NCBI GenBank assembly: GCA_965207225.1
Contig: CBDBLV010000005.1
Span: 256,001-320,000, forward strand
Source of the DNA: Dehalococcoidia bacterium
GTDB lineage: Bacteria; Chloroflexota; Dehalococcoidia; Plut-88900
DNA: 64,000 bases
Direction of reading: 5' to 3'
Part shown: positions 1 to 64,000 of the stretch, one piece after another
Position numbering within the stretch: position 1 is the stretch's first letter
Layout of the letters: the number at the start of each line of letters is the position of its first letter
The notes under the pieces: model-generated
What the model saw: only the letters and a program-made list of their open reading frames with translations
Databases searched by the model: none
Told to the model about the DNA's origin: nothing
Program-made: the position numbers and the translations under genes

Positions 1-406
1 CGGAGCCCGACTCGGGCTCGCTGAACCCCTGGCACCAGGTCGTCTCCCCTCGGGCGATGGGCGGGAGGTATTTGCGCTTCTGGTCGGGGGTGCCGTGCTG
101 CATGATGGCCGGAGCAAGCATCCCAATGCCCCAGTTGTCATTGCCGGGGGCCTCGTGGTAGGCCATCTCCTCGGCAAAGATCGCCGATTTCACGTTGGAG
201 GCGTCCTGACCGCCGTACTGTCGGGGCCAGGCCATGGTGAGCCAGTTCCTGTCGATGAGTCCCTGGCGGATATGCCGTTCAAGCTCGACGTCGTCGGTGC
301 GGCCATCTTCGTCGGCGCCCTTCCAGTCGGGGGGGAGTTCGGCCTTGAGGAAGGAGCGGAGGTCTCCTTGGAAGGCGGATTCGTCGGGTGTGAAGGTGAA
401 GTGCAT
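1..406 (-). CDS. acyl-CoA dehydrogenase family protein (5' part only; runs off window edge)
   Basis: Manual translation from ATG at 406 gives MHFTFTPDESAFQGDLRSFLKAE...WLTMAWPRQYGGQ...WCQGFSEPESGS; close paralog of 1364..2542. Confidence 0.9.
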   Translation of the reverse strand, partial: MHFTFTPDESAFQGDLRSFLKAELPPDWKGADEDGRTDDVELERHIRQGLIDRNWLTMAWPRQYGGQDASNVKSAIFAEEMAYHEAPGNDNWGIGMLAPAIMQHGTPDQKRKYLPPIARGETTWCQGFSEPESGS

Positions 407-437
407 GGGTAGTTCGGCCACTATTCTAATGCCCCCA

Positions 438-474
438 CGCTCATACTTCGACTACGCTCAGCATGAGCGGCCCC
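438..474 (+). repeat. REP-like palindromic repeat, family A (CGCTCATACTTCGACTACGCTCAGCATGAGCGGCCCC)
   Basis: Identical copy at 1263-1299; variants at 12319-12355 and, inverted, at 23103-23138, 34243-34278, 35251-35286, 41618-41652; degenerate copies near 12900, 19580, 24100, 35440, 40885-40940, 43906-43944, 61997-62058. Confidence 0.85.
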
Positions 475-506
475 GCACCGCCGGGGATGGAATGATTGAG
501 GGAGAG

Positions 507-926
507 TTAGGATGGAGGTGGGGTACGTTCCAAGGCTGACAGGAATCGGGGGGCGTTTAGGATACTGGCGCCGTGGTGTTCCCCAAGGGGCATAAGGTGT
601 CTTCGGTCGCCGGTGACCAGGTATTGGGCATTTGCGGACGACACACATTCCAGGATTCGGTTGTCGGGGTGGCCGGGCTGGACCACGTCCGGGCGCTTCT
701 CGGGTTCGATGATGCTGGCCGCGTTCCGCAGTGTGCTGATAGCCTGAGACGAGCGTTCTTCAGTCCAACCGAACTTGCGATCAAGCACCCCCGCGACCTC
801 GTCCAGGATGAAGGTGGAGAGGCATAGATCGAACCGTCCCCTGAGGGCCAGTTCAAGGACGAGGCGCTCGTTGCCGGGGAAGTTCAGGCCCGAGACGATG
901 ACGTTGGTGTCGAGGACGACTCTCAC
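507..926 (-). CDS. PIN-domain toxin (VapC-like) of a type II toxin-antitoxin pair
   Basis: MRVVLDTNV..SGL N-terminus, DNRILEC and LVTGDRRHL PIN motifs; overlaps the upstream RHH gene by 4 nt. Confidence 0.9.
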   Translation of the reverse strand: MRVVLDTNVIVSGLNFPGNERLVLELALRGRFDLCLSTFILDEVAGVLDRKFGWTEERSSQAISTLRNAASIIEPEKRPDVVQPGHPDNRILECVSSANAQYLVTGDRRHLMPLGEHHGASILNAPRFLSALERTPPPS

Positions 927-1180
927 GTACGGGAGGAGGCGACTTCGGAGCGGTATTCTTCAACAAGACGGGCCACGTCCTCAGGACCCAGGCCCTTCTC
1001 CCTGGCCCGCTCTTCCCCGTATCGGAGCAGTTGTCTCCACTCACATTCTTCGATGTAGCGAAGAACCGCCTCCCGGAGGAACTCGCTCCTGGAGCGTCCC
1101 TGTTGCTTCATGGCCTGATCCACCCGTTTGGCCATGTCGGGGGGGAGGGAGAAGGTGATTGTCTTGGTGGTCCGCGGCAC
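923..1180 (-). CDS. ribbon-helix-helix (CopG-like) antitoxin
   Basis: KTITFSLPPDM...SRSEFLREAV RHH pattern directly upstream of the PIN gene. Confidence 0.85.
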   Translation of the reverse strand: MPRTTKTITFSLPPDMAKRVDQAMKQQGRSRSEFLREAVLRYIEECEWRQLLRYGEERAREKGLGPEDVARLVEEYRSEVASSRT

Positions 1181-1262
1181 GTTCGTTTCCTGTTACCGAG
1201 TCTTACTGAGATATTGCTAGATAAGGTCGGGTGTGTCAAGGCGGTGGGTTCACCCCCGCTCC

Positions 1263-1299
1263 CGCTCATACTTCGACTACGCTCAGCATGAGCGGCCCC
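1263..1299 (+). repeat. REP-like palindromic repeat, family A
   Basis: Identical to 438-474. Confidence 0.85.
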
Positions 1300-1363
1300 C
1301 CGCCAAGGATGGATTCACGCCATAGGCGCATCTTCGACCGGCTCGGGGGCCGGAATGACGGGG

Positions 1364-2542
1364 CTAAGTGCCCCTCGGAAGCCCCAGCCCCCTAGTCGCG
1401 ATGATATTCCGCTGGATCTCGGAGGTGCCGCCGCCTATGGGCTCGCTGATGCTCCAGAGGTACATGCGGTGGAACTTGCCCTTGAGTCGGGCGTACTTGG
1501 AGTCCTTGGCGAGCTGGCCCATCATGCCGAGGACCTGCATTCCCGTGTTGGCGACCCGCATCAAGAGCTCACTGCTGATTAGCTTGGATATGGAGGCTTC
1601 GTGCTGGGGCTCGAGGCCCTGGTCGACCATCCAGGCGATACGGTAGGCGAGAATCCTGCTCACCTCCGTCTCCAGGACACGGTCGGCCAGCCGGTGGCGC
1701 AGGGCAGGGGTCAACTCCAGCCCGTTGCCGTTGGCCCGACTCTCCTTCAGCAGTGAAATCAGCATGTCCAGGGGTTTGCGCGCCCGAGCAGTATAGGTCG
1801 TACCTTCCCGCTCAAAGTTAAGGGTGGTCATGGCAACGTACCAGCCCCGGTTCACCTCCCCGATAATGTTCTCGGCCGGGACCCGGACGTTGTCAAAATA
1901 CTCCTCGTTGAAATGGTGGTCGCCGACCATGTTGATGATGGGCCGGACGGTGATGCCGGGGGTCTTCATGTCGACTAGGAAATAGGTGATGCCGCGGTGT
2001 TTCGGGGCGTCGGGGTCGGTGCGGGCGAGGACGAACATCCAGTCGGCGAGGTGGGCGCCGCTGGACCAGATCTTCTGGCCGGTTATCAGGTAGTCGTCGC
2101 CGTCTCTCACGGCCCGGGTCTGGAGCGACGCCAGGTCGGAGCCCGACTCCGGTTCGCTGAATCCCTGGGCCCACGTAACTTCTCCACGGGAGATGGGTGG
2201 CAGGTACTTGGCCTTCTGTTCAGGGGTGCCGTGTCGCATGACCGCCGGGGCCAGGAGACCGACGCCCGAGCTGTCCTTGCCGGGGGCCTCGTGGTACATC
2301 ATCTCCTCGGCGAAGATGGCCATCTTCACGTTGGAGGCATCCTGGCCGCCGTACTCTCGGGGCCAGGCCATGGTCAGCCAGCCCCGGTCGATGAGGCGCT
2401 GCCGCATGTACCTCTCGAACTCCACGTCATCGGAGCGGCCGTACTCGTCTGCGCCCTTGTAGCCGGGAGGGATTTCGGCCTTGAGGAAGTCTCGGAGGTC
2501 TTTCTGGAACGCGGCCTCTTCGGGTGTGAAGGTGAAGTGCAT
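1364..2542 (-). CDS. acyl-CoA dehydrogenase family protein
   Basis: WAQGFSEPESGSDLASL, GQKIWSSGAH, LNFER, IGGGTSEIQRNIIA motifs. Confidence 0.95.
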   Translation of the reverse strand: MHFTFTPEEAAFQKDLRDFLKAEIPPGYKGADEYGRSDDVEFERYMRQRLIDRGWLTMAWPREYGGQDASNVKMAIFAEEMMYHEAPGKDSSGVGLLAPAVMRHGTPEQKAKYLPPISRGEVTWAQGFSEPESGSDLASLQTRAVRDGDDYLITGQKIWSSGAHLADWMFVLARTDPDAPKHRGITYFLVDMKTPGITVRPIINMVGDHHFNEEYFDNVRVPAENIIGEVNRGWYVAMTTLNFEREGTTYTARARKPLDMLISLLKESRANGNGLELTPALRHRLADRVLETEVSRILAYRIAWMVDQGLEPQHEASISKLISSELLMRVANTGMQVLGMMGQLAKDSKYARLKGKFHRMYLWSISEPIGGGTSEIQRNIIATRGLGLPRGT

Positions 2543-2614
2543 GGGCGTATTCCCGGGGCTTATGATTATGGGGCGTCGTCATTATAGCCGAGCCATTGAA
2601 CAGTCGAGGTCTCC

Positions 2615-3229
2615 ATGAAAGTAATCGTATTCGGGGCCACGGGGAAGACGGGGATACACGTTTGCTGGCAGGCGCTGGAGCAGGGCCACAAGGTAACCGC
2701 ATTCGCCCGCTCGGTGGGAAAGGTTGAAGGAAAGGGTCTACGACTCCAGGTTGCCCAGGGGAATGTCACGGACGCCGACTCCGTGGCGGCGTCCGTGGCC
2801 GGCCATGATGCAGCGATTGTTGCCCTGGGCAGCAACGGGCTGCGAGACAGGACGACGCTGAGGGTCGGGACCCGGAACGTGGTGGAGGGGATGACAAAGC
2901 ATGGGATCGGGCGGCTGGTGGTGTTGTCGGCGGCGGGGGTGGGCGAGAGCTGGGGGCAGGTGCCCTTGATTGCCAAGATCATGTTCCGCACGCTGCTGCG
3001 CAACATCTACGCCGACCACGTGGCGCAGGAGAAGGTGATCATGGAAAGCTCCCTGGACTGGACGATAGTCCGGGCGGCTATTCTGAAAGACGGGTCGGCC
3101 ACCGGGGAATGCAGGGCGGGCAATGAGGGGAAGGTCGGGAAGATAAACCGGGCGGACGTGGCTCGGTTCCTGGTCCGGCAGGTGGATGATGCGGGCTATA
3201 GCAGGCAGGCGATTTCGGTTACGGGGTGA
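2615..3229 (+). CDS. NAD(P)H-binding protein (flavin reductase/BVR-B-like atypical SDR)
   Basis: VIVFGATGKTG Rossmann motif, LDWTIVR, INRADVA. Confidence 0.9.
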   Translation: MKVIVFGATGKTGIHVCWQALEQGHKVTAFARSVGKVEGKGLRLQVAQGNVTDADSVAASVAGHDAAIVALGSNGLRDRTTLRVGTRNVVEGMTKHGIGRLVVLSAAGVGESWGQVPLIAKIMFRTLLRNIYADHVAQEKVIMESSLDWTIVRAAILKDGSATGECRAGNEGKVGKINRADVARFLVRQVDDAGYSRQAISVTG

Positions 3230-3296
3230 GGGGTGGGGTCGATGGGGGGAAGTGGGGTGGTGGTTAGTCAGGGGGGATCTTTAGTCTTAAGTCAGA

Positions 3297-3686
3297 TCAG
3301 TCAGAAGTGTTGGATGACTCCAACTCGGCTAGTATTGCCTTTTGTACGGATTCAGGATTCGTTAAGACTTGATTGTTCCAGAACCTCAATACCCTGAATC
3401 CTCCCTCCATCAGTCCCCTAGTCCTCATTTCGTCATGGCCTGACTGTTCTTGATGATGTCCACCGTCTACTTCAATCACTAACTTTGCTTCGAAGCAGAC
3501 GAAGTCGACGATGTAATTTCGGAGTGGGATCTGTCTGCGGAACTTGTAGCTGCTTAGCTGACGATTGCGGAGGATGCTCCACAGTTTTCTCTCGGCGTCC
3601 GTGGATGCTTTTCTTAGACGTTGGGCTGCGTTTTTTTGCTCAACCGGCTTGCGTAGTCGAGCGAGTTCTTGTGAGTTTCGTTTCAC
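3297..3686 (-). CDS. DUF559 / Vsr-like endonuclease domain protein (start uncertain; GTG at 3686 or 3815)
   Basis: LRKASTDAERKLW..LRNRQL..KFRRQ..YIVDFVC..KLVIEVDGGHH..D..R..GFRVLRFWNNQV. Confidence 0.88.
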   Translation of the reverse strand: MKRNSQELARLRKPVEQKNAAQRLRKASTDAERKLWSILRNRQLSSYKFRRQIPLRNYIVDFVCFEAKLVIEVDGGHHQEQSGHDEMRTRGLMEGGFRVLRFWNNQVLTNPESVQKAILAELESSNTSD

Positions 3687-4012
3687 CCTCACCCTAGCCC
3701 TCTCCCATCGAGGGAGAGGGGACAGGACCCCCACTCCACTGCTCTGTGTCAAGTGTTGGGCTTTGGGCCTTTTGGTCAACCGGGTTGCGTAGTCGAGCGC
3801 GTTCTTGTGAGTCACGTTTCACCCTCACCCTAGCCCTCTCCCATCGAGGGAGAGGGGACTGGGCCCCCTACCCACTGCCCTGTGTCGGGTGTTGAGCTTT
3901 GGGCCTTCAGATCAACCGGGTTGCGTAGTCGAGCGGGTTCTTGTGAGTTTCGTTTCACCCTCACCCTAGCCCTCTCCCATCGAGGGAGAGGGGACTGGGG
4001 CCCCCTACCCCA
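3641..4012. repeat. tandem array of three ~136-bp units, each with a family B hairpin (TCACCCTCACCCTAGCCCTCTCCCATCGAGGGAGAGGGGA)
   Basis: Units start with CAACCGG at 3641, 3777 and 3913 (period 136; third unit partial); a related hairpin lies inverted near 59016-59047. Confidence 0.9.
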
Positions 4013-4032
4013 GTTCCCCGGAATGGCGGGAG

Positions 4033-5208
4033 TTATGCCCCCCTCGGGAGGCCGAGGCCGCGGGTGGCGATGATGTTGCGCTGGACCTCGCTGGTGCCGC
4101 CGGCTATGGTGCGGCTGATGGCGTTCAGGTAGGTCCTTTCGACGTAGCCCTTGAAGGGTGCCCACTTGGAGTCTTCCGTCAGCTGCCCCGACATGCCCAG
4201 TATCTGCATGGCCAGGTTGACGCACTCCTGTACCATTTCAGCCCCGTAGGCCTTGGCCACGGACGCTTCGTAGTTGGGCACCTGGCCGACACTCTGCAGC
4301 CACATAACCCGGTAGGAGAGCATCCGCGAAATCTCGGCGTTGATGCGCATCTCGGCGAGCTTGCCCTTGGTGCCCGGTTCGTCGGCCATGACGCCGCCGT
4401 TCCAGGGCGTGTCTTTGACGTACTGGAGCAGGTCGTCGATCATTCGCCGGGTGTCGGCGGAGTTCTCGATGCCCGTGCGTTCGAAGTCGAGGGTCGACAT
4501 GGCGGCGTACCAGCCCCGGTTCACCTCGCCAATCACGTTCTCCTTGGGCACCCGGACGTTGTCGAGGAAAATCTCGTTGAAGCGGTGGTGGCCCGTGAGG
4601 TCGGTGATGCCGCGCACCTCGACGCCGGGGGTCTTCATGTCGATGAGGAAGTAGGTGATGCCTCGGTGCTTGGGGGCGTCGGGGTCCGTGCGGGCGAGGA
4701 GATGGCACCAGTCCGACACGTGGGCGCCGCTGGACCATATCTTCTGGCCGGTAATAACGAAGTCGTCGCCGTCCTCCACTGCCCTCGTCGAAAGCGAGGC
4801 GAGGTCGGAGCCCGACTCCGGTTCGCTGAACCCCTGGCACCAGTTGACACTCCCATCGGATATGGGCCGCAGGTGCTCGAGCTTCTGCTGTTCCGTGCCG
4901 TGGATCATGAGGCAGGGGCCTATGAACCCGACACCCTGGATGTCCTTGCCCGGGGCCCGGTGATAGGCCATCTCCTCGCTGTAGATCATCGACTGTCCCG
5001 GCGAAGCGTCCGATCCCCCGTACTCCTTGGGCCAGGAGATCGCCAGCCAGCCCTTTTCTCCCAGCTTCTTCCTCATCTCCAGGGTGAAGGGCCACACGCT
5101 CTCATCGTAGGCCTCTTCGCCCCACCAGTTGTCGGGCAGCTGGTCCTGGAGGAAGGTGGTGAGGTCGCTCCTGAACTGCCTGTCTTCCTCGCTGAAAGTG
5201 AACTCCAT
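4033..5208 (-). CDS. acyl-CoA dehydrogenase family protein
   Basis: WCQGFSEPESGSDLASL, LDFER, IAGGTSEVQRNIIA. Confidence 0.95.
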   Translation of the reverse strand: MEFTFSEEDRQFRSDLTTFLQDQLPDNWWGEEAYDESVWPFTLEMRKKLGEKGWLAISWPKEYGGSDASPGQSMIYSEEMAYHRAPGKDIQGVGFIGPCLMIHGTEQQKLEHLRPISDGSVNWCQGFSEPESGSDLASLSTRAVEDGDDFVITGQKIWSSGAHVSDWCHLLARTDPDAPKHRGITYFLIDMKTPGVEVRGITDLTGHHRFNEIFLDNVRVPKENVIGEVNRGWYAAMSTLDFERTGIENSADTRRMIDDLLQYVKDTPWNGGVMADEPGTKGKLAEMRINAEISRMLSYRVMWLQSVGQVPNYEASVAKAYGAEMVQECVNLAMQILGMSGQLTEDSKWAPFKGYVERTYLNAISRTIAGGTSEVQRNIIATRGLGLPRGA

Positions 5209-5217
5209 CGGATGCTC

Positions 5218-6312
5218 CTATGCCATGCTCGATAGACCCGAGACCAGGGTCCGGTGTACTTCGGAAGTGCCGAGATAAATGGATGCGGCGGATGACTCCA
5301 AATAAAGGCGCTGCACGGGCCCCTGGAGACCTTGTCCCTGGAGGCCGATTGCGTTGAATGCCGTCTCCGCGACTCTCTGAAAGACCTCTGAACTGAAGAG
5401 TTTGGCCATTGATGCCCGACGCCTGGACTGCTCACTCCCTCGTTCGGGCCGAAGGCTGCGATAGGATAGCAGACGGGCAACTTCGATGTCCACAGAAGCC
5501 TCGGCGAGGCGGGCCCTTCGACCCGTGCTGACTGCCCCGTGATCTATGGTGAAATCCAGCATTCGTCGGGCCCAACCGATGTGCTCGAAGCCGGCGCGGG
5601 CCTCGGTGAGGAACTCTTCCACGATCTCCCACCCCCGACCCCTCTCCCCAAGGATGGCCGACTCCGGGACGACGACGTCATCGAGAAATATCTCCGAGAA
5701 GATTCGACCCGTTGTGTACTCGGTGGGGTTCAGGAAGATGCCGGGCGTCGACATGTCCAGGAGGAACCATGTCAGTCCCTCGCGCCCCGATGAACCCTCG
5801 TCTGTCCGGGCCAGCAGGTGACACCACCCCGAGTTTTGGGCCCACTCGCCGTAGTCCTTCTGCCCGTTCAGGATGAAGCCGCAGTCTTGCTTCCTGGCCC
5901 GGGTCCTGATGTTGGCGAGGTCGGTGCCGGCCAGGGGCTCGGTGAACCCGACACACCACCACTCCCGGCCATCCGCCAACGGTCCGAGGTGATCTTGCTG
6001 CTGTTCTCGGGTGCCGTGCCTCAGGAGGAGGGGCCCGGCGAGGTCGGTGCCGTGGTCGTTGGCCCGGGGCACGAGGTGATAGGCCAACTCCTCCCACAGC
6101 ATCGCAGCTTTGACCGGGGAAGCCTCCCCGTAGGGCGGCACCCACCCGAGGGTCAGCCACCCCCTCTCCCCCAACCCCTCCCTGACCACCCGGGCGCGGG
6201 CCTGGTACTCCTCGTCGTCTCGGGGCATGTCCCAGCCGGCGGTGACATCGGCCAAATAGGCACGGGCGTCGGACTGGAAGGCGAGTTCCTCGGGGGAGGG
6301 GTGGAAGTTCAT
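5218..6312 (-). CDS. divergent acyl-CoA dehydrogenase family protein (possibly a non-catalytic subunit)
   Basis: GFTEPLAGTDLA, LNGQKDY, IYLGTSEVHR; the LxFER motif is replaced by LTEAR. Confidence 0.85.
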   Translation of the reverse strand: MNFHPSPEELAFQSDARAYLADVTAGWDMPRDDEEYQARARVVREGLGERGWLTLGWVPPYGEASPVKAAMLWEELAYHLVPRANDHGTDLAGPLLLRHGTREQQQDHLGPLADGREWWCVGFTEPLAGTDLANIRTRARKQDCGFILNGQKDYGEWAQNSGWCHLLARTDEGSSGREGLTWFLLDMSTPGIFLNPTEYTTGRIFSEIFLDDVVVPESAILGERGRGWEIVEEFLTEARAGFEHIGWARRMLDFTIDHGAVSTGRRARLAEASVDIEVARLLSYRSLRPERGSEQSRRRASMAKLFSSEVFQRVAETAFNAIGLQGQGLQGPVQRLYLESSAASIYLGTSEVHRTLVSGLSSMA

Positions 6313-6354
6313 GGGGAGAGGCGCAAGACGCCCTTGTTCAGGCGCTGTAACGAC

Positions 6355-6834
6355 TCAAAACCAGGCTTTACGGCCCTTGACGTAGGTGGCTTCGAATTCG
6401 GCGTCGGGCTTGGTGAGGTAGATGATGCCCTCGACCAGGGCGATTATGCCTATCACCAGCAATACGATGAGCCCGATGCCGAACACAAATAACAGCGCAA
6501 TCCCGAGAATGAACAGAACCAGCATCAAGGCCCCCTGCCCCGAGTAGCCCAGGTAGAACTTGTGCGCCCCGAGGGTCCCGAACAGGATGGCGAGTATTCC
6601 CGCCACCACCTTGTTCTTTTCGCTAGGGGCGGTCGCCGGTGCTTCTTCGCGGACGAGATAGATGCTTACCGCCTGGTCGGTGTCGGCGGCGACCTGGAAG
6701 TCAACGTGGACGCCCTGGACGGGCAGGTCCTGCTCCCTCCATTGGGGGCCCTCAAAAGTGTAGCGCCGACCATCGTCGCCGGAGATGACGCCTGCGTTGT
6801 CCTGGACGGAGTAGCTGAGGACTCGGCCTTTCAA
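6355..6834 (-). CDS. TM2-domain membrane protein with N-terminal OB-fold (cold-shock-like) domain
   Basis: MKGRVL...GVISGDDGRRYTF N-terminus; KNKVVAGILAILFGTLGAHKFYLG TM2 motif. Confidence 0.85.
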   Translation of the reverse strand: MKGRVLSYSVQDNAGVISGDDGRRYTFEGPQWREQDLPVQGVHVDFQVAADTDQAVSIYLVREEAPATAPSEKNKVVAGILAILFGTLGAHKFYLGYSGQGALMLVLFILGIALLFVFGIGLIVLLVIGIIALVEGIIYLTKPDAEFEATYVKGRKAWF

Positions 6835-6846
6835 GGTTGGACCCTC

Positions 6847-8022
6847 CTACGTCCCCCGAGGCAGCCCCAGCCCCCGACGCGCGATGATCCCCCTCTGCAC
6901 TTCCGAGGTGCCGGAGTAGATAGCCCCGGCCACGACGTTCAGGTAGAAGTTGGGAACGACACCCTCCAGGGCGGCGTACTTGGACCCTTCGTGGAGCTGA
7001 CTCCCGAGACCCAGGATGTGGGTGAAGGTGTTCGCCACCTGGATCCACATCTCCGACCCGTACAGCTTGCCTATCGAGGCCTCGTGGTTGGGCACGAGAC
7101 CTGCGCCCTGCATCCAGGCGATGCGGTAGCACAGCAGCCGGCTGACTTCGATGTCGATGGCGGCCTCGGATAGTTTGCCCTTTACGCTTGGATCATCGAT
7201 GAGGGTTTTGCCGTTGACCCTGGTTTCCTCGGCGTAGCGCTTGACGTCTTCATAGACCCGTCGGGCGCGGGCCGGGTACTCGATGCCCGACCTCTCGAAG
7301 TCCAGCGCCGACATCGCCGCATACCAACCCCGGTTCTTTTCGCCGAGCATGTTCTTCTTGGGCACCCGGACGTTGTCGAAGGTGACCTCGTTGAAGTGGT
7401 GACTTCCCGCCATGGTTATCAGGGGCCGGATGGAGATGCCTGGGGTGGTCATGTCCAGAAGGAAGTAGGTGATGCCCCGGTGCTTGGGGGCATCGGGGTC
7501 CGTGCGGGTCAGAATGTGCATCCACGTGGCCAGGTGGGCGAAGCTGGTCCATATCTTGCGGCCGTTGATAACGTAGTCGTCTCCGTCCTCCACGGCCCGG
7601 GTCTGGAGGCCCGCCAGGTCGGAACCGGCCTCGGGTTCACTGAAACCCTGGCACCAGAAGGCCTCGCCCCTTGAGATACGGCTCAGGTGCTCCTTCTTCT
7701 GCTCCTCCGTACCGTGGATGATGATGGTCGGGCCTACGAAGTCGATACCTTGGTCCTCGATCTTGGTGGCGCCGCGGTAGCTGATCATCTCCTTGTAGAT
7801 GAGTTGCATGACAGGCGATGCGCCGCCCCCGCCGTACTCCTTGGGCCAGGCCATGGTGCGCCAGCCCTTCTCGCCGAACTTGCGGCGCATCTCCATCTCC
7901 TGCCTGCCGACGGCGTAGATGTCGGGCTGAGGCTCGTCCCAGTCCTCGGGCATCTCGGTGTCCAGGAACTCGGTGAGCTCCTTCTGAAAGGCCTTTTCCT
8001 CGGTGGTAAGTGCGAAATCCAT
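6847..8022 (-). CDS. acyl-CoA dehydrogenase family protein
   Basis: WCQGFSEPEAGSDLAGL, LDFER, IYSGTSEVQR. Confidence 0.95.
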   Translation of the reverse strand: MDFALTTEEKAFQKELTEFLDTEMPEDWDEPQPDIYAVGRQEMEMRRKFGEKGWRTMAWPKEYGGGGASPVMQLIYKEMISYRGATKIEDQGIDFVGPTIIIHGTEEQKKEHLSRISRGEAFWCQGFSEPEAGSDLAGLQTRAVEDGDDYVINGRKIWTSFAHLATWMHILTRTDPDAPKHRGITYFLLDMTTPGISIRPLITMAGSHHFNEVTFDNVRVPKKNMLGEKNRGWYAAMSALDFERSGIEYPARARRVYEDVKRYAEETRVNGKTLIDDPSVKGKLSEAAIDIEVSRLLCYRIAWMQGAGLVPNHEASIGKLYGSEMWIQVANTFTHILGLGSQLHEGSKYAALEGVVPNFYLNVVAGAIYSGTSEVQRGIIARRGLGLPRGT

Positions 8023-8172
8023 GACGGCTCCTTTACAGGGTGCGCGGGTATGGGGCTATTGTATTCGGGCGGGGGGTGGGGGGCAAACGGGGGGAGTTGA
8101 CAGGCTAAACTGAGATTACGTAGTCTGATTGCTCAAAGGTGCACCCTGCCGTGGGCCTGGGAGGGCTAGAGA

Positions 8173-8379
8173 ATGAAACTGAATGTCACCATCGATCGAG
8201 ATGAAGACGGCGTCTGGATTGTCGAGTGCCCGTCGATTCCCGGTTGCGTTAGCCAAGGGGCCACGAAAGACGAAGCCCTGGTCAACATTCGGGAAGCCAT
8301 TGCCCTTTGCATCGAAGTGCGCGCTGAACAGGGATTGCCGTTAGCCGTTGAGACGCAGCAGGTGGAAGTTACCCTTTAA
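8173..8379 (+). CDS. hicB: HicB-family antitoxin (short form)
   Basis: DEDGVWIVECPSIPGCVSQGATKDEALVNIREAI is the HicB signature; GGAGG RBS upstream. Confidence 0.88.
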   Translation: MKLNVTIDRDEDGVWIVECPSIPGCVSQGATKDEALVNIREAIALCIEVRAEQGLPLAVETQQVEVTL

Positions 8380-8437
8380 TGCCTCGGCTGCAGGTTGGGA
8401 GGGACCCCGGACGGAAGCGGTGGGGTGAGGAAGAAGC

Positions 8438-8899
8438 CTAAAGGCCTCGGAGGTGGGCGAAGTTTACGGCGGTATCCGGAGCCTGAGCCCAAGCGGCTAG
8501 GTACAGATCTAGGTCAACTGTCACTAGGGGTGTGGCGGACGATAGGGTCTGCAGGAGAGCTGCGTCAGTAAGCCCCAGTCTAGTGAACGCGTCGTTGGAT
8601 GATGCCTCGGTGCTAGTGATGACGATTTCCCGACTGGTTTCGATAACGTGGCGGAGCATATCAAAAAAGCGGGACCGGTCGGGTTCCCTATGTTGAGCGA
8701 GCAGGTTCGAAGTTTCCGTGAGGGTGTTGGGAGTGACGAATACCTGATCAACTGTTGTCAGCAGATCATTCAACGCATCGTAGTCTTCGACCGTAAATGC
8801 CTGCAACCGTCTGTGTCTCTGGATGAGATGTCGGCCCACATTTCCGACTACCAGAAGCACCAACAGGTTGCTGTCGACGAAATATCCAGTCGGAGGCAA
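8438..8899 (-). CDS. PIN-domain protein
   Basis: YFVDSNLL, TPNTLTETSNL, LGLTDAALL, LVTVDLDL acidic PIN residues. Confidence 0.8.
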   Translation of the reverse strand: MPPTGYFVDSNLLVLLVVGNVGRHLIQRHRRLQAFTVEDYDALNDLLTTVDQVFVTPNTLTETSNLLAQHREPDRSRFFDMLRHVIETSREIVITSTEASSNDAFTRLGLTDAALLQTLSSATPLVTVDLDLYLAAWAQAPDTAVNFAHLRGL

Positions 8900-8903
8900 A
8901 GAG

Positions 8904-9188
8904 TCAGTCCCGCGTGACCAGGATGCGGTCTTTCAGGGACTCGACTTTGCCGCTCTGGTCGTCGACCTGGACTACCTTATAGGAGCGCTCAAACGGGCTG
9001 GCTAATTTTTCCGCGGCGGTCTGGGGGTTTCTTCGGTGCCAGGGTCTCGAAAAACCTATAGTGATCTTCCAAGTGCCCGACTCATCTTCGTAGACGACTT
9101 CCTCCAAGCCGACATTGGCAGTAGACTCGCTTTCGAATATCTCCGAAACATATTGCTTGGCAATTTGTACGGCTTGTTTCACGTCCAT
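8904..9188 (-). CDS. hypothetical protein, probable partner of the downstream PIN protein
   Basis: 94-aa ORF ending 4 nt upstream of the PIN gene; LEEV...WKITIGF...YKVVQVD pattern. Confidence 0.7.
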   Translation of the reverse strand: MDVKQAVQIAKQYVSEIFESESTANVGLEEVVYEDESGTWKITIGFSRPWHRRNPQTAAEKLASPFERSYKVVQVDDQSGKVESLKDRILVTRD

Positions 9189-9232
9189 CTTGTCACCCCG
9201 ATGTGGTGTTACAAGATTAGATTATAGCCCCC

Positions 9233-10411
9233 CTAAGCCCCCCTCGGCAGCCCCAGCCCCCGAGTCGCGACCACGTTGCGTTGGATCTCCTGGGAGCCCG
9301 ACTCTATGGTGTAGGGCACCGCGAACAGGTACTGGTTCGAGATGAACCCCTGCAGTTCAGCATATTTGGAGCCCGCTTCCAGCTGACCCTTCAGCCCCAT
9401 CACTTCCATCCCCACCCGGGCCAGCTTCTGCGACGTCTGGGTGCTCAGCAGCCTCAGCAGCGATGCTTCCATGTTCGGGACTATGCCCTCGGCCTGCATC
9501 CAGGCGATTCGGTAGGCCATCATGCGGGAGGTCTCCAGGTCGACGGCCACTTCGGCGAGCTTGTGGCGGACTATCGCGTCTTGGGCCAGGGTATGGCCGT
9601 TGACCGTGGTATCGTTGGCGTATCCGATTAGCAGGTCGAGGATGCGCTTGCCACCGGCGGGGTGGGTGATGCCCGTGCGCTCGAAGTCCAGCAGGGTCAT
9701 GGCGACGTACCAGCCCCGGTTCACCTCGCCCAGCACGTTATTCTTCGGGACCCGGACGTTGTCGAAGAACTCCTCGTTGAAGGAGCTCTCGCCGCTCATC
9801 TCCTGGATGGGCCGGACGGTGATGCCCGGCGTGTCCATGTCCAGCAGGAAGAAGGTGATGCCCCGGTGCTTGACGGCCTCGGTGTCCGTGCGGGCCAGCA
9901 GGAACATGTGGTCGGCGAACTGGGCGTAGCTGGACCAGATCTTCTGCCCGTTGATCACGTAGTCGTCGCCGTCCAGCACCGCCCGAGTCTGCAACGAAGC
10001 AAGGTCGGAGCCCGACTCCGGCTCGCTGAACCCCTGGCACCACACTGCTTCACCTCTCGCTATCGCGCCGAGATACGCCCTCTTTTGCTCTTCCGTGCCA
10101 TGGTGCATGAGGGTCGGGCCCAGGAGGTTGAGTCCGAAGGTGTCGATTCCCGGGGCCCCGCGGTACTCCCACTCCTCCTGGAAGATGAGCTGGGATATAG
10201 CGGATGCGCCCTGGCCGCCGTACTCCTCGGGCCAGCCCATGGTGTTCCAGCCCTTCTCGGCGAGCATCTTCCGCCACTTCATCTCCGTTTCCTTGTCGAC
10301 GTGGGCGAAGGATATGGGGCCGCCAATCCAGTCGGAGGGTAGGTTTTCGTCTAGGAAGTCCCTCACCTCCTGGCGAAATGCGGTCTGCTCTTCGGTCAGG
10401 TGCAAGTCCAT
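9233..10411 (-). CDS. acyl-CoA dehydrogenase family protein
   Basis: Start MDLHLT after an AGGAG RBS; WCQGFSEPESGSDLASL, LDFER, IESGSQEIQRN. Confidence 0.95.
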   Translation of the reverse strand: MDLHLTEEQTAFRQEVRDFLDENLPSDWIGGPISFAHVDKETEMKWRKMLAEKGWNTMGWPEEYGGQGASAISQLIFQEEWEYRGAPGIDTFGLNLLGPTLMHHGTEEQKRAYLGAIARGEAVWCQGFSEPESGSDLASLQTRAVLDGDDYVINGQKIWSSYAQFADHMFLLARTDTEAVKHRGITFFLLDMDTPGITVRPIQEMSGESSFNEEFFDNVRVPKNNVLGEVNRGWYVAMTLLDFERTGITHPAGGKRILDLLIGYANDTTVNGHTLAQDAIVRHKLAEVAVDLETSRMMAYRIAWMQAEGIVPNMEASLLRLLSTQTSQKLARVGMEVMGLKGQLEAGSKYAELQGFISNQYLFAVPYTIESGSQEIQRNVVATRGLGLPRGA

Positions 10412-10488
10412 CTGTTCACTCCTTGTTGAGCGGGAATGGGGCAAAGCCCAGGGTCATGATGTCGGGCGGGGTGGGCCGGGTGTCGGGG

Positions 10489-10728
10489 CTAGGGGAGGGA
10501 CACGGCGAGACAGGTCACGGTCTTCACCACGCTGCCCACGGCGTGGATCTTGTTGGTCACCAGCTCTCCGATGGTGTTCACGTCCTGGGCCTCCAGGACG
10601 GCTATCACGTCGTAGGGCCCGACCACGGCGTCCACGGAGGCCACCCCCTCCACTGCTCTCAGGTTGTTTACGACGGTGTTGGTGGTCCCAACTGCGGTCT
10701 CGATGAGAACGAAGGCCTTGTTTGCCAT
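10489..10728 (-). CDS. stand-alone Lrp/AsnC ligand-binding domain protein
   Basis: KAFVLIET...VVGPYDVIA...V.KTVTC; GGAGG RBS. Confidence 0.85.
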   Translation of the reverse strand: MANKAFVLIETAVGTTNTVVNNLRAVEGVASVDAVVGPYDVIAVLEAQDVNTIGELVTNKIHAVGSVVKTVTCLAVSLP

Positions 10729-10909
10729 TTATTCCTCCCCGGTAGCCTGCTCCCCGACGCCTCTGTCGGTGACCGCATTCTAAGTCGGGCGGAAAAATGG
10801 TGTCAAACGTGGTTTATGCCTGCAGGGAAACGCGAAACCAATGCCCTAGCGTGTCCGAAGGCCATATTGTATGGTGGCGACCAACGAAAGCAGGGGAGAG
10901 GGTTTTGGC

Positions 10910-12257
10910 TTGAAGAACCAGGCATGTAGATATGGGAGGTGGCTCGGGGTCCTGGCTGCCCTGGCCGTTGTCGTATTGGTATTGGCATGCGGCGGGGCAC
11001 AGTCGACCATGGAGACTCCAACCTCTGATCCTACCCCCACCGTCCCACCAGCTCCTCCTACTCCCACCCCAACCCCCATCCCCACGTCGATAGCCCCTTC
11101 AGTCCCGGTTTCAGCCACTCAGATAGACGACGATACCACCTGGCAGGAGCTTTTCGACGATTTCACGCCCCGCCGAGCAGGACTGCATTCGCACGGAGGT
11201 CGGGAGTGAGCTGGAGTCGGTTCTGGGCGAACCAGTCATGACGGACGACGACCTGACGGACTGGCAGGTATCCCTCTTCGAGTGCCTGTCCCCCGAGACG
11301 GCCCGTTCCATATACGCTTCCTTGCTGGTTGCGGGGATGGTGAGTGATGAAACTTATGACGTGTCCGAGCAGGAAATTCAATGTGTGAGCGCGTGGGTGG
11401 CGGGCGCCGATGTACACTGGATTATCAGGGGCACGGCCGAAGAGGACCTGACCGTCATGGGCGAGATGTTGTCGGGGGTAGTTCCCTGCCTGCTGGATTT
11501 CTTCATGCCGGAGTTCCTTGCGGAGGTGGGCATTGACGCCGACACCCTGACGGATGATGAGCTGACCTGCCTGAACGAGTGGATGGTGGGATATGACTGG
11601 TCTAACTTAATTACGGGCTTGTTGGAAGACGACCTGGGCGTGATGGGCGAATTCCTTCCCGGCTTGATAAGCTGCGCCCCGGGTCCCTTCCTGGCGTTGA
11701 TGTTCGAAGACTTTGGGATCGACGTGGAAGCGCTGACTGATGAAGAGAAGAAATGCCTGGAAGATTGGCTGATAGACTTTGATTGGGACGCTGTCCTAGC
11801 CGCGATGACTGCTGTGGCTTTCGCGGATGAAGACGAGGCATACACCATCCTCGCCGAGGCCTTTGGCCTCCTGACCTGCGTTCCCGATCTATCCTTGTAT
11901 GAAAACGTCGGCTCCGGCGGTCCTGATGACCACGGTGACAGCATTACAGACGCCTCTCATATCGGCGTCGGGGAATCCATCGAGGGCGCCATCGACTACG
12001 AGTACGACGTAGACCTGTTCGAGCTAACGGCGGATGCAGGTCAGGTCTACCAGATCGACGTTTCCCTGGGCACCCTGGAAGACTCCGTGCTTGCCATCTA
12101 TGATGCCGACGGTTGGGAAGTCGCATACAACGACGATTACGGTGAAGGGTTGGCCTCACGCATTGTATGGGAGCCGGATGCCACCGGGGTCTACTACGTC
12201 GAGGTGTCAGGGCTTTTCTCCACGGGTTCATATGCGCTGACCATCATGGGCCAGTAG
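10910..12257 (+). pseudogene. acidic Cys-repeat lipoprotein with C-terminal PPC-like domain; frameshifted at 11168-11171
   Basis: Lipobox VLAC and a Pro/Thr linker; removing one C from CCCC joins ...DDFTP to AEQDCIRTEVG...MTDDD (ORF 11238..12257); C-terminal DVDLF...DSVLAIYD...NDD...YYVEV resembles a PPC domain. Confidence 0.7.
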
Positions 12258-12451
12258 AGGGCGAGCCGGGTGTCGGGCGGAGACTAGCCGAGCTAGCGAC
12301 TTAAACAGGACTACCCCCCGCTCATACTTCGACTAAGCTCAGCACGAGCGGCCCCGCGTGTTCTTCCTGGACACCGCCAAGGTCCACCTTGTGAAGCCCG
12401 ACCCCCTGATATACGATGCACCCGACCAACCTGAACTGGAGGAAACCCGAT

Positions 12452-12847
12452 ATGGCACTGACCCTGGACGAGTCAATCAAGCTGTGTGAAGCCGCCATAG
12501 CTAAGGCAAACGAGCTGGGAATCAAGATAAGTGTAGCCGTCTGTGACCCGGGCGGAAAACTGAAAGCCTTCGCCAGGATGGATGGGGCTATCTGGGCCAG
12601 CGTCTACGGCTCCCAGGGCAAGGCCACGACGTCCGTCGGGTTCGGCAGGCCCAGCGTGATGCTCCAGGAGAGAGCAGACCACCCGACCATCAAGGGAATC
12701 ATCGCCGCTTCGGGAAGCAACATGATCCCGGGCCAGGGTGCTATACCCGTCATCAGGAACGGTGTCGTGGAGGGGGCCTGCGGGGTGGGCGGGGGCACGG
12801 GTGAGGAAGACGAGATCTGCGCCCAGGCGGCCGTGGACTCTTTATAA
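12452..12847 (+). CDS. GlcG/HbpS-family heme-binding protein
   Basis: ISVAVCDPGG..RMDGA..KATTS..GAIPV..GACGVGGG..DE; GGAGG RBS. Confidence 0.88.
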   Translation: MALTLDESIKLCEAAIAKANELGIKISVAVCDPGGKLKAFARMDGAIWASVYGSQGKATTSVGFGRPSVMLQERADHPTIKGIIAASGSNMIPGQGAIPVIRNGVVEGACGVGGGTGEEDEICAQAAVDSL

Positions 12848-12944
12848 CTTTACCTCCCCCCCGCTCGCACTCCTTGGGGGACTCGGGGCTGGCTTAAGAG
12901 AGCCTCAGCACGAGCGGCCTAACCCCCCGACACCGCCGCAAGGC

Positions 12945-14453
12945 TTAGTCCGACCGGTAGTACTCCATGCCCAGGTGGGTGATCTGCTCTTCGCCCATCA
13001 GCCAGCGTAGGGTGTTCTTCAGCTTGGTCTGCTGGATGAAAAGGTCGTGCTCCGGGTATACAGATGGCGCGTGCTGGGGGCTCTTGAAGTAGAAGGATAG
13101 CCACTCCTGGATGCCCGCCAGCCCCGACCTCTGCGCCAGGTCCATGAACAGCACGAGGTCCAGCACCAGCGGCGCCGCCAGGATGGAGTCCGAGCACAGG
13201 AAATTGACCTTTAGCTGCATCCGCTTCCCCAGCCACCCAAAGAGGTCGATGTTGTCCCAGCCCTCCTTGTTGTCGCCTCTCGGGGGATAGTAGTTGATGC
13301 GCACCTTGTGGTAGGCGTCCGAGTAAAGCTCGGGGTACAGTTCGGGTTGCAGGATGTACTCCAGCACCCCCAGCTTAGACTCCTCTTTCGTCCTGAAGTT
13401 CTCGGGTTCGTCCAGCACCTCGCCGTCCCGGTTCCCGAGGATGTTCGTCGAGAACCAGCCGTCCATGCCCAGCATCCGGGCCTTGAGCATCGGGCCGATG
13501 ACCGTCTTGACCAGGGTCTGGCCGGTCTTGAAATCCTTGCCGCATACGGGCACGCCATTGTCTCGGGCCAGCTTCTCCAGCGCGGGGATGTCGACGGTCA
13601 GGTTGGGAGCGCCGTTGGCAAAGGGCACGCCCTCCATCAGCGCGGCGTAGGCGTATATCATCGAGGGGGCGATCTTCTCATCGTTGTCATGCAGTGCCCC
13701 AACGAAATCTTCGATACCCTGGTGCACCTCGTTTTCCGTAACGAATTTTTCGGTCGAGGCGCACCAGACCATGACCAGGCGGTCGCAGCCGTTTTCCTCT
13801 TTGAAACGACGGATGTCGCTGCGGATGGCATCAACGGCGGCCAGCTTGGAGTCCATCGACTTGACGTTCACGCCATCGATGCGCTTCACGTAGTCCTGGT
13901 CGAATACGGCCGGCATGGGCTCGATGGACTTCAGGAAGTCGGCGATGGGTTCCACCTGGTCGTATCGGTCCAGGACCCCGGCCTTTGAGGCTGCCTGGTA
14001 GGCGTTGTCGGGTATCGGGTCCCAGGCCCCGAAGACCAACTGGTCCAGGTCGGCCAAGGGCACGAAGTCCTTTATGAGCGGGGTCCGGCCGTCGGGCCTT
14101 TTGCCCAGGCGGATCGTAGCCATCTGGGACACCGACCCCACCGGGCTCCCCGTGCCCCGACGTATGTGCTCCACGCCCGCGATGAAGGTGGATGACACCG
14201 CCCCCAGCCCCACCAGCAGCACCCCGAGCTTGCCGTCGGCGGGTTGGATGTCGGGGGCGCCGGGCGCCACGAAGTCCTTGGGTTCCAGGGCTATACCCTG
14301 CTGGTAAGCAAGTTCCAAGAGCTTTTCGTGCCACTGGGCCGGGATCCGGGCCGTCCTCACCCAGTGCTGCACCGTGCTCTGTCGCTTGCCCAGCAGTGCT
14401 GCCAGCGCTGACTGCCCACCGAATCGTTCGATTATCTGCTTTGCGTTATTCAT
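12945..14453 (-). CDS. ino1: myo-inositol-1-phosphate synthase with N-terminal Cro/YdaS-like HTH fusion
   Basis: VGLGAV Rossmann motif, WCASTE, NGAP, GKDFKTGQT, NILGNRDG, DSILAAP, SFYFKSP; first ~60 aa (IIERFGGQSALAALLGKRQSTVQHW...IP) are Cro-like HTH. Confidence 0.92.
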   Translation of the reverse strand: MNNAKQIIERFGGQSALAALLGKRQSTVQHWVRTARIPAQWHEKLLELAYQQGIALEPKDFVAPGAPDIQPADGKLGVLLVGLGAVSSTFIAGVEHIRRGTGSPVGSVSQMATIRLGKRPDGRTPLIKDFVPLADLDQLVFGAWDPIPDNAYQAASKAGVLDRYDQVEPIADFLKSIEPMPAVFDQDYVKRIDGVNVKSMDSKLAAVDAIRSDIRRFKEENGCDRLVMVWCASTEKFVTENEVHQGIEDFVGALHDNDEKIAPSMIYAYAALMEGVPFANGAPNLTVDIPALEKLARDNGVPVCGKDFKTGQTLVKTVIGPMLKARMLGMDGWFSTNILGNRDGEVLDEPENFRTKEESKLGVLEYILQPELYPELYSDAYHKVRINYYPPRGDNKEGWDNIDLFGWLGKRMQLKVNFLCSDSILAAPLVLDLVLFMDLAQRSGLAGIQEWLSFYFKSPQHAPSVYPEHDLFIQQTKLKNTLRWLMGEEQITHLGMEYYRSD

Positions 14454-14461
14454 AATTGGCA

Positions 14462-14490
14462 ATTGTAACGATATTTTCGTTATCAGTCAA
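14462..14490 (-). promoter_or_regulatory. sigma70-type promoter of HTH-ino1 with embedded palindromic operator
   Basis: TTGACT (14490-14485), 17 nt, TACAAT (14467-14462), then 8 nt to the ATG; inverted repeat TAACGA-N5-TCGTTA at 14466-14482. Confidence 0.75.
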
Positions 14491-14547
14491 TCTTGAACCA
14501 GCAGTACCAGACAAGGTGAGATACAATCTGCCCACGAGAGAAACCTT

Positions 14548-14931
14548 GTGACTACCAGTGAAACCAACCCCGACCTCATATTCGCCGACGCCCGCCGAAT
14601 GTATTCTTCGGCCATGCACCGCATGGACGCCGACGACATCCGTGATGCCGCAGAAAAGGCTTGGTGCGCCACCCTCCGCGCCACCGAGGCCCTGGTCCTG
14701 GCCCGGACCGGCCAGTCTCCCGCCACATCTACCGCCGCCGGTAGAAGGCTGCGCTTGCTAGTAGAGACTAATCCTTCATTGGAAGCCCTCTCGCTCCGGT
14801 ACTCCGATCGCCTAGTAGTCCTCCGCGACGAATGCCTCCGCCATGAATACTGCCAGCCCGTCGTGACCGAGCGGCTCATTCGCGAGACTCCTGACTACAT
14901 CCGGGACGCCGAAGCCCTGTCCCACAACTAG
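14548..14931 (+). CDS. PaREP1/HEPN-like small protein
   Basis: DIRDAAEKAWCA resembles the PaREP1 QASEKAWGA motif; paralog at 35487..35873. Confidence 0.7.
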   Translation: MTTSETNPDLIFADARRMYSSAMHRMDADDIRDAAEKAWCATLRATEALVLARTGQSPATSTAAGRRLRLLVETNPSLEALSLRYSDRLVVLRDECLRHEYCQPVVTERLIRETPDYIRDAEALSHN

Positions 14932-15043
14932 CCCAACCCCATCCCCTGCAGGGGCAATCCCTCGTGGCTGTCCTAGGCCGCTACCTACCCTACCCCCGTC
15001 CCTTTGGCCCCACCCCCTGCCCTGCCCGTATAATGACCTCATC

Positions 15044-15679
15044 ATGGTTAGTGGAATCAATCCCGAAAACGTCAGCGGGGTGGCCCTGGCCGGGGGAATG
15101 AGCAGGAGGCTCGGGAGGAACAAGGCCGTCGAGGAGATAGGTGGCGAGCGGCTTATCGAGCGGGTCATCAACAGGCTGTCCGAGGTTAGCTCCGAGACGG
15201 TCGTCGTGGTGGCGGAGGAGTCCCGGGCCCAGGCCCTCGACCTGCCCGACGGGGTACGCACCGCCGCCGACATCTATCCGGGCCACGGGTCCCTGGGCGG
15301 CATCTTCACCGGTCTCTCCGCCGCCCGCGGAGACTGCGGCATAGTCGTGGCTTGCGACATGCCCTTTCTCAATACCGGCCTGCTCCAGTTCATGGTCGAC
15401 CTCGCACCCGATTTCGACGTGGTAGTCCCGAGGGTCGACGGCAGGCCCGAGCCCCTGCACGCCATATATTCGAAAAGCTGCCTCGAACCGATAGAGAGCA
15501 GGTTGAAGCGGCAGGACCTGAAGATCGCCCTCTTTTTCGAGGAGGTCAGAGTCGCTTATGTGGACGAGGATGACATAGACCTCTTCGACCCGGAGCGGCT
15601 GAGCTTCTTCAACGTCAACACCCAGGAAGACCTGGACAAGGCCCTGGCCCTTGAGGCACAGGGCTATTCCGACGAGTAG
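15044..15679 (+). CDS. mobA: molybdenum cofactor guanylyltransferase
   Basis: LAGGMSRRLGRNKA, GSLGGI, VACDMPF, EPLHAIY, FFNVNTQED. Confidence 0.93.
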   Translation: MVSGINPENVSGVALAGGMSRRLGRNKAVEEIGGERLIERVINRLSEVSSETVVVVAEESRAQALDLPDGVRTAADIYPGHGSLGGIFTGLSAARGDCGIVVACDMPFLNTGLLQFMVDLAPDFDVVVPRVDGRPEPLHAIYSKSCLEPIESRLKRQDLKIALFFEEVRVAYVDEDDIDLFDPERLSFFNVNTQEDLDKALALEAQGYSDE

Positions 15680-15687
15680 CAGTCCTC

Positions 15688-17475
15688 ATGCACGCGTATT
15701 GCGGCCAGGTCCTGGTCATCGACCTTCCCAGCGGAGCGTCTACGTTCGAGCCCCTCACGCCCGAGGAGCAGGTCTCCTTCATCGGTGGGGCGGGGCTGGG
15801 GGCATGGTTGCTCTACAGGCACTGCCCTCCGGGGGTCGACCCCCTCTCTCCAGAGTCCCCGTTAATCTTCGCCTGGGGCCCGTTCTTCGGGGCGGGGGTG
15901 CCGGGCTCGGCGAAGATGGCCGTGGCGTGCAAGTCGCCGCTCACGGGATTCGTCGGCGACTCCCTGTCCTCTGGACCCGTGGCAGAAGAGCTGTCCCGGA
16001 TGCCTTTCGATGCACTGGTCATCAAGGGCCGGGCGTCGGGACCCGCGGTGCTGCACATTGATGGTGAGTCGGTCAAAGTGCTGGATGCCGGAGAGTTGGC
16101 AGGTCTGTCGGCACAGGAAACCGCCACAAAGATGAACTCCATTGCCGGCTTTAGTGAGGCCCAGGTCGCGGTCATTGGCCCGGCCGGCGAGGCCCTGGTC
16201 AGCTTTGCCTGCATCAGCAACGGGGGTCGGCAGGCAGGAAGAACCGGCGCGGGCGCGGTGATGGGCTCGAAGAACCTGAAGGCCATAGCCATGCACGGCA
16301 ATGCAACTCTCCCAACCCCCCACCCCGATCTCGCTAACTTGAATGTAAGGCTCGGACGGGCCATGGAATCCAAGTCCACTGCCAAGTACCGGGGCCCGGG
16401 CACCGTGGGCAACCTGGCCAAGTTGAACGCGGCGGGCGCCCTCCCCGCATATAACTTCCGCCAGTACACCTTTGACGGCGCAGATAGGCTGAGCGTCGAG
16501 AGCTTGGAAAAGAGACGAGGCCAAGGCTCGGGTGGGATGTCCCGGGAGTGGGAGCATGTCTACTCGGCCAGGGGGCGCAGGGGAAGGACCCGGCTGGAGT
16601 ACGAGAGCCTCTTCGCCTTCGGCCCGATGTGCGGAATCAGCGACCCCGACATCGTAATCCGGGCGGCGGGTCTGTGCGATGACCTGGGCATCGACACCAT
16701 AAGCACCGGCGGCACCATTGCCTGGGCCATGGAGTCCTTTGAACGCGGACTCCTCACAATTGCCGACACAGGTGGCCTGGACCTGCGCTTTGGCAACGGG
16801 GATGCGCTGCTTGCGGCCATCGAGTCGATAGGGCATAGGGAGGGTATCGGGGAGCTTTTGTCGCAGGGCAGCCGAGGGGCAGCGGCCCAACTCGGCGGCG
16901 TCTCCGAGGCATGGGCCATGCACGTCAAGGGGCTGGAGATGCCTGGCTACCATCCCGGCAACCTTCGGCACCTGGCCCTCGCCCTTGCAGTCAGCCCCCG
17001 GGGCGCGTGCCATAACCGGGCCTCGGCCTACGATTTCGACCTCAGCGACGAGGATGCGTACCATGCCGACGCCTCGCAGATTGGCTTGGCCGTCGCCGAT
17101 GCCGAAGACTTCGCCGCCGTACTGGACTCTCTTGTCCTCTCCAAATTCGTGCGCCGTGCCCTGCGAGACTTCTTCCCTGAAGCTGCCCGGGTCTACCGCC
17201 TCGCCACGGGCCATGATATCGGCCCGGAAGATTTGCGGGCCTCGGGGGAGCGGATAAACCTGGTCCGCAAAGCTTTTAACGTCCGGGAGGGTTGGAGTCG
17301 AGAAGATGACACCCTCCCACCCCGCATCTTCGAGGGTGGTGTGGTGTCGGAGGCTGGCCTGGAAGAAATGATCGGGGCGTATTACGGCGCCCGGGGGTGG
17401 GGCAGGGAGGGGTTGCCAAGTCGGGACTCGCTCCGCGCTCTAGGCCTGAACATGCCGTCTGAAACACCTGTATAA
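15688..17475 (+). CDS. aldehyde:ferredoxin oxidoreductase (tungstopterin) family protein lacking the Fe-S cysteines
   Basis: KSPLTG, GRTGAGAVMGSKNLKA, EYES, CDDLGIDTIS, HVKGLEMPGY, RGACH, DDTLPPR. Confidence 0.9.
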   Translation: MHAYCGQVLVIDLPSGASTFEPLTPEEQVSFIGGAGLGAWLLYRHCPPGVDPLSPESPLIFAWGPFFGAGVPGSAKMAVACKSPLTGFVGDSLSSGPVAEELSRMPFDALVIKGRASGPAVLHIDGESVKVLDAGELAGLSAQETATKMNSIAGFSEAQVAVIGPAGEALVSFACISNGGRQAGRTGAGAVMGSKNLKAIAMHGNATLPTPHPDLANLNVRLGRAMESKSTAKYRGPGTVGNLAKLNAAGALPAYNFRQYTFDGADRLSVESLEKRRGQGSGGMSREWEHVYSARGRRGRTRLEYESLFAFGPMCGISDPDIVIRAAGLCDDLGIDTISTGGTIAWAMESFERGLLTIADTGGLDLRFGNGDALLAAIESIGHREGIGELLSQGSRGAAAQLGGVSEAWAMHVKGLEMPGYHPGNLRHLALALAVSPRGACHNRASAYDFDLSDEDAYHADASQIGLAVADAEDFAAVLDSLVLSKFVRRALRDFFPEAARVYRLATGHDIGPEDLRASGERINLVRKAFNVREGWSREDDTLPPRIFEGGVVSEAGLEEMIGAYYGARGWGREGLPSRDSLRALGLNMPSETPV

Positions 17476-17503
17476 TCTGCGCCACTCCCTGCTTGGAGGA
17501 GCC

Positions 17504-17977
17504 TTGGACAGGGAACATATCAAAGAGGTGCTCGGCGGCTTTCCGCGTCACAGGACCCACCTGCTTCCCGCTTTGCGCGCCGTCCAGGAGGAGCTGCACT
17601 GGCTCCCGACCTGGGCCATGGAGGAGATCGGCGCCTACCTGCGGGTCCCGAAGAGCGAGGTTCACGGCGTCGCATCGTCCTTCCCTGAGCTCCGGCTGAA
17701 GGAGCCCGGCCGATTCGTTCTGAGGGTATGCACGGGCCTGGCCTGCTACCTGCAAGGCAGCGCCGAAATCCTGAAGGCCGTGAGTGGGGACCTGGGCATA
17801 GGGGTCGGGGAGACCACCGACGACGGCGCCATAACCCTGGAAGAGGCCCCCTGCCTGTTCGTGTGCGCCATGGCCCCGGCCATGGAACTGGGCGGTGGCC
17901 CCTTCGGCAGGCTCACCCCCGAGGACGCCGTGGCCCGACTCCAGGCCATCCCCCGGTTCCCCCCACCCCAGCCATGA
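17504..17977 (+). CDS. NuoE/FdsG-like [2Fe-2S] subunit
   Basis: LLPALRAVQEELHWLP; CTGLAC...CLFVC ligands. Confidence 0.9.
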   Translation: MDREHIKEVLGGFPRHRTHLLPALRAVQEELHWLPTWAMEEIGAYLRVPKSEVHGVASSFPELRLKEPGRFVLRVCTGLACYLQGSAEILKAVSGDLGIGVGETTDDGAITLEEAPCLFVCAMAPAMELGGGPFGRLTPEDAVARLQAIPRFPPPQP

Positions 17978-19578
17978 CCTATCCTGAGTTAAAATCGAAG
18001 GCCGACTGCGAGGCCCAGGCTCGCTTCCCCAGGGCCCTGGTGCAGCTTGGCGGCTGCACGCGCACCGTCGGGGCGGGGGCGGTACTGCAGCTGCTCCAGG
18101 CCGCTGTAGCCAAGAAAGGCCTGATGTCTCCCGTGCTGGTGGCCGGATGCGACGGCGCCTGCCACGACGCCCCGGTCGTCATCATCGAGATGGCCGAGGG
18201 CCTCACCTTCCGGCTGACCCACGTCGGCCCCGCGGACGTGAACGAGATACTGAGTTTCTGGCTCGCCGGTCAAGCGGAATCCTCGTCGACCTGGAAGGGC
18301 ACGCCAGCGGCGTGGCCTTTGTCGGGTGATGAGTCGGGGTTCTGGGGTCGACAGGAGCGTCGGGTGATGAGGGATATTGGATACATCGACCCCCACAGCA
18401 TCGACGACTACATCTCCAAGGGCGGCTACTCCACCCTGAATAGCGTTCTCAACTCCATGACTCCCGACCAGGTGGTCGACGAGGTGGTCAGGCTGGAACT
18501 GCGAGGGCGGGGCGGGGCCTATTTCCCAGCGGGGATCAAGTGGCGCGGGGCCCGGGCCACGGGGCGCTCGCCCCGATACCTGGTAGTCAACGCAGAGGAG
18601 GGGGAGCCGGGCATATACAAAGACCGACACATCATGGAGGGCAACCCCTTCATGCTTCTTGAGGGGCTAGCTATCGCCGCGTACGCTATCGGGGCGGACA
18701 AGACCTACCTGTACGTCAACGGGGAAGCCGACGAGGCCGCGGGTCGGGTGGAGGATGCCCTGGACCTCGCCCGGGACCTGGGCTTGGCCGGCGATAACGT
18801 CCTGGGCGCCGACTTCAACCTGGACATCGAGGTGAGGCGGGGCGGCGGGGGATACGTGCTTGGGGAAGAGAGCGCCCTGATGAACAGCATCGAAGGGCAG
18901 AGGAACGTGCCCCGCACCAAGCCGCCCTTCCCGGTGGAGTCGGGGCTTTGGGGCCAGCCGACGGTGATAAACAACGTCGAGACCCTGTGCAACCTCCCCC
19001 TGCTCCTCTCCACCCCCGGCGCAGACCCATCGCCCGGGACCAAGCTGATATCACTGAGCGGTCGGGTCCAGAGGCCCGGCCTGGTGGAAGTGCCCATGGG
19101 AACCACAGTGAGGGACATCGTCTACGAGGTCGGGGGTGGGCCGCCGGATGGCTACGAAGTGACGGGTGTGGTGGCGGGGGGGCCGTCGGGTGGGCTTTTG
19201 AACGAGTCGATGCTGGACGTCGCCATCGGCCCCGGTATGCTCGACCCCGAGGGCGCGGTCCTTGGGTCGGGGGGTATCACGGTATTCGACACCAGCGTCT
19301 CGCCGGTGGAGGTTGTGAGACGGCTGGCGGCGTACAACGCGGCGGAGTCGTGCTCCAAGTGCACCCCTTGCCGTGAGGGAACGAAGCGGATGCTGGACCT
19401 GCTGGGCGCAGTGCAGAGGGGTGAGGAGGGGAGGTCGGGGCTGGAGAAGCTGGCCTACCTCAACGACGTGGTCGGGTTCGGCTCCCTGTGCGGCCTGGGA
19501 CAGATGGCCCCGGGCCCCGTGCGGTCGGGGCTGGCGCACTTCCGGGAAGCCTTTGAGGGGGCGGCGGATTCGAGTTAA
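17974..19578 (+). CDS. NuoF/FdsB-like NADH/FMN-binding subunit
   Basis: ATGA overlap with the upstream stop; LRGRGGAYFPAGIKW, NAEEGEPG, YVLGEESAL, INNVET, SCSKCTPCREG...LCGLG. Confidence 0.92.
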   Translation: MTYPELKSKADCEAQARFPRALVQLGGCTRTVGAGAVLQLLQAAVAKKGLMSPVLVAGCDGACHDAPVVIIEMAEGLTFRLTHVGPADVNEILSFWLAGQAESSSTWKGTPAAWPLSGDESGFWGRQERRVMRDIGYIDPHSIDDYISKGGYSTLNSVLNSMTPDQVVDEVVRLELRGRGGAYFPAGIKWRGARATGRSPRYLVVNAEEGEPGIYKDRHIMEGNPFMLLEGLAIAAYAIGADKTYLYVNGEADEAAGRVEDALDLARDLGLAGDNVLGADFNLDIEVRRGGGGYVLGEESALMNSIEGQRNVPRTKPPFPVESGLWGQPTVINNVETLCNLPLLLSTPGADPSPGTKLISLSGRVQRPGLVEVPMGTTVRDIVYEVGGGPPDGYEVTGVVAGGPSGGLLNESMLDVAIGPGMLDPEGAVLGSGGITVFDTSVSPVEVVRRLAAYNAAESCSKCTPCREGTKRMLDLLGAVQRGEEGRSGLEKLAYLNDVVGFGSLCGLGQMAPGPVRSGLAHFREAFEGAADSS

Positions 19579-19672
19579 AGGCCGCTCAAGGTGAGCGGGT
19601 TGGGTGAGGCATGGGTCTCACGGGTGTAGAATAGGCACTAACTCAGTCTCATGGCGGCACGGAGACAACGCA

Positions 19673-22420
19673 GTGACCATCAACCTCACAATTGACGGCA
19701 TGCCTATCGAGGCGCGGGAGGGGAGTTCCATCCTGGAGGCGATTAACGCCTCCGGGACGTACATCCCCCAGCTGTGCAAGGACCCGGCCATGCCCGCCAT
19801 CGGGGCATGCAGGACTTGCCTCGTGCAGGTCGAGGGCCGACGCGGCTTCCCCGCCTCTTGTCACACCCCCGTCTCCGATGGCATGGTCGTACAGACCAAC
19901 AGCCCCGAGGTGCGGCGCATCCGCCAGGGCATCCTCGACCTCACCCTCGGCATGCTCCCCACCGAGACCCCCGGCCAGCCCCTCGCTGAGCACAAGGAAC
20001 TGAAGACCGCCTCCCGGTTCCACGACCTTCTCACCACCGGCTACGAGACCCGGGCCCGGGACCACACCGACTCCAGCAATCCCTTCTTCTCCGTGGAAAT
20101 GGATGACTGCATCCTCTGCGGACGCTGCGTCGAGGCCTGCCAGGACCTTCAGCAGATCGGGGCCATTGCGATTCTGGGGCGGGGGCAGGATGCGTTTATC
20201 GGGACGTATGGCGATGACCCCATCGCCGATTCTATATGCACGTCCTGCGGCTCCTGCGTAGCCGCCTGCCCGACCGGCGCCATCGAGCCGAAGATCAATC
20301 CAGCCAACGCCGTGAAGCAGACCTCCACAGTCTGCCCCTACTGCGGGGTGGGGTGCGGGATCGTGCTGAACACCGACAAGAACGGCAAGGTTCTGTGGGT
20401 GGACGACGACCCGGAGAACCAGTCGAGCCTCGGGAAGCTGTGCGTGAAGGGCCGGTTTGGCGTGACCTTCGTGAACCACGGCGACCGGCTGACCACCCCC
20501 CTCATCCGCAAGAACGGCGTTTTCACTGAGGCATCGTGGGACGAGGCCCTGGACTACACCGCCGGCAAGCTGGTAGAGCACCGGGGGGCAACTGCCGCTC
20601 TCGCCTCTGCCAAGGCCACAAACGAGGACGGCTACGTCCTCCAGAAGTTCATGCGCCTCGCCCTGGGCACCAACAGCATCGACCACTGCACCCGGCTGTG
20701 CCACTCGCCGTCGGTGGAGGCCATGCTCAGGTCCCTCGGGAGCGGGGCGACCAGCAACTCCTACCTCGACTACGAAAAGGCCGGGTGCCTGATAATCGCC
20801 GGCTGTGACCCGAGCGCCAACCACCCCGTGGCCGCGACCCGCTTTCGCAAGGCCGTCGACCTGTACGGCGCCCAGCTTATAGTCATCAACCCCAAGCGCA
20901 TCGAGTTGTGCGACTACGCCTACCTCTGGCTTCGAGAAAAACCCGGAACCGACGTCGCCCTATTCAACGGCATGGCCAAGGTCATCCTCGACGAGGGCCT
21001 GGCCGACGAGCAGTTCGTCGCCGAACGCACCGAGGGTTTCGAGGAGTGGAAGGCGTCTCTTGCCCAGTACACCCCCGACTTCGTAGAGTCGATAACCGGC
21101 GTCCCAAAGGAGCAGATGATCGAGGCGGCCCGCATCTACGCCCGACCCCCCTTCAGCGGCTCGTGCTTCGTGTGGGGCATGGGCCTGACGCAGCACACCA
21201 ACGGCACCGCCAACTGCCACGCCGTGCTTAACCTGGCGCTGGTGTCGGGGCAGATGGGGCGTCGGGGCAACGGCATATCGCCGCTGCGGGGACAAAACAA
21301 CGTCCAGGGTTGCGGCGACGCCGGCTGCACGCCGAGCAACCTGCCCGGTTACCAGGACCTCGACCCCGAGTCCCTGGAGAAGTTCGCCCGGGCCTGGGGC
21401 GGCCGTCTGCCGGAGGAGTCGGGATTCGTGGTCACCGACATGATGAGGGAGGCTGAGGAAGGTCGGCTGGAGGCCATGTACGTGGTCGGGGAGAACCCGC
21501 TGCTCAGCGAGCCCGACCTCCGCCACGCCCGCGAGGCCATCGAAAACCTGAAATTCCTGGTAGTCCAGGACATCTTCCTCAGCGAGACCGCAGAGATCGC
21601 CGACGTGGTGCTCCCCGCAACCAGCTTCGCCGAGAAGGACGGGACGTTCACCAACAGCGAACGTCGGGTGCAGCGGGTTCGCAAGGCCATAGAGCCCGTC
21701 GGCCAGAGCAGGCCCGACTGGGATATCACCTCGGACCTGGCGCGTCGGGTGTGCCGGAGGCTCGGCATGGACGAGTCCCAGTTTGACTACGGCCACCCGA
21801 AGGAGATCTTCGACGAGATGGCCGCTCTCACGCCCATAATTGCAGGTATTACCTACGACCGGCTGGACGCGGAGGGCGGTATCCAGTGGCCCTGCCCCAC
21901 CCCCGACCACCCAGGCACCCCCATACTCTACGAGGACAGCTTCCCGAGGGGTCTCGGCAAGTTCGTGCCCGTCGAGCAGACCGAGCCTGCTGCCGAGCTT
22001 CCCAACCGCCGCTTCCCGTTGATCCTGAACACGGGCCGGACGCTATACCACTGGCATGGCGGCACCATTACCCGTCGGGTGGAGGGCCTGGTTGCCCGGG
22101 CCCCGGAACTGATCGTGACGATCCACCCCAAGGACGCCAATAGGGCGGGGATTTCGGACAAGGAAGAGGTGAGGGTGGAATCGAGGAGGGGGGAGCTGGA
22201 GGGCCGGGCGTCGGTCACCGACGCCGTGAGGGAAGGCGAGATATTCGTGCCCTTCGTGAAGCTCAAGGAGTCGGCGGCAAACTTCCTGACCAACCGGGCC
22301 TTTGACCCCGCCTCCAAGATCCCGGAATTCAAGGTCTGCGCCGTCCGCGTCGAGCCCAAGTCCTCCCCGAGGAAGGTGAGGAAAGGGCCCCGCCCCATGA
22401 CCGCCGTCATGCGGCCTTAG
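19673..22420 (+). CDS. fdhA: formate dehydrogenase alpha subunit (Cys-type, FdsA/FdhA-like)
   Basis: N-terminal 2Fe-2S, two 4Fe-4S motifs, CPYCGVGC, LCVKGRFG, DHCTRLCHSPS, WGMGLTQH, LRGQNNVQG, PEFKVCAV; GTG start after GGAG. Confidence 0.93.
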   Translation: MTINLTIDGMPIEAREGSSILEAINASGTYIPQLCKDPAMPAIGACRTCLVQVEGRRGFPASCHTPVSDGMVVQTNSPEVRRIRQGILDLTLGMLPTETPGQPLAEHKELKTASRFHDLLTTGYETRARDHTDSSNPFFSVEMDDCILCGRCVEACQDLQQIGAIAILGRGQDAFIGTYGDDPIADSICTSCGSCVAACPTGAIEPKINPANAVKQTSTVCPYCGVGCGIVLNTDKNGKVLWVDDDPENQSSLGKLCVKGRFGVTFVNHGDRLTTPLIRKNGVFTEASWDEALDYTAGKLVEHRGATAALASAKATNEDGYVLQKFMRLALGTNSIDHCTRLCHSPSVEAMLRSLGSGATSNSYLDYEKAGCLIIAGCDPSANHPVAATRFRKAVDLYGAQLIVINPKRIELCDYAYLWLREKPGTDVALFNGMAKVILDEGLADEQFVAERTEGFEEWKASLAQYTPDFVESITGVPKEQMIEAARIYARPPFSGSCFVWGMGLTQHTNGTANCHAVLNLALVSGQMGRRGNGISPLRGQNNVQGCGDAGCTPSNLPGYQDLDPESLEKFARAWGGRLPEESGFVVTDMMREAEEGRLEAMYVVGENPLLSEPDLRHAREAIENLKFLVVQDIFLSETAEIADVVLPATSFAEKDGTFTNSERRVQRVRKAIEPVGQSRPDWDITSDLARRVCRRLGMDESQFDYGHPKEIFDEMAALTPIIAGITYDRLDAEGGIQWPCPTPDHPGTPILYEDSFPRGLGKFVPVEQTEPAAELPNRRFPLILNTGRTLYHWHGGTITRRVEGLVARAPELIVTIHPKDANRAGISDKEEVRVESRRGELEGRASVTDAVREGEIFVPFVKLKESAANFLTNRAFDPASKIPEFKVCAVRVEPKSSPRKVRKGPRPMTAVMRP

Positions 22421-22538
22421 GCGGCTTAACCCGGAGCGTGCCTGGGCCATTACGGGCCTTGTGGGGGCCTCTGTGTGGTATGTTTAACCTGCCCATGAGC
22501 AAAGCAGGTTGGCCCATCGACGTTGAAAAGGAGCCACC

Positions 22539-23081
22539 ATCGCTACGCTTCAAGCAGCCTCCTGGGACCCGACGCCCAGATACCGCCCGTATCGGCCTGC
22601 CGGCTTAACAAGGGAACCGGAACAGCGCGAGAAAAAGCATGGCAAGTGTCGATGCTGCTGCAACTGCGTCGTCAAACTCCTGTGTCTTGGGATATTGGTT
22701 GTCGCAGTAATCCTCGCCTACAACCTGGTGCAGCCGGAAGTGAAACCATGTTCGGCCAACTCCCCGGAGATCCCGCCACCGGGAATATTAACCTCGGCCC
22801 TCGATCTGTTCCTGGAGGAATGCGCAAGGGTTATTGGGGAGGTAAGTGGCAAGGATTCCGAAGGGTTGATAATCGGGGTTGACCGGGGAGAGTACCGGCA
22901 AACCGTGAAGGTAATCTACCCGGAGGACCTGAAATCGGGAATTCCGCTCCTCGAAGAGGTGCATATCACCGGAAGAATCCGGGAGCACGAGCACTGGGGA
23001 TACGCCGTCTACTTTGGCGAGGACCTCGGGTGGTGGGACAACCTCCGGAAGAATCTGCCGGGAGATGTCCTCGACCCCTAG
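22539..23081 (+). CDS. hypothetical membrane-anchored protein with Cys cluster (start uncertain; ATC at 22539 or TTG at 22695)
   Basis: Frame open from 22527; AAAGGAG then 5 nt then in-frame ATC; KCRCCCNC precedes a hydrophobic helix. Confidence 0.55.
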   Translation: MATLQAASWDPTPRYRPYRPAGLTREPEQREKKHGKCRCCCNCVVKLLCLGILVVAVILAYNLVQPEVKPCSANSPEIPPPGILTSALDLFLEECARVIGEVSGKDSEGLIIGVDRGEYRQTVKVIYPEDLKSGIPLLEEVHITGRIREHEHWGYAVYFGEDLGWWDNLRKNLPGDVLDP

Positions 23082-23194
23082 CCGCTCCTAAAGCCGTGGG
23101 GAGGGGCCGCTCGTGCTGAGGCCCTCGAAGTATGAGCGAGGGGTGGGGGAGGTGCGTTATAGCGGCCACCTCCACTTAGGCTTAGAATGACCCC

Positions 23195-24094
23195 ATGCCC
23201 CGCAACCTCAAGCGCAGCAAGACTTCCTCCTTCGGCACCGTGTCCCGAGAGGGCCACGACTCCCGATCCTTCTACTCCAAGCGCCTCTACGAAGGTCGGC
23301 GGAACGGTGCCCGGGAATCGACGGAGTACGTCGAGAACACCCCCGACCACCTCGATGTCATCCACTGCGCCGACGCCCTGGACATGCACCACCTCCCCGA
23401 CAACTCCGTCCACCTGATGATCACCTCGCCCCCGTACAACGTCGGCAAGGACTATGACGACGACCTCTCCCTCTCCGAGTACCGGGCCCTGCTTTCCGAC
23501 GTGCTGGGCGAGACGTACCGGGTGCTGGTGGAGGGGGGTCGGGCGTGCGTGAACATCGCCAACGTCGGGCGGACACCCTACATACCCCTGCACGTCGACA
23601 TCATGGACATCGCCCGTGAGTGCGGCTTCCATATGCGCGGCGAGATAATCTGGGACAAGGGCGCCAGTGCGGGCACGTCCTGCGCCTGGGGCAGCTGGAG
23701 GTCGGCGAGCAATCCGGTCTTAAGGGACGTCCACGAATACATCCTGGTCTTCTGCAAGGATGCCTACAAGCGTCGGGTCACGGGGGAGAACAGTGTGGGC
23801 CGGGACGAGTTCCTGGAGTACACCAAGAGCATCTGGCGCTTCCCCGCCGCCAGCGCCCGGAAGGCCAACCACCCCGCCCCCTTCCCCCTGGAGCTGCCGC
23901 TCCGTTTGATCAACCTTTACTCATTCAAGGGCGACGTGGTCCTGGACCCGTTCATGGGGTCGGGCACGACGGCTGAGGCGGCAGTCCAAGCCAACCGACA
24001 CTACGTGGGCTACGAAATCAACCCCGTCTACGTAGACCATGCCCGAGCCAGGCTAGGCCAGATGTCGGGGCTGCCGATGAAGCTAGTGGACTGA
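23195..24094 (+). CDS. site-specific DNA methyltransferase (N4-C/N6-A, beta class), orphan in this window
   Basis: ITSPPYN catalytic motif precedes HPAPFP and VLDPFMGSGTT. Confidence 0.92.
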   Translation: MPRNLKRSKTSSFGTVSREGHDSRSFYSKRLYEGRRNGARESTEYVENTPDHLDVIHCADALDMHHLPDNSVHLMITSPPYNVGKDYDDDLSLSEYRALLSDVLGETYRVLVEGGRACVNIANVGRTPYIPLHVDIMDIARECGFHMRGEIIWDKGASAGTSCAWGSWRSASNPVLRDVHEYILVFCKDAYKRRVTGENSVGRDEFLEYTKSIWRFPAASARKANHPAPFPLELPLRLINLYSFKGDVVLDPFMGSGTTAEAAVQANRHYVGYEINPVYVDHARARLGQMSGLPMKLVD

Positions 24095-24115
24095 AGCGTC
24101 CGCTCGACCCTTCGA

Positions 24116-24934
24116 CTAAGCTGAGGGCGAGTGGTGTTCGTGGTCTGTTACCCCCATCACCTCCCCAAGCTCTGCGCTCAGCACTTCATCAACCCCCAGC
24201 CCCTCCCCCCGGGGCCTGAACCTCAGCTCCCGACCTTTCCACGAAAGCACGTAATCGTCGCCGGACCCGACATGCAGGAGCCCGTTCCCCGAGGTTGCGC
24301 CCGTTATGGCCTGCAGGGCGTCGTTGATACTGCCGTCGGGGCCCCAGGTGACCTTCAGGTCGGGGTCCTTCTTGGCGATGCCCCAGTGATGGATCGCATG
24401 GTCCACCATCCTAGCCCCGAGGGCCGCGCCCATGCACCGCTTCCCGTGGAAGTTCTCCGCCTCGAACACCATGTCCCGCAGGAACGACTCCCGGTTCCGA
24501 CCCCCCGGGTGCTCCGTGTCCCGGGCCGTCCTCGCCGAGAATATCGAGTCCCAGCCCGGAGAGTAACGCTTGATGTCGACTACCGGCGTGCCGTCGATCA
24601 TGTCCAGCCTGTCCAGCTTTACCACCCGGCCCTCGACCCCCAGCACACGCGCCGAGGTTAGCCCCACGGGGTTCGGCCTGTCCGGCGACCTCATCCCGAA
24701 CACGCCCCTCTCCGGGCCCCCGTGCCTCGACGCCGTCAACCTCTCCCTGTCCGCCCTGTGGAACCACCCCAGGATGATCAGGTGCGTATTCGACTCGATA
24801 CCAGCCAACCCGGCCTCGTACTCCGGGAACACCTCGATGGATGCGGACACCCCATCGATAGGCATCTCATCCCCCTCCCCGACACTTGAAACAACTCTCC
24901 CGATCGACTTGATCTCGTACGTTTCGCCGCTCAT
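24116..24934 (-). CDS. TrmO/TsaA-like SAM-binding protein fused to an FmdE-like domain
   Basis: GVFGMRSPDRPNPVGL and DGTPVVDIK (TrmO); FHGKRCMGAALG...DALQAITGAT.GNG (FmdE-like). Confidence 0.82.
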   Translation of the reverse strand: MSGETYEIKSIGRVVSSVGEGDEMPIDGVSASIEVFPEYEAGLAGIESNTHLIILGWFHRADRERLTASRHGGPERGVFGMRSPDRPNPVGLTSARVLGVEGRVVKLDRLDMIDGTPVVDIKRYSPGWDSIFSARTARDTEHPGGRNRESFLRDMVFEAENFHGKRCMGAALGARMVDHAIHHWGIAKKDPDLKVTWGPDGSINDALQAITGATSGNGLLHVGSGDDYVLSWKGRELRFRPRGEGLGVDEVLSAELGEVMGVTDHEHHSPSA

Positions 24935-24937
24935 CCC

Positions 24938-26098
24938 CTATTGCCCCTTCCAGAAGATGCGATAGATCGCACCGCTCCCGTGATCGGCCACCAGCAATGA
25001 CCCGTCCGACGCCTGCGCTATGTCCAACGGCCTGTCTATTCCAAAGGCAAAGTCCGACACCTCCGCCCGGTAGCCCTCCCCATCCCGTTCCAGCCGCACC
25101 CGCACCACCTTCCGTCCCGTGTCCCGGAGGTGCGACCCCCACTGCACGACGAACAGGTCGTTGCGATACTCCTCTGGTAACATGCCGCCTGTATAGAAGA
25201 GTAGCCCGTTCGCCGAGGAGCGTTCCTCCATCTCTGCGACGGGCGGGAGCGTGTCTTCGCAGTTGGAGCCCTGCCCGTCGCCCCAGCAGTCGGGCCAGCC
25301 GTAGCCGCCACCGTCGACCAGCAGGTTAAGCTCCTCCGGGACGTGCAGATCAAGCTCGTCCCTCCCGTTGTCGGCGCCAAACAGCGTTCCGTCCTCGGGG
25401 TGGAAGGCTATGTCGTACATGTTGCGCAGCCCCGAGGAGAAGACCCGCATATCCGAACCATCCGGGTTGAGCTGGAGCACCGACGCGCTTAGCTCGTTCC
25501 TCTCCCGGCACGCGTTGCACGTCGACCCCAAGGTCAGGTACATCTTCCCGTCGGGCCCGAGGGCCAGACCGTTGTTCTGGTGTATCCCTACCGGCAGGTC
25601 CGACACGATCGTCTCAATCTCATCCACCTGTCCGTCCCCGTACGAGTCGATCAGTGCCGTAACCGACCCGCGATGAGATACGTAAAGCCTATCCTCGTGG
25701 TGCAGCAGGCCAAGGGGCGCGACAAAGCCTCGGGCGTAAAGCTCCGCCGAGTCCGCCGTCCCGTCGGAGTCGTCATCCGACAGTACGGCAATGTCCCCGT
25801 CCTGCTCGCTGACGAACACCCTCCCGTCCCCCGACACCGCAATGCCGGTCGGGTTTGAAAGCCCAAGAAAGTACACATTGGCCCCAAACCCCGGCGGCAC
25901 CACCAGCCCCGCACCCCCCGCCACCAGGCCCCCAACCTCGCTTTCAACTGACACGTCAATAGCCGATGCCACTTCGGTCGGCTCCGGGATAGGTGTCGGT
26001 GTTTCCGTGCCGCACCCTGCCACGCCCACCCCCACCATTAACAGAAGGGAGATAGCCGCATACCACCGACATTTTGTAGTGAGGATCTTTGCCGCCAA
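24938..26098 (-). CDS. glucose/sorbosone dehydrogenase-family beta-propeller lipoprotein
   Basis: Lipobox VAGC; GPDGKMYLTLGSTCNAC, GLRN, DNGRD, YGWPDC, RPLDI..DGSLLVAD. Confidence 0.88.
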   Translation of the reverse strand: MAAKILTTKCRWYAAISLLLMVGVGVAGCGTETPTPIPEPTEVASAIDVSVESEVGGLVAGGAGLVVPPGFGANVYFLGLSNPTGIAVSGDGRVFVSEQDGDIAVLSDDDSDGTADSAELYARGFVAPLGLLHHEDRLYVSHRGSVTALIDSYGDGQVDEIETIVSDLPVGIHQNNGLALGPDGKMYLTLGSTCNACRERNELSASVLQLNPDGSDMRVFSSGLRNMYDIAFHPEDGTLFGADNGRDELDLHVPEELNLLVDGGGYGWPDCWGDGQGSNCEDTLPPVAEMEERSSANGLLFYTGGMLPEEYRNDLFVVQWGSHLRDTGRKVVRVRLERDGEGYRAEVSDFAFGIDRPLDIAQASDGSLLVADHGSGAIYRIFWKGQ

Positions 26099-26132
26099 TA
26101 CACACCTCGGGTGCTACGCACCCAAGGCTATT

Positions 26133-26756
26133 CTACCAATCGGCGGGTTTCGTGAAGTTGCCCTGGGCGTCGGAGAGAGTGTCGGGGAAAAGGCTTGCAC
26201 TCAAGGGGCCTCGGCGTAAGGGCCTGTACCAGGAGGCTGCTTTACGCAGCTCGAAGCTTGTCCTCCTGCTCGGATCAATGACCCCGACCTGCTTACCCAA
26301 CCTCGTACGCGTCATTTCGATGGGCAGCTTAAGGTCGGAATCGTTGGAAATTACTACCGCCATTTCATAGTCATCCTCGAAACCATCTATCAACAGGTAG
26401 GTGGCGAGATTGACGTCCGAACCCTTCTCCTCAGTGTTGAGCACCTCAACGGTGCGCGGACCGATTTGTGGTTCCTGAACCAAGGGTCGAAGCCTGGGTT
26501 TGGTTAGAAAATGCCCATAGTGCATGGTCAGGTTTGGAATAGTCCGCAGGGCACGAAGATAGGTCTGCTGACGCTGCGGCTGGGTCGGGTTTCCAGGGCG
26601 ACTGTCTACAAGAGCGGTGAAATACCGTATCTGAGCTATCTCATGCTTGGGAAGCAAAAGCGACGCAAGTCTACCGACATCCAGCCAGCGATGTGGAGTG
26701 CCTTTCAGGGCTCGATAGTAGAGATTAAAGCCGTCTATATAGACGTTGGTACGGAT
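26133..26756 (-). CDS. NYN-domain (PIN-like) ribonuclease with apparent ATC start
   Basis: Frame extends 5' of the called ORF: (I)RTNVYIDGFNLYY...IRYFTA...EEKGSDVNLA...ISNDSDL; an in-frame TAG lies 9 codons upstream with no ATG/GTG/TTG between. Confidence 0.88.
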   Translation of the reverse strand: MRTNVYIDGFNLYYRALKGTPHRWLDVGRLASLLLPKHEIAQIRYFTALVDSRPGNPTQPQRQQTYLRALRTIPNLTMHYGHFLTKPRLRPLVQEPQIGPRTVEVLNTEEKGSDVNLATYLLIDGFEDDYEMAVVISNDSDLKLPIEMTRTRLGKQVGVIDPSRRTSFELRKAASWYRPLRRGPLSASLFPDTLSDAQGNFTKPADW

Positions 26757-26773
26757 GAGAAGCTGCTTCCCAA

Positions 26774-26836
26774 GAAAAAGCTAAGGCTGCCGAAAGGCAG
26801 CCTTGCGCCCTGCCGCCGAAGCGAACAGGGGGGGTA
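26774..26836 (-). ncRNA. candidate ~60-nt structured RNA (cUUCGg hairpin plus terminator hairpin) upstream of the NYN gene
   Basis: CCCUGUUCGC-UUCG-GCGGCAGGG (26830-26808), then AAGGCUGCC-UUUC-GGCAGCCUU (26804-26783) followed by AGCUUUUUCUU. Confidence 0.5.
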
Positions 26837-26841
26837 CATGA

Positions 26842-26870
26842 ACTATATGACAGGCCCATCTGTCTGTCAA
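26842..26870 (-). promoter_or_regulatory. near-consensus sigma70 promoter
   Basis: TTGACA (26870-26865), 17 nt, TATAGT (26847-26842); TGACAG...CTGTCA inverted repeat overlaps the -35 and spacer. Confidence 0.75.
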
Positions 26871-26919
26871 CCCCATTTTCTAAAGAACTTGTGGAATCTG
26901 ACGGCCGCTCGACCTTTCC

Positions 26920-29900
26920 CTACTCCCCAGCAACCGGCTCCGGTGCTCCGGCAACCTCTGGACTCGTCCTGTGAAACAGTCGGTTCAACAGCCTCGGGAT
27001 GCTGTCGTTGAAGAGCATGTAGACGATCGGCAGCACTACCAGCGTCAGGGCCGTGGAGCTTATCAGCCCCCCGATTACTACCGTGGCCAACTCCGCGCTG
27101 ATTATCCCGCCGCTCCCCTCCGACGCCACGGCCAGGGGTAGCAGCGCAAAGCTGGTGGTCAGCGCGGTCATCAGGATGGGCCGCAGCCTCACCCGGGCCC
27201 CGGATATCAGGGCGTCGTAGACCGCCAACCCTCGGGCCCTCTGCTGCTCCACGAACGCGATCAGCACTATGGCGTTGGTCACCACTATCCCGATTAGCAG
27301 CAGCACCCCCATCATGGCTGCCAGGCCAAGCGACCGGTCCGTCACCGTAAGCGCCAGCATCACCCCGACCAGGGCCAGTGGCAGGGTCAGGATGATAACG
27401 AAGGGGTTCCTCAGGCTCCCCAGGGCTGCAACCATAACCAGGTAGACCAGCACTATCCCGACCGCCATGGCCGTGAAGATGGCCTGGAATCCCTCCTCTA
27501 TGTCGGCGAAGATTCCGCCGCTGTTCACCTCGACCCCCGGGGGCAGGTCCAGGGCGTCAATCTTCTCGTCCACGATTACGCCCACCGCTTGCGTGTCGTC
27601 GGCGATTATGTCCGCCTCGATGCTCGCCGACCTCCGGCCGTCAGTCCGGCTTATGGACACGGGCCCTTCCCGCAGTACGGGCTCGGCCAGCTCACCCAGG
27701 GGCGCCGACCCCAGGGGCCCGACTATCATCAAAGAACTAAGCTGGTCGACACCCCCTACGGCCCGGGGATCACCCGTAAGGACCACGTCCACCGCCTCCC
27801 CGTCCACGTTGATGGAGGTTACCCTCTGCCCAATGGTGTACTGGCTTAGCTGGATCCCCACCTGCCTCGTGGTCAGGCCGATTTGCCCCGCCTTCTCCGG
27901 GTCAACCTCCACCGCCACCTCTGCGCGGGCTTCGGCCACGTCGCTTTCCAGGTTCACCACGCCGTCGATGGTTGCGATGGAGGCGGCAAGCTCTTCGGTC
28001 ACCTCGGCAATGTCATCGTAGTCGGGGCCCGTGACGAAGATCTCGATCCCGCCCGTCGGCGGCCCGTCCGATATCTCCGAAATTCGCAGCGTCTGGCCCG
28101 GCTTTTCGAACTCACCCCTAAGAGTCTCTGCGATCCCATCCGGTGCGTCGTCGGAGAGCCGCACGAAGAAGCTGGCCTGCTGCAGCCCTGCCGTGGGATC
28201 GTCCCCCGTCCCGGGTCCTGCAAAGTCGCTGCCGCCGATGCTCACGGTGTATACGTCAGACAGCTCGTCGACCCTCGACTCCACTTCGGCTACGGCTTCC
28301 ACCGTGCGCTCCACCCCCGAGCCGGGCGGTACGCTTAACTCGATGCTCAGGAAACGGTCGCCGCTGCCTCCGAACAGGTTGACAGGGATGTTGGCCAGGA
28401 GTCCCAGGCTCCCGACGGTGATCAGTGCCGCTGCCCCCAGCGTCACGATCCGATGCCCCAGCGCCCACTTAAGGATGACCAGGTAGGTCCGCTGCAGCCA
28501 GGTCTCCTGCATCGGGATGTCTCCCTCGTCACCTGCGCCCTCGGGCAGGTCCCCGGGGCGCAGCAGGAAGGCCCCGAGCACCGGCACCGCGGTCAACGCC
28601 ACCAGCAGCGATGCCACCAGCGCGAAGCTCACCGTCAGGGCAAAGGGCAGGAAGAATGCCCCGACCAGCCCTTCTATGAAGCCCAGGGGCACGAACACCA
28701 CCACCGTGGTCATCGTCGATGCGAAGATGGCGGGCCCGACCTCCTTCGTCGCATCAAATGCCGCCCGCCACCGTTCTCGACCACCCTGGATGTGCCGGTA
28801 TACGTTCTCCAGTACCACGATCGAGTCGTCCACCACCCGGCCCACCGATATGGCCAACCCACCCAGAGTCATGAAGTTCAGAGTCATGTCCTGCCAGTTC
28901 ATCAGCAGGATGCCCGTGAACACGCTCAGGGGTATTGACAGTGCAATGACCACCGTTGGGCGCAGGGTGTTGAAGAACCCCTTCACGAAGGTTGGGCGGA
29001 TGGTCAGCATGAAGGCGAACACCACCGTCACCGCAAACAGGAACCCGAACGTCGCCTCCCGCAGCAGGTTGTCTATCTGTTGCTGGATCTCGGGGCCCTG
29101 GTCCGTCACGACGATGATGTCAATGTCCCCGGGAATGCCTTGAACTCCATCGGTAAAGTCGGTCACACCGCCGGTGACGTCCACGGTGTTGGCCTCGGGC
29201 TCCTTGGTCACGCTCACAAAGAGCCCCGGCTTCCCATTGGTGCGCGATATGCTGGACGGCGCCCCCGTCCCGAACGACACCTCCGCCACGTCCGACAGCC
29301 GCACGGGCCCCGACCCGTTCGACCCTACCACCAGGCTCTCCAGCTCCTCCACCGATCCCAGGGTGTGGGTCGTTTTGGCAATCACCGCTTGGCCTCCGTC
29401 AAAGAGCAGGCCAGCGGGAAGGGTCACGTTGTTCTCCCGAAGGGCCGACGACACCTGGAACATCGAGACGCCCTGCGCCGACATCTTCTCCAGGTCCGCA
29501 GTCACGATGAAGTTGCGGTCCACGTCCCCCACCAGCTGGACGTCCGCCACCCCCTCGATCTTCTCGATCTCCGGGATGATGATGTCCTGCACTACTTCCT
29601 GCACTTCTATGAGCGGCCTGTCCGACACCACGCCGAACTGGATTACCGGGAACGCGTCGGGGTTGAAGCGGCCGACCTCCGGGTCTTCCGCTGCAGGCGG
29701 GAATGTCACGCCATTAAGGGCGTTCTCCACGTATGCCTCGGCCTCGGCCATGTCCGTGCCGTATTGGAATGTGCCGAGCACTATCACCCGACCCTCCGAA
29801 GAAGAAGACTGAACCGTCTCCAGACCATCCGCCCCCGAGATCGCTCGCTCGATGGGTTCGGTGACGTCCCGGACTACGGCCTCGGGGTCGGCGGACGGGT

Positions 29901-30054
29901 ACGACGCTATGACTGTGACCAGGGGAAACTCGATCTGTGGGAACAGTTCCACCTGCATCGCCCGGTAGGAGAACACCCCGCCGGCCAAAACAAGAATGAT
30001 GGTCAGAAGCGTAACTGTCGGGCGGCGCAGCGCGAAGGAAGTAAGAAAGGTCAA
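26920..30054 (-). CDS. RND efflux transporter permease (AcrB/SwrC-like)
   Basis: 1044 aa; VELFP, GRVVDDSIVVLEN, GIVVTNAIVLI, RLRPILMTALTT. Confidence 0.95.
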   Translation of the reverse strand: MTFLTSFALRRPTVTLLTIILVLAGGVFSYRAMQVELFPQIEFPLVTVIASYPSADPEAVVRDVTEPIERAISGADGLETVQSSSSEGRVIVLGTFQYGTDMAEAEAYVENALNGVTFPPAAEDPEVGRFNPDAFPVIQFGVVSDRPLIEVQEVVQDIIIPEIEKIEGVADVQLVGDVDRNFIVTADLEKMSAQGVSMFQVSSALRENNVTLPAGLLFDGGQAVIAKTTHTLGSVEELESLVVGSNGSGPVRLSDVAEVSFGTGAPSSISRTNGKPGLFVSVTKEPEANTVDVTGGVTDFTDGVQGIPGDIDIIVVTDQGPEIQQQIDNLLREATFGFLFAVTVVFAFMLTIRPTFVKGFFNTLRPTVVIALSIPLSVFTGILLMNWQDMTLNFMTLGGLAISVGRVVDDSIVVLENVYRHIQGGRERWRAAFDATKEVGPAIFASTMTTVVVFVPLGFIEGLVGAFFLPFALTVSFALVASLLVALTAVPVLGAFLLRPGDLPEGAGDEGDIPMQETWLQRTYLVILKWALGHRIVTLGAAALITVGSLGLLANIPVNLFGGSGDRFLSIELSVPPGSGVERTVEAVAEVESRVDELSDVYTVSIGGSDFAGPGTGDDPTAGLQQASFFVRLSDDAPDGIAETLRGEFEKPGQTLRISEISDGPPTGGIEIFVTGPDYDDIAEVTEELAASIATIDGVVNLESDVAEARAEVAVEVDPEKAGQIGLTTRQVGIQLSQYTIGQRVTSINVDGEAVDVVLTGDPRAVGGVDQLSSLMIVGPLGSAPLGELAEPVLREGPVSISRTDGRRSASIEADIIADDTQAVGVIVDEKIDALDLPPGVEVNSGGIFADIEEGFQAIFTAMAVGIVLVYLVMVAALGSLRNPFVIILTLPLALVGVMLALTVTDRSLGLAAMMGVLLLIGIVVTNAIVLIAFVEQQRARGLAVYDALISGARVRLRPILMTALTTSFALLPLAVASEGSGGIISAELATVVIGGLISSTALTLVVLPIVYMLFNDSIPRLLNRLFHRTSPEVAGAPEPVAGE

Positions 30055-30200
30055 CTGGGCTCTCCTGGGTTAAGGGGGACTGGGGAATGACTGACAGGCA
30101 TTTGTGAAAACCTTATCAATAGTTTAGCACGTTGGTGTCGACATGGCGGGGCCTTCTCCAACGACCATCCCCAGCGTCGACAAAATCAGTGAGCAAGCGC

Positions 30201-31607
30201 TTATGTGACTGCACGCTCTTTGCCGGAACGCTCATCCACGGGGTCGGCGGATGGCAACTCGAAGATGAAGGCGCTGCCCCGGCCAAGCTCACTCTCCGTC
30301 CAGATCCGACCGCCTTGCGATTCTATAAGCTGCTTTGCAATGGTGAGCCCCAGCCCCGCTCCCCCCGTGACCCGAGACCTCGAAGGGTCGACCCGGTAGA
30401 ATCGCTCGAACACCGACTCCAGGGCCTCCCCATCTATCCCCTCGCCCGTGTCCCTCACCGACACCCGGACATAACCGGGCCTGCCGCCGGCAACCGCAAG
30501 TGTCACCGAGCCGCCTTCAGGCGTGTGTTTCACCGCATTGTCCACCAGGTTGTACATGACTTGCTCCACCCGCCCCCGGTCCATCGACGCCAACGGAACG
30601 TCGGTGGCGGTTTCGCACCGAATGGACACCCCCTTCGCCGAGGCCCGCGGCCCGAAGGCCTCCGACACCCTTTCCATCAGTTCGTCCATCCTCCTCAGTT
30701 GCACGTCGAGCCTGAGTTCCCCTGTCTCGGCCAGCGTCAGCAGCCGCAGGTCCTCAACAAGACGGGTGAGCTGTGCGACCTGTTGCCGAACGATCTCGAG
30801 AGTGTCCGCGCTGGGCTCGGCCAGTCCGTCGCGCATCGCTTCAACGTAGCCCCCGATGTTGCTGAGGGGTGTCCGCAGCTCGTGGGCCACGTCGGCGAGG
30901 AGGGCCCGACGCTGCCGCTCCGCCGTCTCCAGGTCCTCCGCCATGCGGTTGAACGCATGACCCAGGCGTCCAATCTCATCCTGGGAGGAGGGTTTCACCC
31001 GTTGGGCCAGGTCGCCCCGGCCAAGCTTTTCCGCCGCCGCCGAAAGGGCCCGCACGGGAGACAGCGCCCGCCGGGACATGACCCCCACGGCGATTATGCC
31101 CACGCCCCCCGCCGCCAGCCCTGCCCAGAGCAGGGCCTCGCTCACATGGTCCGCCAGGTCCGAGTCCACCGGCTCGCGGAGTTCTTCCAAAATGAATCGA
31201 TGGATAGGCATGAGGGCCACGCTGCCCAGTGCCTCCCCACCCTCCGTATAGAGCGTCGCGCCCCAGGCGGCTCCATCTTGGTCCACCGCCCCGGGACCCA
31301 ACCACCAGTGGGAGTCGCCAATCAGCTTACCCCCGTCATCCCACAACACGACCCTCACGCCCAGCAGTCTCCCCAGCCTTTCAACGTTGGGCTGAATGTC
31401 CGCCCACCCCCGGCCCTCGGCCAAGTGTTCGTCCAGGGCCGCTCGGACCCGCTCCACACGGACTTCCATTCTCTGCTCTTCGCTGCGCTCCGCCTCCCGC
31501 TCCGACTCCCCGCTCACGTACCAGCCTACCGAAAGCAATGCCGCGGACAGCACCACCGCAAATCCCGCCACCAGGCGGACCTGGAGACTGGACAGCAGCC
31601 TACGCAT
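30201..31607 (-). CDS. HAMP-domain sensor histidine kinase (BaeS-like)
   Basis: DEIGRLGHAFNRMA, DVAHELRTPL, NLVDNAVKH, DTGEGI, FERFYR, GAGLGL. Confidence 0.95.
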   Translation of the reverse strand: MRRLLSSLQVRLVAGFAVVLSAALLSVGWYVSGESEREAERSEEQRMEVRVERVRAALDEHLAEGRGWADIQPNVERLGRLLGVRVVLWDDGGKLIGDSHWWLGPGAVDQDGAAWGATLYTEGGEALGSVALMPIHRFILEELREPVDSDLADHVSEALLWAGLAAGGVGIIAVGVMSRRALSPVRALSAAAEKLGRGDLAQRVKPSSQDEIGRLGHAFNRMAEDLETAERQRRALLADVAHELRTPLSNIGGYVEAMRDGLAEPSADTLEIVRQQVAQLTRLVEDLRLLTLAETGELRLDVQLRRMDELMERVSEAFGPRASAKGVSIRCETATDVPLASMDRGRVEQVMYNLVDNAVKHTPEGGSVTLAVAGGRPGYVRVSVRDTGEGIDGEALESVFERFYRVDPSRSRVTGGAGLGLTIAKQLIESQGGRIWTESELGRGSAFIFELPSADPVDERSGKERAVT

Positions 31608-32289
31608 ATTCGAACCGGTAGCCCTGGCCGTAGACCGTGCGTATGTACCCCTTGCCGCTCGGCCCTTTCCCCAGCTTCCGCCGCAGGTTGTAGATCTGGG
31701 AGTCGACCGCCCTGTCAAAGCCATCGAAGTCGTAGCCGTACACCGCGTCGATTATTCGGTCCCGGGAGAGTATGCGCCCGGGCTCCCGCATAAACATCAC
31801 CAGCAGGCGGAACTCCGTCCGGGTGAGATCTATGGCCCGTCCACCGACCCAGGCGGCGTATTCGCGTACGTCGACCCTTATGCCCCCGGCAGTGAGGTCG
31901 CCGGGGCCCCGGTCAAGGGCGTCGCGGGCCGTGCGCCGGAGGACGGCCCGGACCCGGGCGGCCAGCTCCCGGGGGCTGAAGGGCTTCGTTATGTAGTCGT
32001 CGGCCCCGGACTCCAGCCCCGACAGCCTGTCCTCCTCCTCCACACGGGCGGTGAGCATAACTATGGGGACCTGGGACTCCTCCCTCACCCTCCAGCACAC
32101 GGTCATGCCGTCCAGCTTGGGGAGCATCAGGTCCAGGACGATTAGGTCGGGAGCTTCGTCCAGGGCGAGGCGAAGGCCCTGGGCCCCGTCCGGTGCGGTC
32201 AGGACTTCGTGGCCGTCATTGGCCAGGTACAGGCGTGCAAGCTCCGCAGTATTTGGGTCGTCTTCTATGACCAGAATTCTGCTAGGCAT
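31600..32289 (-). CDS. OmpR-family response regulator
   Basis: ILVIEDD, LDLMLP, MLTAR, DDYITKPF, winged helix IRTVYGQGYRF. Confidence 0.95.
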   Translation of the reverse strand: MPSRILVIEDDPNTAELARLYLANDGHEVLTAPDGAQGLRLALDEAPDLIVLDLMLPKLDGMTVCWRVREESQVPIVMLTARVEEEDRLSGLESGADDYITKPFSPRELAARVRAVLRRTARDALDRGPGDLTAGGIRVDVREYAAWVGGRAIDLTRTEFRLLVMFMREPGRILSRDRIIDAVYGYDFDGFDRAVDSQIYNLRRKLGKGPSGKGYIRTVYGQGYRFEYA

Positions 32290-32403
32290 GGTAAAAGTGA
32301 CAGGGGAGAGATGACAGTGGAGGTGCCGTCATCTCTCCCCCCAGAGTATACACTTGGCTTAGGGTGGCTCCGGCGCCAGGCCTGGCCTGGCAAAGCCGGC
32401 CTG

Positions 32404-33015
32404 TCAGTGGAGACCGCGCTCCGCCCGTTTCCAGCCCCAGCCGCCGTGCTTGCGCCATTCCTTGCCTTTTCTGCTCTCCAGGCGCTCGGCGATGGCGTCA
32501 GCCTGCTCCTGGGTTATTCTTCCGCTTTCCACGGCGGCATCCAGCCTCTGCTGCACCTTCTCTTCCCGAATCTCGCCCTTGACCTGGGCAAGAGCGTCTA
32601 TGAGCGCCTGGTCTTCCACCCCGATGTTCTCGGCTATTGTGGACAGGAAGCCGGACCGGTCCCGCTGGAACTCACGCTTCTCGAACTTGATGTCGGTTAG
32701 CCAGTCGGGGCGTTCGCCGTACCAGCTCGTGAACTCATCGGCCTGCACCCGGGTTATTTCTCCACTTTCGACCAGCTTGTCGAGCCACGCCTGTATCGCT
32801 TCCTGTGCATGTTCCTCCCCGGCATCCCTAAACGCGTCGGTCACGGTTTGTTCGTCAATGTCGAGGACCTCCGCGAGCTTCGATTTCACCTCGCCCCGCT
32901 CCCCTGCGTCCGCCATTGCCACGCCTCCTACGGCCATCATGGACACCATGATCGCAGTCACCGACATGACCAGCCAAGCCTTCTTCAGTTTCAAGATTCT
33001 CAGCAACTTCTTCAT
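32404..33015 (-). CDS. secreted helical repeat protein co-oriented with the TCS and RND genes
   Basis: Signal peptide ending VAMA; duplicated LD..VESG.IT..QAD motif. Confidence 0.75.
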   Translation of the reverse strand: MKKLLRILKLKKAWLVMSVTAIMVSMMAVGGVAMADAGERGEVKSKLAEVLDIDEQTVTDAFRDAGEEHAQEAIQAWLDKLVESGEITRVQADEFTSWYGERPDWLTDIKFEKREFQRDRSGFLSTIAENIGVEDQALIDALAQVKGEIREEKVQQRLDAAVESGRITQEQADAIAERLESRKGKEWRKHGGWGWKRAERGLH

Positions 33016-33214
33016 TGCCTCTCCTTTCTCTTTCGCTTTCTATGCGATGCTCTTTGCGTTTTGCCCGGTGCGGCCGGCTATTTACCGTCCGCTTGCTGCC
33101 ACTTTACTCCAGGAATGTCGAGACATTTTCGACGTTTCCGCCGGGTCTCCTACCGTCATGTATAATCCCTCGCGGAGCCCTCCCGACATGACTTCCACCT
33201 ACAACGGCAACCCC

Positions 33215-34183
33215 ATGAAGGTGCGCATCGGCATTGGCCTCGGGGCTTGGCCCTTCGGCCCGATCACCCCGACCTCAATCTTCGACTTCATAGACCGCTG
33301 CGAAGCCCTGGACATCGACTCCATCTGGCTCAGCGACCGCATCGCCGGACGCGACGATCTCCTGGAACCCGTCACTTTCATGGCCTTCATGGCCTCCCGC
33401 ATGAGGAACATGCTGTTCGGCACTAGCGTCATCGTGTTGCCAGTAAGACACCCCGTCGTTCTCGCCAAGGAGCTTGCCACTCTGGACCTCCTTTCCGGGG
33501 GCCGGCTCCTCCCCGCCGTGGGCATCGGCCCGCCGACCTCCGAGGACTTCCGGGCCACGGGCATCGAGCAGAAGGGCCGGGGCCGCCGCACCGACGAAGC
33601 CATCGGCCTGATGAAACGCCTCTGGACCGAGGACAGCGTCACCTTCCACGGCGAGTACTACTCCATCGAGGACATATCCGTCACGCCCAAGCCCGCCCAA
33701 CCCGAGGGCCCGCCCATCTGGATCGGGGGCCGGTCCCAGGCGGCGTACAAAAGGGCCGGGACCCTGGGCGACGGATGGCTCTCCTCCAGCATCACCGTCG
33801 AGGAGGCCGACGAGGGTGTCCGCTCCATCAAGGCCTATGCCTCCGAGGCTGGCCGGGAGGTTCCCGAGGACCATTTCGGTATCTACCTCCCCTTCCTCTT
33901 CACCGACAACCGGGAGCGTGATCTAGACATTGCCCGGCCCTACCTCCACGGCAGGCCCGACGTCCCCGACGACGCTATTTCGGCAGTCGGGAACCCTGAA
34001 GAAGTCAGGGCCCGGGTCCAGGAGTACATCGACAAGGGCGCCACCAAGTTCGTCATGCGGCCCGCCTGCTCCGGCGCCATGTGGTTCGACCAGCTCGAGA
34101 CCCTCGCCCGGGAGGTCATCCAGCCCATCCAGACCCCCTTTAGCACCCGCGAACGTCAGAAACGGGCCGCAGCAGCCGGTTGA
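33215..34183 (+). CDS. LLM-class flavin/F420-dependent oxidoreductase
   Basis: DSIWLSDR, RHPVVLAKELATLDLLSGGRL, PPIWIGG, GDGW; start could be 33188. Confidence 0.92.
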   Translation: MKVRIGIGLGAWPFGPITPTSIFDFIDRCEALDIDSIWLSDRIAGRDDLLEPVTFMAFMASRMRNMLFGTSVIVLPVRHPVVLAKELATLDLLSGGRLLPAVGIGPPTSEDFRATGIEQKGRGRRTDEAIGLMKRLWTEDSVTFHGEYYSIEDISVTPKPAQPEGPPIWIGGRSQAAYKRAGTLGDGWLSSSITVEEADEGVRSIKAYASEAGREVPEDHFGIYLPFLFTDNRERDLDIARPYLHGRPDVPDDAISAVGNPEEVRARVQEYIDKGATKFVMRPACSGAMWFDQLETLAREVIQPIQTPFSTRERQKRAAAAG

Positions 34184-34413
34184 CCCCCAACATGCCCCTT
34201 CCCGTAATTCCCGACTCCGATCGGGAATCCATCCTCGGATGTGGGGCCGCTCGTGCTGAGGCTCTCGAAGTATGAGCGGGGGCCTGGCCCACACCCTTCC
34301 AATCTGTCGCGTCCCTCCCAGCCTACACCCCCTTCCCCTTCCATCGGAATCCCGTAAACTAAGCTAGGATTTAGACAAACTCGGGCCCGAAGCCCGACAC
34401 CCGGAGGTACACC

Positions 34414-35241
34414 TTGCCCTACGAAAACGTGCTCTACGAGACCGACGGCCGAGTCGCCACCATCACCATGAACCGCCCCGACAAGCTCAATGCCCTCAGC
34501 GAGGGCTTGATAGACGACATCGTCGCTGCTGCAGAGGAAGCGGAAGCCGACAACGAGGTCCGCTCCATCATCCTCAGGGCGGCGGGTCGGGCCTTTTCCG
34601 CCGGCTACGACATCTCGCCCGGCGCCCATGGCGACGGCTCCGACGACCTCTACACCGAGCTAATGCGCTTCCGCAAGACCAACACGCAGTGGGGCAAGCT
34701 CTGGAACCTCTCCAAGCCCATCATCGCCCAGGTCCACGGCTACTGCCTCGCCGGCGCCACCGACCTCGCCACCAACTGCGACATGATCATCGCCTCCGAG
34801 GACGCCGTCTTCGGCCTCCCCGACGTCCGGGGCATCGAGTCCGTCGAAAACCACATGTGGACCTACCTGGTCGGGCCCCAGTGGGCCAAGCGCATGATGA
34901 TGACCGGCGACCCCATAGACGGCAAGACCGCCGAGCGCATCGGCCTTATCATGCAGGCCGTCCCCGCCGACCAGCTGGAATCCGAGGCCCGTCGCCTCGC
35001 AGAGCGCATGGCCAACATCCCGCTGGAGCTACTCGCTCCTCACAAGTCGCTGATCAACAAGGTCATGGGCCTCATGGGGCACGCCGTAGCTCAGCAGATG
35101 GCCTTCGACACCGTCTCCATCACCCACTACTCCCACGCCCGTCGCAACTTCAGCGAGACAGCCGAAAAAGAAGGCCTCCGCGCCGCCCTCCTCAAGCGTG
35201 ACGGCCCCTTCGGAGACTACACCGCCCGCCCGAAGAAGTAG
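34414..35241 (+). CDS. enoyl-CoA hydratase/isomerase (crotonase) family protein
   Basis: NRPDKLNAL, FSAGYDI, KPIIAQVHGYCLAG. Confidence 0.93.
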   Translation: MPYENVLYETDGRVATITMNRPDKLNALSEGLIDDIVAAAEEAEADNEVRSIILRAAGRAFSAGYDISPGAHGDGSDDLYTELMRFRKTNTQWGKLWNLSKPIIAQVHGYCLAGATDLATNCDMIIASEDAVFGLPDVRGIESVENHMWTYLVGPQWAKRMMMTGDPIDGKTAERIGLIMQAVPADQLESEARRLAERMANIPLELLAPHKSLINKVMGLMGHAVAQQMAFDTVSITHYSHARRNFSETAEKEGLRAALLKRDGPFGDYTARPKK

Positions 35242-35305
35242 GAGTTTGGAGGGGCCGCTCGTGCTGAGGCCCTCGAAGTATGAGTGCGGCCATATCCCCT
35301 TTCCC

Positions 35306-35417
35306 TGAGTATTAACTAGAGGGCCGTCGGTTGCCACGCAACCGACGGCCCTCTGTTATTCTCTCCCCCTCTCCCTTACAGGCCCTAAGGGAGAGGGGGA
35401 TCAAGGGGGTGAGGGTT
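35306..35417 (+). repeat. family C element: constant leader ..AACTAGAG, variable hairpin, conserved second hairpin
   Basis: AGAG-GGCCGTCGGTTGC-cac-GCAACCGACGGCC-CTCT, then TCCCCCTCTCCCTTA..TAAGGGAGAGGGGGA..GGGGGTGAGGGTT; other copies near 44911, 55786, 55930, 58890, 59895. Confidence 0.85.
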
Positions 35418-35486
35418 TCTCTCCTTGGGTGGGACGACCGCTCATGCTGAGCGTAGTCAAGAATGGGGGGGGTGGGGCAAGAAAAG

Positions 35487-35873
35487 CTAGACGCGAGACA
35501 GGGTCTCCGCGTCCTGGATGAAATCCTCGGTCTCGTGAATGAGCAGCTCGATGGCGTCTACCGGCTCGCACCAGCCGGTGTAGAAACAATCGCCGTGAAG
35601 AGCGCTCTGTCGAGTGAAGTAGCGGTCACGCAGGCTAGAGATTTCGGGGTTGTTCCTGGCCAGTTTGAGCAGTGATCGGGTCGTATCCGGAGACTTGGGC
35701 GGCAGTTGTCCCGTACGGGCAAGCACCAAACCGTCAGCCGCGCGCTTGGCGGCGCACCAAGCTTTTTCCGCAGCATCCCGTATGTCTCCCGCTGCAAGGC
35801 TCTCCAGGGAGGCTTTGTGCATGCGACGGGCGCCGCCGAAGATAGGGGTGGCGTCAGCTGCAGTGGTGGTCAT
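35487..35873 (-). CDS. PaREP1/HEPN-like small protein
   Basis: DIRDAAEKAWCA..LVLARTGQ shared with 14548..14931; GAGG RBS. Confidence 0.7.
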   Translation of the reverse strand: MTTTAADATPIFGGARRMHKASLESLAAGDIRDAAEKAWCAAKRAADGLVLARTGQLPPKSPDTTRSLLKLARNNPEISSLRDRYFTRQSALHGDCFYTGWCEPVDAIELLIHETEDFIQDAETLSRV

Positions 35874-36087
35874 TGGCTTTTCCTCTGAAGCAATGATATC
35901 ATGACGCAAGAGAGTTATACAGGGGCCCTCGCACAGTATCGCTCACCCACTCCGATCCCCCCGTGACCACACCCCCCGACTCGAGACGCAACCCTGAATA
36001 ACCCCTAACCCTTTCGTCCCTTTTCGAAGAACCACCGGCAATGCGGTGTGTTGTCCGTGTTTTCGCTTTTCCTCGGGAGCAGGACCC

Positions 36088-36723
36088 ATGACCAATTGGA
36101 AGGCGGCCCTCGGCCTAATCCTCGCCCTCGCCGGCGCCCTCGTCATCGTGGGGTGTGGGGAAGAAATAGACCCCGCCTATCCCTGCGGGCAGGACGCATT
36201 GCTACACGCACAACATGTCCGTGAGGTGCTCAGAGAGAATATACGTTTGTTTAAGCGTCAGCCGGGCTTCCGACGCGCGATGGAACATTTCTATAGGGAC
36301 GAGGAAGGGTACTGGGGTGACGAATACGGAATCGTTCTCTGGGTAGAGGAGCACGTAGACCAGGGCACGCTGCCTTCAGAGGATCGAGTTCCCAACCAGA
36401 TCGAGGGTGTGCGTATATATTTTGATGTAGGTGCTGAAAACTACGAGTTCAGCCTAATAGAGGGAGTTCAATACAGCAAAGCTGAATTTCAGTATGCTGA
36501 TGCGGTACGCACCAAACATTCCGATCTTTTGTGGGGACAACCGAACCAATTCGGCGGTATCGGTATCGGCACTCTGCATCCCGGGGAGCCCCTTTCGGTG
36601 GACCTAGGTATTGGCGTTACCAAGAAAGTGAGACAGAGCTTACTCCCCCCCGCCGACCGAATACCGAGCTGCCTGGATGGTATACCAGTCAGCATTTATG
36701 AAACAGATTCCGACTCTCAATAA
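36088..36723 (+). CDS. hypothetical lipoprotein with a duplicated domain
   Basis: Lipobox IVGC; LPSEDRVPNQIEGVRI and LPPADRIPSCLDGIPV internal repeat. Confidence 0.65.
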   Translation: MTNWKAALGLILALAGALVIVGCGEEIDPAYPCGQDALLHAQHVREVLRENIRLFKRQPGFRRAMEHFYRDEEGYWGDEYGIVLWVEEHVDQGTLPSEDRVPNQIEGVRIYFDVGAENYEFSLIEGVQYSKAEFQYADAVRTKHSDLLWGQPNQFGGIGIGTLHPGEPLSVDLGIGVTKKVRQSLLPPADRIPSCLDGIPVSIYETDSDSQ

Positions 36724-36903
36724 CGCTACAATAGGTTCCTGACGTTTAGCATTAAGATAGGATGACCCCCCACCCCCAATTCCTGCTAAAATATCTCATG
36801 GGCATAGCACCCGACCCCTCGTTGACTTACCCCCTTCCGGTTGCTATATTTCCCCGAATTCCCTCTCAGGCCGTGGTCTAGGCTAACCAAAATCGGAGGC
36901 TGA

Positions 36904-38058
36904 ATGTACCTTCCCAGGATCAAGGAATTGCGAAGGGCCTACGGATTTGAAGAAGTAGCAATCGTCCCGGGGGAGGTAACAATAAACCCCGAGCTCGCCA
37001 ACACCACCTTCTCCCTCGGCCAGCACACCTTCCCCGTCCCCTTCATAGCCTCCGCCATGGACGGCGTCGTCGACCCCGCGATGGCCGTCAAGATGCACGA
37101 GCTCGGGGGCCTCGGCGTGCTCAACATCGAGGGTGTCCACGGCCGCTACGAAAACCCCGACGACATCCTTGAGCAGATCTCCAACGCCTCCAACGACGAG
37201 ATCACCCCCCTCTTCCAGAAAATCTACTCGACGCCCATAAACGATCAGGCCATCGCCGCCTGCATCTCCCGCATCAAGGACGGAGGCGCCACCTGCGCCA
37301 TCTCCGTCACCCCCCAGAACACCAAGCGGGTCGCCCCCATAGCCGTCGAGGCTGGCGCCGACATCCTGGTAGTCCAGTCAACCGTCACCACCGCCCGACA
37401 CGTCTCCCGCAGCTACAAGGGCCTCATCTTCCAGGAGCTCTGCCAGCAGGTCCCGATACCCGTGGTCGTCGGCAACTCCGTCGGGTTCAACACTGCGTTG
37501 GAGCTTATGGAGACCGGCATTTCGGGCCTGCTGGTGGGTGTCGGGCCCGGGGCCGCCTGCACCAGCCGCGAAGTGCTGGGCATCGGCGTGCCGCAGATTA
37601 CTGCCACCCTGGAATGCGCCGCCGCCCGGGAAGAGTACGTCCGACGCACGGGCCGGGACGTCGCCATCATCACCGACGGCGGTCTCCGCACCGGCGGTGA
37701 CATCTGCAAGGCCATCGCCTCAGGCGCCGACGCCATTATGCTAGGCACCCCTCTCGCCCAAGCCTTCGAGGCCCCCGGCCGAGGCTACAACTGGGGCATG
37801 GCCAGCCCCCACCCCGACCTCCCCAGGGGCACGCGCATAAAGGTCGGGACCCGGGCCTCGCTCAAGGAGATCCTCCTCGGCCCCTCCTCCGTCGCAGACG
37901 GCACCATGAACCTGGTCGGGGCCCTGCGCACGGCCATGGGTATGTGCGGCGCCCTCACCATCAAGGACATGCACCAGGCCGAGATGATCATTGCCCCCTC
38001 CATCAAGACCGAGGGCAAGGTCTTCCAGATGGCGCAAAGGGCCAACTCCCACAACTAG
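36904..38058 (+). CDS. guaB3: GuaB3-family IMP dehydrogenase-related protein
   Basis: RRAYGFEEVAIVP, ASAMDGVV, GVGPGAACTSR, DGGLRTGGD, WGMASPHPDLPRG. Confidence 0.92.
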   Translation: MYLPRIKELRRAYGFEEVAIVPGEVTINPELANTTFSLGQHTFPVPFIASAMDGVVDPAMAVKMHELGGLGVLNIEGVHGRYENPDDILEQISNASNDEITPLFQKIYSTPINDQAIAACISRIKDGGATCAISVTPQNTKRVAPIAVEAGADILVVQSTVTTARHVSRSYKGLIFQELCQQVPIPVVVGNSVGFNTALELMETGISGLLVGVGPGAACTSREVLGIGVPQITATLECAAAREEYVRRTGRDVAIITDGGLRTGGDICKAIASGADAIMLGTPLAQAFEAPGRGYNWGMASPHPDLPRGTRIKVGTRASLKEILLGPSSVADGTMNLVGALRTAMGMCGALTIKDMHQAEMIIAPSIKTEGKVFQMAQRANSHN

Positions 38059-38282
38059 CCCTTACCCCGGGAGGCGATTTCCTCCCCCCTTGACGAGGCC
38101 TTTGCATAACCCGGTGCTCGGTTGCTCCGAGATTATTCGAGGCCACTGCTCTAGGCCCGGGGCAGAACCCGCGATCTACGCTTTGTGCCCGGCATAATGC
38201 CTACACCCGCGTTGCGGCGGGAACGAGGGGCCCATTCGGTTGGCAGACTCGGCTTGAGTGTTCTTGGGGTACTATGGTAGCC

Positions 38283-39662
38283 ATGAGCAGCAATTCACTG
38301 AAAATAGAGGGCGCCAAGTTTGTAATCACCCTGGACCCGGAGCGGCGCATCATTCAGGACGGTTCGATTGTCGTCGAAGGACAACGGATCACACACGTGG
38401 GCAAGGCCGCCGACCTGGCTTCGGTCTCGGCTCAGCGGGTGATAGACGGATCGGAGATGGTGGTCACCCCGGGGTTTTGCAACGGTCACATGCACATCAG
38501 CTACGCCCACGCCACCCGGGGCATCTTCCCCGACGACCTGGGAGCCGCTTACCTGCCCAATGTTTTCAAACTGCAGGGGGCCCTGACCGCCGAGGAGGAG
38601 TATTACGTCTCCTTGCTGGCTATCACCGAGCTGCTGAAGTACGGGACTACCTGCTTTCTCGACCCAGGGAGTACCAAGTTTCTGGACTCCTGCATTCGGG
38701 CCTACGAGGAGTCAGGCTGTAGGATCATCATTGGCTGGCACGTGGTCGACCGGCCCAACCCGGTAAACATTCCCCAGTCCACCACCGCCGACGCCATTGG
38801 GACGATGGAGTCGATAGTGCAGCAGTATGACCACAGCTTGGAGGGCCGCGTGCGGGCCTGGGCCATGCCCTTTTCTGCCGCCTTTTCCAGCCGGGAACTG
38901 CTTGTGGGGGCGAAGGACATCTCGGAACGGTACAATACGGGGCTGACGCTCCACTGCAGCAGCGACGACCAGGCGGTGGCCGCCAGCCTGCGGGATTACG
39001 GCAGGCGTCCCACCGAGTACCTGGAGGACATCGGCTTTCTGGGGCCGAATACCCTGCTGGCCCATGTTCTGGGCCTTGACGAAGCCGAAGTAGACTGCAT
39101 GGCCCGGACGGCAACCAAGGCCGTAATGTGTCCCACGGCAGCGATCAAAAGCGGCTCGGGCATGACCCGGGAGGGGATGCTGCCGGAGATGCTGGAAAAG
39201 GGCGTTACGGTGGGCTTGGGGACCGATGCCGGAAACAACTCTAACCTGGTAGAAACGATGCGGTCGATGTACTTGGCGGCGGTCTTGTACAAGGACGGTC
39301 GACAGGACGTTGGCATGATTCCAGCCGAGACGGCCCTGGAGATGGCAACCCTTTCCGGGGCACGCGCGTTGGGGTTGGGCGACGACATCGGCTCCATCGA
39401 GGCGGGGAAAAAGGCCGACTTGGTGATGTTCGATACCAGGCGGCCGGAATGGCGGACCATTTTCAACCCGGTCAACAACCTGGTATACAACGCCGACGGC
39501 CGCAGCGTTCACACCGTGATCGTCGACGGCCGGGTGGTGGTGGAAGACCATCTGCCACTGTTCGTTGACCAGTGGGAACTAATTCAACGAGTGCAGGCCA
39601 TTGGGCAGGACCTGATGGCCAGGACGGGAGTCAACTTCCCGTCCCGGTGGCCCATCGTTTGA
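38283..39662 (+). CDS. amidohydrolase family protein (ATZ/TRZ/MtaD-like)
   Basis: PGFCNGHMH, LAH, LGTDAG, GSIEAGKKADL; start may be 38274. Confidence 0.92.
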   Translation: MSSNSLKIEGAKFVITLDPERRIIQDGSIVVEGQRITHVGKAADLASVSAQRVIDGSEMVVTPGFCNGHMHISYAHATRGIFPDDLGAAYLPNVFKLQGALTAEEEYYVSLLAITELLKYGTTCFLDPGSTKFLDSCIRAYEESGCRIIIGWHVVDRPNPVNIPQSTTADAIGTMESIVQQYDHSLEGRVRAWAMPFSAAFSSRELLVGAKDISERYNTGLTLHCSSDDQAVAASLRDYGRRPTEYLEDIGFLGPNTLLAHVLGLDEAEVDCMARTATKAVMCPTAAIKSGSGMTREGMLPEMLEKGVTVGLGTDAGNNSNLVETMRSMYLAAVLYKDGRQDVGMIPAETALEMATLSGARALGLGDDIGSIEAGKKADLVMFDTRRPEWRTIFNPVNNLVYNADGRSVHTVIVDGRVVVEDHLPLFVDQWELIQRVQAIGQDLMARTGVNFPSRWPIV

Positions 39663-39677
39663 TGTTAAGGAGGGAAC

Positions 39678-40664
39678 ATGGCAGCAAAGGTTAAGTTCGG
39701 CCTTACTCTGTCCAACCGGGGCATCCTACTGGGTCTGACCCAAGCGGAGGACATCCTGGAAATGGCCGAAAGCGCCGACACCTCAGGCGCCTTCGCTCAC
39801 GTATGGGTCGGCGACTCCATCATGGCCAAGCCGCGGTTGGAGTCCATCACCACCATGGCAGCCATCGCTGCCCGCACCAGGAGCGTGGATATAGGGGTGG
39901 CCTGTATGGCCAGCTTCCCTTCTCGCGACCCCATCATCCTTGCCTACCAGTGGGCCAGCCTGGATCTTATCTCCAACGGGCGGATGGTACTTGGGGCCTG
40001 TATGGGCGGCAGGATAGACGAGCAGGACCACCGCACCGAATACCGCAACATGGGAATCCAGGCATACAACCGGGCCCAGCGTATGGAGGAGAATATCGTC
40101 CTGTTGCGCAAGCTCTGGACCGAAGACCGGGTCAGCTACGAAGGCGCCTTTCACAAAGTGGAGAACGCCTTTATAGAGCCCAAGCCGGTGCAGGAGCCGC
40201 CCCCCATCTGGGTGATAAGCAACCCCAGGCTGTCGGTGGGGAAGCCTCACATCATCGAACGTTCGCTGAGGAGGGTGGCCAGGATGGGAGACGGGTGGAT
40301 GACCACCGCCAATCCGGCCCCCGAATTCGCCGAGCTTAGGCGCCGGGTGCTGGAGTATGCCGGGGACTACGATCGCAGCTTCGACGACCTACCCTGCTGC
40401 CTGTACTACAACATCAACATAAACGAGGATAGGGAAGCGGCCTTCCAGGAGTCGAAGAGGTACCTGGACCAGTACTACTCGGTAAACTACACCCGGGAGG
40501 CAGTGGAAAACTGGGTGGCTTTAGGCACCCCGGAGCAGTGCATAGACCAGCTACAGACCTACGTCGACGCGGGAGCTACGGACATACTGCTGAGGTTTCC
40601 GTCGTGGGACCAGCAGGGCCAGTTCCGGCGGTGCGTGGAAGAGGTGCTGCCGGCCTTCGCCTGA
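39678..40664 (+). CDS. LLM-class flavin/F420-dependent oxidoreductase
   Basis: VWVGDSI, DPIILAYQWASLDLISNGR, PKPVQEPPPIW, GDGW. Confidence 0.92.
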   Translation: MAAKVKFGLTLSNRGILLGLTQAEDILEMAESADTSGAFAHVWVGDSIMAKPRLESITTMAAIAARTRSVDIGVACMASFPSRDPIILAYQWASLDLISNGRMVLGACMGGRIDEQDHRTEYRNMGIQAYNRAQRMEENIVLLRKLWTEDRVSYEGAFHKVENAFIEPKPVQEPPPIWVISNPRLSVGKPHIIERSLRRVARMGDGWMTTANPAPEFAELRRRVLEYAGDYDRSFDDLPCCLYYNININEDREAAFQESKRYLDQYYSVNYTREAVENWVALGTPEQCIDQLQTYVDAGATDILLRFPSWDQQGQFRRCVEEVLPAFA

Positions 40665-40687
40665 ACGCAACCCACGTGGTCAATACG

Positions 40688-40723
40688 AGGGCCCAGCGGT
40701 ATCACGCCGCCGGGCCCTTTTTG
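40688..40723 (+). terminator. intrinsic terminator
   Basis: AGGGCCCAGCGG-loop-CCGCCGGGCCCT followed by a T run. Confidence 0.7.
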
Positions 40724-40753
40724 TGTCTGATTCCCAGGGGTACCGTCCGGCTA

Positions 40754-40882
40754 TTACTCGGGCAGCCACATGACGCTGGAAATCTCGCTGAACTTCCGCC
40801 AGACCCTGGTCCAAGAATCGCCATCGTCGTCGCTGCGGTACAGGTATCCCTAGCGGCTGCCGGCGAACACTATGCTGGGGTC
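40754..40882 (-). pseudogene. C-terminal remnant of a BNR/Asp-box beta-propeller gene
   Basis: Manual translation DPSIVFAGSR*GYLYRSDDDGDSWTRVWRKFSEISSVMWLPE*; SxDxGxSW Asp-box; internal TAG; 5' end abuts a REP copy. Confidence 0.65.
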
Positions 40883-41022
40883 GCTTACCCTGAGGTCGCT
40901 CGAAGAGCCTGCCCCTGCGAAGGCAAGGGGTCGAGCGGGGGGTGACGACCCCGCATGCAGCAGACGCACTCCACCCCCCCAATCCGCTAAACTACCCCCG
41001 ACACCACACAGGGAGACACCCC

Positions 41023-41514
41023 ATGCGACAAAGACTCCTCCAGGGCGACCGCTTCCCCAAGATCACCCTCAACCTCACTAACGGCGCCACCATCACCCTC
41101 CCCGACCAGGCCCCAGGCCGCTACTTCGCCCTCCTCTTCTACCGAGGAGAGTGGTGACCCTACTGCCGGGTGCAGTTGGCAGCCTACCAGGAAAAAATAG
41201 CCGAGTTGGATGAGCTTGGCGTCTACGTCATCGGTGGGACCATCGAGGACCGGGAGACCGCCGCCCGGATGGGCCGGGAGGAGGGCATCACCTTCCCCAT
41301 AGCCTACGGCGTCACCCCCGAGAGCGTTGGGGCACTCTACCCGCTGTGGGGCGAGGAAAAAGGTTACGGCAAATGCGTCGAACCCATGGAGTTCCTCGTG
41401 CGCAAGGGTTTCGTAATCGGCTCAATGTACGCCTCGGGGCCCGTGGGCCGGATGGACGTCAACCAGCTAGTCCACTTCATCAAGCAACGGGAGAGGTCTC
41501 GGGCGAAGGTGTGA
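41023..41514 (+). CDS. AhpC/TSA (peroxiredoxin-like, thioredoxin-fold) selenoprotein with UxxC motif
   Basis: ORFs 40942..41157 and 41170..41514 are in one frame, joined by TGA-CCC-TAC-TGC: FYRGEW-U-PYC, matching the family FYRGxWCPYC motif. Confidence 0.85.
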
Positions 41515-41586
41515 CCCCTCCCCTTCCGCCATTTTAGCCTCTCGAACCGGAATTCATCATCGTAGCAAAGCCGGGTTCAGTTCCAC

Positions 41587-41610
41587 GTAGGGGCGACCGG
41601 CGGGTCGCCC
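41587..41610 (+). repeat. GTAG-type REP (GTAGGGGCGACCGGCGGGTCGCCC)
   Basis: GTAG plus a GC-rich palindrome; variant at 59346-59371 and a related copy near 14948-14975. Confidence 0.7.
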
Positions 41611-41671
41611 TGGGGGCGGGGCCGCTCGTGTGAGGCTCTCGAAGTATGAGCGGGGGGGCTCCCCGATAAGC

Positions 41672-42031
41672 CTAAAACGGCCTTCCCCGCAACCGGCGCG
41701 GCAATAGCTTCTGCCCGACTGGGTCCACTACTAACCCGAACTCTTCTAGGGCCAGGGCCCCCAGCAGGGGCTCTGTGTCATCGCCGAACACCACCTGGCA
41801 CACCTCCTCCCGACCATCGTACCTGATCAGCGCCCGCCCCACGGGATATTCCCTCATCGAGCCGTCAGCCAACTCCAAACCCTCGGATTTGTATGGCTTG
41901 ACTCCCGCCTTCTCCAGTATCCCTCTCGGAATCAACGAGTAGTGAGCGCCAGTATCAACGGTCGCCTTGACCCGTTGAAATTCCTCGCCCTCAATATTGG
42001 ATACGCCTATCGTCACTGAGAACATTCCCAT
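41672..42031 (-). CDS. clan AA (retropepsin-like) aspartic protease
   Basis: MGMFSVTI..., ATVDTGA, LADGS, PLLGALALE. Confidence 0.88.
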   Translation of the reverse strand: MGMFSVTIGVSNIEGEEFQRVKATVDTGAHYSLIPRGILEKAGVKPYKSEGLELADGSMREYPVGRALIRYDGREEVCQVVFGDDTEPLLGALALEEFGLVVDPVGQKLLPRRLRGRPF

Positions 42032-42316
42032 ATCTGTCACCTTGCTTATACTATACCTGAAGGAATGCCATGGCACAATTGGACTAATTTCATCATTTTC
42101 CTTGGAGAACGCCTTCACCCTCTAAGCTCTTGTCATCATCTCCCCCCGTTTACACCCCACCACCCCCTTCCCCCACAGAAACACCAGTGCTATAATCTCC
42201 CCAAACTTGGGCCCGCCGCCCGCATCCCGCGAAACCCACCATGCCCCCCCAAATCCCAACCTACACCATCCCCACCAAAATGCCGTGAAAATTTTCTCTC
42301 CCCTGTTTAGCCGTCA

Positions 42317-42429
42317 TTCAATCAAACCCGCTATGAGTTCAATCAACGTTCAATCACCCTTCAATCAAGTTCAATCATTCTTCAATCAAACTCAATCAAC
42401 TTCAATCGAGTACAATCAACCTTCAATCA
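42317..42429 (+). repeat. helically phased (T)TCAATC repeat array
   Basis: CAATC at 42319, 42340, 42351, 42362, 42372, 42383, 42393, 42403, 42413, 42424. Confidence 0.85.
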
Positions 42430-42460
42430 TCACCCATCTCGCCCCCCCAGGAGGTTCGCC

Positions 42461-43447
42461 ATGTCCCCTGCCCAGAAGATGAAAAAGCTCGTAGTCTGTG
42501 ACGACGGCGTCGCTACCATCAAGGAAGACGGCCTGGAGCCTTACGCCCGTACCCTCGCCGATGAGTTCGTCATCTACCGAGACGCCACCGCCGACAACGA
42601 GGAGCTTATCCGGCGCTGCCAGGGCGCCGACGCCGTGATTAGCATTCTCTCAACTTCCATCTTCACCCGCGACCTCATGACCCGCTGCCCCGACCTCCGA
42701 ATCGTTTCTATTTGGGCCGCCGGCGTCAACAACGTAGACCTGGATGCCGCCAGGGAGCTGGGCGTCACTATCTGCAACACCCCCGGCTACGGCAACATCG
42801 GGGTGGGCGAACACACTCTGGCTCTCATGCTGGCCGTCGCCCGAAACATCAACCAGGTCGACAGGCGGATGCGCGACGGCGAGTGGGTTAAGGAGCCCCT
42901 GGTCCAGCTTCACGGCAAGACCCTCGGGGTGCTGGGGGCGGGGCCCATCGCCCAGCGGGTCATGGAGCTGGGCCGTCTCATCGGCATGGACGTCATCGCC
43001 TGGACCCTGAACCCGACCCCGGAGCGCGCCGCCGAATACAACGTCGAGTTCGTCGACGTCGACACCCTCTGCCAGAAGGCCGACGTCGTAGCCGCCATCA
43101 TCGCCCTTTCCGACAAGACCCATCACGTCATCGGGCGCAAGCAGCTTGAGATGATGAAGCCCAGCGCGATAGTCGTGAACACGGGCCGGGGTGCGCTCAT
43201 CGACGAGGATGCCCTTTACGAGTTCCTCCGGGATGGCAAGATCAAGGCTGCGGGCCTCGACGTTTTCGGTACCGAGCCCCTCCCCGCCAACCACCCCTTC
43301 ACCGAACTGGACAACGTGGTTATGACCTCCCACGTCGCTGCCCACACCCCCGAGACCACCCAGGCCGGCGTCAAAATGTCCCTCGACAACATCGCCACCT
43401 TCAGCGAAGGCAGCCCCCAAAACGTCTTCTCACCCGGATTCCGGTAG
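42461..43447 (+). CDS. D-2-hydroxyacid dehydrogenase family protein
   Basis: NTPGY..VGEH, LHGKTLGVLGAGPIA, VNTGRG, AGLDVF..EP, TSHVA; AGGAGG RBS. Confidence 0.93.
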   Translation: MSPAQKMKKLVVCDDGVATIKEDGLEPYARTLADEFVIYRDATADNEELIRRCQGADAVISILSTSIFTRDLMTRCPDLRIVSIWAAGVNNVDLDAARELGVTICNTPGYGNIGVGEHTLALMLAVARNINQVDRRMRDGEWVKEPLVQLHGKTLGVLGAGPIAQRVMELGRLIGMDVIAWTLNPTPERAAEYNVEFVDVDTLCQKADVVAAIIALSDKTHHVIGRKQLEMMKPSAIVVNTGRGALIDEDALYEFLRDGKIKAAGLDVFGTEPLPANHPFTELDNVVMTSHVAAHTPETTQAGVKMSLDNIATFSEGSPQNVFSPGFR

Positions 43448-43586
43448 AAGACTGGCTCGCACCCGCTCACAATGCCGTCAGCGAATTATCTAACGCTTAC
43501 AATTCCAGCCCCCGAGCGGGAATCCAGGGGTGGAGTGATGGGAGCGCTTGTCACCACTCTATTGCATGTGATAGTCTAAGCATGTC

Positions 43587-43883
43587 ATGACCGACGCCAT
43601 CGTCTTCGACAGCCATAGATTTGTCAGGAACCTCACCGCCAGCGGCTTCACCGAACGCCAGGCCGAAGCCCTCGCCAACGAGCAGGTCCAGCTCCTTAAC
43701 GCCAATCTCGCCACCAAAGCCGACCTGGAAGCCGTCCGGTCCGACCTTGAGGCGAGGATTACGAGCGTCCAGGCCGACCTTCAGGTGAAGATTGCCAATG
43801 TCAAGTCCGACCTGTTGAAATGGATGTTTGCCGCCTTCGTCGCCCAGGGCGGCGTGATAGCCACCTTAATCACCCTGCTCTAA
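43587..43883 (+). CDS. DUF1640/CCDC90-like coiled-coil protein
   Basis: FDSHRFVRNL..SGFTERQAEAL, LATKADL, DLLKWM plus a TM tail. Confidence 0.8.
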   Translation: MTDAIVFDSHRFVRNLTASGFTERQAEALANEQVQLLNANLATKADLEAVRSDLEARITSVQADLQVKIANVKSDLLKWMFAAFVAQGGVIATLITLL

Positions 43884-43982
43884 GACTATTCATCCCAACC
43901 CGCACGGCCGCTCATCTTGAGCAGGCTCAAAGGGTCGAGCGGCGGGAGACCTGGGCCCGACTATTCTTCACATTCACCAACC

Positions 43983-44816
43983 CTACCCGAACAACGCCCT
44001 CCCCACCTCCCGTACCCCCTCCAGATCAAACGGCGGATAGATGTCTAGCACCACCCTGTCGACACCCTCCTCCTCCTTCCGACCCACGTACCCCTTGGGA
44101 TCTGCCTTCACTTCATCATCCAGCCTGTCGGATATCGATATCTCGAACTCGTCCCTCGACTTCCCAACCCTCGCAAGCTCCTCCAGCACGATGGGCTTTA
44201 GCCGGTAAAACTTCGGGTGCTCCTCCTCCCTCCACCCCCGCGGAGCCTCGCAGTTCCACCCGTCCCCCACCCTCACGGCATTCCTCGCCGACATAGGCCC
44301 CAGCCCCGCTACCATCACCGGCGGAACGGGCTCCGGTACGGGCGTCGATATAACACCCGCGGCGGTGTAGTACTTGCCCTTGTAGCTGATCCGCTCGCCG
44401 GTCCACATGAGCCGCATCAGCTCCACTGCCTCGCCGACCCGTTCCACCCGCTCCCTGCCCGATGGAAAGGGCCTGTTGAACCCGACCTGCTCCTTGGGCC
44501 GGGCCCCTGCGCCTATGCCCAGCTCTACCCTGCCTCCCGAGACCTGCTGCACGGTGGCGACCGTCTTCGCCAGCACGTCCGGCGCCCGATTCAGCACATT
44601 AGCAACGAAGCTCCCGAGCTTGACGGTCCGGGTTGCCTCAGCTAGGCCCGAGAGCAGCGTCCAGCAATCCAGGACCGGCTCATCGTCGTCGTTGAAAGAC
44701 AGCAGGTGGTCCCACGTCCACAATGACTCAAACCCCGACTCCTCCACCGCAATCGCCGCCTCCCGACACTCAAGATACGTCGTCCCAAACGGCACTATGC
44801 AAATCCCAACCTTCAT
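43983..44816 (-). CDS. LLM-class flavin/F420-dependent oxidoreductase
   Basis: GFESLWTWDH, SGGRVELGIGAG, GDGWN. Confidence 0.92.
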   Translation of the reverse strand: MKVGICIVPFGTTYLECREAAIAVEESGFESLWTWDHLLSFNDDDEPVLDCWTLLSGLAEATRTVKLGSFVANVLNRAPDVLAKTVATVQQVSGGRVELGIGAGARPKEQVGFNRPFPSGRERVERVGEAVELMRLMWTGERISYKGKYYTAAGVISTPVPEPVPPVMVAGLGPMSARNAVRVGDGWNCEAPRGWREEEHPKFYRLKPIVLEELARVGKSRDEFEISISDRLDDEVKADPKGYVGRKEEEGVDRVVLDIYPPFDLEGVREVGRALFG

Positions 44817-44978
44817 CGTTGTCTCACTTTCCCATTCTACTAAATGGCTGCCTCCCACCTGTCATTCCGATGCCCCGCGAGGAATCTGGGGCTGGGATGT
44901 CCCCTTCCCCCAGTATTGAACTAGAGGGAGACCCCATGCGCTCTAGCGCAAGGGGGAGAGGGTTCCTTCCCCCGGCCC

Positions 44979-45968
44979 CTACTTCGAGGGAAACAGCACC
45001 GCCAGCAGATCAATAATCAGCTTCGCCGTGAATCGGGTCGTCGTCTCCGCGTGATCATACGGCGGCGCCACCTCCACAAAGTCGCACCCGACAATGTTCA
45101 CCCGATTCGCCAGCGCAATCAGCGCATCCCGCATCTCGAAGTAATACAGCCCACCCGGGGCCGGAGTCCCGGTCCCCGGCATCTGCACCGGGTCCATCGA
45201 GTCGATGTCCACCGTCAGGTACACGTCCCCGCCCGACGGCACCTGCTCTATCGCCGCTTCCGACCCCATGGCCCGCATCTCGTCCGTCGTGATTATCTTG
45301 ACGCCCTTGGCTATGGCGTCCTCGTACACGTCGGGCCGAGCCATCCGTATGCCCAGCGACGTGATGTTCCGTACGTTCGGCAGGTCGAAACAGCGGCGGA
45401 TGGGGCAGCCGTGGTGGTAGAAGGTGCCCTGCAGCTCGTGGCTGAAGTCTATGTGGGCGTCGAAGTGGACCACGTCCAGGTCCTTGTAGCTGTCGAAACC
45501 CCTGACCGCCGGAAACGTGATCGAGTGGTCTCCCCCGATGATGACCGGAAACGATCCGCGGTCGATGATCTTCCTCACCGCGTGGGTGATCTTCGCAAAG
45601 TTGTTCTCCAGGTCCGCCGGGATGATTGTCACGTTACCGCAGTCGGCCATCGTCACGCCCCGGAGCATCATCTCCTTGCGGTCGATGTCGAAGTAGCCCT
45701 GGGCCTCCTTGTCCTCGAAGGTGTCCATGTAGTCGTAGATGCGGTCGACGTAGCGGATGCCGTTGGGGCCGTACCGGGCCCCGGGCCGCGCGTAGGTCCC
45801 CTGGTCGTACGGCACCCCGAGAAACGCCACGTCCGCATCCAGCGTGTCCAGGTCGTTCACCAGCGGCGTGTGGAAGAACGACATCGGCACCGCCCGGGTC
45901 GCGGGCCACGGCCCATCCCAACCATCCTTCAGCTCCAACGACCTATTAGGCTCATGCTCAGTAGTCAT
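44979..45968 (-). CDS. agmatinase/ureohydrolase family protein
   Basis: GGDHSIT, HFDAHID, TVDIDSMDP, PGTGTP, EVAPPYD. Confidence 0.93.
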   Translation of the reverse strand: MTTEHEPNRSLELKDGWDGPWPATRAVPMSFFHTPLVNDLDTLDADVAFLGVPYDQGTYARPGARYGPNGIRYVDRIYDYMDTFEDKEAQGYFDIDRKEMMLRGVTMADCGNVTIIPADLENNFAKITHAVRKIIDRGSFPVIIGGDHSITFPAVRGFDSYKDLDVVHFDAHIDFSHELQGTFYHHGCPIRRCFDLPNVRNITSLGIRMARPDVYEDAIAKGVKIITTDEMRAMGSEAAIEQVPSGGDVYLTVDIDSMDPVQMPGTGTPAPGGLYYFEMRDALIALANRVNIVGCDFVEVAPPYDHAETTTRFTAKLIIDLLAVLFPSK

Positions 45969-46393
45969 AACACACCTCCACGGGGATTTCGGGGCTAGGG
46001 GTGGGGATTATACAACGTGGAGGAGGAGGGATGGGTCGGGTCGACAGAATATATCACTGAAGTCGAAATGCATAATCAACAGGATAGCGAGGCCCTCTCA
46101 TCAAAGGTAGCGGAAGAACGCGGTTACATGAGAGTGCTAATGACATATGAATTAACGTACAATCTACCAGTTGACGAGTGTCTATTCTTGTTCTTAGAAA
46201 AATCGAATTAACCAGCCGTAGCAGTCTAATAACCGCACTGTACGAGGATAGGATTAAGCACTCGAATGAAGCGCAAGAGAGAAGAAACTGTGTTCAATTG
46301 CTAAAATGTGAGGACATTTAAGTGCAGGATAGACCCATCTAGGATAGAAGGTGATAGGCAATTGTTGGATTCTCTATTGTTTCCTGTAATCTC

Positions 46394-46873
46394 ATGAGCG
46401 TGATACAAATGTCCCTCAACTTTCCCCTCGATTCTGACGGCTTCCTCCGGCGCGCCTGCCCCAACTGTGTTCGAGAGTTCAAATGGCTAATAGAGGGAGG
46501 TAGTCCAGCTGCTAATCCGCCTGAACAATACTACTGTCCTTACTGCGGATCATCAGCTGGGCCGCACGACTGGTTTACTTCGGAACAGATTGCCTTTATT
46601 GAATCAGAGGTGGTCGATGAAACCTTAAGACCATCATTGGAAGAAATATCAAAATCTCTTCGACGTTTAGAGCAGTCGTCTGGAGGTCTCATCAAATTCT
46701 CCACCAGTATCGAAGGACTGGAACGAAAGCAAGCGGCTCCAGTATTCGAGCCAAATGACATGAAGCAAGTAGATTTCACTTGCCATCCTTCTGAACCTCT
46801 AAAGATTGACGACGCGTGGATTGACAAAGTGCATTGTCGCCTCTGTGGACAACTTTCCGATGCCACGACATAA
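46394..46873 (+). CDS. zinc-ribbon protein of unknown function
   Basis: CPNC...CPYC and CH...CRLC; lower-GC codon usage. Confidence 0.75.
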   Translation: MSVIQMSLNFPLDSDGFLRRACPNCVREFKWLIEGGSPAANPPEQYYCPYCGSSAGPHDWFTSEQIAFIESEVVDETLRPSLEEISKSLRRLEQSSGGLIKFSTSIEGLERKQAAPVFEPNDMKQVDFTCHPSEPLKIDDAWIDKVHCRLCGQLSDATT

Positions 46874-48218
46874 CAAGGGCGAGTTAATCGGCGAATGGGA
46901 ACTCATAGAATTTCTCGGCCAAGGTGGTAACGCGGAAGTTTGGCGGGCAACCAAGGGCGAAGAAATCATTGCTCTAAAGATCCTTAAACAGAAGAAGGCA
47001 GACTCAGAATCCTACCAGCGATTTCGTCAAGAGATTCAGGCGCTCAGAAGGATCGGTGCTCACCCTGGCATCATGCCGTTGCTTGACGCCGATCTTCCGA
47101 ATCTCCCCACAAAAGCCCGTCCAGCCTGGTTGGGTATGCCTATTGCGACCCCTCTGGCTCAGGCGCTATCGAATTCTTCCCTTCGCGAGGTCGTAGTCGC
47201 GGTTGCTGAAATAGCGAATACCCTAACGTACCTGCATGAGCAATTTTACATACACCACAGGGATATCAAGCCTACAAACCTGTACCTGCATAATGGACGC
47301 CCAACAATTTCTGATTTCGGACTCGCTGACATTCCTGATTCAGAAGATTTTACGGTTGCTGGACAACCTCTCGGGCCTAAGTTCTTCATTGCATATGAGA
47401 TGATTGCTGATCCATCTGAGGCAGAATCTGGACCTTCGGACGTCTTTTCGTTGGCAAAAACGCTATGGGTACTATGTGTAGATCAGCGTTGGCCCCCACA
47501 GGGTGAGCAGAAGGCTACAAATGAGGCGTATTCAATCGACAAATACCGACCTCATCCCCTTTCTCATCAACTCGATAAGCTAATTGAGCGGTGCACCCGG
47601 CACAAGCCCCAAGCGCGGCCTTCAATGAAGGAGGTTGCAGATGATTTGATTGGCTGGATAGCACTAGATGATGCCACCCCTCAGCAGGCAGTCGACTTAT
47701 CGGAGAAATGGAGCAAACTCCGAGAAACTGCAGAACCGAAACTTCGTCAAGTCCGCAAGGAGACCGAACAACTGCAATGTTTCCGAGCTGCTGTTCGAAA
47801 GTTCCAAGAACTAATTGAGCCGCTGCACAGCGAGATTCGCCAACAATACCCTGCAGCAGAGTTTAACCAACGTCGAAAATTCATAGATTCGTTCTTTTAC
47901 GAATTTCACAAGCACGAAGTAACTAACGAAGATATCAGAGCAACTATACTCTCGGGATCTGGCTGGAATCCTATCCTGCTCGCTATCGGGATCGCCATTC
48001 GGACTCGGTCGGACGGTGATTTGGAGTTCGGTGGGATGTTTTATTTGGGTCAGACGGAGACTATGGGGGGGAAAATTGACTTCTGGCAGTCAGAGCGTCA
48101 GAGGATTCCCTGCGGTTCCATTGCTCTTGAAGCCAAGCTCTCACAATTGGCTACCGAGATGCAAGCTTTGTTTCCTTCGTGGCTGGACAAGTTTATATTG
48201 GCTCTAGCAAGTGCATAG
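46860..48218 (+). CDS. serine/threonine protein kinase with uncharacterised C-terminal domain
   Basis: LGQGGNAEVW, ALK, RFRQE, HRDIKPTN, DFG, DVFSL; ATG overlaps the end of the upstream gene. Confidence 0.9.
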   Translation: MPRHNKGELIGEWELIEFLGQGGNAEVWRATKGEEIIALKILKQKKADSESYQRFRQEIQALRRIGAHPGIMPLLDADLPNLPTKARPAWLGMPIATPLAQALSNSSLREVVVAVAEIANTLTYLHEQFYIHHRDIKPTNLYLHNGRPTISDFGLADIPDSEDFTVAGQPLGPKFFIAYEMIADPSEAESGPSDVFSLAKTLWVLCVDQRWPPQGEQKATNEAYSIDKYRPHPLSHQLDKLIERCTRHKPQARPSMKEVADDLIGWIALDDATPQQAVDLSEKWSKLRETAEPKLRQVRKETEQLQCFRAAVRKFQELIEPLHSEIRQQYPAAEFNQRRKFIDSFFYEFHKHEVTNEDIRATILSGSGWNPILLAIGIAIRTRSDGDLEFGGMFYLGQTETMGGKIDFWQSERQRIPCGSIALEAKLSQLATEMQALFPSWLDKFILALASA

Positions 48219-48318
48219 CCATGATTGTTCCTTACGTCCTCTGCTCTCTTCTCCTCTAACCCGTTGCCGACCCCCTCACCCAGGGAAGGCCGGCCCCCTT
48301 TTTACGCCCCTTTAGTTC

Positions 48319-48960
48319 CTATGCACTCAATCGGAACGGAGGGTACCTGTCCGTCGTCAGCAGGAACGCGTACGCCCCGACCCGGTAGCTCCACCTCATC
48401 ACCCCGACAACGAAGTTGAACAGCGCCTCGGGATACCGGCCCAGGACCAGAATCGACAGCCAGGCCAGTATCGTAGCCACTATAGCCAGCGCACACAGGA
48501 TGGCCAGAATGATGTAGTGCGGGATCGCCAGCAGCCACTTGAAGATCGGCAGGACCCGGTTCAGCTCGGTCTCGGCGTTCGGATACTCGATCTGCAGATG
48601 TACCGACTGCTCTTCATCCGTGGACGGGTACTCGTCACGGAGTACCAGGATGAACGACTCGATCCTCGTCGTGAACCGGCTCAGCTCCAGGTTCCAGTCG
48701 AACCACCACTTGGGGTACTTCTTGCGGAACACGATCATCAGCAGCGGCCCGATCCACAGGACGCCACCGGCATATAGAGGCGCAAACGACTCGGTCAATT
48801 CCGCGTCTCCCATGTCGATATGCCCACCTATTGCGGCGCCCACGATAACGATCGGTATCGCCAGGATCAATCTGAACAGGACCGACAGCCGGTTCCTTGA
48901 CTCCGGATAGTCGACGGAAAACTGGACCGGGTAGTCGGAACTCGCTCCACTTTGAGCCAT
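48319..48960 (-). CDS. DUF4389-family membrane protein
   Basis: Duplicated RL.LAIP...YP..F.F...R...Y..L.TD.YPPF unit. Confidence 0.85.
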   Translation of the reverse strand: MAQSGASSDYPVQFSVDYPESRNRLSVLFRLILAIPIVIVGAAIGGHIDMGDAELTESFAPLYAGGVLWIGPLLMIVFRKKYPKWWFDWNLELSRFTTRIESFILVLRDEYPSTDEEQSVHLQIEYPNAETELNRVLPIFKWLLAIPHYIILAILCALAIVATILAWLSILVLGRYPEALFNFVVGVMRWSYRVGAYAFLLTTDRYPPFRLSA

Positions 48961-49117
48961 ATAAAACCCCCTATTGGAATTTGGAAACCCAGCCTATATT
49001 TACCCGCCGCTCAGCATAACAGAAGGGGGCTTCATGCCAAACCATCCCCAAAAAGAAGGACCGACCCCCCATTCAGGCGGGCCGGCCCCTCTGCGCCGTG
49101 TATCTTAAATCAGGCGT

Positions 49118-50446
49118 CTATGCTTCCGCTTCGACCGCCTTCAAAGACTCGTCGATGATCGACACTATCTCGTCCGCCTCGTCCCGGGTCAGGGTGAGGG
49201 GTGGGGCCAGGTAGAGGTACGGCTCCGTCCGGGTCAGCATGCCCCGGGCCTCGAGCTCCTGCACCAGCTTCTTCAGCTTCGGCGCACCCTTCTCGAACGG
49301 CTTGCCCGTGGCCTTGTCCTCCACGAATTCGATCGAGAGCATTAGGCCCTTGCCGTGCACTTCGCTGACTATGGAGTGCTCTTTCAGCGTCTCCAGCTGG
49401 CCCTTGAGGTACGCGCCCGTCTCCGCCGAGTTCTGCACCAGGTTCTCCCGCTCCATGATCTCCAGGTTGGCGACCGCCGCCGCCGCCCCCGCCGGGTGCC
49501 CCGAGTACGTGTACCCGTGGGTGAACGTCTTGTCCGCATCGCCCTTGAATGCGTCGTAGACCTTCGGGGTAACCATCACACCCCCGACCGGCTGGTAGCC
49601 GCTGGTCACGCCCTTGGCGAAGGTCATCAGGTCGGCGGTCACCCCCCAGTGCTCCATCGCGAACATCTTGCCCGTCCGCCCGAAGCCCGTGATCACCTCG
49701 TCGGCGACCATCAGGACACCGTACCGGTCGCAGATCTCCCGCAGCTTGGGCCAGTAGTCGTCATCGGGGACCTTCATGCCCTTGGGCACGGAGATTGGCT
49801 CGGTGATGAAACCTGCTATCGTCTCGGGGCCCTCGAACTTGATCAGGTCCTCGACCTCTTCCGCCGTCTCCCCGACAAACTTGGTGTCGATAAGCATCGG
49901 GTCCCAGATGTCCCGGTGCACCACTGGTGAGCTGTTCATGCTCAGCGCGCCCATGCTCACCCCGTGGTAAGACCCGCGCCGTGCGATGAACTTGGTGCGT
50001 CGGGGCTCGCCGTTGTTCACGTGATACTGCCGGATGATCTTCAGCGCCGTGTCAACCGCCTCGGAGCCGCCGCTGGCCAGGAAGACCCTGTCCAGGTCCC
50101 CGGGCGCCAGCTCGGCCAGCTTCTCGGCCAGCTTGATGGTCGGGACTGCGGGGTACATGAACGTGTTGGCGTAATGGACCGCGCTCAGCTGGTCGGCCAC
50201 CGCCTCCGCGATCTCCGTGCGCCCGTGGCCTACGTTCACCAGGAACAGCCCGCCTATCGCGTCGATATACGATTTGCCGTCGCTGTCGGTCATCCGGATC
50301 CCGTCACCCTCGACGATGACCTGCGGGCCACCTTTGCTCAGCAGGTCGTTGTACTGTGTGAAGGGCATCCACAGGTGGTCCATGGCGGCCTGTTTCAGGT
50401 CGCCGAAATCCACATCGGCATAAGTTTTGCCGTTTGACTTTGCCAT
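49118..50446 (-). CDS. class III PLP-dependent aminotransferase
   Basis: SGGSEAVD, SYHG, DEVITGFGRTG, FAKGVTSGY, HGYTYSGHP; AGGAGG RBS. Confidence 0.94.
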   Translation of the reverse strand: MAKSNGKTYADVDFGDLKQAAMDHLWMPFTQYNDLLSKGGPQVIVEGDGIRMTDSDGKSYIDAIGGLFLVNVGHGRTEIAEAVADQLSAVHYANTFMYPAVPTIKLAEKLAELAPGDLDRVFLASGGSEAVDTALKIIRQYHVNNGEPRRTKFIARRGSYHGVSMGALSMNSSPVVHRDIWDPMLIDTKFVGETAEEVEDLIKFEGPETIAGFITEPISVPKGMKVPDDDYWPKLREICDRYGVLMVADEVITGFGRTGKMFAMEHWGVTADLMTFAKGVTSGYQPVGGVMVTPKVYDAFKGDADKTFTHGYTYSGHPAGAAAAVANLEIMERENLVQNSAETGAYLKGQLETLKEHSIVSEVHGKGLMLSIEFVEDKATGKPFEKGAPKLKKLVQELEARGMLTRTEPYLYLAPPLTLTRDEADEIVSIIDESLKAVEAEA

Positions 50447-50844
50447 TGGGTTCCTCCTTAAAAGGTCCGTCACCGGAACAATTGGGGGCATTATACACCC
50501 GACGCCTTGCCCCGCCACCCGAGATATAGCTGGCCGTTCAACCGTCGCTATCAGTCCCGAAACTTCGGGCCATAACCCTCTTCCCGGAACTTGTCGATGT
50601 CGAATGGGGGGTGGTCGGGAGGAATCTTGTCCCTCAATCCCCCAAGCATCGACAGGTCAATCTTCCGTTTTGGCGCTTTCTTGTCTTCCTTCTCTGTATC
50701 CATAGCTGAAGGTTAGTTTTGCTAGGCATGGGAGTCAAGACTGCATCGGTGAATAGCCATCGCTTCCCCACCCCCCCAATACGAAACTAAGAAATACTTG
50801 GTATCATGGCGCGCAGGCAAAAGGTTGAGTTCAGGAGGAGACCC

Positions 50845-51288
50845 GTGGCAGCGCTAAAGGTCCTGACCGCCCTATACCTGGTCCTGGTGGGAGCAGCCGT
50901 CGCCGTCCACTTCATCGTCGGCCTCTTCTATGACCCCGCCCTGGAAGGAACAGGCGCTACCGTCTGGCGAATCCTCGACCCCTTGATGGTCGCCGGTGTG
51001 TTCATCGTCATGCTCCTGGCCCTTGGTGCCAAGCGCCGCCGGGACGCCGACCCCGACAACGCCTCCATCGACCGACACTACCTGGAGGCCAACTTCACTT
51101 ACTACTTCTCCGTTGTCCTGCTCCTGGTCCTCCTCTGGAACTGGATCTCCTCCGAGTGGGTCGAGCCCGCCCAGGACATGTCCCTGCTCTGGATATTCAT
51201 CGACACCACCGTTCCCCCGCTCCTCGGCGCCGTCGGGTCCCGGCTCCTGCGTGGCGACTCCGCCTTCGATTGCTTCCCGAAACAATAA
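50845..51288 (+). CDS. hypothetical 4-TM membrane protein
   Basis: AGGAGG RBS before GTG; four hydrophobic segments. Confidence 0.7.
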   Translation: MAALKVLTALYLVLVGAAVAVHFIVGLFYDPALEGTGATVWRILDPLMVAGVFIVMLLALGAKRRRDADPDNASIDRHYLEANFTYYFSVVLLLVLLWNWISSEWVEPAQDMSLLWIFIDTTVPPLLGAVGSRLLRGDSAFDCFPKQ

Positions 51289-51306
51289 CCCTTCCACATT
51301 TTGACT

Positions 51307-53028
51307 ATGTTTAAGAACATTCCTCTAAGCAGACGCCTGAGCCTCGGAGTAGCTGCCCTGCTAGTCGCCATTGCCCTCTTCGTCATCTTCCGCCCCGAAG
51401 GGGACAGGACTCTGAACATCCTCTACTGGCAGGCTCCCTCCACCCTGAACCCTTACCTCTCCGGCGGATTCAAGGACCGCGACGCCGCAGCCATCACCCT
51501 CCAGCCTCTGGCCTACTACGACCCCGACGGCACCCTCGTCCCGGCCCTCGCCGCCGATATCCCGACCGTCCGCAACGGCGGTATCTCCCAGCACCTGACC
51601 TCCATCACCTGGAAGCTCCAGGATGGCCTGAAGTGGTCCGACGGCAGCGACCTCACCGCCCACGACTTCGTTTTCACCTGGCGCTACTGCATGGACGAGG
51701 CCACCGGCTGCACTGAGGCCAGCTCTTTCGTAGACATAACCTCCGTAGAAGCCCCCGACGACCTCACGGTCAGGATCAACTTCCACGCCCCCACCCCCTA
51801 CCCCTACTCCGCTTTCGTCGGTGCTGGGTTGCCTGTGCTTAGCCGGGCCCAGTTCGCCGACTGCGTCGGGGCCGCTGCTTCCGGCTGCGACGACCAGAAC
51901 TTCGCCCCCCTCGGCCCGGGCCCCTACCGCGTCGTCACCTTCTTCCCCGACGATCACGCCGTGTACGAGCGCAACCCCCACTATTACGGTGACAAGCCCT
52001 ACTTCAAGAGCGTCATCCTCAAGGGCGGCGGCGATGCCCTCTCCGCCGCCAGGTCCGTCTTGGAGGAGGGAGAAGCCGACTATGCCTGGAACCTGCAGAT
52101 AGATCCCGAGTCCCTCGCCGAGCTCGAATCCGTGGGCAAAGGTAAGGTCGTATCCGCCTTTGCAAGCCTCGTGGAGCGCATCGTCCTTAACCAGACTAAC
52201 TCAGACCCTGCCCTCGGCCAAGACCGCTCAGAGTACCTGGAAGGCGCTAATCCTCATCCCTTGCTTACCTTCACCCCCATCGCCCAGGCCATGTCTATGG
52301 CCATAGACCGCACCACAATCTCCGAGCGGCTCTACGGCTTCGCCGGCAAGTCCGCCTGCAACCTCATCGTCGGCCCCCCGGCCTACGTCTCCACCGCTAA
52401 CGACGCCTGCCTGACTCAGGACATCAGGGGCGCCAACAAGCTCCTGGACGACAACGGCGTCATAGATATTGATGGTGACGGCATCCGGGAATACGACGGC
52501 ATTCCCCTGCGCTTCACCTATCAGACCTCCACCAATGAGGTCCGACAGGAGACCCAGGCCCTCGTACGTGGTTGGTGGAGGGAGATTGGCGTCGAGGCCG
52601 AGCTAATCGACCATGACGCCGCTGTCTTCTTCGGCGGCGACCCCGTGGAAGACAAAGAAGCCGTCTATTCCCGCTTCTTCGCCGACCTCCAGATGTACGC
52701 CACGGGCCCCGACATCGACCCCCAGCAGTACCTCGTCGGCCTCACCTGCGACCAAATCCCCGACCAGGACAACGGCTGGGGCGGCAGCAACGTCCCCAGG
52801 GCCTGCAACCCCGAGTTTGATCAGCTGGCCGAGGAGCTCGCACACACCCCCGTTGGCCCCGACCGCTCCACCCTCGTCCGGCGTATGAACGACATCCTCG
52901 TCCAGAGCTACTACGAGATTCCCCTGGTCAACCGGGGCATCGTCTCCGCCCACTTGAATGCCCTTCAGGGTGTCCGCTTTAACGGCTGGGACAGCGAACT
53001 CTGGAACATCGCCGAGTGGCGGCGTTGA
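51307..53028 (+). CDS. peptide ABC transporter substrate-binding protein (family 5), no permeases adjacent
   Basis: LYWQAPSTLNPYL, LKWSDG..TAHDFVFTW, GPGPY, WN...W C-terminus. Confidence 0.92.
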   Translation: MFKNIPLSRRLSLGVAALLVAIALFVIFRPEGDRTLNILYWQAPSTLNPYLSGGFKDRDAAAITLQPLAYYDPDGTLVPALAADIPTVRNGGISQHLTSITWKLQDGLKWSDGSDLTAHDFVFTWRYCMDEATGCTEASSFVDITSVEAPDDLTVRINFHAPTPYPYSAFVGAGLPVLSRAQFADCVGAAASGCDDQNFAPLGPGPYRVVTFFPDDHAVYERNPHYYGDKPYFKSVILKGGGDALSAARSVLEEGEADYAWNLQIDPESLAELESVGKGKVVSAFASLVERIVLNQTNSDPALGQDRSEYLEGANPHPLLTFTPIAQAMSMAIDRTTISERLYGFAGKSACNLIVGPPAYVSTANDACLTQDIRGANKLLDDNGVIDIDGDGIREYDGIPLRFTYQTSTNEVRQETQALVRGWWREIGVEAELIDHDAAVFFGGDPVEDKEAVYSRFFADLQMYATGPDIDPQQYLVGLTCDQIPDQDNGWGGSNVPRACNPEFDQLAEELAHTPVGPDRSTLVRRMNDILVQSYYEIPLVNRGIVSAHLNALQGVRFNGWDSELWNIAEWRR

Positions 53029-53165
53029 ACGTCTTCCGGCTCTCATCTATTTCCATGCCGTGTGGGTTGTCATTTGTGACGCGATTCGCTATATAATGGT
53101 AACCCGCAGAGCCACAGCGGCTCAGGAGGAAAGCTTTCTCACTGCCTCTGCGCAGGAGGACATCG

Positions 53166-53501
53166 ATGAATGTAGACTTTGAGAGACAAGACGGCAATCT
53201 GATAGCTTCCGTTGTGGGTAGCGTGGACGGCACCAACGCAGCGGAATTCCAGGCAACCCTCCAGGGAGCGGTCCAGGACGAAGACAAAGGGATGCTTCTG
53301 GACTTCGAGAGTCTGGAGTACATCAGCAGTGCCGGCCTCCGAGTCCTCTTGCTGATTGCCAAGGAAATGCAGAGGAAGGCCTCCAATTTCGCCGTTTGCT
53401 CCCTCTCGGGCCAGGTCCGGGAGCTCTTCACCGTCAGCGGCTTCGACCAGATTATTTCCATCCACAACAACCAGAAGGACGCCCTCAAGTCCTTCAACTA
53501 G
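53166..53501 (+). CDS. STAS-domain anti-sigma factor antagonist
   Basis: LEYISSAGLRVLL, ELFTVSGF; AGGAGG RBS. Confidence 0.92.
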   Translation: MNVDFERQDGNLIASVVGSVDGTNAAEFQATLQGAVQDEDKGMLLDFESLEYISSAGLRVLLLIAKEMQRKASNFAVCSLSGQVRELFTVSGFDQIISIHNNQKDALKSFN

Positions 53502-53527
53502 CCCCCGACCCGCATCTGAACAACAGC

Positions 53528-53565
53528 AACGGGCGCCCGACCTATGCCGGGCGCCCGTTCTCTTT
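53528..53565. terminator. hairpin terminator between convergent genes
   Basis: AACGGGCGCCC-loop-GGGCGCCCGTT followed by CTCTTT. Confidence 0.7.
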
Positions 53566-53585
53566 GCCCTTCTTGTTACGCTGCC

Positions 53586-54236
53586 CTAGTACAGGTGCGG
53601 CTGCATCGAGGATATCACCGTCAACTCGATGTCCCTGATCGCTTGGGACATCGCCTGCCCGATTATGTCCAGCTTCCTCACCTGCTCTATACGCCCCGCC
53701 ACCTGTCCTAACTGCCGCTTGGACAGCAACTCCCGGAAGATCCCGCACGCGTCCACCAGGCAGATGATCATTATGTCCCGGGGCCCGGGTATCATCTCGC
53801 TGAACAGCACCTCCATGATCCGGAGCTTCACTTCCCGTTCTGCCTGCCCGTCCACCATCGGGTAGCGCCGGGAGCGGAACATCCACATGAACCGGTCGTC
53901 CTGCCGCTCCAGTATCCCCTCGTTCACCAGCCTGTTCAGCGCCTCCTCCCGGACTTCGGGGCCCTTTTCGGCCAGGTGCTCCAGCCAGTAGCGCGTGTCC
54001 TTCTGCTCGGAAGCTGCTATCTCCGCCAGCGCCGGGTCCAAAAGGCTGTCCCCGACAGGCGAGGAGTCGACGAGGATCAGGTTCTCCAGGTCCGTGTCGA
54101 TCCGGTTCTCCATGGCCAGGTCCATCAAGATGCCCCCCGCCAGGGCGTAGTTCAGCGACCACCTCGGGATCCGAACGAACCTGCCGTCCTCGTCATCCAG
54201 GAGAATCAGGATGATCTCTTCAGCAAATCTAAGCAC
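53586..54236 (-). CDS. GPP34/GOLPH3-family protein
   Basis: LRFAEEIILILLD..G, LAGGILMDLA..RI, TGD-like VGDSLLD, LVNEGIL. Confidence 0.85.
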   Translation of the reverse strand: MLRFAEEIILILLDDEDGRFVRIPRWSLNYALAGGILMDLAMENRIDTDLENLILVDSSPVGDSLLDPALAEIAASEQKDTRYWLEHLAEKGPEVREEALNRLVNEGILERQDDRFMWMFRSRRYPMVDGQAEREVKLRIMEVLFSEMIPGPRDIMIICLVDACGIFRELLSKRQLGQVAGRIEQVRKLDIIGQAMSQAIRDIELTVISSMQPHLY

Positions 54237-54304
54237 TTTTACTGTCCTCTTCCCGCCAGGAACGGGGCAGTTTGACTAATTTTATACTACCCGCCCCCTA
54301 CCCG

Positions 54305-55720
54305 CTACCTTTCGGCGAGCTCCTGTATCATCTCCATCGTGAGCTCCGCTGACTGTGCGATTGGCTCGTATTCCAGGTGCTCCACCGTGTCCCGAGGCGA
54401 GTTGATATAGGTCACGTCGTCGGCGAACAGGAACACCGCCTCCACCCCCGCCGACATGAATGCCACGTGGTCGGACCCGTACCCCGGGGGCAGCTCGAAG
54501 GTCAGCACCTCGATCCCGACTCCCGCCCCCGTCTCTGCCGCAAACTCCACCATCGCCTCCGACCCGATGGCCGTCAGGGCCCCCGCCCCGACCACGTCCA
54601 GGTTGATCATCCCCATTATCCGGTCCAACTCCTCCTCTTCCAGCCCCCCGACATACGCAAAGCTCCCGTTCAGCCCCGTCTCCTCCGCCCCGAACATCAC
54701 GAACCTCAGGTCGAAGGGCAGTTCGTCGTCGGCCAGCTCCTCGGCGATGGTAAGGGCCACCGCGACCCCCGACCCATTATCATTCGCGCCCTGTGTGTCG
54801 GGCGTCGTGTCGTAGTGCGCCCCGACCACCAGCACCTCGTCATCCTCGATGTCGTTGTTAAGCTCCGCGATGATATTTCTGGAAGGTTGCGGGAACAACG
54901 GCGTCTTGTTGACCCGGGCCTCGACCTCGACACCACTCTCCACCATTCGCGCCAGCCCGTTCCCCTCCTGTACCCCGATGGTTATCGCCGGAATGCTCGT
55001 TTCGTCAAGTATCCTGTCCCAGATCGCCGTCCCCCCCGCCTCCCGGCTGAAGAGCACCACCGCCTCCGCCCCCGACTCCGCCGCCCCTTCCACTTTGTCC
55101 TGCAGCGTGTTATCACCCCCCATTTCGATGAGCACGATTCTGCCCGTCAGGTCCACCCCCGAGAAATCCTCTTTCGTACCCTGGCCCGCATATGCCAGGG
55201 TGCCGTCTATCCCGTAACCCTGCGCCCTTCGGGTAGAAGGGTCGACCGGGAAGGCAAACATCCACACCTCTTCTCCGGGCGCCCTTCCCAACAGGATGCG
55301 CCCGACATCCGACCGCTCCGGCACCCGTATCATCAGCCTTACAGCCTCCGAGATTTCGATAGCCTCGAACTCCTCCAGCCCCACCTCATACCCCCACCCC
55401 GAGAACCGACCCGCCAGCCATTCCGCCGCCCGCAACTCCTCCTCCGTCGCGCTCTCCCTGGGACTCAGCTCCTCCGCCAGCATCAGCGTCGTCTCCCACG
55501 CCCTTTCCCCCAGAGATGTCTCGGACTGCGTAGCCGGGGCCTGGGTAGGGGCGACCGCCGTGGGAGGCTCAGCAGTAGCAACAGGCATCGATGTAGGGGC
55601 CGCGGTAGGCATCGGCGTAGATGCCTCCCCCCCGCACCCCACCACCAGAGCCAAGACCAGCAGCCCGGCCAGGGCCAGTAAGGTAAGTCGTAAGAAACGG
55701 GCTTTCGTAGAAGACTCCAT
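54305..55720 (-). CDS. M28-family metallopeptidase lipoprotein with PA domain
   Basis: Lipobox VVGC; GAHYDT, GANDNGSG, GAEETGL, NLDVVG, SDH. Confidence 0.92.
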   Translation of the reverse strand: MESSTKARFLRLTLLALAGLLVLALVVGCGGEASTPMPTAAPTSMPVATAEPPTAVAPTQAPATQSETSLGERAWETTLMLAEELSPRESATEEELRAAEWLAGRFSGWGYEVGLEEFEAIEISEAVRLMIRVPERSDVGRILLGRAPGEEVWMFAFPVDPSTRRAQGYGIDGTLAYAGQGTKEDFSGVDLTGRIVLIEMGGDNTLQDKVEGAAESGAEAVVLFSREAGGTAIWDRILDETSIPAITIGVQEGNGLARMVESGVEVEARVNKTPLFPQPSRNIIAELNNDIEDDEVLVVGAHYDTTPDTQGANDNGSGVAVALTIAEELADDELPFDLRFVMFGAEETGLNGSFAYVGGLEEEELDRIMGMINLDVVGAGALTAIGSEAMVEFAAETGAGVGIEVLTFELPPGYGSDHVAFMSAGVEAVFLFADDVTYINSPRDTVEHLEYEPIAQSAELTMEMIQELAER

Positions 55721-55785
55721 ACATAGAGTCTAACGATGGGCCGGGGGTGGGGTTACGCCGCTGGCCGCCACCTCCTCGCCCCCCC

Positions 55786-56047
55786 CAGTACTGAACTAGA
55801 GTCAGACCCCATGTGCCTTAGCACATGGGGTCTGACTCTGTTCTTATCTCCCCCTCTCCCTTAGAGGCCCTAAGGGAGAGGGGGATACAGGGTGTGAGGG
55901 TTCCCCTGTGGGGCGGGGAGCCTCCCCCTCAGTACCAAACTAGAGGCATGCACCTGCGCCATGGCGCAGGTGCATGCCTCTGTTTTTTCTTCCCCCTCTC
56001 CCTTAAAGGCCCTAAGGGAGAGGGGGATACAGGGGGTGAGGGTTCCC
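55786..56047 (+). repeat. two tandem family C elements (period 144 bp) carrying different perfect hairpins
   Basis: Hairpins at 55798-55839 and 55942-55981, each followed by the conserved second hairpin. Confidence 0.88.
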
Positions 56048-56058
56048 TTCCCCCACCC

Positions 56059-56622
56059 CTAGAAATACTTATCAATCCCCCCGTACCCTATCTGCCTCCC
56101 CTTCTCGCTCGCCCTTATCAGGTTCTCCAGCCGACTCGCGAACACCTCCGGCCGGGCCCGTGCCCCGTCTATGTATGCCACCCGGATCCGCTGGTAAGCC
56201 TGCGAGCAGCCCTGGAAATACTCCCACGCCTCCTCATTCGACCGGATCGCCTCCAGGATATCCGGGGGAAACACGAACTCCTCCTTCAGTACCTCCTCCA
56301 CCGACTCCCACACCGAGGGATGCAGCAGGCCCTCCTCCGCCAGCCAGCGAAGCCTCTCCTTGTTCTGCTGCGAGTAGCCACTCCTGGGTTTCCGAGGCGA
56401 GAAGCGCTACACCGCCCGCAGGGGGTCCAGCTTCTTGATGATGCTGTCTATCCACCCGAAGCACAGGGCCTCCTCCACCGCATCGTTGTACAGGATGCGA
56501 GGCTCCCCCGACCCCTTGTTCGGATAGACCAGCCAAATCTCCCCCGCCGACTCGAAATTAGCCTCCAGCCACCTCCGCCACTCCCCCCTCTCGACAACAT
56601 ACAGCCTCTCCCCTATCTCCAT
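56059..56622 (-). pseudogene. YdeI/OmpD-associated family protein with in-frame TAG at 56407-56409
   Basis: AVEEALCFGWIDS...LRAV*RFSPRKPRSGYSQQNKERL continues in frame into ORF 56059..56313. Confidence 0.8.
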
Positions 56623-56907
56623 GGAAATATCCCTCCCTTAGCCTCCGTCTAATGACAGAAAAACCTACATAGCAGGCAAGTTCCTGGGCTCTGGGCCTTG
56701 CCTGCCTGATCGTTGACTTAGTTCGCAATCGTCCATATGGGTGAGGTCCACCGGCGAATCCGTGCGGCTGGCAAGATTCCCTATCTCCTTCAAATGTTAC
56801 GTACACTTCTGAACCAGAAGGGTGGTAAATCTTTAACGTGTGCCGTATGTCTCTCTTAACTCAGCACTTAAGGATGATTGGAAGGCTACAAATGATGAAT
56901 TCACAAG

Positions 56908-58005
56908 ATGACTCGACGGTATAATCATACTAACGGTACTCCGATGAATTCACTACACGAATTATTCGAATCGACTTTAGAGGAAATGCTGTCAGCAAAT
57001 GACGCATTCCTTGATCCAACTGATCTACAGGTTGCGGTTACCGAAATGATTCCCGAGTTAGCAGAAGAGACTGCTGATGCGATGTTGGGAAGGATCAAAA
57101 AGAGCTACAAGGCGACATTGAAGGCCAACCGACGGGAACAAGCGAGGTTCGAGAATAGGCATATCGCGCTTTGGAAAGAACCTCTTGACCTATTGGAGCT
57201 CTTCATTGCGGTCTCTAGAGAAGCCGGTGAAGATTGCAACCGCAGGCTCCGAAATAGCAACCCTATCAATAGCGGAGCTACGGTAGAAGCTCTCACCAGA
57301 CTTCATGCAAAAGCTTGCCAGACATCCTCTGCAATACTCATTCTTCTGCGATTTGGATATGCGGACGATGCTAACGCCAGATGGCGTTCATTACATGAGA
57401 TTGCCGTTGTCGGGCACTTCCTAAGGCAGGGTGGCGAGGAATTAGCTCAACGTTATCTGCTGCACGATGCAATTCAAAGATACAGAATCGCGTGCGCTCT
57501 GCGCGACTATGCAGACCGGACAAATGAAGTGCCGCTGCCCGAATCGGATTTCGAAGGGCTAAAGGCGGAACACGACGAACTGATAGCCCGTTTTGGTAAG
57601 CAATTTGGAAAGGATTACGGCTGGGCTGAATCCGTTTTGAAGAAAAAAGATCCTAAGTTGTCGGACATCGAATTATTCGTCAAGTCAGACCATTGGCGTC
57701 CCTACTACAGATTGGCGAGTGGCAATGTTCATCCTAATGCACACGGCATCTATTTTCGGCTTGGGCTTAGGAAAGAGTCTGACAACATTCTGCTAGTAGG
57801 GCCAAGCAATTTCGGTTTGGCGGATCCCGGGCACTCCACTGCGGTCTCACTCCTGAACATAACTATCGCCTTGCTCATGGTGGACCCAACCCTCGATGAT
57901 TTTGTCCACTCATCAATTGTCGAACGTCTGGCCGATGAGGTCGGCGAATCGTTTCTTCAAGTCCATCGTAAGATTGAACTACATCCAGATCCCGCGAACG
58001 CTTAG
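56908..58005 (+). CDS. DUF5677-like protein on a lower-GC insert
   Basis: WRSLHE (RxxxE), YGWA, YYRLASGNVH; AT-richer than neighbours. Confidence 0.7.
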   Translation: MTRRYNHTNGTPMNSLHELFESTLEEMLSANDAFLDPTDLQVAVTEMIPELAEETADAMLGRIKKSYKATLKANRREQARFENRHIALWKEPLDLLELFIAVSREAGEDCNRRLRNSNPINSGATVEALTRLHAKACQTSSAILILLRFGYADDANARWRSLHEIAVVGHFLRQGGEELAQRYLLHDAIQRYRIACALRDYADRTNEVPLPESDFEGLKAEHDELIARFGKQFGKDYGWAESVLKKKDPKLSDIELFVKSDHWRPYYRLASGNVHPNAHGIYFRLGLRKESDNILLVGPSNFGLADPGHSTAVSLLNITIALLMVDPTLDDFVHSSIVERLADEVGESFLQVHRKIELHPDPANA

Positions 58006-58179
58006 TAGGCTATGCAGCTACTAGCATATTGCTCTTTCATGCCGCCCCCCTCCCCCCCCCGACCTCAATATCTCAACCCCACGACCAAACCAGAGCCACC
58101 CCCCTTGCCCCCGGGTATATGCTATCAGCGACCGGATCCAATGGTCCTTCTCAAGACACAACCTGAAGGAGGTCTGAAC

Positions 58180-58860
58180 ATGGGCACAATTGCCGTCAAT
58201 CGGTTGGCGGGCCTGTCCCTCATATTTGGTCCGTTAATCGCTTTCGTATTCTTCCTGGTGGAACCGGGTGGACTGATCATCGACAGCGCCGACGTCTCGG
58301 ACGCTGCCGGCACCATAGACGCCAAGAGTGGCAACGCCGTACTGACCAACATAACCAACATGGGGATAATCCTTGGCATCGCCCTGATCCTGTCGGGGCT
58401 CTATGCGCTGATGAGGAACGTCACCTTGAAGGGCAACGGCAAGGGGTTGGTCCAGATGGGCTTCTTCATCCTCCTAGTCGGGCTGACCGGGTGGATCCTG
58501 TCCGCCGGTGTGGACTTCATCCTCGCCGACGCCCAGACCGCTGCCCAGGTTACGGAAGGCATCCCCGTCTTGAACGTCGGCTTTGCCATCTTCTACGCCG
58601 GTGGAATCGCCGTGGGCTTTGGCGGTTTCATCTTCGCCTTGGGCCTCTCCACGAGAGACGATTTCAACCGGATAATCTCCCTCCTGGCTTCCCTCGTTAG
58701 CCTGGCGGTAATGGTCTTCTTCATGATTGCCATACTCAGCAACGACGCCCATGACACCTTCATCACCTTGGCTCGGAGCTTCTACGTGCTGCTCGTAATC
58801 TGGTATGGCTATCTTGGCCTCGGCCTCACCAAACGACCCGACCCCGACCTCTGGCAATAG
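58180..58860 (+). CDS. hypothetical multi-pass membrane protein
   Basis: AGGAGG RBS; about six hydrophobic helices. Confidence 0.75.
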   Translation: MGTIAVNRLAGLSLIFGPLIAFVFFLVEPGGLIIDSADVSDAAGTIDAKSGNAVLTNITNMGIILGIALILSGLYALMRNVTLKGNGKGLVQMGFFILLVGLTGWILSAGVDFILADAQTAAQVTEGIPVLNVGFAIFYAGGIAVGFGGFIFALGLSTRDDFNRIISLLASLVSLAVMVFFMIAILSNDAHDTFITLARSFYVLLVIWYGYLGLGLTKRPDPDLWQ

Positions 58861-58889
58861 TCATAGTAGAGAGGGCAGCCCCCTCCCCC

Positions 58890-59152
58890 CAGTGCTGAAC
58901 TAGAGGCCCACGTGGGTGCAGCGCACCCACGTGGGCCTCTGCTCTTCTCTCCCCCTCTCCCTTAATGGGACCCTTATACAACCCTCTCCAAGGTGTCGGG
59001 GGGAGGTGTCCAATCCCCTCTCCCATCGAGGGAGAGGGGGAGGGTGATTCGAATGCCAAGAGACCAGTCATGCAAAGCCCTCTTAGTGGCCCTGAGAGCC
59101 TGCCCCGAGTCCCTCGAGGGGGAGAGGGGGATAAAGGGGGTGAGGGTTCCCC
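58890..59152 (+). repeat. family C element with a nested insertion that contains a family B hairpin
   Basis: Leader plus hairpin 58902-58940; the two arms of the second hairpin are separated by ~120 bp. Confidence 0.75.
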
Positions 59153-59894
59153 TGGGGGGTTGGGGGGTATTCCCCCCAAAACCCGTGCCAAAAGCCCTTG
59201 ACTTCTATTACACCCGTGCTAAACTGTTTCGCAGTTCGAACTAATATTCAGTGATCTAAGGAGGAACCAAGAACCCAGGGAAGCCCCGAGACCCGCCCCC
59301 GAGGACTCAACGCCCTAGCCCATCCCAATACCTCTCCCCTCTCTTGTAGGGGCGACCGGCCAATCGCCCCCTCGCGAGACGGGCAGGTTGCGGCACAAGC
59401 GAAAAGCGCCATCTCCTCACCCCACCGGGTCCCGTGCCCCTTCCCTGGTTTCCAGGCGATGGAGGGTCCATCGACTCTATGCGGCATCAGGCCTCTCTAT
59501 AACGACGCCCCTTACCCGGGCGTATACGCCTCGCCGACTTTACCCTCGTCGAGGAATTCCGCGAGTCTTCTGACTCGTTATGCAGGGCTTTAGCGCCCTT
59601 ATGCGGCTCCATCCGCCCACGGCGGCTTCGAGTCGAATGCTGTCCCGCTCAGCGGTCGAGCGCTGATACGGAGAACAGAAGTCCCCGCGCAGAGACGCCC
59701 TCGACAACGGCAAGTCTCCCAAGGCATGCGTGAAGGGAAAGGCAGGACAGCCGCCGATGCCACAAGCGTCGGCGTAGGTGCCAAAGAGATCCTGCGTGAG
59801 AGTCCCGGACCTTCCATCGCCGACCCAAAACTCAACAGCCAGAATGCAAACCCAGACCCCACAACCGAACACCCCCATCTCCTCCCTTCCCCCC

Positions 59895-60033
59895 CAGTAC
59901 CAAACTAGAGGCAAGCGCCTGCGCCATGGTGCAGGCGCTTGCCTCTGTTTTTTCTTCCCCCTCTTCCTTAAGGGCCCTAAGAGCCTGCCCCGAGTCCCTC
60001 GAGGGGGAGAGGGGGATCAAGGGGGTGAGGGTT
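59895..60033 (+). repeat. family C element
   Basis: CAGTACCAAACTAGAG plus hairpin 59907-59946 plus the conserved tail. Confidence 0.85.
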
Positions 60034-60196
60034 CTTCTGTGGGGCGAGGGGTATCCCCTCCCCGGTTTGGAATGCGGGGTGATGGTTCCCTCCCCGTCCC
60101 TTAAACAATCAAAGTCGTGCCTGAAAACGCAAAACAATCAAACACCGGCTCCTCCCCCTCGCCCCCCGCGCCACGCGAAATCCCCGGAAATCCCTC

Positions 60197-60248
60197 TAGG
60201 CGTCGTTCAATCAAAACAGCTGCGAGTTCAATCAACCTTCAATCAATC
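60197..60248 (+). repeat. short copy of the phased TTCAATC element upstream of glnS
   Basis: TAGGCGTCGTTCAATCAAAACAGCTGCGAGTTCAATCAACCTTCAATCAA aligns with 42308-42357. Confidence 0.75.
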
Positions 60249-60294
60249 CCCCACCCGACTATAATGTGTCGGCATCAAATCGCCCGACACCACC

Positions 60295-61980
60295 ATGACT
60301 GACACCAAACCCTCCCTCGACTTCGTACGCTCCGCCGTAGAGGCCGACAACGCCTCCGGCCGCTTCGGCGGCCAGGTAATCACCCGTTTCCCCCCCGAGC
60401 CCAATGGCTACCTCCACATTGGCCACGCCAAATCAATGTGCCTCAACTTCGGCCTCGCCCAGGAATACGGAGGCCGCTGCCACATGCGCTTCGACGACAC
60501 CAACCCCGCCAAGGAGGAAGAGGAGTTCGTCGACGGCATCCTCGAAGACGTCCGATGGCTCGGCTGGGAATGGGGCGAGCACCTCTACTTCGCGTCAGAC
60601 CACTTCGACAAGCTCTACGATTTTGCCATTGACCTCATTCAAAAGGGCAAAGCCTACGTCGACGACCTCGACCAGGAGCAGATCCGCCAGTATCGCGGCA
60701 CCCTAACCGAGCCCGGCGTCGAAAGCCCTTACCGCAACCGCTCCATCGAAGAAAACCTTGCCCTCTTCCAGGCCATGAAGAACGGTGAGGTCGACGAAGG
60801 CCAGCAGGTCCTCCGCGCCCGCATCGACATGTCCTCCGGCAACATCAACATGCGGGACCCGGTCCTCTACCGCGTCCTCAAGACCCCACACCACCGCACC
60901 GGAGACAAGTGGGTCGTCTACCCCATGTACGACTTCGCCCACGGCCAGTCCGACTCCATTGAGGGCGTCACCCACTCCATCTGTACCATGGAGTACGAAG
61001 ACCACCGACCCCTCTACGACTGGATCCTCGACGCCCTGGACGTCTACCACCCCCAGCAGATAGAGTTCGCCCGGCTCAGCCTGAGCCACACTGTGATGAG
61101 CAAGCGCAAGCTCGCCCAGCTGGTTAACGAGGGCCACGTCCTCGGCTGGGACGACCCCCGCATGCCAACACTCGCCGGCCTCCGGCGCCGCGGCTACACC
61201 CCAGAGTCCATCCGAAAGTTCTGCGATCTGGTCGGCGTCGCCAAGCGGCAGAACGTCATCGAAATCTCCCTCCTGGAACACGCCATCCGTGACCACCTGA
61301 ACGCCACCTCATATCGGGTGCTGGGTGTCCTTAAACCCCTCAAGGCAGTCATCGAAAACTACCCGGAGGACCAGGTCGAGCATCTCGACGCCGTCAACAA
61401 CCCCGAAGACCCGGGCGCCGGGGTCCGGCAGCTACCCTTCTCCCGTGAACTCTACATCGAACGCGATGATTTCATGGAAGACCCGCCCCGTAAATTCTTC
61501 CGACTCGCCCCCGGTCGCGAGGTCCGCCTTCGCTACGGATATTTCATCACTTGCAAAAAGGTGATAAAGAACGACGCTGGCGAAATCATAGAGCTGCGTT
61601 GCACCTACGATCCCGCCACCCGGGGCGGCCAGTCCCCCGACGGGCGCAAGGTGAAGAGCACAATCCACTGGGTCTCGGCGGCCCACGCCGTCAACGCCGA
61701 AGTCCGACTCTACGAGCACCTCTTCACCTCCGAACGCCCCGAAGAAGAGCCCGACTTCCTCTCCACCCTCAACCCCGATTCTCTCCACGTCATCACCAAC
61801 GCCAGGCTTGAACCTTCCCTCGCCGACGCCAAACCCGGCGACCGTTTCCAGTTCGAGCGCCTAGGCTACTTCGCCGCAGACCCCGACTCATTACCAGGCG
61901 CCCCGGTCTTTAACCGCACCGTCACCCTGCGCGACACCTGGGCCAAGATCAAGTCGGGGGGCAAACCTCGGAGGTCCTAG
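60295..61980 (+). CDS. glnS: glutamine--tRNA ligase
   Basis: [57 protein letters not shown]. Confidence 0.97.
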
Positions 61981-62098
61981 CGCATCCTTCCTGGGGGGCG
62001 CTCACCCTGAGCGGAAGAGTTTATCCTGAGCGAAGTCGAAGGGAAGGGTCGAGCGGGAGTGGTCCGCGTAACGCCTTTTCGCCAAGTGGGCTTGGCCC

Positions 62099-62992
62099 CT
62101 ACCCGCCCTTCTCCTCTATCAACCGCAGCCTCCCCAGCAGCGACACCGCCCGGTCGTACACCGGCTTGTCTACCATCACTCCGCCCATGTTCACAGCCCC
62201 CAGCCCCTGCCTCGTCCCCTCCTCGTATGCCTCCACCACGTTGCGGGCGTTCTCGATCTCCGGCTCCGAGGGACGATATATCCGGTTCACCGCCGCCACC
62301 TGCGATGGGTGAATGCAGTATCGGCCCTTGAATCCTATCGACTTCCCGTGCAGCGTGTCTGCCTCGAAGCCCTCCGTGTCCCGGAAGTCGGCAAACACCG
62401 TGTCCAGGGGCATGACGCCCGCAGCAGTGCAGGCCGTCGCTACCAGGTTCCTAGCGTACTCAAGCTCCCGACCCTCCCGCGTCCTCTCCATCCCCATGTC
62501 GGATGTCAGGTCTTCCCCCCCGACCGAGGCCGCCATCACCCGCTCCGAGGCCGTGCACAATGCATGCGCATTGATCAGCCCCTGCGCCGTCTCGATCCAC
62601 GGAAATATCTGCACCTGCCCGACGGGTATTCCCCGGATCTTTTCGAGGATTGTCAGGTAGTGGTCGACCCGCTTGATGATCTCCGGGTCGTCCGCCTTGG
62701 GTAGACCAATGGCTTGCAGGTCGGGGATGACAACCGCGTCCAGGTCTTCTTCGATGAACCCAGACTGCAGGGAGTTCACCCGCACGGCCATCAGGTAGCC
62801 CGTGCGCCTCATCCGGGGCATTGCGTCCCGGGCCATCTCCCGGCCCTTCGGCTTCTCAGCCAGCGCTACCGAGTCTTCCAGGTCCAGGCAGACCATGTCG
62901 GCGCCCGCGTCCGGGGCCTTTTCGATGAACCGCTCCCTGATTGCGGGCACGAACAGGGCGCTGCGGACCAGCAGGGTGTCGGACTTAGGCAT
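62099..62992 (-). CDS. CitE/HpcH-family CoA-ester lyase (citryl/malyl-CoA lyase-like)
   Basis: RSALFVP, LDLEDSV, VRVN, IET..G, GGEDL, CIHPSQ, MVDKP. Confidence 0.92.
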   Translation of the reverse strand: MPKSDTLLVRSALFVPAIRERFIEKAPDAGADMVCLDLEDSVALAEKPKGREMARDAMPRMRRTGYLMAVRVNSLQSGFIEEDLDAVVIPDLQAIGLPKADDPEIIKRVDHYLTILEKIRGIPVGQVQIFPWIETAQGLINAHALCTASERVMAASVGGEDLTSDMGMERTREGRELEYARNLVATACTAAGVMPLDTVFADFRDTEGFEADTLHGKSIGFKGRYCIHPSQVAAVNRIYRPSEPEIENARNVVEAYEEGTRQGLGAVNMGGVMVDKPVYDRAVSLLGRLRLIEEKGG

Positions 62993-64000
62993 TGTCGGGG
63001 ATGAGGACCATCTTACCCATGACGTCGCCATCCTCGATGGTCTTTTGGGCGACGGCGGCGTCCTTCAGGGGCACGGCCTGGCTCGGCAGGGGCTTGATCT
63101 CGCCGCTCTCCACGAACTTCATCGCCTGCAGAAACTCGCCCTTGGACCCCATGTGGGATCCGTAGAAGTTCATCTGCTTCATCCACAGGTGGCGGATGTC
63201 GGTCGGGCCCATGAACCCGCTGGTTGCGCCACAGGTCACCAGGCTGCCTCCCCGCTTCAACGACAACACGCTGTCCTTCCAGGTCTCCTCCCCAGTGTGC
63301 TCGAAGACTATGTCTGCCATCCGCCTGTTGGTGATGGTCCGCACCTCGTCCCGGATCTTCTGGGTCTTCCGGTTGATGGTCGCATAAGCCCCGAGACCCT
63401 TCGCATACTCAGCCTTCTCGTCAGACCCGACCACCGCAATCCCCTTCGCACCATACAGGTTGCAGACCTGTATCGCCATGGACCCGAGACCTCCCGCCCC
63501 ACCCCAGATCAGCACGAAGTCGCCGGTCTGGATCCGGCACCGGCTCACCAGCATGCGCCACACCGTCATCAGGATCAGGGGCAGGGTCGCCGCCTCCTGG
63601 TAGGAGATGTTGGCGGGTTTGGGAATCAGGTTCGTCTGGTCCAGCTTGGCGTACTCTGCATCTGCGCCGTCCAGGGGCCCGGTTTGAAATCCCCAGATCC
63701 TGTAATACCGGCAGAAGAACTCCTGCCCGCTGGTGCACATCTCGCAGGTGCGGCAGCTAATGCCCGGGTGCACCATCACGTCGTCACCGGGCTTCAGGCC
63801 CTTCACCTCGCTCCCGACCTCCTCCACCACCCCGGAGGCGTCGGAACCCGACACGTGCGGAAGGATGATCTCCATGCCAGGCAGGCCCCGTCGGGCCCAG
63901 ATGTCGTTGTAGTTGCAGCCCGCCGCCTTGACCTTGAAGATCACGTCATTCGGCCCGACCTTCGGGTCCGGGATGTCCTTGTACTGGAGAACATCCACCT
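62985..64000 (-). CDS. zinc-binding medium-chain dehydrogenase/reductase (5' end outside the window)
   Basis: NYNDIW, GSDASG, CRTCEMC..C structural zinc site, WGGAGGLG, CGATSG. Confidence 0.92.
   Translation of the reverse strand, partial: VDVLQYKDIPDPKVGPNDVIFKVKAAGCNYNDIWARRGLPGMEIILPHVSGSDASGVVEEVGSEVKGLKPGDDVMVHPGISCRTCEMCTSGQEFFCRYYRIWGFQTGPLDGADAEYAKLDQTNLIPKPANISYQEAATLPLILMTVWRMLVSRCRIQTGDFVLIWGGAGGLGSMAIQVCNLYGAKGIAVVGSDEKAEYAKGLGAYATINRKTQKIRDEVRTITNRRMADIVFEHTGEETWKDSVLSLKRGGSLVTCGATSGFMGPTDIRHLWMKQMNFYGSHMGSKGEFLQAMKFVESGEIKPLPSQAVPLKDAAVAQKTIEDGDVMGKMVLIPDNA

Follow-up and report, generated by a model that had tools for sequence, protein, structure and literature searches.

The 502-amino-acid protein described here is, as judged from its sequence, a complete inositol-3-phosphate synthase with a Cro-like HTH domain, or head, at its N terminus. 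It is encoded in the window, which is the entire 64,000-nucleotide stretch of Dehalococcoidia DNA that was analyzed. The protein, termed HTH-MIPS, is most likely the repressor of its own gene, acting through a palindrome, O1, that it would bind in the spacer of its promoter. A second site within the gene, O2, probably helps this self-repression.

The open reading frame spans positions 12945 to 14453 of the minus strand and is uninterrupted by stops, with its stop codon at 12945–12947. Residues 1–62 (14268–14453, minus strand) are assigned to a Cro/YdaS-like four-helix HTH domain on the basis of Pfam and NCBIfam matches, an AF2 model, and structural matches. They are followed by a variable, Pro/Ala-rich linker (residues 63–74; 14232–14267, minus strand) and by a complete MIPS (myo-inositol-3-phosphate synthase) domain (residues 75–502; 12948–14231, minus strand) recognized by PF07994, PF01658, and PDB entry 7nwr. 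An earlier reading, made from the sequence only, had proposed that about 60 residues resembling a Cro/YdaS HTH are fused in frame to a complete Ino1, and the reading frame and the Pfam and NCBIfam results bear this out. Within the 502-residue protein, both Pfam domains of the MIPS/Ino1 family exceed their curated cut-offs. NAD_binding_5 (PF07994) matches residues 76–483 over its full profile (1–321 of 321) with an E value of 1.6e-96 and 324 bits against a cut-off of 25, and Inos-1-P_synth (PF01658) matches residues 311–423 with an E value of 7.9e-32 and 110.1 bits against a cut-off of 27.

The closest enzyme is the Bacteroides-type MIPS 7NWR (chain 7nwr_B, BT_1526), which aligns over query residues 67–493 and chain residues 23–447 with an E value of 9.9e-159. 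In contrast, mycobacterial Ino1 (1GR0) is a far weaker match to the enzyme domain (E 2.7e-6). The host belongs to the Dehalococcoidia/Chloroflexota, and the comparison with actinobacterial ino1 in the sequence-only reading is therefore beside the point. Both the activity and the solved structure of BT_1526 are documented in passages of PMC9246714. Long invariant MIPS blocks, including GKDFKTGQT and STNILGNRDGEVLD, run through 36 homologues. In the alignment of these homologues to 7nwr, GLGAVSS, NILGNRDG, SK, and DNKEGWD are likewise unvaried at the level of sequence blocks.

The linker has pLDDT values of 52–58 in the domain model, and its alignment columns are variable. In the full-length AF2 model the mean pLDDT is 50.5 and values fall below 50 at residues 62–73, which makes this model unusable for placing the heads on the enzyme. 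A second start at the domain junction was considered, in which an SD-like AAGGA and a GTG codon at V62 would yield a head-less enzyme. This candidate was rejected because the V62 codon varies (GTC 30, GTG 21, GTT 21, and GTA 12) among the 88 loci that have the [KR]DF[VI] motif, a count that leaves out 13 loci without it. Proteins of this kind are currently named just "inositol-3-phosphate synthase," a name that makes no mention of the regulator half.

Several lines of evidence relate the head to known HTH proteins. The Pfam profile YdaS_toxin (PF15943) matches residues 5–40 with an E value of 4.7e-6; its score of 26.8 bits in the whole protein is under the cut-off of 30, whereas the head alone reaches a marginal 30.7 bits. 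The same profile is found at E ≤0.01 in all 21 heads from the sampled genomes. The P22_Cro profile (PF14549) scores below its cut-off for the head. NF046037, or "carph-isopro," is an existing, unexplained NCBIfam domain model that covers the head (residues 5–56) with 64.6 bits against a cut-off of 38. AF2 models the head as four helices with pLDDT values of 86–91 over residues 1–60, and the HTH is predicted to comprise helices 14–21 and 25–34. Structurally, the head most resembles Xfaso 1 Cro (3bd1; Foldseek probability 1.00, VIA Z 7.6, rmsd 2.5, 62 of 64 residues), with which it shares 31–35% identity. N15 Cro (6on0, Z 6.5) and P22 Cro (1rzs, Z 6.2) come next, where Z scores below 8 are middling for small helical domains.

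The modeled head is thus like the all-alpha Cro proteins of phages (Xfaso 1 3bd1, N15 6on0/2hin, and P22 1rzs) in fold. The N15 Cro structure was solved on its operator, and the target of these Cro proteins is a palindrome of ∼17 bp overlapping a promoter, as is predicted here. Phage Cro proteins are free proteins of 60–70 amino acids, whereas this head is the N terminus of a 502-amino-acid enzyme, whose body would presumably provide for dimerization. Over 21 genomes, the mean column identity of the head is 79%, and its conservation equals that of the enzyme part, including the predicted recognition helix RQST(V/I)xHW. A search for free-standing forms among shorter proteins gave 127 matches, most of which were set aside as fragments because their contigs are very short or because they bear a MIPS domain; one partial match is labeled Tepidiformaceae. 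One stand-alone relative, in genome G145, lies behind the same arrangement of −35 element, palindrome, −10 element, and leaderless start. The genome under study holds just one weak second match to the head (E 0.34 and 0.004).

The promoter lies directly upstream of the gene on the minus strand. It consists of the −35 hexamer TTGACT (14485–14490) and the −10 hexamer TACAAT (14462–14467), and the ATG start codon (14451–14453) follows 8 nt (14454–14461) past the −10, with no Shine-Dalgarno-like purine run. The 17-bp spacer is filled by O1 (14466–14482, no strand assigned), a perfect palindrome of the form TAACGA-aaata-TCGTTA, whose final TA supplies the first two bases of the −10. Inspection of the sequence and a promoter scan agree with the sequence-only reading on TTGACT-17-TACAAT ending 8 nt before the ATG with no Shine-Dalgarno, and the perfect TAACGA-N5-TCGTTA repeat touching the −10 was likewise found at the positions given above. 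The reading was also correct that the segment is AT-rich, since the GC content is 0.40–0.42 in 14400–14549 and 0.55–0.72 around it. Between 12700 and 14700 the scan returned exactly one sigma-70-like site, with 10 of 12 matches, compared to a mean of 0.6 sites in shuffled sequences. No Rfam family reached its gathering score between 12500 and 15000, where a riboswitch or other known RNA was sought.

These promoter features are preserved across 98 distinct loci. TTGAC is found at the same offset (T 91%, T 80%, G 82%, A 61%, and C 65%), and the −10 keeps the pattern TAnnaT, with T at the last position in 91%. In 91 of 97 distinct loci, 6–9 nt separate the −10 from the first in-frame start codon, and the 5′ codons MNNAK show the second-strongest synonymous constraint in the gene. 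The mRNA is predicted to be leaderless, starting at or beside the ATG. A 17-bp spacer, the optimal length, with O1 placed between the −35 and −10 fits repression.

O1 stands out within its genome. The exact palindrome occurs once in 4,032,119 bp, against 0.077 copies expected from base composition, and O1 is the top match genome-wide to a position weight matrix (PWM), with 30.3 bits. Six sites that differ by one mismatch all lie within open frames of at least 150 codons. Candidates for a wider regulon were rejected: the next PWM matches (19.3–15.7 bits) fall in coding frames or lack promoter features, and exact or near sites in genomes G263, G393, G372, and G323 are coding or unrelated. In a phylum sample of 401 genomes, 30 genomes have one exact copy each, with 14 at the ino1 promoter and 16 elsewhere. 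The 14 promoter copies have A/T-rich spacers (one with a single C), whereas the spacers of the copies elsewhere contain G or C in 15 cases and are all A/T in one (G263). Inspection of four of these 16 copies (G263, G393, G329, and G323-C20) showed no connection with ino1 or the head: three fall within open reading frames, and the G263 copy is intergenic. No significant head homologue was found in G263, G393, or G329. The regulon is therefore predicted to comprise this gene and no other.

The fusion also occurs outside this assembly. An architecture search with the N-terminal 75 residues found 437 proteins (clusters) of 276–879 amino acids at E ≤1e-3 among 522 candidates, and PF07994 is present in 120 of 120 among the matches listed. 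At the species level, the head is encoded in 384 of 423 candidate stretches from species-representative genomes. Among the best 80 of the 384, 79 continue into an open reading frame of 497–521 amino acids and one runs off its contig. Nearly all fusion carriers are Dehalococcoidia or other Chloroflexota. The 401-genome sample contains MIPS of this kind in 24 genomes, of which 21 are fused, two are unfused, and one is cut by a contig end; NF046037 scores above its cut-off in 21 genomes, equal to the fused count.

The sequence-only reading had assigned the palindrome to the fused gene, and the comparison of fused and unfused ino1 supports this assignment. Neither of the two computational outcomes that would have spoken against that reading, a fusion confined to this assembly or a palindrome lacking conservation, was observed. 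The palindrome is in the promoter spacer at 21 of 21 fused loci (14 exact, six with one mismatch, and one with three) and is absent at the two unfused loci, which come from one genus and so amount to a single independent control. These unfused loci (L023 and L024) lack an HTH, a search of 4.3 kb returned no site there with fewer than three mismatches, and their genomes contain no significant head homologue (best E 0.003). A midpoint-rooted tree nests the unfused pair within the fused group (SH-aLRT 90, branch length 0.95), a hint that this pair may have lost the head secondarily. Within the proximal 70 nt, the best site is exact in 33 of 98 distinct loci and has one, two, three, four, and six mismatches in 22, 24, 12, six, and one, respectively, although these counts are not independent events because the loci are related. 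Conservation of O1 is dyad-symmetric (A1/T15 100% and C3/G13 99%), and the alignment of these loci holds no information upstream of the −35. The same arrangement of −35, palindrome, −10, and leaderless start recurs in ∼100 loci whose flanks and neighboring genes are unrelated. However, many loci have a degenerate right half-site (CTGTTA and TTGGTA), which there doubles as an extended −10 (TGnTA). Part of the conservation, including that of G13, may therefore reflect the promoter and not the operator.

Two other explanations for O1 need to be weighed. One is that O1 serves a separately encoded regulator, and that the head is a structural or protein-contact module without DNA binding, as in HppE, HEPD, and MPnS. 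The HTH-like N-terminal domains of these enzymes are indeed among the structural matches (6b9s with Z 7.5; 1zz6, 6b9r, and 2bnn with Z 5.3–5.5), and the Pfam YdaS match straddles its cut-off. The recognition helix and the half-site also show no co-variation, because both are nearly invariant, and the link of HTH to site consequently rests on co-occurrence. This explanation is nevertheless improbable: the site was found with the fused gene only, is absent at the unfused loci, and has its sole exact copy in the genome here. The head, with its recognition helix, is conserved like the enzyme, and its nearest folds are true operator-binding Cro proteins. Furthermore, no conserved neighbors or operon were found: the most widespread non-self cluster reaches 12 of 101 loci and is represented by an antisense frame that overlaps ino1 itself. 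Since no neighboring gene is conserved in the 101 loci, no linked separate regulator is evident.

The other explanation, which we consider highly improbable, is that HTH-MIPS binds O1 to activate its promoter or to switch it both ways, for instance through a MerR-like remodeling of the spacer. MerR-type activators likewise bind between the −35 and −10 elements. However, MerR-type activation needs an overlong spacer of 19–20 bp, whereas this spacer has the optimal length of 17 bp at a fixed offset in 98 loci and its hexamers are near consensus. A precedent for activation exists in plant MIPS1, which according to PMC3597657 binds and stimulates its own promoter, but that mechanism operates via chromatin enzymes that have no counterpart here.

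A scheme for the favored reading, self-repression, is as follows. Two HTH heads of the enzyme oligomer would occupy the two half-sites of O1, whose centers are 11 bp apart, or about one helical turn. Occupation of the spacer between the −35 and −10 would exclude RNA polymerase, such that the level of the enzyme would limit its own synthesis by negative feedback. The transcript would be leaderless, beginning at or adjoining the ATG.

The candidate auxiliary operator O2 is located at 13739–13755 (+698 to +714, no strand assigned), 727 bp from O1, and spans codons T234-E-K-F-V238. Its coding-strand sequence is GACCGAAAAATTCGTTA. O2 was overlooked in the earlier reading. With a PWM built from promoter sites only, it is the second-best match among ∼4 million genome positions (21.0 bits), and it is also the point of strongest synonymous-codon constraint in the gene (1.0 bit; mean 0.229, sd 0.127). 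The codons used favor the operator sequence, with GAA in 60 of 68, AAA in 64 of 68, and ATT in 60 of 64, compared to 29%, 14%, and 15% gene-wide. O2 is present in 67 of 96 distinct loci, at 725–753 bp from O1. Judged by these codon choices, O2 is under selection at the nucleotide level.

Such selection could instead reflect a coding- or RNA-level constraint. In this case O1 would be a real operator that suffices alone, and O2 would be a rare-codon pause, an RNA structure, or some other coding signal at the catalytic ASTEKF motif. The three fixed codons GAA, AAA, and ATT are rare synonyms in these genes, which favors this alternative, but the remaining fixed codons are common ones (ACC in 67 of 68 and TTC in 63 of 66), and at each third position under constraint the base is that of the operator consensus. 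O2 departs from the motif at key positions 2 and 13 in most loci; position 13 is mostly A, whereas the promoter site has G in 99%. It is also missing from a more distant fused clade, which does without it. On the other hand, the promoter-only PWM ranks O2 directly after O1, and near-matches fall inside ino1 in other genomes (two of four in the 3.8 Mb of G323 and one of two in G259). A K-to-I change within O2 retains the A/T spacer, and a subclade that lost O2 has gained a second upstream site, so that two sites 96–98 bp apart precede the start codon. On balance, we regard a purely coding- or RNA-level role for O2 as doubtful.

If O2 is an auxiliary operator, its PWM rank and synonymous constraint suggest looping by the enzyme tetramer in the manner of LacI. 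LacI uses auxiliary operators in addition to its main one, with O2 inside lacZ (+401) and O3 at −92. The layout here would be the same, with a main promoter operator and a weaker intragenic one hundreds of base pairs downstream, or with two sites ∼96 bp apart in one subclade. LacI is tetrameric, like the MIPS family, but it is a dedicated repressor with an inducer, whereas HTH-MIPS is an enzyme. Passages of PMC9246714 depict 7NWR, the nearest homologue with a solved structure, as a tetramer and describe the quaternary structure as conserved in the family, and a tetrameric HTH-MIPS is assumed from this homologue. Because MIPS enzymes are tetrameric, two further heads would be available to bind O2, which lies 727 bp downstream. 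In the subclade whose second site is ∼96 bp from the first, with both upstream of the start codon, the second pair would bind there, and in both arrangements a LacI-like loop would reinforce repression.

A fuller scenario is offered tentatively, as a possibility that falls somewhat short of an even chance. HTH-MIPS would be a LacI-style looping autorepressor, with one pair of heads on the operator in the promoter and the other pair on one embedded in the synonymous codon positions of its own catalytic motif. The leaderless promoter, operator, and head would have been captured together from the cro cassette of a phage or mobile element. The NAD+/NADH, glucose-6-phosphate, or inositol phosphate state may set the stability of the loop, such that the enzyme reports flux to its own promoter.

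Bifunctional enzyme-repressors with their own DNA-binding domains, a kind of "trigger enzyme," include BirA, PutA, and NadR. In bacteria, ino1 is known to be regulated by separately encoded factors such as the LacI-type IpsA of Corynebacterium and Mycobacterium. In those systems, as predicted here, inositol synthesis is controlled transcriptionally at its first committed step, but by a separate factor, whereas none is evident with HTH-MIPS. According to PMC5397151, archaeal RbkR is a bifunctional enzyme-repressor with ligand control by CTP and FMN and with an operator found by comparative genomics, as was O1. Like BirA, PutA, NadR, and RbkR, HTH-MIPS joins a metabolic enzyme and an HTH-type domain in one polypeptide, with an operator predicted at its own promoter. 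However, RbkR and BirA control pathway or transport genes, whereas the predicted regulon of HTH-MIPS is its own gene. Plant MIPS1 also acts on its own promoter, as proposed for HTH-MIPS, but it has no HTH and stimulates transcription through histone methyltransferases, according to PMC3597657. A literature search, conducted largely without subscription journals, found no paper on the HTH-MIPS fusion or on "carph-isopro," and the combination of MIPS with a phage Cro/YdaS-like all-alpha HTH, as assigned here, appeared in none.

Few enzymes are known to repress the pathway in which they also work, and each of them is instructive about how metabolism signals to transcription. HTH-MIPS would extend this set to the enzyme that commits metabolites to inositol synthesis, in a large group of hosts, mostly uncultured, that includes Dehalococcoidia, SAR202, and the Chloroflexota of sponges and soil. 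The proposed circuit is minimal, consisting of a single gene with its promoter and one or two operators. The candidate O2 would be an operator set within the synonymous freedom of a catalytic motif, and it leads to the prediction that a tetrameric enzyme loops the DNA. The leaderless arrangement, being conserved, also provides ∼100 natural promoter variants for leaderless expression in Chloroflexota.

The ino1 gene lies on the minus strand of the window, from an ATG at 14453 to a stop codon at 12945–12947, and encodes a protein of 502 aa. Residues 76–483 match a complete myo-inositol-1-phosphate synthase in Pfam (PF07994, E 1.6e-96; PF01658, E 7.9e-32), and the enzyme half carries long blocks that are invariant across 36 homologues. 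Judged from its sequence, this half looks functional. The ORF and the Pfam and NCBIfam matches bear out the sequence-only reading, in which a complete Ino1 follows in frame behind a Cro-like head of ∼60 residues. The nearest solved structure to the enzyme half is 7nwr (E 9.9e-159, query residues 67–493), the characterized BT_1526 synthase (MIPS) of Bacteroides thetaiotaomicron (PMC9246714). That paper depicts a tetramer, terms the quaternary structure conserved across the family, and contains no mention of Chloroflexi or HTH domains (PMC9246714). The full-length AF2 model of our HTH-MIPS protein is poor.

The head is as well conserved as the enzyme (mean column identity 79% in 21 genomes), and the alignment of these genomes reveals the invariant pattern FGGQS..L...RQST..W..T.R.P..W. 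The Pfam match to YdaS/Cro at residues 5–40 is marginal, scoring 26.8 bits in the whole protein and 30.7 bits when the head is scanned alone, with a cut-off of 30. The curated NCBIfam model NF046037, “carph-isopro,” matches exactly this head (residues 5–56, 64.6 bits vs. a cut-off of 38). Thus, the domain is already catalogued by NCBI curators, though unexplained; our literature search found neither a description nor a paper for the name.

An AF2 model of the head built from the 21-genome alignment has four helices (residues 3–10, 14–21, 25–34, and 39–52), with pLDDT values of 86–91 up to residue 60 and a low-confidence tail thereafter. The top Foldseek match is Xfaso 1 Cro (3bd1; probability 1.00, TM 0.59/0.68, 35% identity), and other best matches include N15 Cro on its operator (6on0) and P22 Cro. 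A second structural comparison gave Z values of 7.6 for Xfaso 1 Cro (rmsd 2.5, 62 of 64 residues), 6.5 for N15 Cro, and 6.2 for P22 Cro, which are intermediate values by the standards of small helical domains. As modeled, the head has the Cro fold. Enzymes with HTH-like N-terminal domains that are not regulatory (MPnS, HEPD, and HppE) are also among the structural matches, and therefore the explanation that the head is a structural domain of the enzyme, as in those proteins, stays alive.

The reading of the head as a repressor would place its operator in the ino1 promoter. On the minus strand, a −35 element TTGACT (14490–14485) is followed by a 17-nt spacer, a −10 element TACAAT (14467–14462), and 8 nt before the ATG, with no purine-rich ribosome site upstream of the start codon. 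A scan of 2 kb returned this promoter as its single site. The perfect inverted repeat TAACGA-aaata-TCGTTA (O1, 14482–14466) fills the spacer and contributes the first TA of the −10 element. GC content is 0.40–0.42 in the promoter segment vs. 0.55–0.72 in the surroundings. All of these elements had been described from sequence inspection, and the description is correct to the base.

The palindrome occupies the same promoter position in 21 fused loci of an even sample of 401 Chloroflexota genomes (14 exact, six with one mismatch, one with three). Sequence conservation across 98 distinct loci, measured as information content, starts close to zero upstream, increases at TTGAC, forms a dyad-symmetric peak in the 17-mer, and climbs again at the final T of the −10 element. 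Within the 17-mer, A1 and T15 are present in 100% of loci and C3 and G13 in 99%, and the spacer holds only A/T. The left operator half adjoins the −35 element within the promoter spacer, a place where a sigma-70 promoter requires nothing. The right half is more variable (CTGTTA, TTGGTA, TCGGTA), and such forms double as an extended −10.

The exact palindrome occurs once in the 4.03-Mb genome that holds the window, vs. 0.077 copies expected, and each of the six one-mismatch sites there lies within a long open frame. Thirty genomes of the phylum sample have one exact copy each, 14 at the ino1 promoter and 16 elsewhere. Spacers of the promoter copies are A/T-rich (with a single C in one), whereas 15 of the 16 other copies have G or C in the spacer, the all-A/T exception being in genome G263. 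Inspection of four of these 16 copies (in G263, G393, G329, and on contig C20 of G323) linked neither ino1 nor the head to them; three are within ORFs and the G263 copy is intergenic. Searches of G263, G393, and G329 gave no significant match to the head.

The fusion is not confined to one assembly. The first 75 residues alone retrieved 437 protein clusters of 276–879 aa (E≤1e-3, 522 candidates), and all 120 clusters listed have a MIPS domain, most being 500–520 aa. In a set limited to one genome for each species, the head is encoded by 384 of 423 candidate stretches. Among the best 80 of these, 79 run on into an ORF of 497–521 aa and the remaining one reaches a contig end; all but one are titled Dehalococcoidia, Dehalococcoidales, Chloroflexota, Chloroflexi, or SAR202. 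The exception is a 3-kb contig binned as Ca. Poribacteria (L107, JAPUIP010000728.1, 3,075 bp), which carries a complete fused gene and a perfect operator. This label, and the Proteobacteria label of one partial protein (P0226), could reflect mis-binning or transfer between sponge symbionts. In the phylum sample, 24 of 401 genomes have MIPS of this type: 21 fused, two unfused, and one cut by a contig end. These data suggest that the fusion is old and common. The loci compared are relatives of one another, and the evidence is comparative throughout.

At both unfused loci (L023 and L024, from G147 and G225), 4.3 kb of sequence contains no site with at most two mismatches, and a significant homologue of the head is likewise absent from both genomes. 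The proposed contrast between fused and unfused ino1 thus holds at 21 of 21 fused loci and both unfused loci, the latter being effectively a control from one genus. The unfused proteins start ∼20 residues ahead of the Rossmann fold and sit on a long branch (0.95) beside the fused L019 (SH-aLRT 90, midpoint root). They may have lost head and operator together secondarily, but their placement in the tree is unsure.

The distance from the −10 element to the first in-frame start codon is 6–9 nt in 91 of 97 distinct loci, and therefore a leaderless mRNA is predicted to be a conserved design of fused ino1 loci. The first five codons (MNNAK, ATGAATAACGCAAAG, 14439–14453) rank second in the gene for synonymous constraint (0.70 bits), as expected if an A-rich 5′ end matters for translation of leaderless mRNA. 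Two loci, L037 and L057, have 31–34 nt in this interval, and L057 has an out-of-frame ATG at the usual distance of 7 nt; these gaps could stem from sequencing error or mark a short leader peptide. An internal start yielding a head-less enzyme was rejected because it is not conserved.

NF046037 scores above its cut-off in 21 genomes of the phylum sample, each time within a fused ino1 except in G145, and most short matches to the head represent pieces of the fused protein. G145 has a free-standing relative of ∼80 aa in a 110-codon frame (L137:1200–1486, 49.6 bits); its contig, C109, is 3.6 kb long and carries a ParB-like gene immediately downstream of the frame. The promoter of this relative has the ino1 layout (TTGACA, 17-nt spacer, TACTCT, 7 nt, ATG) with a different inverted repeat in the spacer, TGGC-aaata-GCCA. 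The shared layout is a hint of joint capture: a mobile-element cro cassette may have supplied the head, the leaderless promoter, and the position of the operator.

A candidate second operator, O2, is located inside the gene at 13755–13739 (+698; coding strand GACCGAAAAATTCGTTA), where it coincides with the ASTEKF motif (codons T234 E K F V238). This motif occurs in 68 of 95 distinct genes, and in these the choice of synonymous codons is skewed toward the operator sequence: GAA in 60/68 (29% gene-wide), AAA in 64/68 (14%), ATT in 60/64 (15%), ACC in 67/68 (48%), and TTC in 63/66 (87%). The five strongest of 491 synonymous-constraint windows in the whole codon alignment all overlap O2, with a maximum of 1.0 bit vs. 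a mean of 0.229 (sd 0.127); the 5′ end of the gene ranks next. Four-fold sites flanking O2 vary freely in the same genes, which argues that the constraint is not mere recency.

A position weight matrix made from promoter sites only, run over all positions of the same 4.03-Mb genome, ranks O1 first (30.3 bits) and O2 second (21.0 bits); the matches that follow are coding or non-promoter sequence. The best non-promoter match falls at +690 to +745 in 79 of 101 loci, relatives being counted without deduplication. The 17-mer pattern with two or fewer mismatches finds one to four sites per genome, including O1 and O2 of G323, O2 of G259, and O1 of G372, G165, and G283. A third, weak site 39 bp past O2 (13700–13716; TATCGAAGATTTCGTTG on the coding strand, +737, 12.8 bits, codons GIEDFVG) has only mildly raised constraint (0.46–0.49 bits) and is confined to the closest relatives.

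O2 is found in 67 of 96 distinct loci, 725–727 bp (35 loci) or 737–741 bp (30 loci) from O1. A single clade of 81 rows (SH-aLRT 100) contains all 68 rows with O2; ordinary GC-rich codons occupy this place in the more distant fused clade and in the unfused genes. An O2-less subclade within the large clade (L044, L054, L063, L066, L091, and L111, from SAR202 and sponge-associated MAGs) instead has two upstream sites, 96–98 bp apart in six loci; the distance is 95 bp in L017 and 31 bp in L025. This subclade has moved to another design, in whose upstream 130 nt the operator-promoter is distal (about −126) and the proximal site (about −30) is degenerate. The two loci read for a purine run (L063 and L066) have GGAG/AGG after the proximal site, and thus the mRNA in this subclade would have a leader. 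The constraint on O2, its rank in the matrix scan, and the paired upstream sites where O2 is missing argue that two operators are wanted, which would fit a protein with two DNA-binding units.

Enzyme–repressor fusions are a known kind, as exemplified by BirA, PutA, and NadR. Our literature search found no paper that describes a Cro-like head on MIPS together with its operator and an auxiliary site within the gene, and the site inside ino1 is new. Plant MIPS1 is reported to bind and stimulate its own promoter by a route other than that proposed here (PMC3597657).

No conserved neighbors of ino1 were found, and ino1 together with its control region behaves like an independent unit. The divergent neighbor (14548–14931, plus strand, 127 aa) has a weak, below-cut-off match to PaREP1 (HEPN-like, E 0.001) and is not kept beside ino1 in other genomes. 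A MobA-like NTP-transferase gene (15044–15679, plus strand; PF12804, E 1.3e-34) is located 600 bp away from ino1. Its family also includes inositol-phosphate cytidylyltransferases, but the gene is directly 5′ of an aldehyde-oxidoreductase homologue, which makes a molybdopterin role the simpler reading.

The protein most likely represses its own gene. The heads of the enzyme oligomer would act in pairs and occupy the operator half-sites, whose centers are 11 bp apart. The second head pair of a tetramer could bind O2 or a second upstream site and thereby form a DNA loop. Possible tuning of DNA binding by NAD+ or sugar phosphates, a further idea of the sequence-only reading, is reasonable by analogy with RbkR, an enzyme–repressor fusion whose reported ligands are CTP and FMN (PMC5397151). 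Protein bound in the spacer would block RNA polymerase, and the abundance of the enzyme would in this way feed back on its own synthesis.

Follow-up and report, generated by a model that had tools for sequence, protein, structure and literature searches.

An AOR-like gene with an unusual active site lies on the forward strand of the window, by which we mean the whole stretch of 64,000 nt analysed here, as the second gene of a tightly packed operon (mobA-aor-fdsG-fdsB-fdsA). The first gene, mobA (15044-15679, +), codes for a molybdenum cofactor guanylyltransferase: it matches NTP_transf_3 in Pfam (1.3e-34), in NCBIfam it comes closest to MobA models without reaching their cut-offs, and it is 60% identical to the mobA found at the equivalent position in L001, a Dehalococcoidia MAG discussed below. 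The mobA stop codon lies 8 nt before the start of the AOR-like gene (15688-17475, +), which encodes a 595-aa protein of the AOR/WOR family without any of the four Cys ligands of the [4Fe-4S] cluster. Next come an fdsG-like gene (17504-17977, +) for a NuoE-type [2Fe-2S] subunit (2Fe-2S_thioredx in Pfam, 3.7e-36; best NCBIfam match formate dehydrogenase subunit gamma, below cut-off), which starts with TTG and has GGAGG 5 nt ahead, and an fdsB-like gene (17974-19578, +) for a NuoF-type FMN/[4Fe-4S] subunit with the Pfam domains Complex1_51K, SLBB and NADH_4Fe-4S. For the latter we took ATG 17974, which overlaps the stop of fdsG in an ATGA, as the start codon instead of 17728, where the mechanical ORF begins; its counterpart in L001 is 551 aa long. 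The last gene, fdsA (19604-22420, +), encodes the alpha subunit of a formate dehydrogenase (FDH), with a TIGR01591 Fdh-alpha score of 759 bits (cut-off 666), an N-terminal 2Fe-2S/4Fe-4S domain and the Cys-His active-site motif CTRLCH. Its closest solved relatives are the tungsten-containing FDH alpha subunit of Methylobacterium extorquens (7e5z/7vw6, 3.8e-218), followed by FdsA of Rhodobacter capsulatus (6tg9). Within the operon the spacers measure 8 nt and 28 nt, in addition to the one ATGA overlap.

Several genes that might be expected in such a neighbourhood were not found. As the initial annotation had remarked of fdhD, neither FdhD (PF02634) nor FdsD gave a Pfam match in the 66 window ORFs scanned (16 + 50), a scan that left out seven ORFs below 95 aa of the 69-ORF greedy set, nor were they found in the 13-kb L001. 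No stand-alone 4Fe-4S polyferredoxin ORF (WorS/AorA) is present in the operon or the rest of the window; tblastn with a small ORF from a related locus, L003, revealed no MoaD/ThiS-like ORF beside the AOR gene in the window or in L001; and no adjacent moeA-PBP gene was seen at these two loci. An Rfam scan of the window gave no match, and thus no Moco riboswitch. A predicted complex of MobA (alignment A3) and the AOR-like protein (alignment A1), run without controls, had ipSAE values of 0.00 and 0.00, which weigh neither for nor against binding.

Identity and active site of the AOR-like protein

The open 595-aa frame contains both AOR/WOR family domains at full length in Pfam, AFOR_N at residues 6-204 (1.7e-63, profile positions 1-198 of 199) and AFOR_C at residues 226-587 (2.2e-96, positions 11-385 of 385), and these are its sole Pfam matches, an FdhD-NarQ domain being absent. 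In NCBIfam, just AOR and GAPOR models matched, in part and below cut-off. In a phmmer comparison with PDB sequences, the protein aligns end to end with 9mqx_D, its best match (6e-93) and the catalytic subunit of an electron-bifurcating WOR, and with 1aor_A (2.9e-82). Its AlphaFold2 model (mean pLDDT 90.7, pTM 0.93) has the three-domain AOR fold: all nine PDB matches returned by Foldseek at E<=1e-3 are AOR/WOR chains (TM 0.85-0.93), headed by 1aor_A (TM 0.93, rmsd 2.1), with no other fold among them. An ESM Atlas search with the protein returned generic AOR clusters only.

Neither CxxCxxxC nor the fourth Cys of DSxxxC, by which the family binds its [4Fe-4S] cluster, occurs in this protein. In the 1aor alignment, the four ligands of Pyrococcus furiosus AOR, C288, C291, C295 and C494, correspond to S281, M284, W288 and S485, and E313 and H448 correspond to E306 and H442; these equivalences were obtained by residue count along the alignment, and the codons for S281 (TCG, 16528-16530), W288 (TGG, 16549-16551) and S485 (TCC, 17140-17142) were verified in the DNA. 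The alignment and the codons bear out the initial annotation, which had reported all four Cys as absent; its range for the first motif, 16528-16551, holds as far as W288, but the EH that it quoted extends to 16557. The former CxxCxxxC site, now S281-G-G-M284-S-R-E-W288-E-H, accordingly occupies 16528-16557 (+), and the former DSxxxC motif, now DSLVLSKF with S485 in place of the fourth ligand, occupies 17125-17148 (+). Judged by sequence, every cluster ligand has been swapped for a residue unable to ligate iron.

The replacements follow a definite pattern. Across 56 Cys-less sequences W288 is invariant and R286 is 96% conserved. L484 and S485 never vary within the Cys-less clade, where the Cys-containing sister clade has W484-C485. 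The change C288→W goes together with W484→L, and I286→R accompanies them; at all three positions the residue typical of each clade is fixed to at least 90%. As read from the alignment, such paired changes are remodelling of the cluster site, not decay. Most likely, Trp288 would fill and stabilise the vacated pocket, aided by R286/E287 as a pair and by the exchange W484→L. We also considered Trp288 as an electron-hopping relay, which was judged unlikely on redox-potential grounds, the space-filling role being preferred. In the AlphaFold2 model, pLDDT falls below 50 in a single internal segment, residues 281-286; in a Cys-containing sister protein modelled from an equally deep alignment, the equivalent blocks have pLDDT 91-96.

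The pterin site has been preserved, and here too the initial annotation, which described its motifs and the full frame as intact, proved accurate: KSPLTG, GRQAGRTGAGAVMGSKNLKA, EYES, DDLGIDTIS and RGACH are each present in the open frame. In alignment A1, T239, E306 and H442 do not vary and Y421 hardly does; by alignment they are Thr243, Glu313, His448 and Tyr427 of P. furiosus AOR, so that the protein has both the pterin/phosphate motifs and the second shell of the AOR/WOR family. The accessible text of one review describes these four as residues conserved in aldehyde-oxidising members (PMC13328260), and that of another describes the non-aldehyde YdhV and BamB clades as being without them (PMC12096430). 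Binding of a W- or Mo-bis-pyranopterin cofactor with its bridging Mg is predicted from this motif conservation.

The Cys-less clade and its gene neighbourhoods

A clade sharing the four replacements, for which the initial annotation had suggested a search, does exist. Among the 120 best database matches, 62 proteins have no Cys at the four aligned positions, and SR[ED]WEH and DSL[VI]LSKF are common to all of them except P0050, with a garbled first motif, and P0056, an incomplete sequence. The 17 Cys-less sequences sampled for the tree group together in a single clade (SH-aLRT 99; 97 when the motif columns are left out), whose named members come from Chloroflexota/Dehalococcoidia MAGs. In a broader set comprising the query and 150 representatives at 50% identity, 138 of 151 sequences keep three or more Cys in the first motif window and one or more in the second, and only five, including the query and the representative of its own clade, have none at either site, which makes the loss in the query more than a matter of chance. 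Generic AOR peptide patterns located at least 80 loci in genome contigs, and Cys is retained in 79 of the 80 genomic loci among the matches listed, the exception being L001.

The Cys-less proteins are under evident constraint. Conservation over 56 sequences reaches 95% or more in 219 of the 595 columns, 168 columns show an identity of 95% or more in the Cys-less clade and the sister clade alike, and the replacements stay fixed down to about 51% identity. Between the window and L001, the AOR-like protein (51.8% identity) changes about as slowly as FdsG (54.0%) and FdsB (58.6%). Divided by that of FdsA, the divergence of AOR gives 1.69 in the one Cys-less pair, as compared with 0.99-1.26 for ten Cys-containing pairs, and this faster rate relative to FdsA fits some relaxation, with n=1 on the Cys-less side; rates were compared at the protein level, the window and L001 having 52% protein identity and saturated synonymous sites. 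Overall, a single clade with invariant W288 and S485, kept pterin and second-shell residues and a rate about as slow as those of FdsG and FdsB in one locus pair agree with the earlier proposal of a functional change, not decay. The loss is also not confined to this clade: P0138, from SAR324 MAGs (four full-length copies), is a separate cluster-less lineage, as are P0124/P0213, which have loop deletions, and all of these keep KSPLTG, GRxAGR, EYE, DxxGxDxxS and RGAxHN. From these alignments, the cluster has been lost independently in at least two lineages besides the query clade.

The gene order mobA-aor-fdsG-fdsB-fdsA recurs in L001, which is the other Cys-less locus among the matches listed and the deepest branch of the Cys-less clade; its aor and fdsG overlap by 8 nt. 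Synteny at Cys-less loci is therefore 2/2, for a clade with about 60 further members. The same order is found in at least seven loci whose AOR keeps all four Cys, indicating that the mobA/FDH linkage is older than the Cys loss, and this weakens the idea of a scaffold for MobA. FDH linkage was detected in 8 of 80 loci among the matches listed, all of them within the 15 most similar to the query. A MoaD/ThiS-like ORF directly precedes the AOR gene in all seven FDH-linked Cys-containing loci, and tblastn with the L003 small ORF located such an ORF upstream of AOR in L003 and ten further loci, all 11 being Cys-containing. In the four of the seven that were scanned, moeA-PBP precedes mobA (L002, L003 and L008 by Pfam, L004 by similarity). 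Gene content suggests that the mobA-AOR-fds arrangement looks like a cofactor-synthesis plus two-enzyme cluster, and the missing MoaD/ThiS-like ORF and moeA-PBP at the Cys-less loci could reflect a reduced need for dedicated cofactor supply.

A search for fusions returned seven matches. The sole candidate AOR-FdsA fusion is P0307 (1446 aa, one contig), in which a Cys-containing AOR is joined to FdsA; at the junction the AOR C-terminus is short by about 15 residues and the FdsA 2Fe-2S domain by about 28, and the status of this fusion is uncertain. P0313 was dismissed as an artefact with out-of-frame Arg/Pro-rich stretches between the AOR and FdsA parts, and P0308-P0312 are AOR/AMP-binding fusions unrelated to the AOR-FDH question. 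In L013, ORF 12416-16255 was rejected as an fdsB-fdsA fusion, its fdsB match being in another frame.

Possible functions of a cluster-free AOR-like protein

Taken as a sequence family, the AOR-like gene is a member of a conserved [4Fe-4S]-free AOR/WOR lineage, and its product probably represents an undescribed kind of pterin protein that has no cluster. The reading we favour, at a probability of roughly 0.4, is a cluster-free bis-pterin enzyme with AOR-type chemistry that passes its electrons straight to a partner outside the protein, possibly the iron-sulfur/flavin module of the FDH; a cluster-free pterin enzyme was also put forward in the initial annotation, and as a prediction it ranks first here. 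The protein would still bind a W- or Mo-bis-pyranopterin cofactor and retain two-electron chemistry on an aldehyde, and formaldehyde or another small aldehyde as the substrate would fit an operon with a formate-oxidising enzyme. Without an internal relay, re-oxidation of the reduced metal-pterin centre would fall directly to an external redox partner, the most economical choice being the Fe-S/FMN module of the co-encoded FdsGBA. There is a precedent in the DMSO reductase family, whose type III members without FS0 (TorA, DorA) exchange electrons directly with cytochromes. Against such direct wiring, the distance from pterin to partner may be too long for useful electron transfer once the cluster is gone, and the low modelling confidence of the former cluster loop also counts against the favoured reading. 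That several lineages have lost a cluster which is labile to oxygen and costly in iron suggests an adaptation to habitats that are oxic or poor in iron. In a broader version, which we regard as doubtful, the FDH-linked AOR/WOR branch would have shed its cluster at least three times, including in marine groups (Dehalococcoidia/Chloroflexota, SAR324), and would form a new functional class, acting either as an extra catalytic head whose bare metal-pterin centre connects directly to the Fe-S/FMN wire of a tungsten-type NAD-linked FDH, for a two-step aldehyde-to-CO2:NAD+ conversion, or as a dedicated bis-pyranopterin holder feeding MobA and FDH where fdhD/fdsD are absent.

Two ways of explaining the missing ligands away have little in their favour. 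A decaying gene without function, suggested by the loss of a family-defining cofactor site and the faster rate relative to FdsA, is scarcely credible in view of the intact frame, 62 relatives with equal replacements down to 51% identity, the 219 strongly conserved columns, the compensatory substitutions and the conserved synteny. It is also very improbable that a cluster is still bound through alternative ligands, although in the accessible text on WOR5/ASOR, an AOR-family enzyme, the cluster is held by three Cys and one Asp (PMC12096430), and C81 and C175 have been gained in the query clade, each being Cys in 98% of 56 Cys-less and in 0% of 58 sister sequences. These two, however, are T and S in the earliest-branching P0070 and would lie just before two phosphate-binding loops, away from the cluster site, and C315, C330 and C441 are shared with the sister clade, which keeps the canonical ligands. 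Nor is there a consistent Cys, His or Asp at the four positions (S/V/P/E/N/G/D/Q at 281, M/V/L/R/P/A/S at 284, always W at 288 and always S at 485), so that no clade-wide substitute set was found, and in other lineages the whole loop is deleted.

The role in the operon is more evenly contested. An independent enzyme sharing only its regulation with FDH (a W/Mo cofactor regulon), and relying on a soluble partner or on self-contained chemistry such as ping-pong oxo-transfer, dismutation or, like acetylene hydratase, non-redox hydration, is the strongest competitor, though itself rather unlikely. It agrees with the kept active-site residues and with L014 and L023, Cys-containing loci with a MoaD-like ORF, joined by mobA in L023, around which no FDH lies within 10 kb. 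Furthermore, genes are inserted between AOR and FDH in L008 (nucleotidyltransferase/HEPN), L002 (DUF433/DUF5615) and L003 (GIY-YIG), and such toxin-antitoxin-like and other inserts in Cys-containing loci argue against obligatory stoichiometric AOR-FDH coupling; on the other hand, the genes are tightly packed at both Cys-less loci, with the aor/fdsG overlap in L001, and FDH linkage among the loci listed is confined to the nearest relatives, which is more specific than a general cofactor regulon predicts. Somewhat less likely still is a non-catalytic accessory of FDH, either one that holds, stores or passes W/Mo-bis-MPT to MobA and then FdsA, or a structural or regulatory subunit of FdsABG replacing part of the FdsC/FdhD or FdsD role. 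The AOR-like gene directly follows mobA and precedes fdsGBA at both Cys-less loci, FdhD and FdsD were not found in the scanned ORFs of the window or in L001, a protein relieved of passing electrons needs no cluster, and the faster relative rate and lost MoaD-like ORF would fit a change of role; in addition, the AOR fold binds bis-MPT without nucleotide, the species on which MobA acts in E. coli. Yet the seven syntenic loci encode cluster-keeping, ordinary-looking Class I WORs with a MoaD-like partner, so that adjacency to mobA is not specific to the Cys-less state, and the earlier suggestion of a bis-pterin carrier maturing FDH with MobA loses ground: the synteny on which it drew recurs in Cys-less L001, but equally in these loci. 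Moreover, the cofactor is deeply buried in solved AORs and ill suited to release, a carrier would have no need of the aldehyde-specific second-shell residues that are fixed in the Cys-less clade and in the independent cluster-less lineages, and fdhD may lie elsewhere in the genome.

Comparison with known systems

Family members are described with a nearby Fe4S4 cluster in the accessible text of PMC12096430 and PMC13328260, and the accessible parts of recent reviews treat the proximal [4Fe-4S] as a constant of tungsten/AOR-family enzymes. Our literature search found no cluster-free AOR-family protein, though the supplementary tables of two classification papers might list the clade, and no description of an AOR gene inside an FDH operon. 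The place of the gene between mobA and a tungsten-type NAD-linked FDH makes a functional or maturation link to CO2/formate catalysis testable. In the sources as accessible, other bacteria have the genes for FdhD/FdsC and FdsD in their FDH operons, fdsGBACD being one example (PMC12571268), and FdhD has a role in FDH maturation (PMC13197769); they have no sequence relationship to the AOR-like protein, with its AFOR_N and AFOR_C domains only.

Class I WORs (P. furiosus AOR 1aor, C. autoethanogenum AOR 9g7j, and FOR 1b25) resemble the AOR-like protein in both Pfam domains, fold (TM 0.92-0.93), pterin/phosphate motifs and second-shell Thr, Glu, Tyr and His, at 31-35% identity, but the AOR-like protein lacks their four [4Fe-4S] ligands and its gene the adjacent MoaD/ThiS-like "WorX" ORF. 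The Cys-containing FDH-linked clade from Dehalococcoidia and Binatia MAGs (L002, L003, L004, L007, L008, L015 and L013) is 48-52% identical and has the same gene order, but keeps CANCTIGCE[KH] and DSLIWCKF, an upstream MoaD/ThiS-like ORF ending in GG and, in L002, L003 and L008, a moeA-PBP fusion upstream of mobA. In Class IV WORs/AorABC (9mqx, 8c0z), AOR subunits pass electrons to NAD+ through attached NuoE/NuoF-like or FAD modules, and the AOR-like gene too adjoins NuoE-like and NuoF-like genes; here, however, there is no polyferredoxin WorS/AorA and no cluster in the large subunit, and the NuoE/F-like genes belong to an FDH with an alpha subunit above the TIGR01591 cut-off.

A functional analogy exists with TorA, DorA and BisC, bis-pterin enzymes of a family normally equipped with a proximal [4Fe-4S], which work without one via an external partner. 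It is an analogy of function only, as these type III DMSO reductases have a different fold, belong to a different family and carry bis-MGD rather than bis-MPT. If the favoured reading of a cluster-free enzyme is true, a repeatedly evolved form would provide a natural system for studying how electrons leave a tungsto- or molybdopterin centre and might lead to aldehyde or acid catalysts that tolerate oxygen better and need less iron, and the AOR fold would work without its cluster much as the type III DMSO reductases do.

A conserved, remodelled AOR-family protein without cluster ligands

The AOR-like gene (595 codons, open frame, 15688-17475, plus strand) encodes a product matched over its full length by both Pfam AFOR domains (AFOR_N, 1.7e-63; AFOR_C, 2.2e-96). 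Its best match among PDB sequences is 9mqx_D (6e-93), in which the electron-bifurcating WOR has its catalytic subunit, and the alignment runs end to end, as it does for P. furiosus AOR (1aor, 2.9e-82), C. autoethanogenum AOR (9g7j) and P. furiosus FOR (1b25). Based on an alignment of 58 sequences, the AlphaFold2 model (mean pLDDT 90.7, pTM 0.93) superposes on AOR/WOR chains only among solved structures (9 matches, E<=1e-3), with a TM of 0.93 and an rmsd of 2.1 Å against 1aor. Counted along the 1aor alignment, C288, C291, C295 and C494 of the P. furiosus enzyme correspond to S281, M284, W288 and S485, and its E313 and H448 to E306 and H442. The motifs and coordinates of the initial annotation were recovered in the DNA, with TCG at 16528-16530 (S281), TGG at 16549-16551 (W288) and TCC at 17140-17142 (S485), all on the plus strand; only the end of one range needs correction, as the quoted “EH” runs to 16557. 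Residues 281-286 are the sole internal low-confidence stretch of the model; the equivalent blocks in the Cys-containing AOR of locus L003, modelled from an alignment of equal depth, reach 91-96.

The pterin-site signature of the AOR family is kept (KSPLTG, GRQAGRTG, EYE, DxLGxDTIS, RGACHN), and the four second-shell residues T239, E306, Y421 and H442 are invariant or nearly so in the alignment of the AOR-like protein. In one recent classification, these residues are named for aldehyde-oxidising AOR members (PMC13328260), and a second describes the YdhV and BamB clades, of other chemistry, as lacking them (PMC12096430).

Among 151 sequences (the AOR-like protein and its 150 best representatives at 50% identity), 138 retain three or more Cys in the window of the first motif plus at least one in the second, and five have none at either site. 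The 120 best matches in the 90%-identity database include 62 proteins without Cys at the four aligned positions (P0002-P0062 and P0070; 51-97% identical), the remaining 58 having CANCTIGCE[KH] and DSLIWCKF. SR[ED]WEH and DSL[VI]LSKF are common to the Cys-less proteins, excepting P0050, with a garbled first motif, and the truncated P0056. Trees built from 72 and 73 sequences place all 17 sampled Cys-less rows in one clade (SH-aLRT 99, or 97 without the motif columns). Column statistics were computed for 56 Cys-less and 58 Cys-containing sequences, with the fragmentary or aberrant P0046-P0050, P0052 and P0056 excluded: in the Cys-less set, conservation reaches 95% or more at 219 of the 595 columns; identity of at least 95% in both sets is seen at 168, and 17 are fixed differently, including C288 to W together with W484 to L, C485 to S and I286 to R. 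The differently fixed columns look like a repacked pocket, not erosion. With its fixed replacements, constrained columns and retained pterin-site signature, the clade bears out the earlier proposal of functional change as opposed to decay, and the protein is a conserved, remodelled, cluster-free member of the AOR family with an intact pterin-site signature, located in a formate dehydrogenase (FDH) operon.

Substitute cluster ligands were sought among the conserved cysteines of the Cys-less clade, and no clade-wide set was found. Its members differ freely at positions 281 and 284 but all have Trp at 288 and Ser at 485, and the conserved C315, C330 and C441 are also found in the sister clade with canonical ligands. 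C81 (15928-15930) and C175 (16210-16212) are gains specific to the Cys-less clade: 98% of its 56 sequences, and 0 of the 58 from the sister clade, have Cys at each of these positions, although the earliest-branching Cys-less member, P0070, lacks both. They immediately precede the two phosphate-binding loops, and may form a disulfide, bind a metal or simply serve packing.

Other cluster-less lineages and evolutionary rate

Outside this clade, all four Cys are replaced in P0138 from SAR324 MAGs (four of six cluster members are full-length, 585 aa), the loop is deleted and the fourth Cys lost in P0124 and P0213, and the loop is deleted with the fourth Cys kept in P0131 (eight of 11 cluster members have 546 aa); the pterin motifs are kept in all four. 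On the tree, the state without ligands needs at least three changes by well-supported branches and four by parsimony. With FdsA as the yardstick, the AOR/FdsA divergence ratio is 1.69 for the single Cys-less pair, the window and L001 (a Dehalococcoidia MAG locus), versus 0.99-1.26 for ten Cys-containing pairs, which fits some relaxation or shift of constraint after cysteine loss; in the same Cys-less pair, conservation of the AOR-like protein roughly equals that of FdsG and FdsB.

The FDH operon and related loci

The AOR-like gene comes second in a tightly packed row of five, preceded by mobA (15044-15679) and followed by fdsG-like (17504-17977), fdsB-like (start placed at ATG 17974, overlapping the fdsG stop) and fdsA (19604-22420). 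FdsA scores above the TIGR01591 cut-off, keeps the CTRLCH Cys-His motif and has its nearest match in the tungsten-containing NAD-FDH from M. extorquens (3.8e-218). In agreement with the initial annotation, FdhD was not found among the 66 scanned window ORFs, nor were FdsD, a second AOR, polyferredoxin or tungstate-transporter genes, and Rfam found no riboswitch in the window. Directly downstream of the operon lies an N6/N4 DNA methyltransferase gene (23195-24094, plus strand), with an MmeI-type restriction-modification gene at the corresponding place in L007. A TrmO/TsaA-type N-terminal domain fused to an FmdE domain, which is named after the molybdenum formylmethanofuran dehydrogenase operon, is encoded 1.7 kb downstream of fdsA (24116-24934, minus strand). 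The window (61% G+C) also carries, at 1364-10444 (minus strand) and 32450-44858, five acyl-CoA dehydrogenase paralogs in a row, three luciferase-like monooxygenases and an enoyl-CoA hydratase.

A genome scan listed 80 loci, among which L001 is the only Cys-less one; its AOR-like protein is identical to P0070, and its gene order is that of the window, with an 8-nt AOR-like/fdsG overlap, so that the synteny recurs within the clade. The same order is found in at least seven loci with all four AOR cysteines (L002, L003, L004, L007, L008 and L015 from Dehalococcoidia, L013 from Binatia); this AOR branch was therefore linked to mobA and NAD-FDH before the cysteines were lost. FDH linkage occurs in eight of the 80 listed loci, all among the 15 most similar to ours, and is specific to the nearest relatives among those listed. 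Pfam detects a moeA-PBP fusion upstream of mobA in L002, L003 and L008, and every Cys-containing AOR gene in the branch (at least 11 loci) is immediately preceded by a small ORF with a C-terminal Gly-Gly, about 100 aa long (L003 5524-5835, L002 9616-9906, L007 9662-9964, L013 9732-9989, and seven further loci). Its copy in L013 matches ThiS, and that in L003 the SAMP1 and MoaD models; the small ORF probably corresponds to “WorX” as described in PMC13328260, and is absent from both Cys-less loci, the window and L001. In the Cys-less loci, a cluster for cofactor synthesis, AOR and FDH is thus present in trimmed form.

Several further genes accompany these loci. An HbpS/GlcG-like protein (PF03928) is encoded near both Cys-less operons (window 12416-12847, plus strand; L001 8399-8881, plus strand, directly downstream of fdsA); the window copy has no match in Cys-containing loci by tblastn (E<=1e-5), and the shared proximity may be a coincidence, the copies being only 32% identical. 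In four Cys-containing loci, the gene directly downstream of fdsA is an ORF of 210-250 aa (L003 13665-14414, L002 18353-19075, L004 about 18347-19072, L008 18028-18669; copies 50-75% identical) that matches nothing in Pfam or NCBIfam, occurs neither in the window nor in L001, and could encode an unrecognised FDH accessory protein. In Dehalococcoidia MAGs, toxin-antitoxin-like or mobile genes interrupt the AOR-FDH cluster (nucleotidyltransferase/HEPN, L008 11945-12662; DUF433/DUF5615, L002 13932-14713; GIY-YIG, L003 10365-10811). Besides its Cys-less AOR, L001 carries a canonical paralog with the cysteines (CxxxCxxxC, DSSGFCLF; 10907-12649) and the start of a third AOR (12817-13365), both situated downstream of the FDH genes at a distance of a few kb. 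Fusions were seen as well: P0307 (1446 aa, one contig) joins a Cys-containing AOR in frame to FdsA; at the junction the AOR C-terminus is short by about 15 residues and the 2Fe-2S domain of FdsA by about 28, and P0307 could be either a genuine Rosetta-stone fusion or a product of faulty assembly. In P0308-P0312 (1108-1224 aa), two of which are named as Candidatus archaeal MAG proteins, a complete AOR is fused to an AMP-binding, acyl-CoA synthetase-like enzyme, which might couple acid activation to aldehyde chemistry.

Possible function and comparison with known enzymes

We infer that the protein still binds a bis-pyranopterin metal cofactor and performs AOR-type chemistry, with electrons leaving the metal-pterin site directly to an outside partner, for which FdsGBA would be the obvious candidate. 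It would make sense for one operon to oxidise first a small aldehyde and next formate; in Methyloversatilis, a tungsten-dependent aldehyde dehydrogenase is predicted to turn formaldehyde into formate, according to PMC5023235. The faster rate relative to FdsA counts against an AOR enzyme with direct electron exit, as do the loss of the MoaD-like and moeA genes from the Cys-less loci and a distance for electron transfer that may be too long. The protein may instead be a carrier or maturation protein for FDH, and the initial annotation had offered, as one of two options, a bis-pterin carrier or scaffold working with the adjacent MobA; since the cluster-bearing sisters share this synteny, however, the proposal loses its main argument. 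The other serious rival is an independent enzyme merely co-regulated with FDH.

In two recent reviews, AOR-family members are described with an Fe4S4 cluster nearby, which the classes set up there assume (PMC13328260, PMC12096430). A full-text literature search found neither a cluster-free AOR nor an AOR inside an fds operon, and supplementary tables of the classification papers may list the clade without comment. For an AOR-type enzyme passing its electrons straight to a partner such as FdsGBA, the proposed route can be likened to that of the DMSO reductase family's type III enzymes, which lack FS0 and from which electrons pass directly to an outside partner.

Follow-up and report, generated by a model that had tools for sequence, protein, structure and literature searches.

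What does a short structured RNA do when it lies between a promoter and the gene for a predicted nuclease that opens with ATC? Such an arrangement occurs on the minus strand of a 64,000-nucleotide stretch of Dehalococcoidia DNA (hereafter, the window), and an earlier note on this sequence had proposed that the RNA is the antitoxin of a type III-like toxin-antitoxin (TA) system.

Anatomy of the cassette and its NYN protein

The cassette begins with a promoter-like site found by sequence scan, in which the −35 hexamer TTGACA (26865..26870, minus strand, as are all features of the cassette and its two flanking genes) is separated by a 17-nt spacer from the −10 hexamer TATAGT (26842..26847). A predicted small RNA of ~63 nt follows, the candidate antitoxin (26772..26835), which matches our RNA model R1 at 72.8 bits, the focal copy itself being among the model-building sequences. 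Transcription likely starts at A26835, to judge from a column that holds A in 85% and 94% of rows (alignments A2 and A4, respectively). The RNA would then comprise an unpaired 5′ C-run (26831..26834; C at 75–100% in the columns preceding hairpin 1, in both alignments), hairpin 1 (26808..26830), with a CCC/GGG closing stem and a cUUCGg loop (26816..26821), and the terminator-like hairpin 2, both hairpins being supported by fold and covariation. The 9-bp core of hairpin 2 (26783..26804) is extended by 2 bp past a one-base 3′ bulge in the fold (A26782) to span 26780..26806, and its basal C-G pair is near-invariant (C98/G98). The sequence scan places a U tract at 26772..26779, giving a predicted intrinsic terminator. 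Beyond it are a putative weak Shine-Dalgarno-like GGGAAG (26766..26771), predicted to lie within a local hairpin in the focal copy, and ATC (26754..26756), the likely non-canonical start codon, where the 207-aa NYN ORF (26133..26756) opens.

The promoter, both hairpins, the U tract and the ATC-started NYN gene are all where the earlier note had put them; its distance of ~20 nt to the start of the ORF becomes 15 nt past the U tract and 23 nt past hairpin 2. It had also seen no adjacent protein antitoxin gene, and the neighbors, both outside the cassette, are an AcrB-like efflux gene upstream (26920..30054; its homolog in locus L006 is ACR_tran), which is also present at the empty site described below, and a GSDH-type beta-propeller gene downstream (24938..26098; ORF list and Pfam). 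In the 5-kb region alone, neither promoters (1, vs 1.0 in shuffles) nor terminators (2, vs 2.8) are in excess, and the 67-nt fold of the focal element has z = −3.8, equaled by 0/200 shuffles. It is conservation in homologs, rather than local scan counts, that sets the element above chance.

The protein is a predicted ribonuclease. It matches Pfam NYN (PF01936; E = 6.7e-10, 40.1 bits vs a cut-off of 24.2), and residues D8, D114, D139 and D141 are invariant in 70 aligned homologs, with the same acidic residues kept in 102–119 of 120 close homologs. The structure model (pLDDT 95.7) has 2qip and the MARF1 NYN domain as its top Foldseek matches; a PDB sequence search returned only 2qip (E = 0.028), an ESM Atlas search returned NYN clusters only, and no NCBIfam model matches the protein (P0001). 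Its best match in the defense library is PADLOC HEC-09 (E = 2.6e-41, residues 2–207 on model positions 3–202/203). Fold and acidic active-site residues are shared with the LabA-like NYN.COG1432 proteins (VPA0982, PDB 2qip; NicB), a family whose function is listed as unknown (PMC5499597). NicB, a distant fused relative, is reported to be a metabolic hydroxylase, so relatives need not all be toxins. In two distant relatives annotated as NicB (L296:886-1842 and L297:844-1869), NYN is fused to an Xre/MbcA/ParS antitoxin domain, with a hairpin and terminator still in front; the hydroxylase annotation of these fusions may deserve re-examination. The nearest relatives of the focal protein are labeled Dehalococcoidia. 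The focal genome carries a second cassette, C1, with an NYN of 52% identity and its RNA, and a LabA-type paralog, C2, of 27% identity, which differs in having no such RNA.

Is ATC the true start? As the earlier note had observed, no ATG, GTG or TTG lies between it and an in-frame TAG 9 codons before; the first canonical start in the ORF is a TTG at codon 34, beyond the catalytic D8. Had the ATC been a private inactivating mutation, as that note allowed, it would not be expected throughout a clade. A single branch of 11 rows unites the focal gene with ten relatives that have ATC or ATT (SH-aLRT 98, in a quick tree from which the broken ORFs L016, L026 and L048 were excluded), and dN/dS of 0.05–0.17 between the focal NYN and this clade points to purifying selection; together these rule out such a mutation. 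A canonical start further upstream is ruled out by the TAG in the focal gene and, in the relatives, by the lack of a common length among the gene callers' N-terminal extensions, which run from 2 to 67 aa in close homologs. The start position could be scored in 92 of the 120 close homologs, with Ile in 72 and Met in 17; in the other 28, the called start was later or the motif was unscorable. ATA and CTG start cases sit on another branch. From these patterns, we infer that ATC serves as the start in vivo.

Conservation of the RNA and its linkage to NYN genes

R1 was built from 53 loci and the focal copy, all with the RNA upstream of the gene. When these 54 copies were aligned by MAFFT, which is blind to structure, 91% of paired cells were occupied by pairs, compared with 79% after shuffling and no more than 48% when partners were slid, and 18 of the 20 pairs varied on both sides, counts to be read with the structure having been derived from the same sequences and with related copies not being independent. 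Both-sided changes were found at 7/9 pairs of hairpin 1 in this alignment (9/9 in held-out matches) and at 11/11 pairs of hairpin 2, which was 99% paired. Across the held-out matches, in an alignment fitted to R1, 18/20 pairs covary. The consensus runs from an A through the unpaired C-run, the CCC/GGG hairpin 1 with its cUUCGg loop and hairpin 2 to the U tract, and the only hypervariable segment is the loop of hairpin 2. Two nested hairpins account for the covariation, in a count that did not include pseudoknot pairings. The earlier note had staked its proposal on a two-hairpin leader being kept in homologous loci, and it is: this comparative evidence marks the element as a structured RNA that has been conserved.

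In the Rfam comparison that the note had also called for, the focal RNA matched no Rfam 15 family (best E = 2.6), and Rfam 15 has no family for the RNA of NYN cassettes in 27 related loci. None of the Rfam families DUF3800-I to -XI matches the NYN-linked RNA; DUF3800-IX does occur in L108 and L194, solely as an element apart from it. In both places (L108:710-1567 and L194:1364-2613), this second RNA neighbors NYN-type RNA cassettes, accompanied in L108 by a DUF3800 gene, which suggests that there are hot spots that accumulate nuclease-RNA cassettes.

An R1 RNA adjoins NYN in 84 of 85 homologous loci drawn from viral contigs and GTDB, the only locus of the 85 with no clear R1 match being L005 (NYN 29% identity). 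The RNA is upstream in the sense orientation in 59 loci, which span Chloroflexota, Planctomycetota, Acidobacteriota, Pseudomonadota, Bacteroidota and others; downstream and convergent in 20 (17 in Actinomycetota records and 3 in viral contigs); divergent in 4; and downstream in the sense orientation in 1. R1 recovered the RNA in 25/26 leaderless loci at 41–72 bits. Held-out metagenomic loci gave a similar picture, with the RNA in 77/80 (55 upstream, 17 convergent and 5 divergent; 13 of the 77 copies were assigned a layout by coordinates), and each of the 3 misses had <40 nt of upstream DNA, one showing a cut-off partial match. The RNA is thus off the NYN mRNA in 25/85 and 22/77 loci, 9 of them divergent.

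A promoter-like site (≥8/12) stands at the same offset before 48/58 upstream-layout copies, vs 2.6% of random positions, and before 14/20 convergent and 4/4 divergent copies (random positions, 0.6–3.5% over the layouts). Where RNA and gene are separated, the promoter of the RNA scored above that of NYN, taken as the highest-scoring site no more than 60 nt from the NYN start, in 35/39 loci (27/31 convergent and 8/8 divergent; 2 equal and 2 lower). Loci with no canonical start past hairpin 2 make up 11/59 and 6/52 of the upstream layout and 0/25 and 0/12 of separated loci. Many of the loci examined are near-copies. Since the layouts track the protein tree (in the quick tree, 5 groups are explained by 4 changes), they represent few independent events; on this evidence, the RNA was retained through each of a small number of rearrangements. 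RNA and protein also show co-inheritance (Mantel rho 0.34, 0/999 permutations, 71 loci).

Presence, loss and spread of the cassette

How widely is the cassette distributed, and what happens when part of it is lost? An NYN match at E ≤ 1e-20 was returned by 35 of 151 Dehalococcoidia genomes. All 31 matches at E < 1e-45 adjoin the RNA, which scores more weakly, at 22–32 bits, beside 4 of the 31 than beside the other 27. Of 59 RNA matches (E < 1e-6) in Dehalococcoidia, 24 have no full-length NYN of the focal clade nearby. Six of these orphans keep NYN stumps, and some orphans are arranged in runs of 2–3 copies, most of which have a promoter-like site of their own. In nine genomes of the genus (four of which repeat L006–L009), the focal site is full in 6, holds only promoter and RNA in 2 and is empty in 1; NYN without the RNA was found in 0/9. 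Loss therefore seems to be one-way, the RNA being kept after NYN is lost and NYN alone not being found, a pattern that could also be explained by the short RNA being a smaller mutational target.

Of 150 other genomes in one actinobacterial class, R1 matched none (0/150); the cassette is accordingly patchy, and ordinary terminators are not picked up by the model. The focal 4-Mb genome holds 2 strong R1 matches, each adjoining NYN, and generic terminators as a source of matches are ruled out by these two results.

NYN relatives occur on 443 plasmid records and in prophages, and relatives are present on 4.6-kb E. coli plasmids; a viral search with a plasmid NYN as query gave no match. No RNA carrier was listed among sequencing runs, a result that has no bearing on expression. 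Distant plasmid relatives show, by eye, the same order of promoter, CCC/GGG hairpin and terminator with other sequences. On ColE-type enterobacterial plasmids (L087:565-724 and L301–L303), NYN and 4, 4, 4 or 5 tandem hairpin units with a 33-nt period, followed by one terminator, lie just past the RNAI region. The motif is not universal among distant NYNs (below about 35% identity), none being found at L137–L139, L200, L202 and L203. Distant NYN subfamilies in L193, L194, L199, L201 and L105:1620-1740 have hairpin elements nearby whose sequences differ; those of L193, L194 and L199 are divergent, and all may represent further RNA families.

Several rearranged loci are of interest in their own right. 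Genome G138 carries four orphan RNAs (L148:1062-2361), three of them ~135 nt apart with a recurring G-rich repeat between, of a type different from the RNA of its own NYN cassette. In G092 (L115:1350-2400), two tandem RNAs, each with a promoter-like site, precede a full DUF3800 gene by ~40 nt, and NYN is absent; this could be either an orphan beside a newcomer or a partner swap. The cassettes of L046, L027 and L067 lie between two copies or pieces of similar sequence, namely MazG-like, NADH dehydrogenase subunit families and the cassette's own 5′ end, an arrangement that hints at insertion by recombination; their nearest ORFs showed no transposase.

Gene content around the cassette varies freely, and we found no conserved protein partner among 139 flanking ORFs, rough script calls from which 11 redundant or distant loci were excluded. 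Most are housekeeping or unknown; ~10 match PADLOC models, some of them generic ATPases, and a minority encode restriction-modification (RM), integrase, relaxase, capsid or type II TA proteins, with RM neighbors in only a few relatives (L050, L072 and L075). Elsewhere in the window are a low-GC patch (46–50%) at 46364-48215 (+) whose ORFs encode a Cys-motif protein (169 aa) and a Ser/Thr kinase-domain protein (460 aa) and which may have been acquired horizontally as a module; a low-GC patch encoding a DUF5677 protein (56908-58002, +); a stand-alone N6/N4 DNA methylase (23195-24094, +); and a PaREP1-like small protein (35487-35909, −).

How the RNA may act on the nuclease

Taking these observations together, we consider it likely that the cassette pairs an RNA antitoxin with an NYN RNase toxin. 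The two-hairpin element would be transcribed as a ~63-nt RNA that binds the NYN nuclease and keeps it inactive in a type III-like manner, with the 5′ C-run and hairpin 1 as the protein-binding unit. A strong promoter would set the RNA in excess over NYN. In the upstream layout, NYN mRNA would arise solely by terminator read-through, and translation of the focal NYN from a weak ATC would damp the toxin further; in the separated layouts, a weaker promoter than that of the RNA would drive NYN. Should transcription stop or the cassette be lost, the RNA would decay first and release the RNase. If the rest of this mechanism holds, it is conceivable, though we lean slightly against it, that such release underlies addiction when the cassette is carried by plasmids or prophages, and possibly abortive infection as well. 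The anti-phage role that the earlier note had raised as possible is not supported by these data, as HEC-09 protected against no phage tested and the neighbors are mostly housekeeping genes.

Near-perfect linkage argues that the RNA acts on NYN, and its survival of rearrangements off the NYN mRNA argues that any such action is in trans. That it restrains NYN is suggested by the apparent RNA excess in every layout, the one-way loss and the arrays. It is also possible that the RNA is an obligatory partner that activates, stabilizes or targets the nuclease as an RNP enzyme. Linkage in every layout, covariation and co-inheritance (the Mantel correlation above) would suit any RNP, and toxicity goes unreported for HEC-09. 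We nevertheless find this unlikely, since the RNA offers no variable segment that could serve as a guide (its only hypervariable part is the hairpin 2 loop), orphan RNAs are kept with promoters whereas NYN alone was not found, and NYN expression appears to be damped in every layout.

The remaining alternatives are less probable still. RNases are known to control their own mRNAs through cis-acting leaders, as rnc and rne do, and an element that is only such a leader or attenuator would fit the terminator-like hairpin 2, upstream-sense being the commonest layout (59/85 and 55/77) and the regulation of AbiD1 through its 5′ UTR. The same RNA is found in 47 separated loci, however, structure intact and usually with its own, stronger promoter, so the element is not merely a cis leader; tandem and orphan copies with their own promoters also make that view very improbable. 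We give equally little weight to the idea that the motif functions at the DNA level, as a site for recombination or mobility through which the cassette spreads, with the nuclease as passenger cargo. Sporadic spread (including 0/150 in the actinobacterial class), tandem and orphan copies, stumps and the lack of a transposase would all suit it, but G-U pairs and the cUUCGg loop are maintained on one strand, and a promoter before and U tract behind in all layouts are signatures of RNA. Least probable is a type I-like restriction of NYN by antisense pairing or transcription collision. The RNA is directed at the 3′ end of NYN in 20 + 17 loci, and in the first 20 convergent loci it ends −4 to +21 nt from the stop codon; any overlap is a few bases at most, however, and upstream-sense and divergent copies are unable to pair with the mRNA.

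How does an RNA antitoxin for an NYN RNase compare with known systems? RNA antitoxins are described for ToxN-type, HEPN (AbiF and AbiV) or deaminase (AvcD) toxins, the classical ones lying upstream in one operon, at least in the accounts available. As in classical type III systems (ToxIN, AbiQ, CptIN and TenpIN), where a terminator is described as setting the RNA excess (PMC12283969, PMC12373285), the order in the focal cassette and in 59/85 and 55/77 loci is promoter, RNA, terminator and toxin. In contrast to those systems, this order is absent in the other 25 and 22 loci, so a shared operon is not obligatory; the focal cassette has a single RNA unit, tandem units of variable number occurring only in the distant plasmid relatives; and the RNA may differ in fold as well, since two nested hairpins account for its covariation and the classical repeat forms an H-type pseudoknot. 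No homology of NYN to ToxN or AbiQ emerged in Pfam, PADLOC, PDB sequence or fold searches. AbiF/AbiD systems are described as a HEPN RNase with an upstream ncRNA and terminator read-through, as for RCd22-AbiFCd, with the RNA acting in cis as well as in trans (PMC12373285; review PMC13064643). The likeness extends to the promoter, the short structured RNA, the intrinsic terminator and an RNase gene reached by read-through. The candidate toxin here has an NYN/PIN fold rather than HEPN (Abi_2), however, and its RNA is unrelated to the abiF RNA motif (no Rfam 15 family above chance) and may also lie downstream or divergent. The RNA-antitoxin idea of the earlier note gains strong, if indirect, backing from a covarying RNA that accompanies NYN in four layouts with a promoter-like site, outlives NYN and forms tandem arrays in plasmid relatives; membership of ToxIN or AbiF fails on fold, repeats and an obligatory upstream position. 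The cassette is outside both families, by fold, RNA, repeats and operon.

HEC-09 shares the full-length NYN match, the conserved aspartates and the MARF1 likeness (Payne et al.). It is described as a one-gene candidate, cloned with ~150 bp of upstream DNA, for which the accessible text reports neither defense nor toxicity (bioRxiv 10.1101/2024.01.29.577857) and mentions no RNA; there it is embedded in Hma or RM loci, whereas the focal cassette lies between efflux and GSDH genes. The DUF3800-I, drum and skipping-rope RNAs, to which Weinberg et al. assigned no function (Weinberg 2017, PMC5737381), likewise occur on either side or strand of a partner gene with a terminator at their end. The partner here is NYN and not DUF3800, described as an RNase H fold (PMC10910872).

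In the literature we found, no NYN-linked RNA is described; Zilberzwige-Tal 2025 (Cell), Tang 2008 and the Weinberg 2017 supplement lie outside that scope. If our reading is true, the known RNA-antitoxin systems would gain both a toxin fold (PIN/NYN) and an RNA family that are new to them, and a function would be given to part of the large uncharacterized NYN family, which numbers 1,836 50%-identity clusters at E ≤ 1e-30, the RNA being shown for not all of them. Our reading would also suggest why HEC-09, cloned with its upstream DNA, appeared silent, and offer a testable hypothesis for DUF3800-type RNAs. AbiF is reportedly the ancestor of Cas13; given that report, a second nuclease fold that binds hairpin RNAs and has undergone array expansion would be of evolutionary and engineering interest, in a system as small as one gene and one 63-nt RNA. 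More speculatively, and with rather more doubt than confidence, a large and so far unrecognized PIN/NYN branch in many phyla, plasmids and prophages may be under the control of free-standing small-RNA antitoxins that do without a shared operon, form tandem arrays and whose orphans, hoarded by their carriers, immunize hosts against incoming cassettes. The same logic might then apply to the DUF3800, drum and skipping-rope RNAs, making nuclease plus small RNA a general class beyond ToxN and AbiF.
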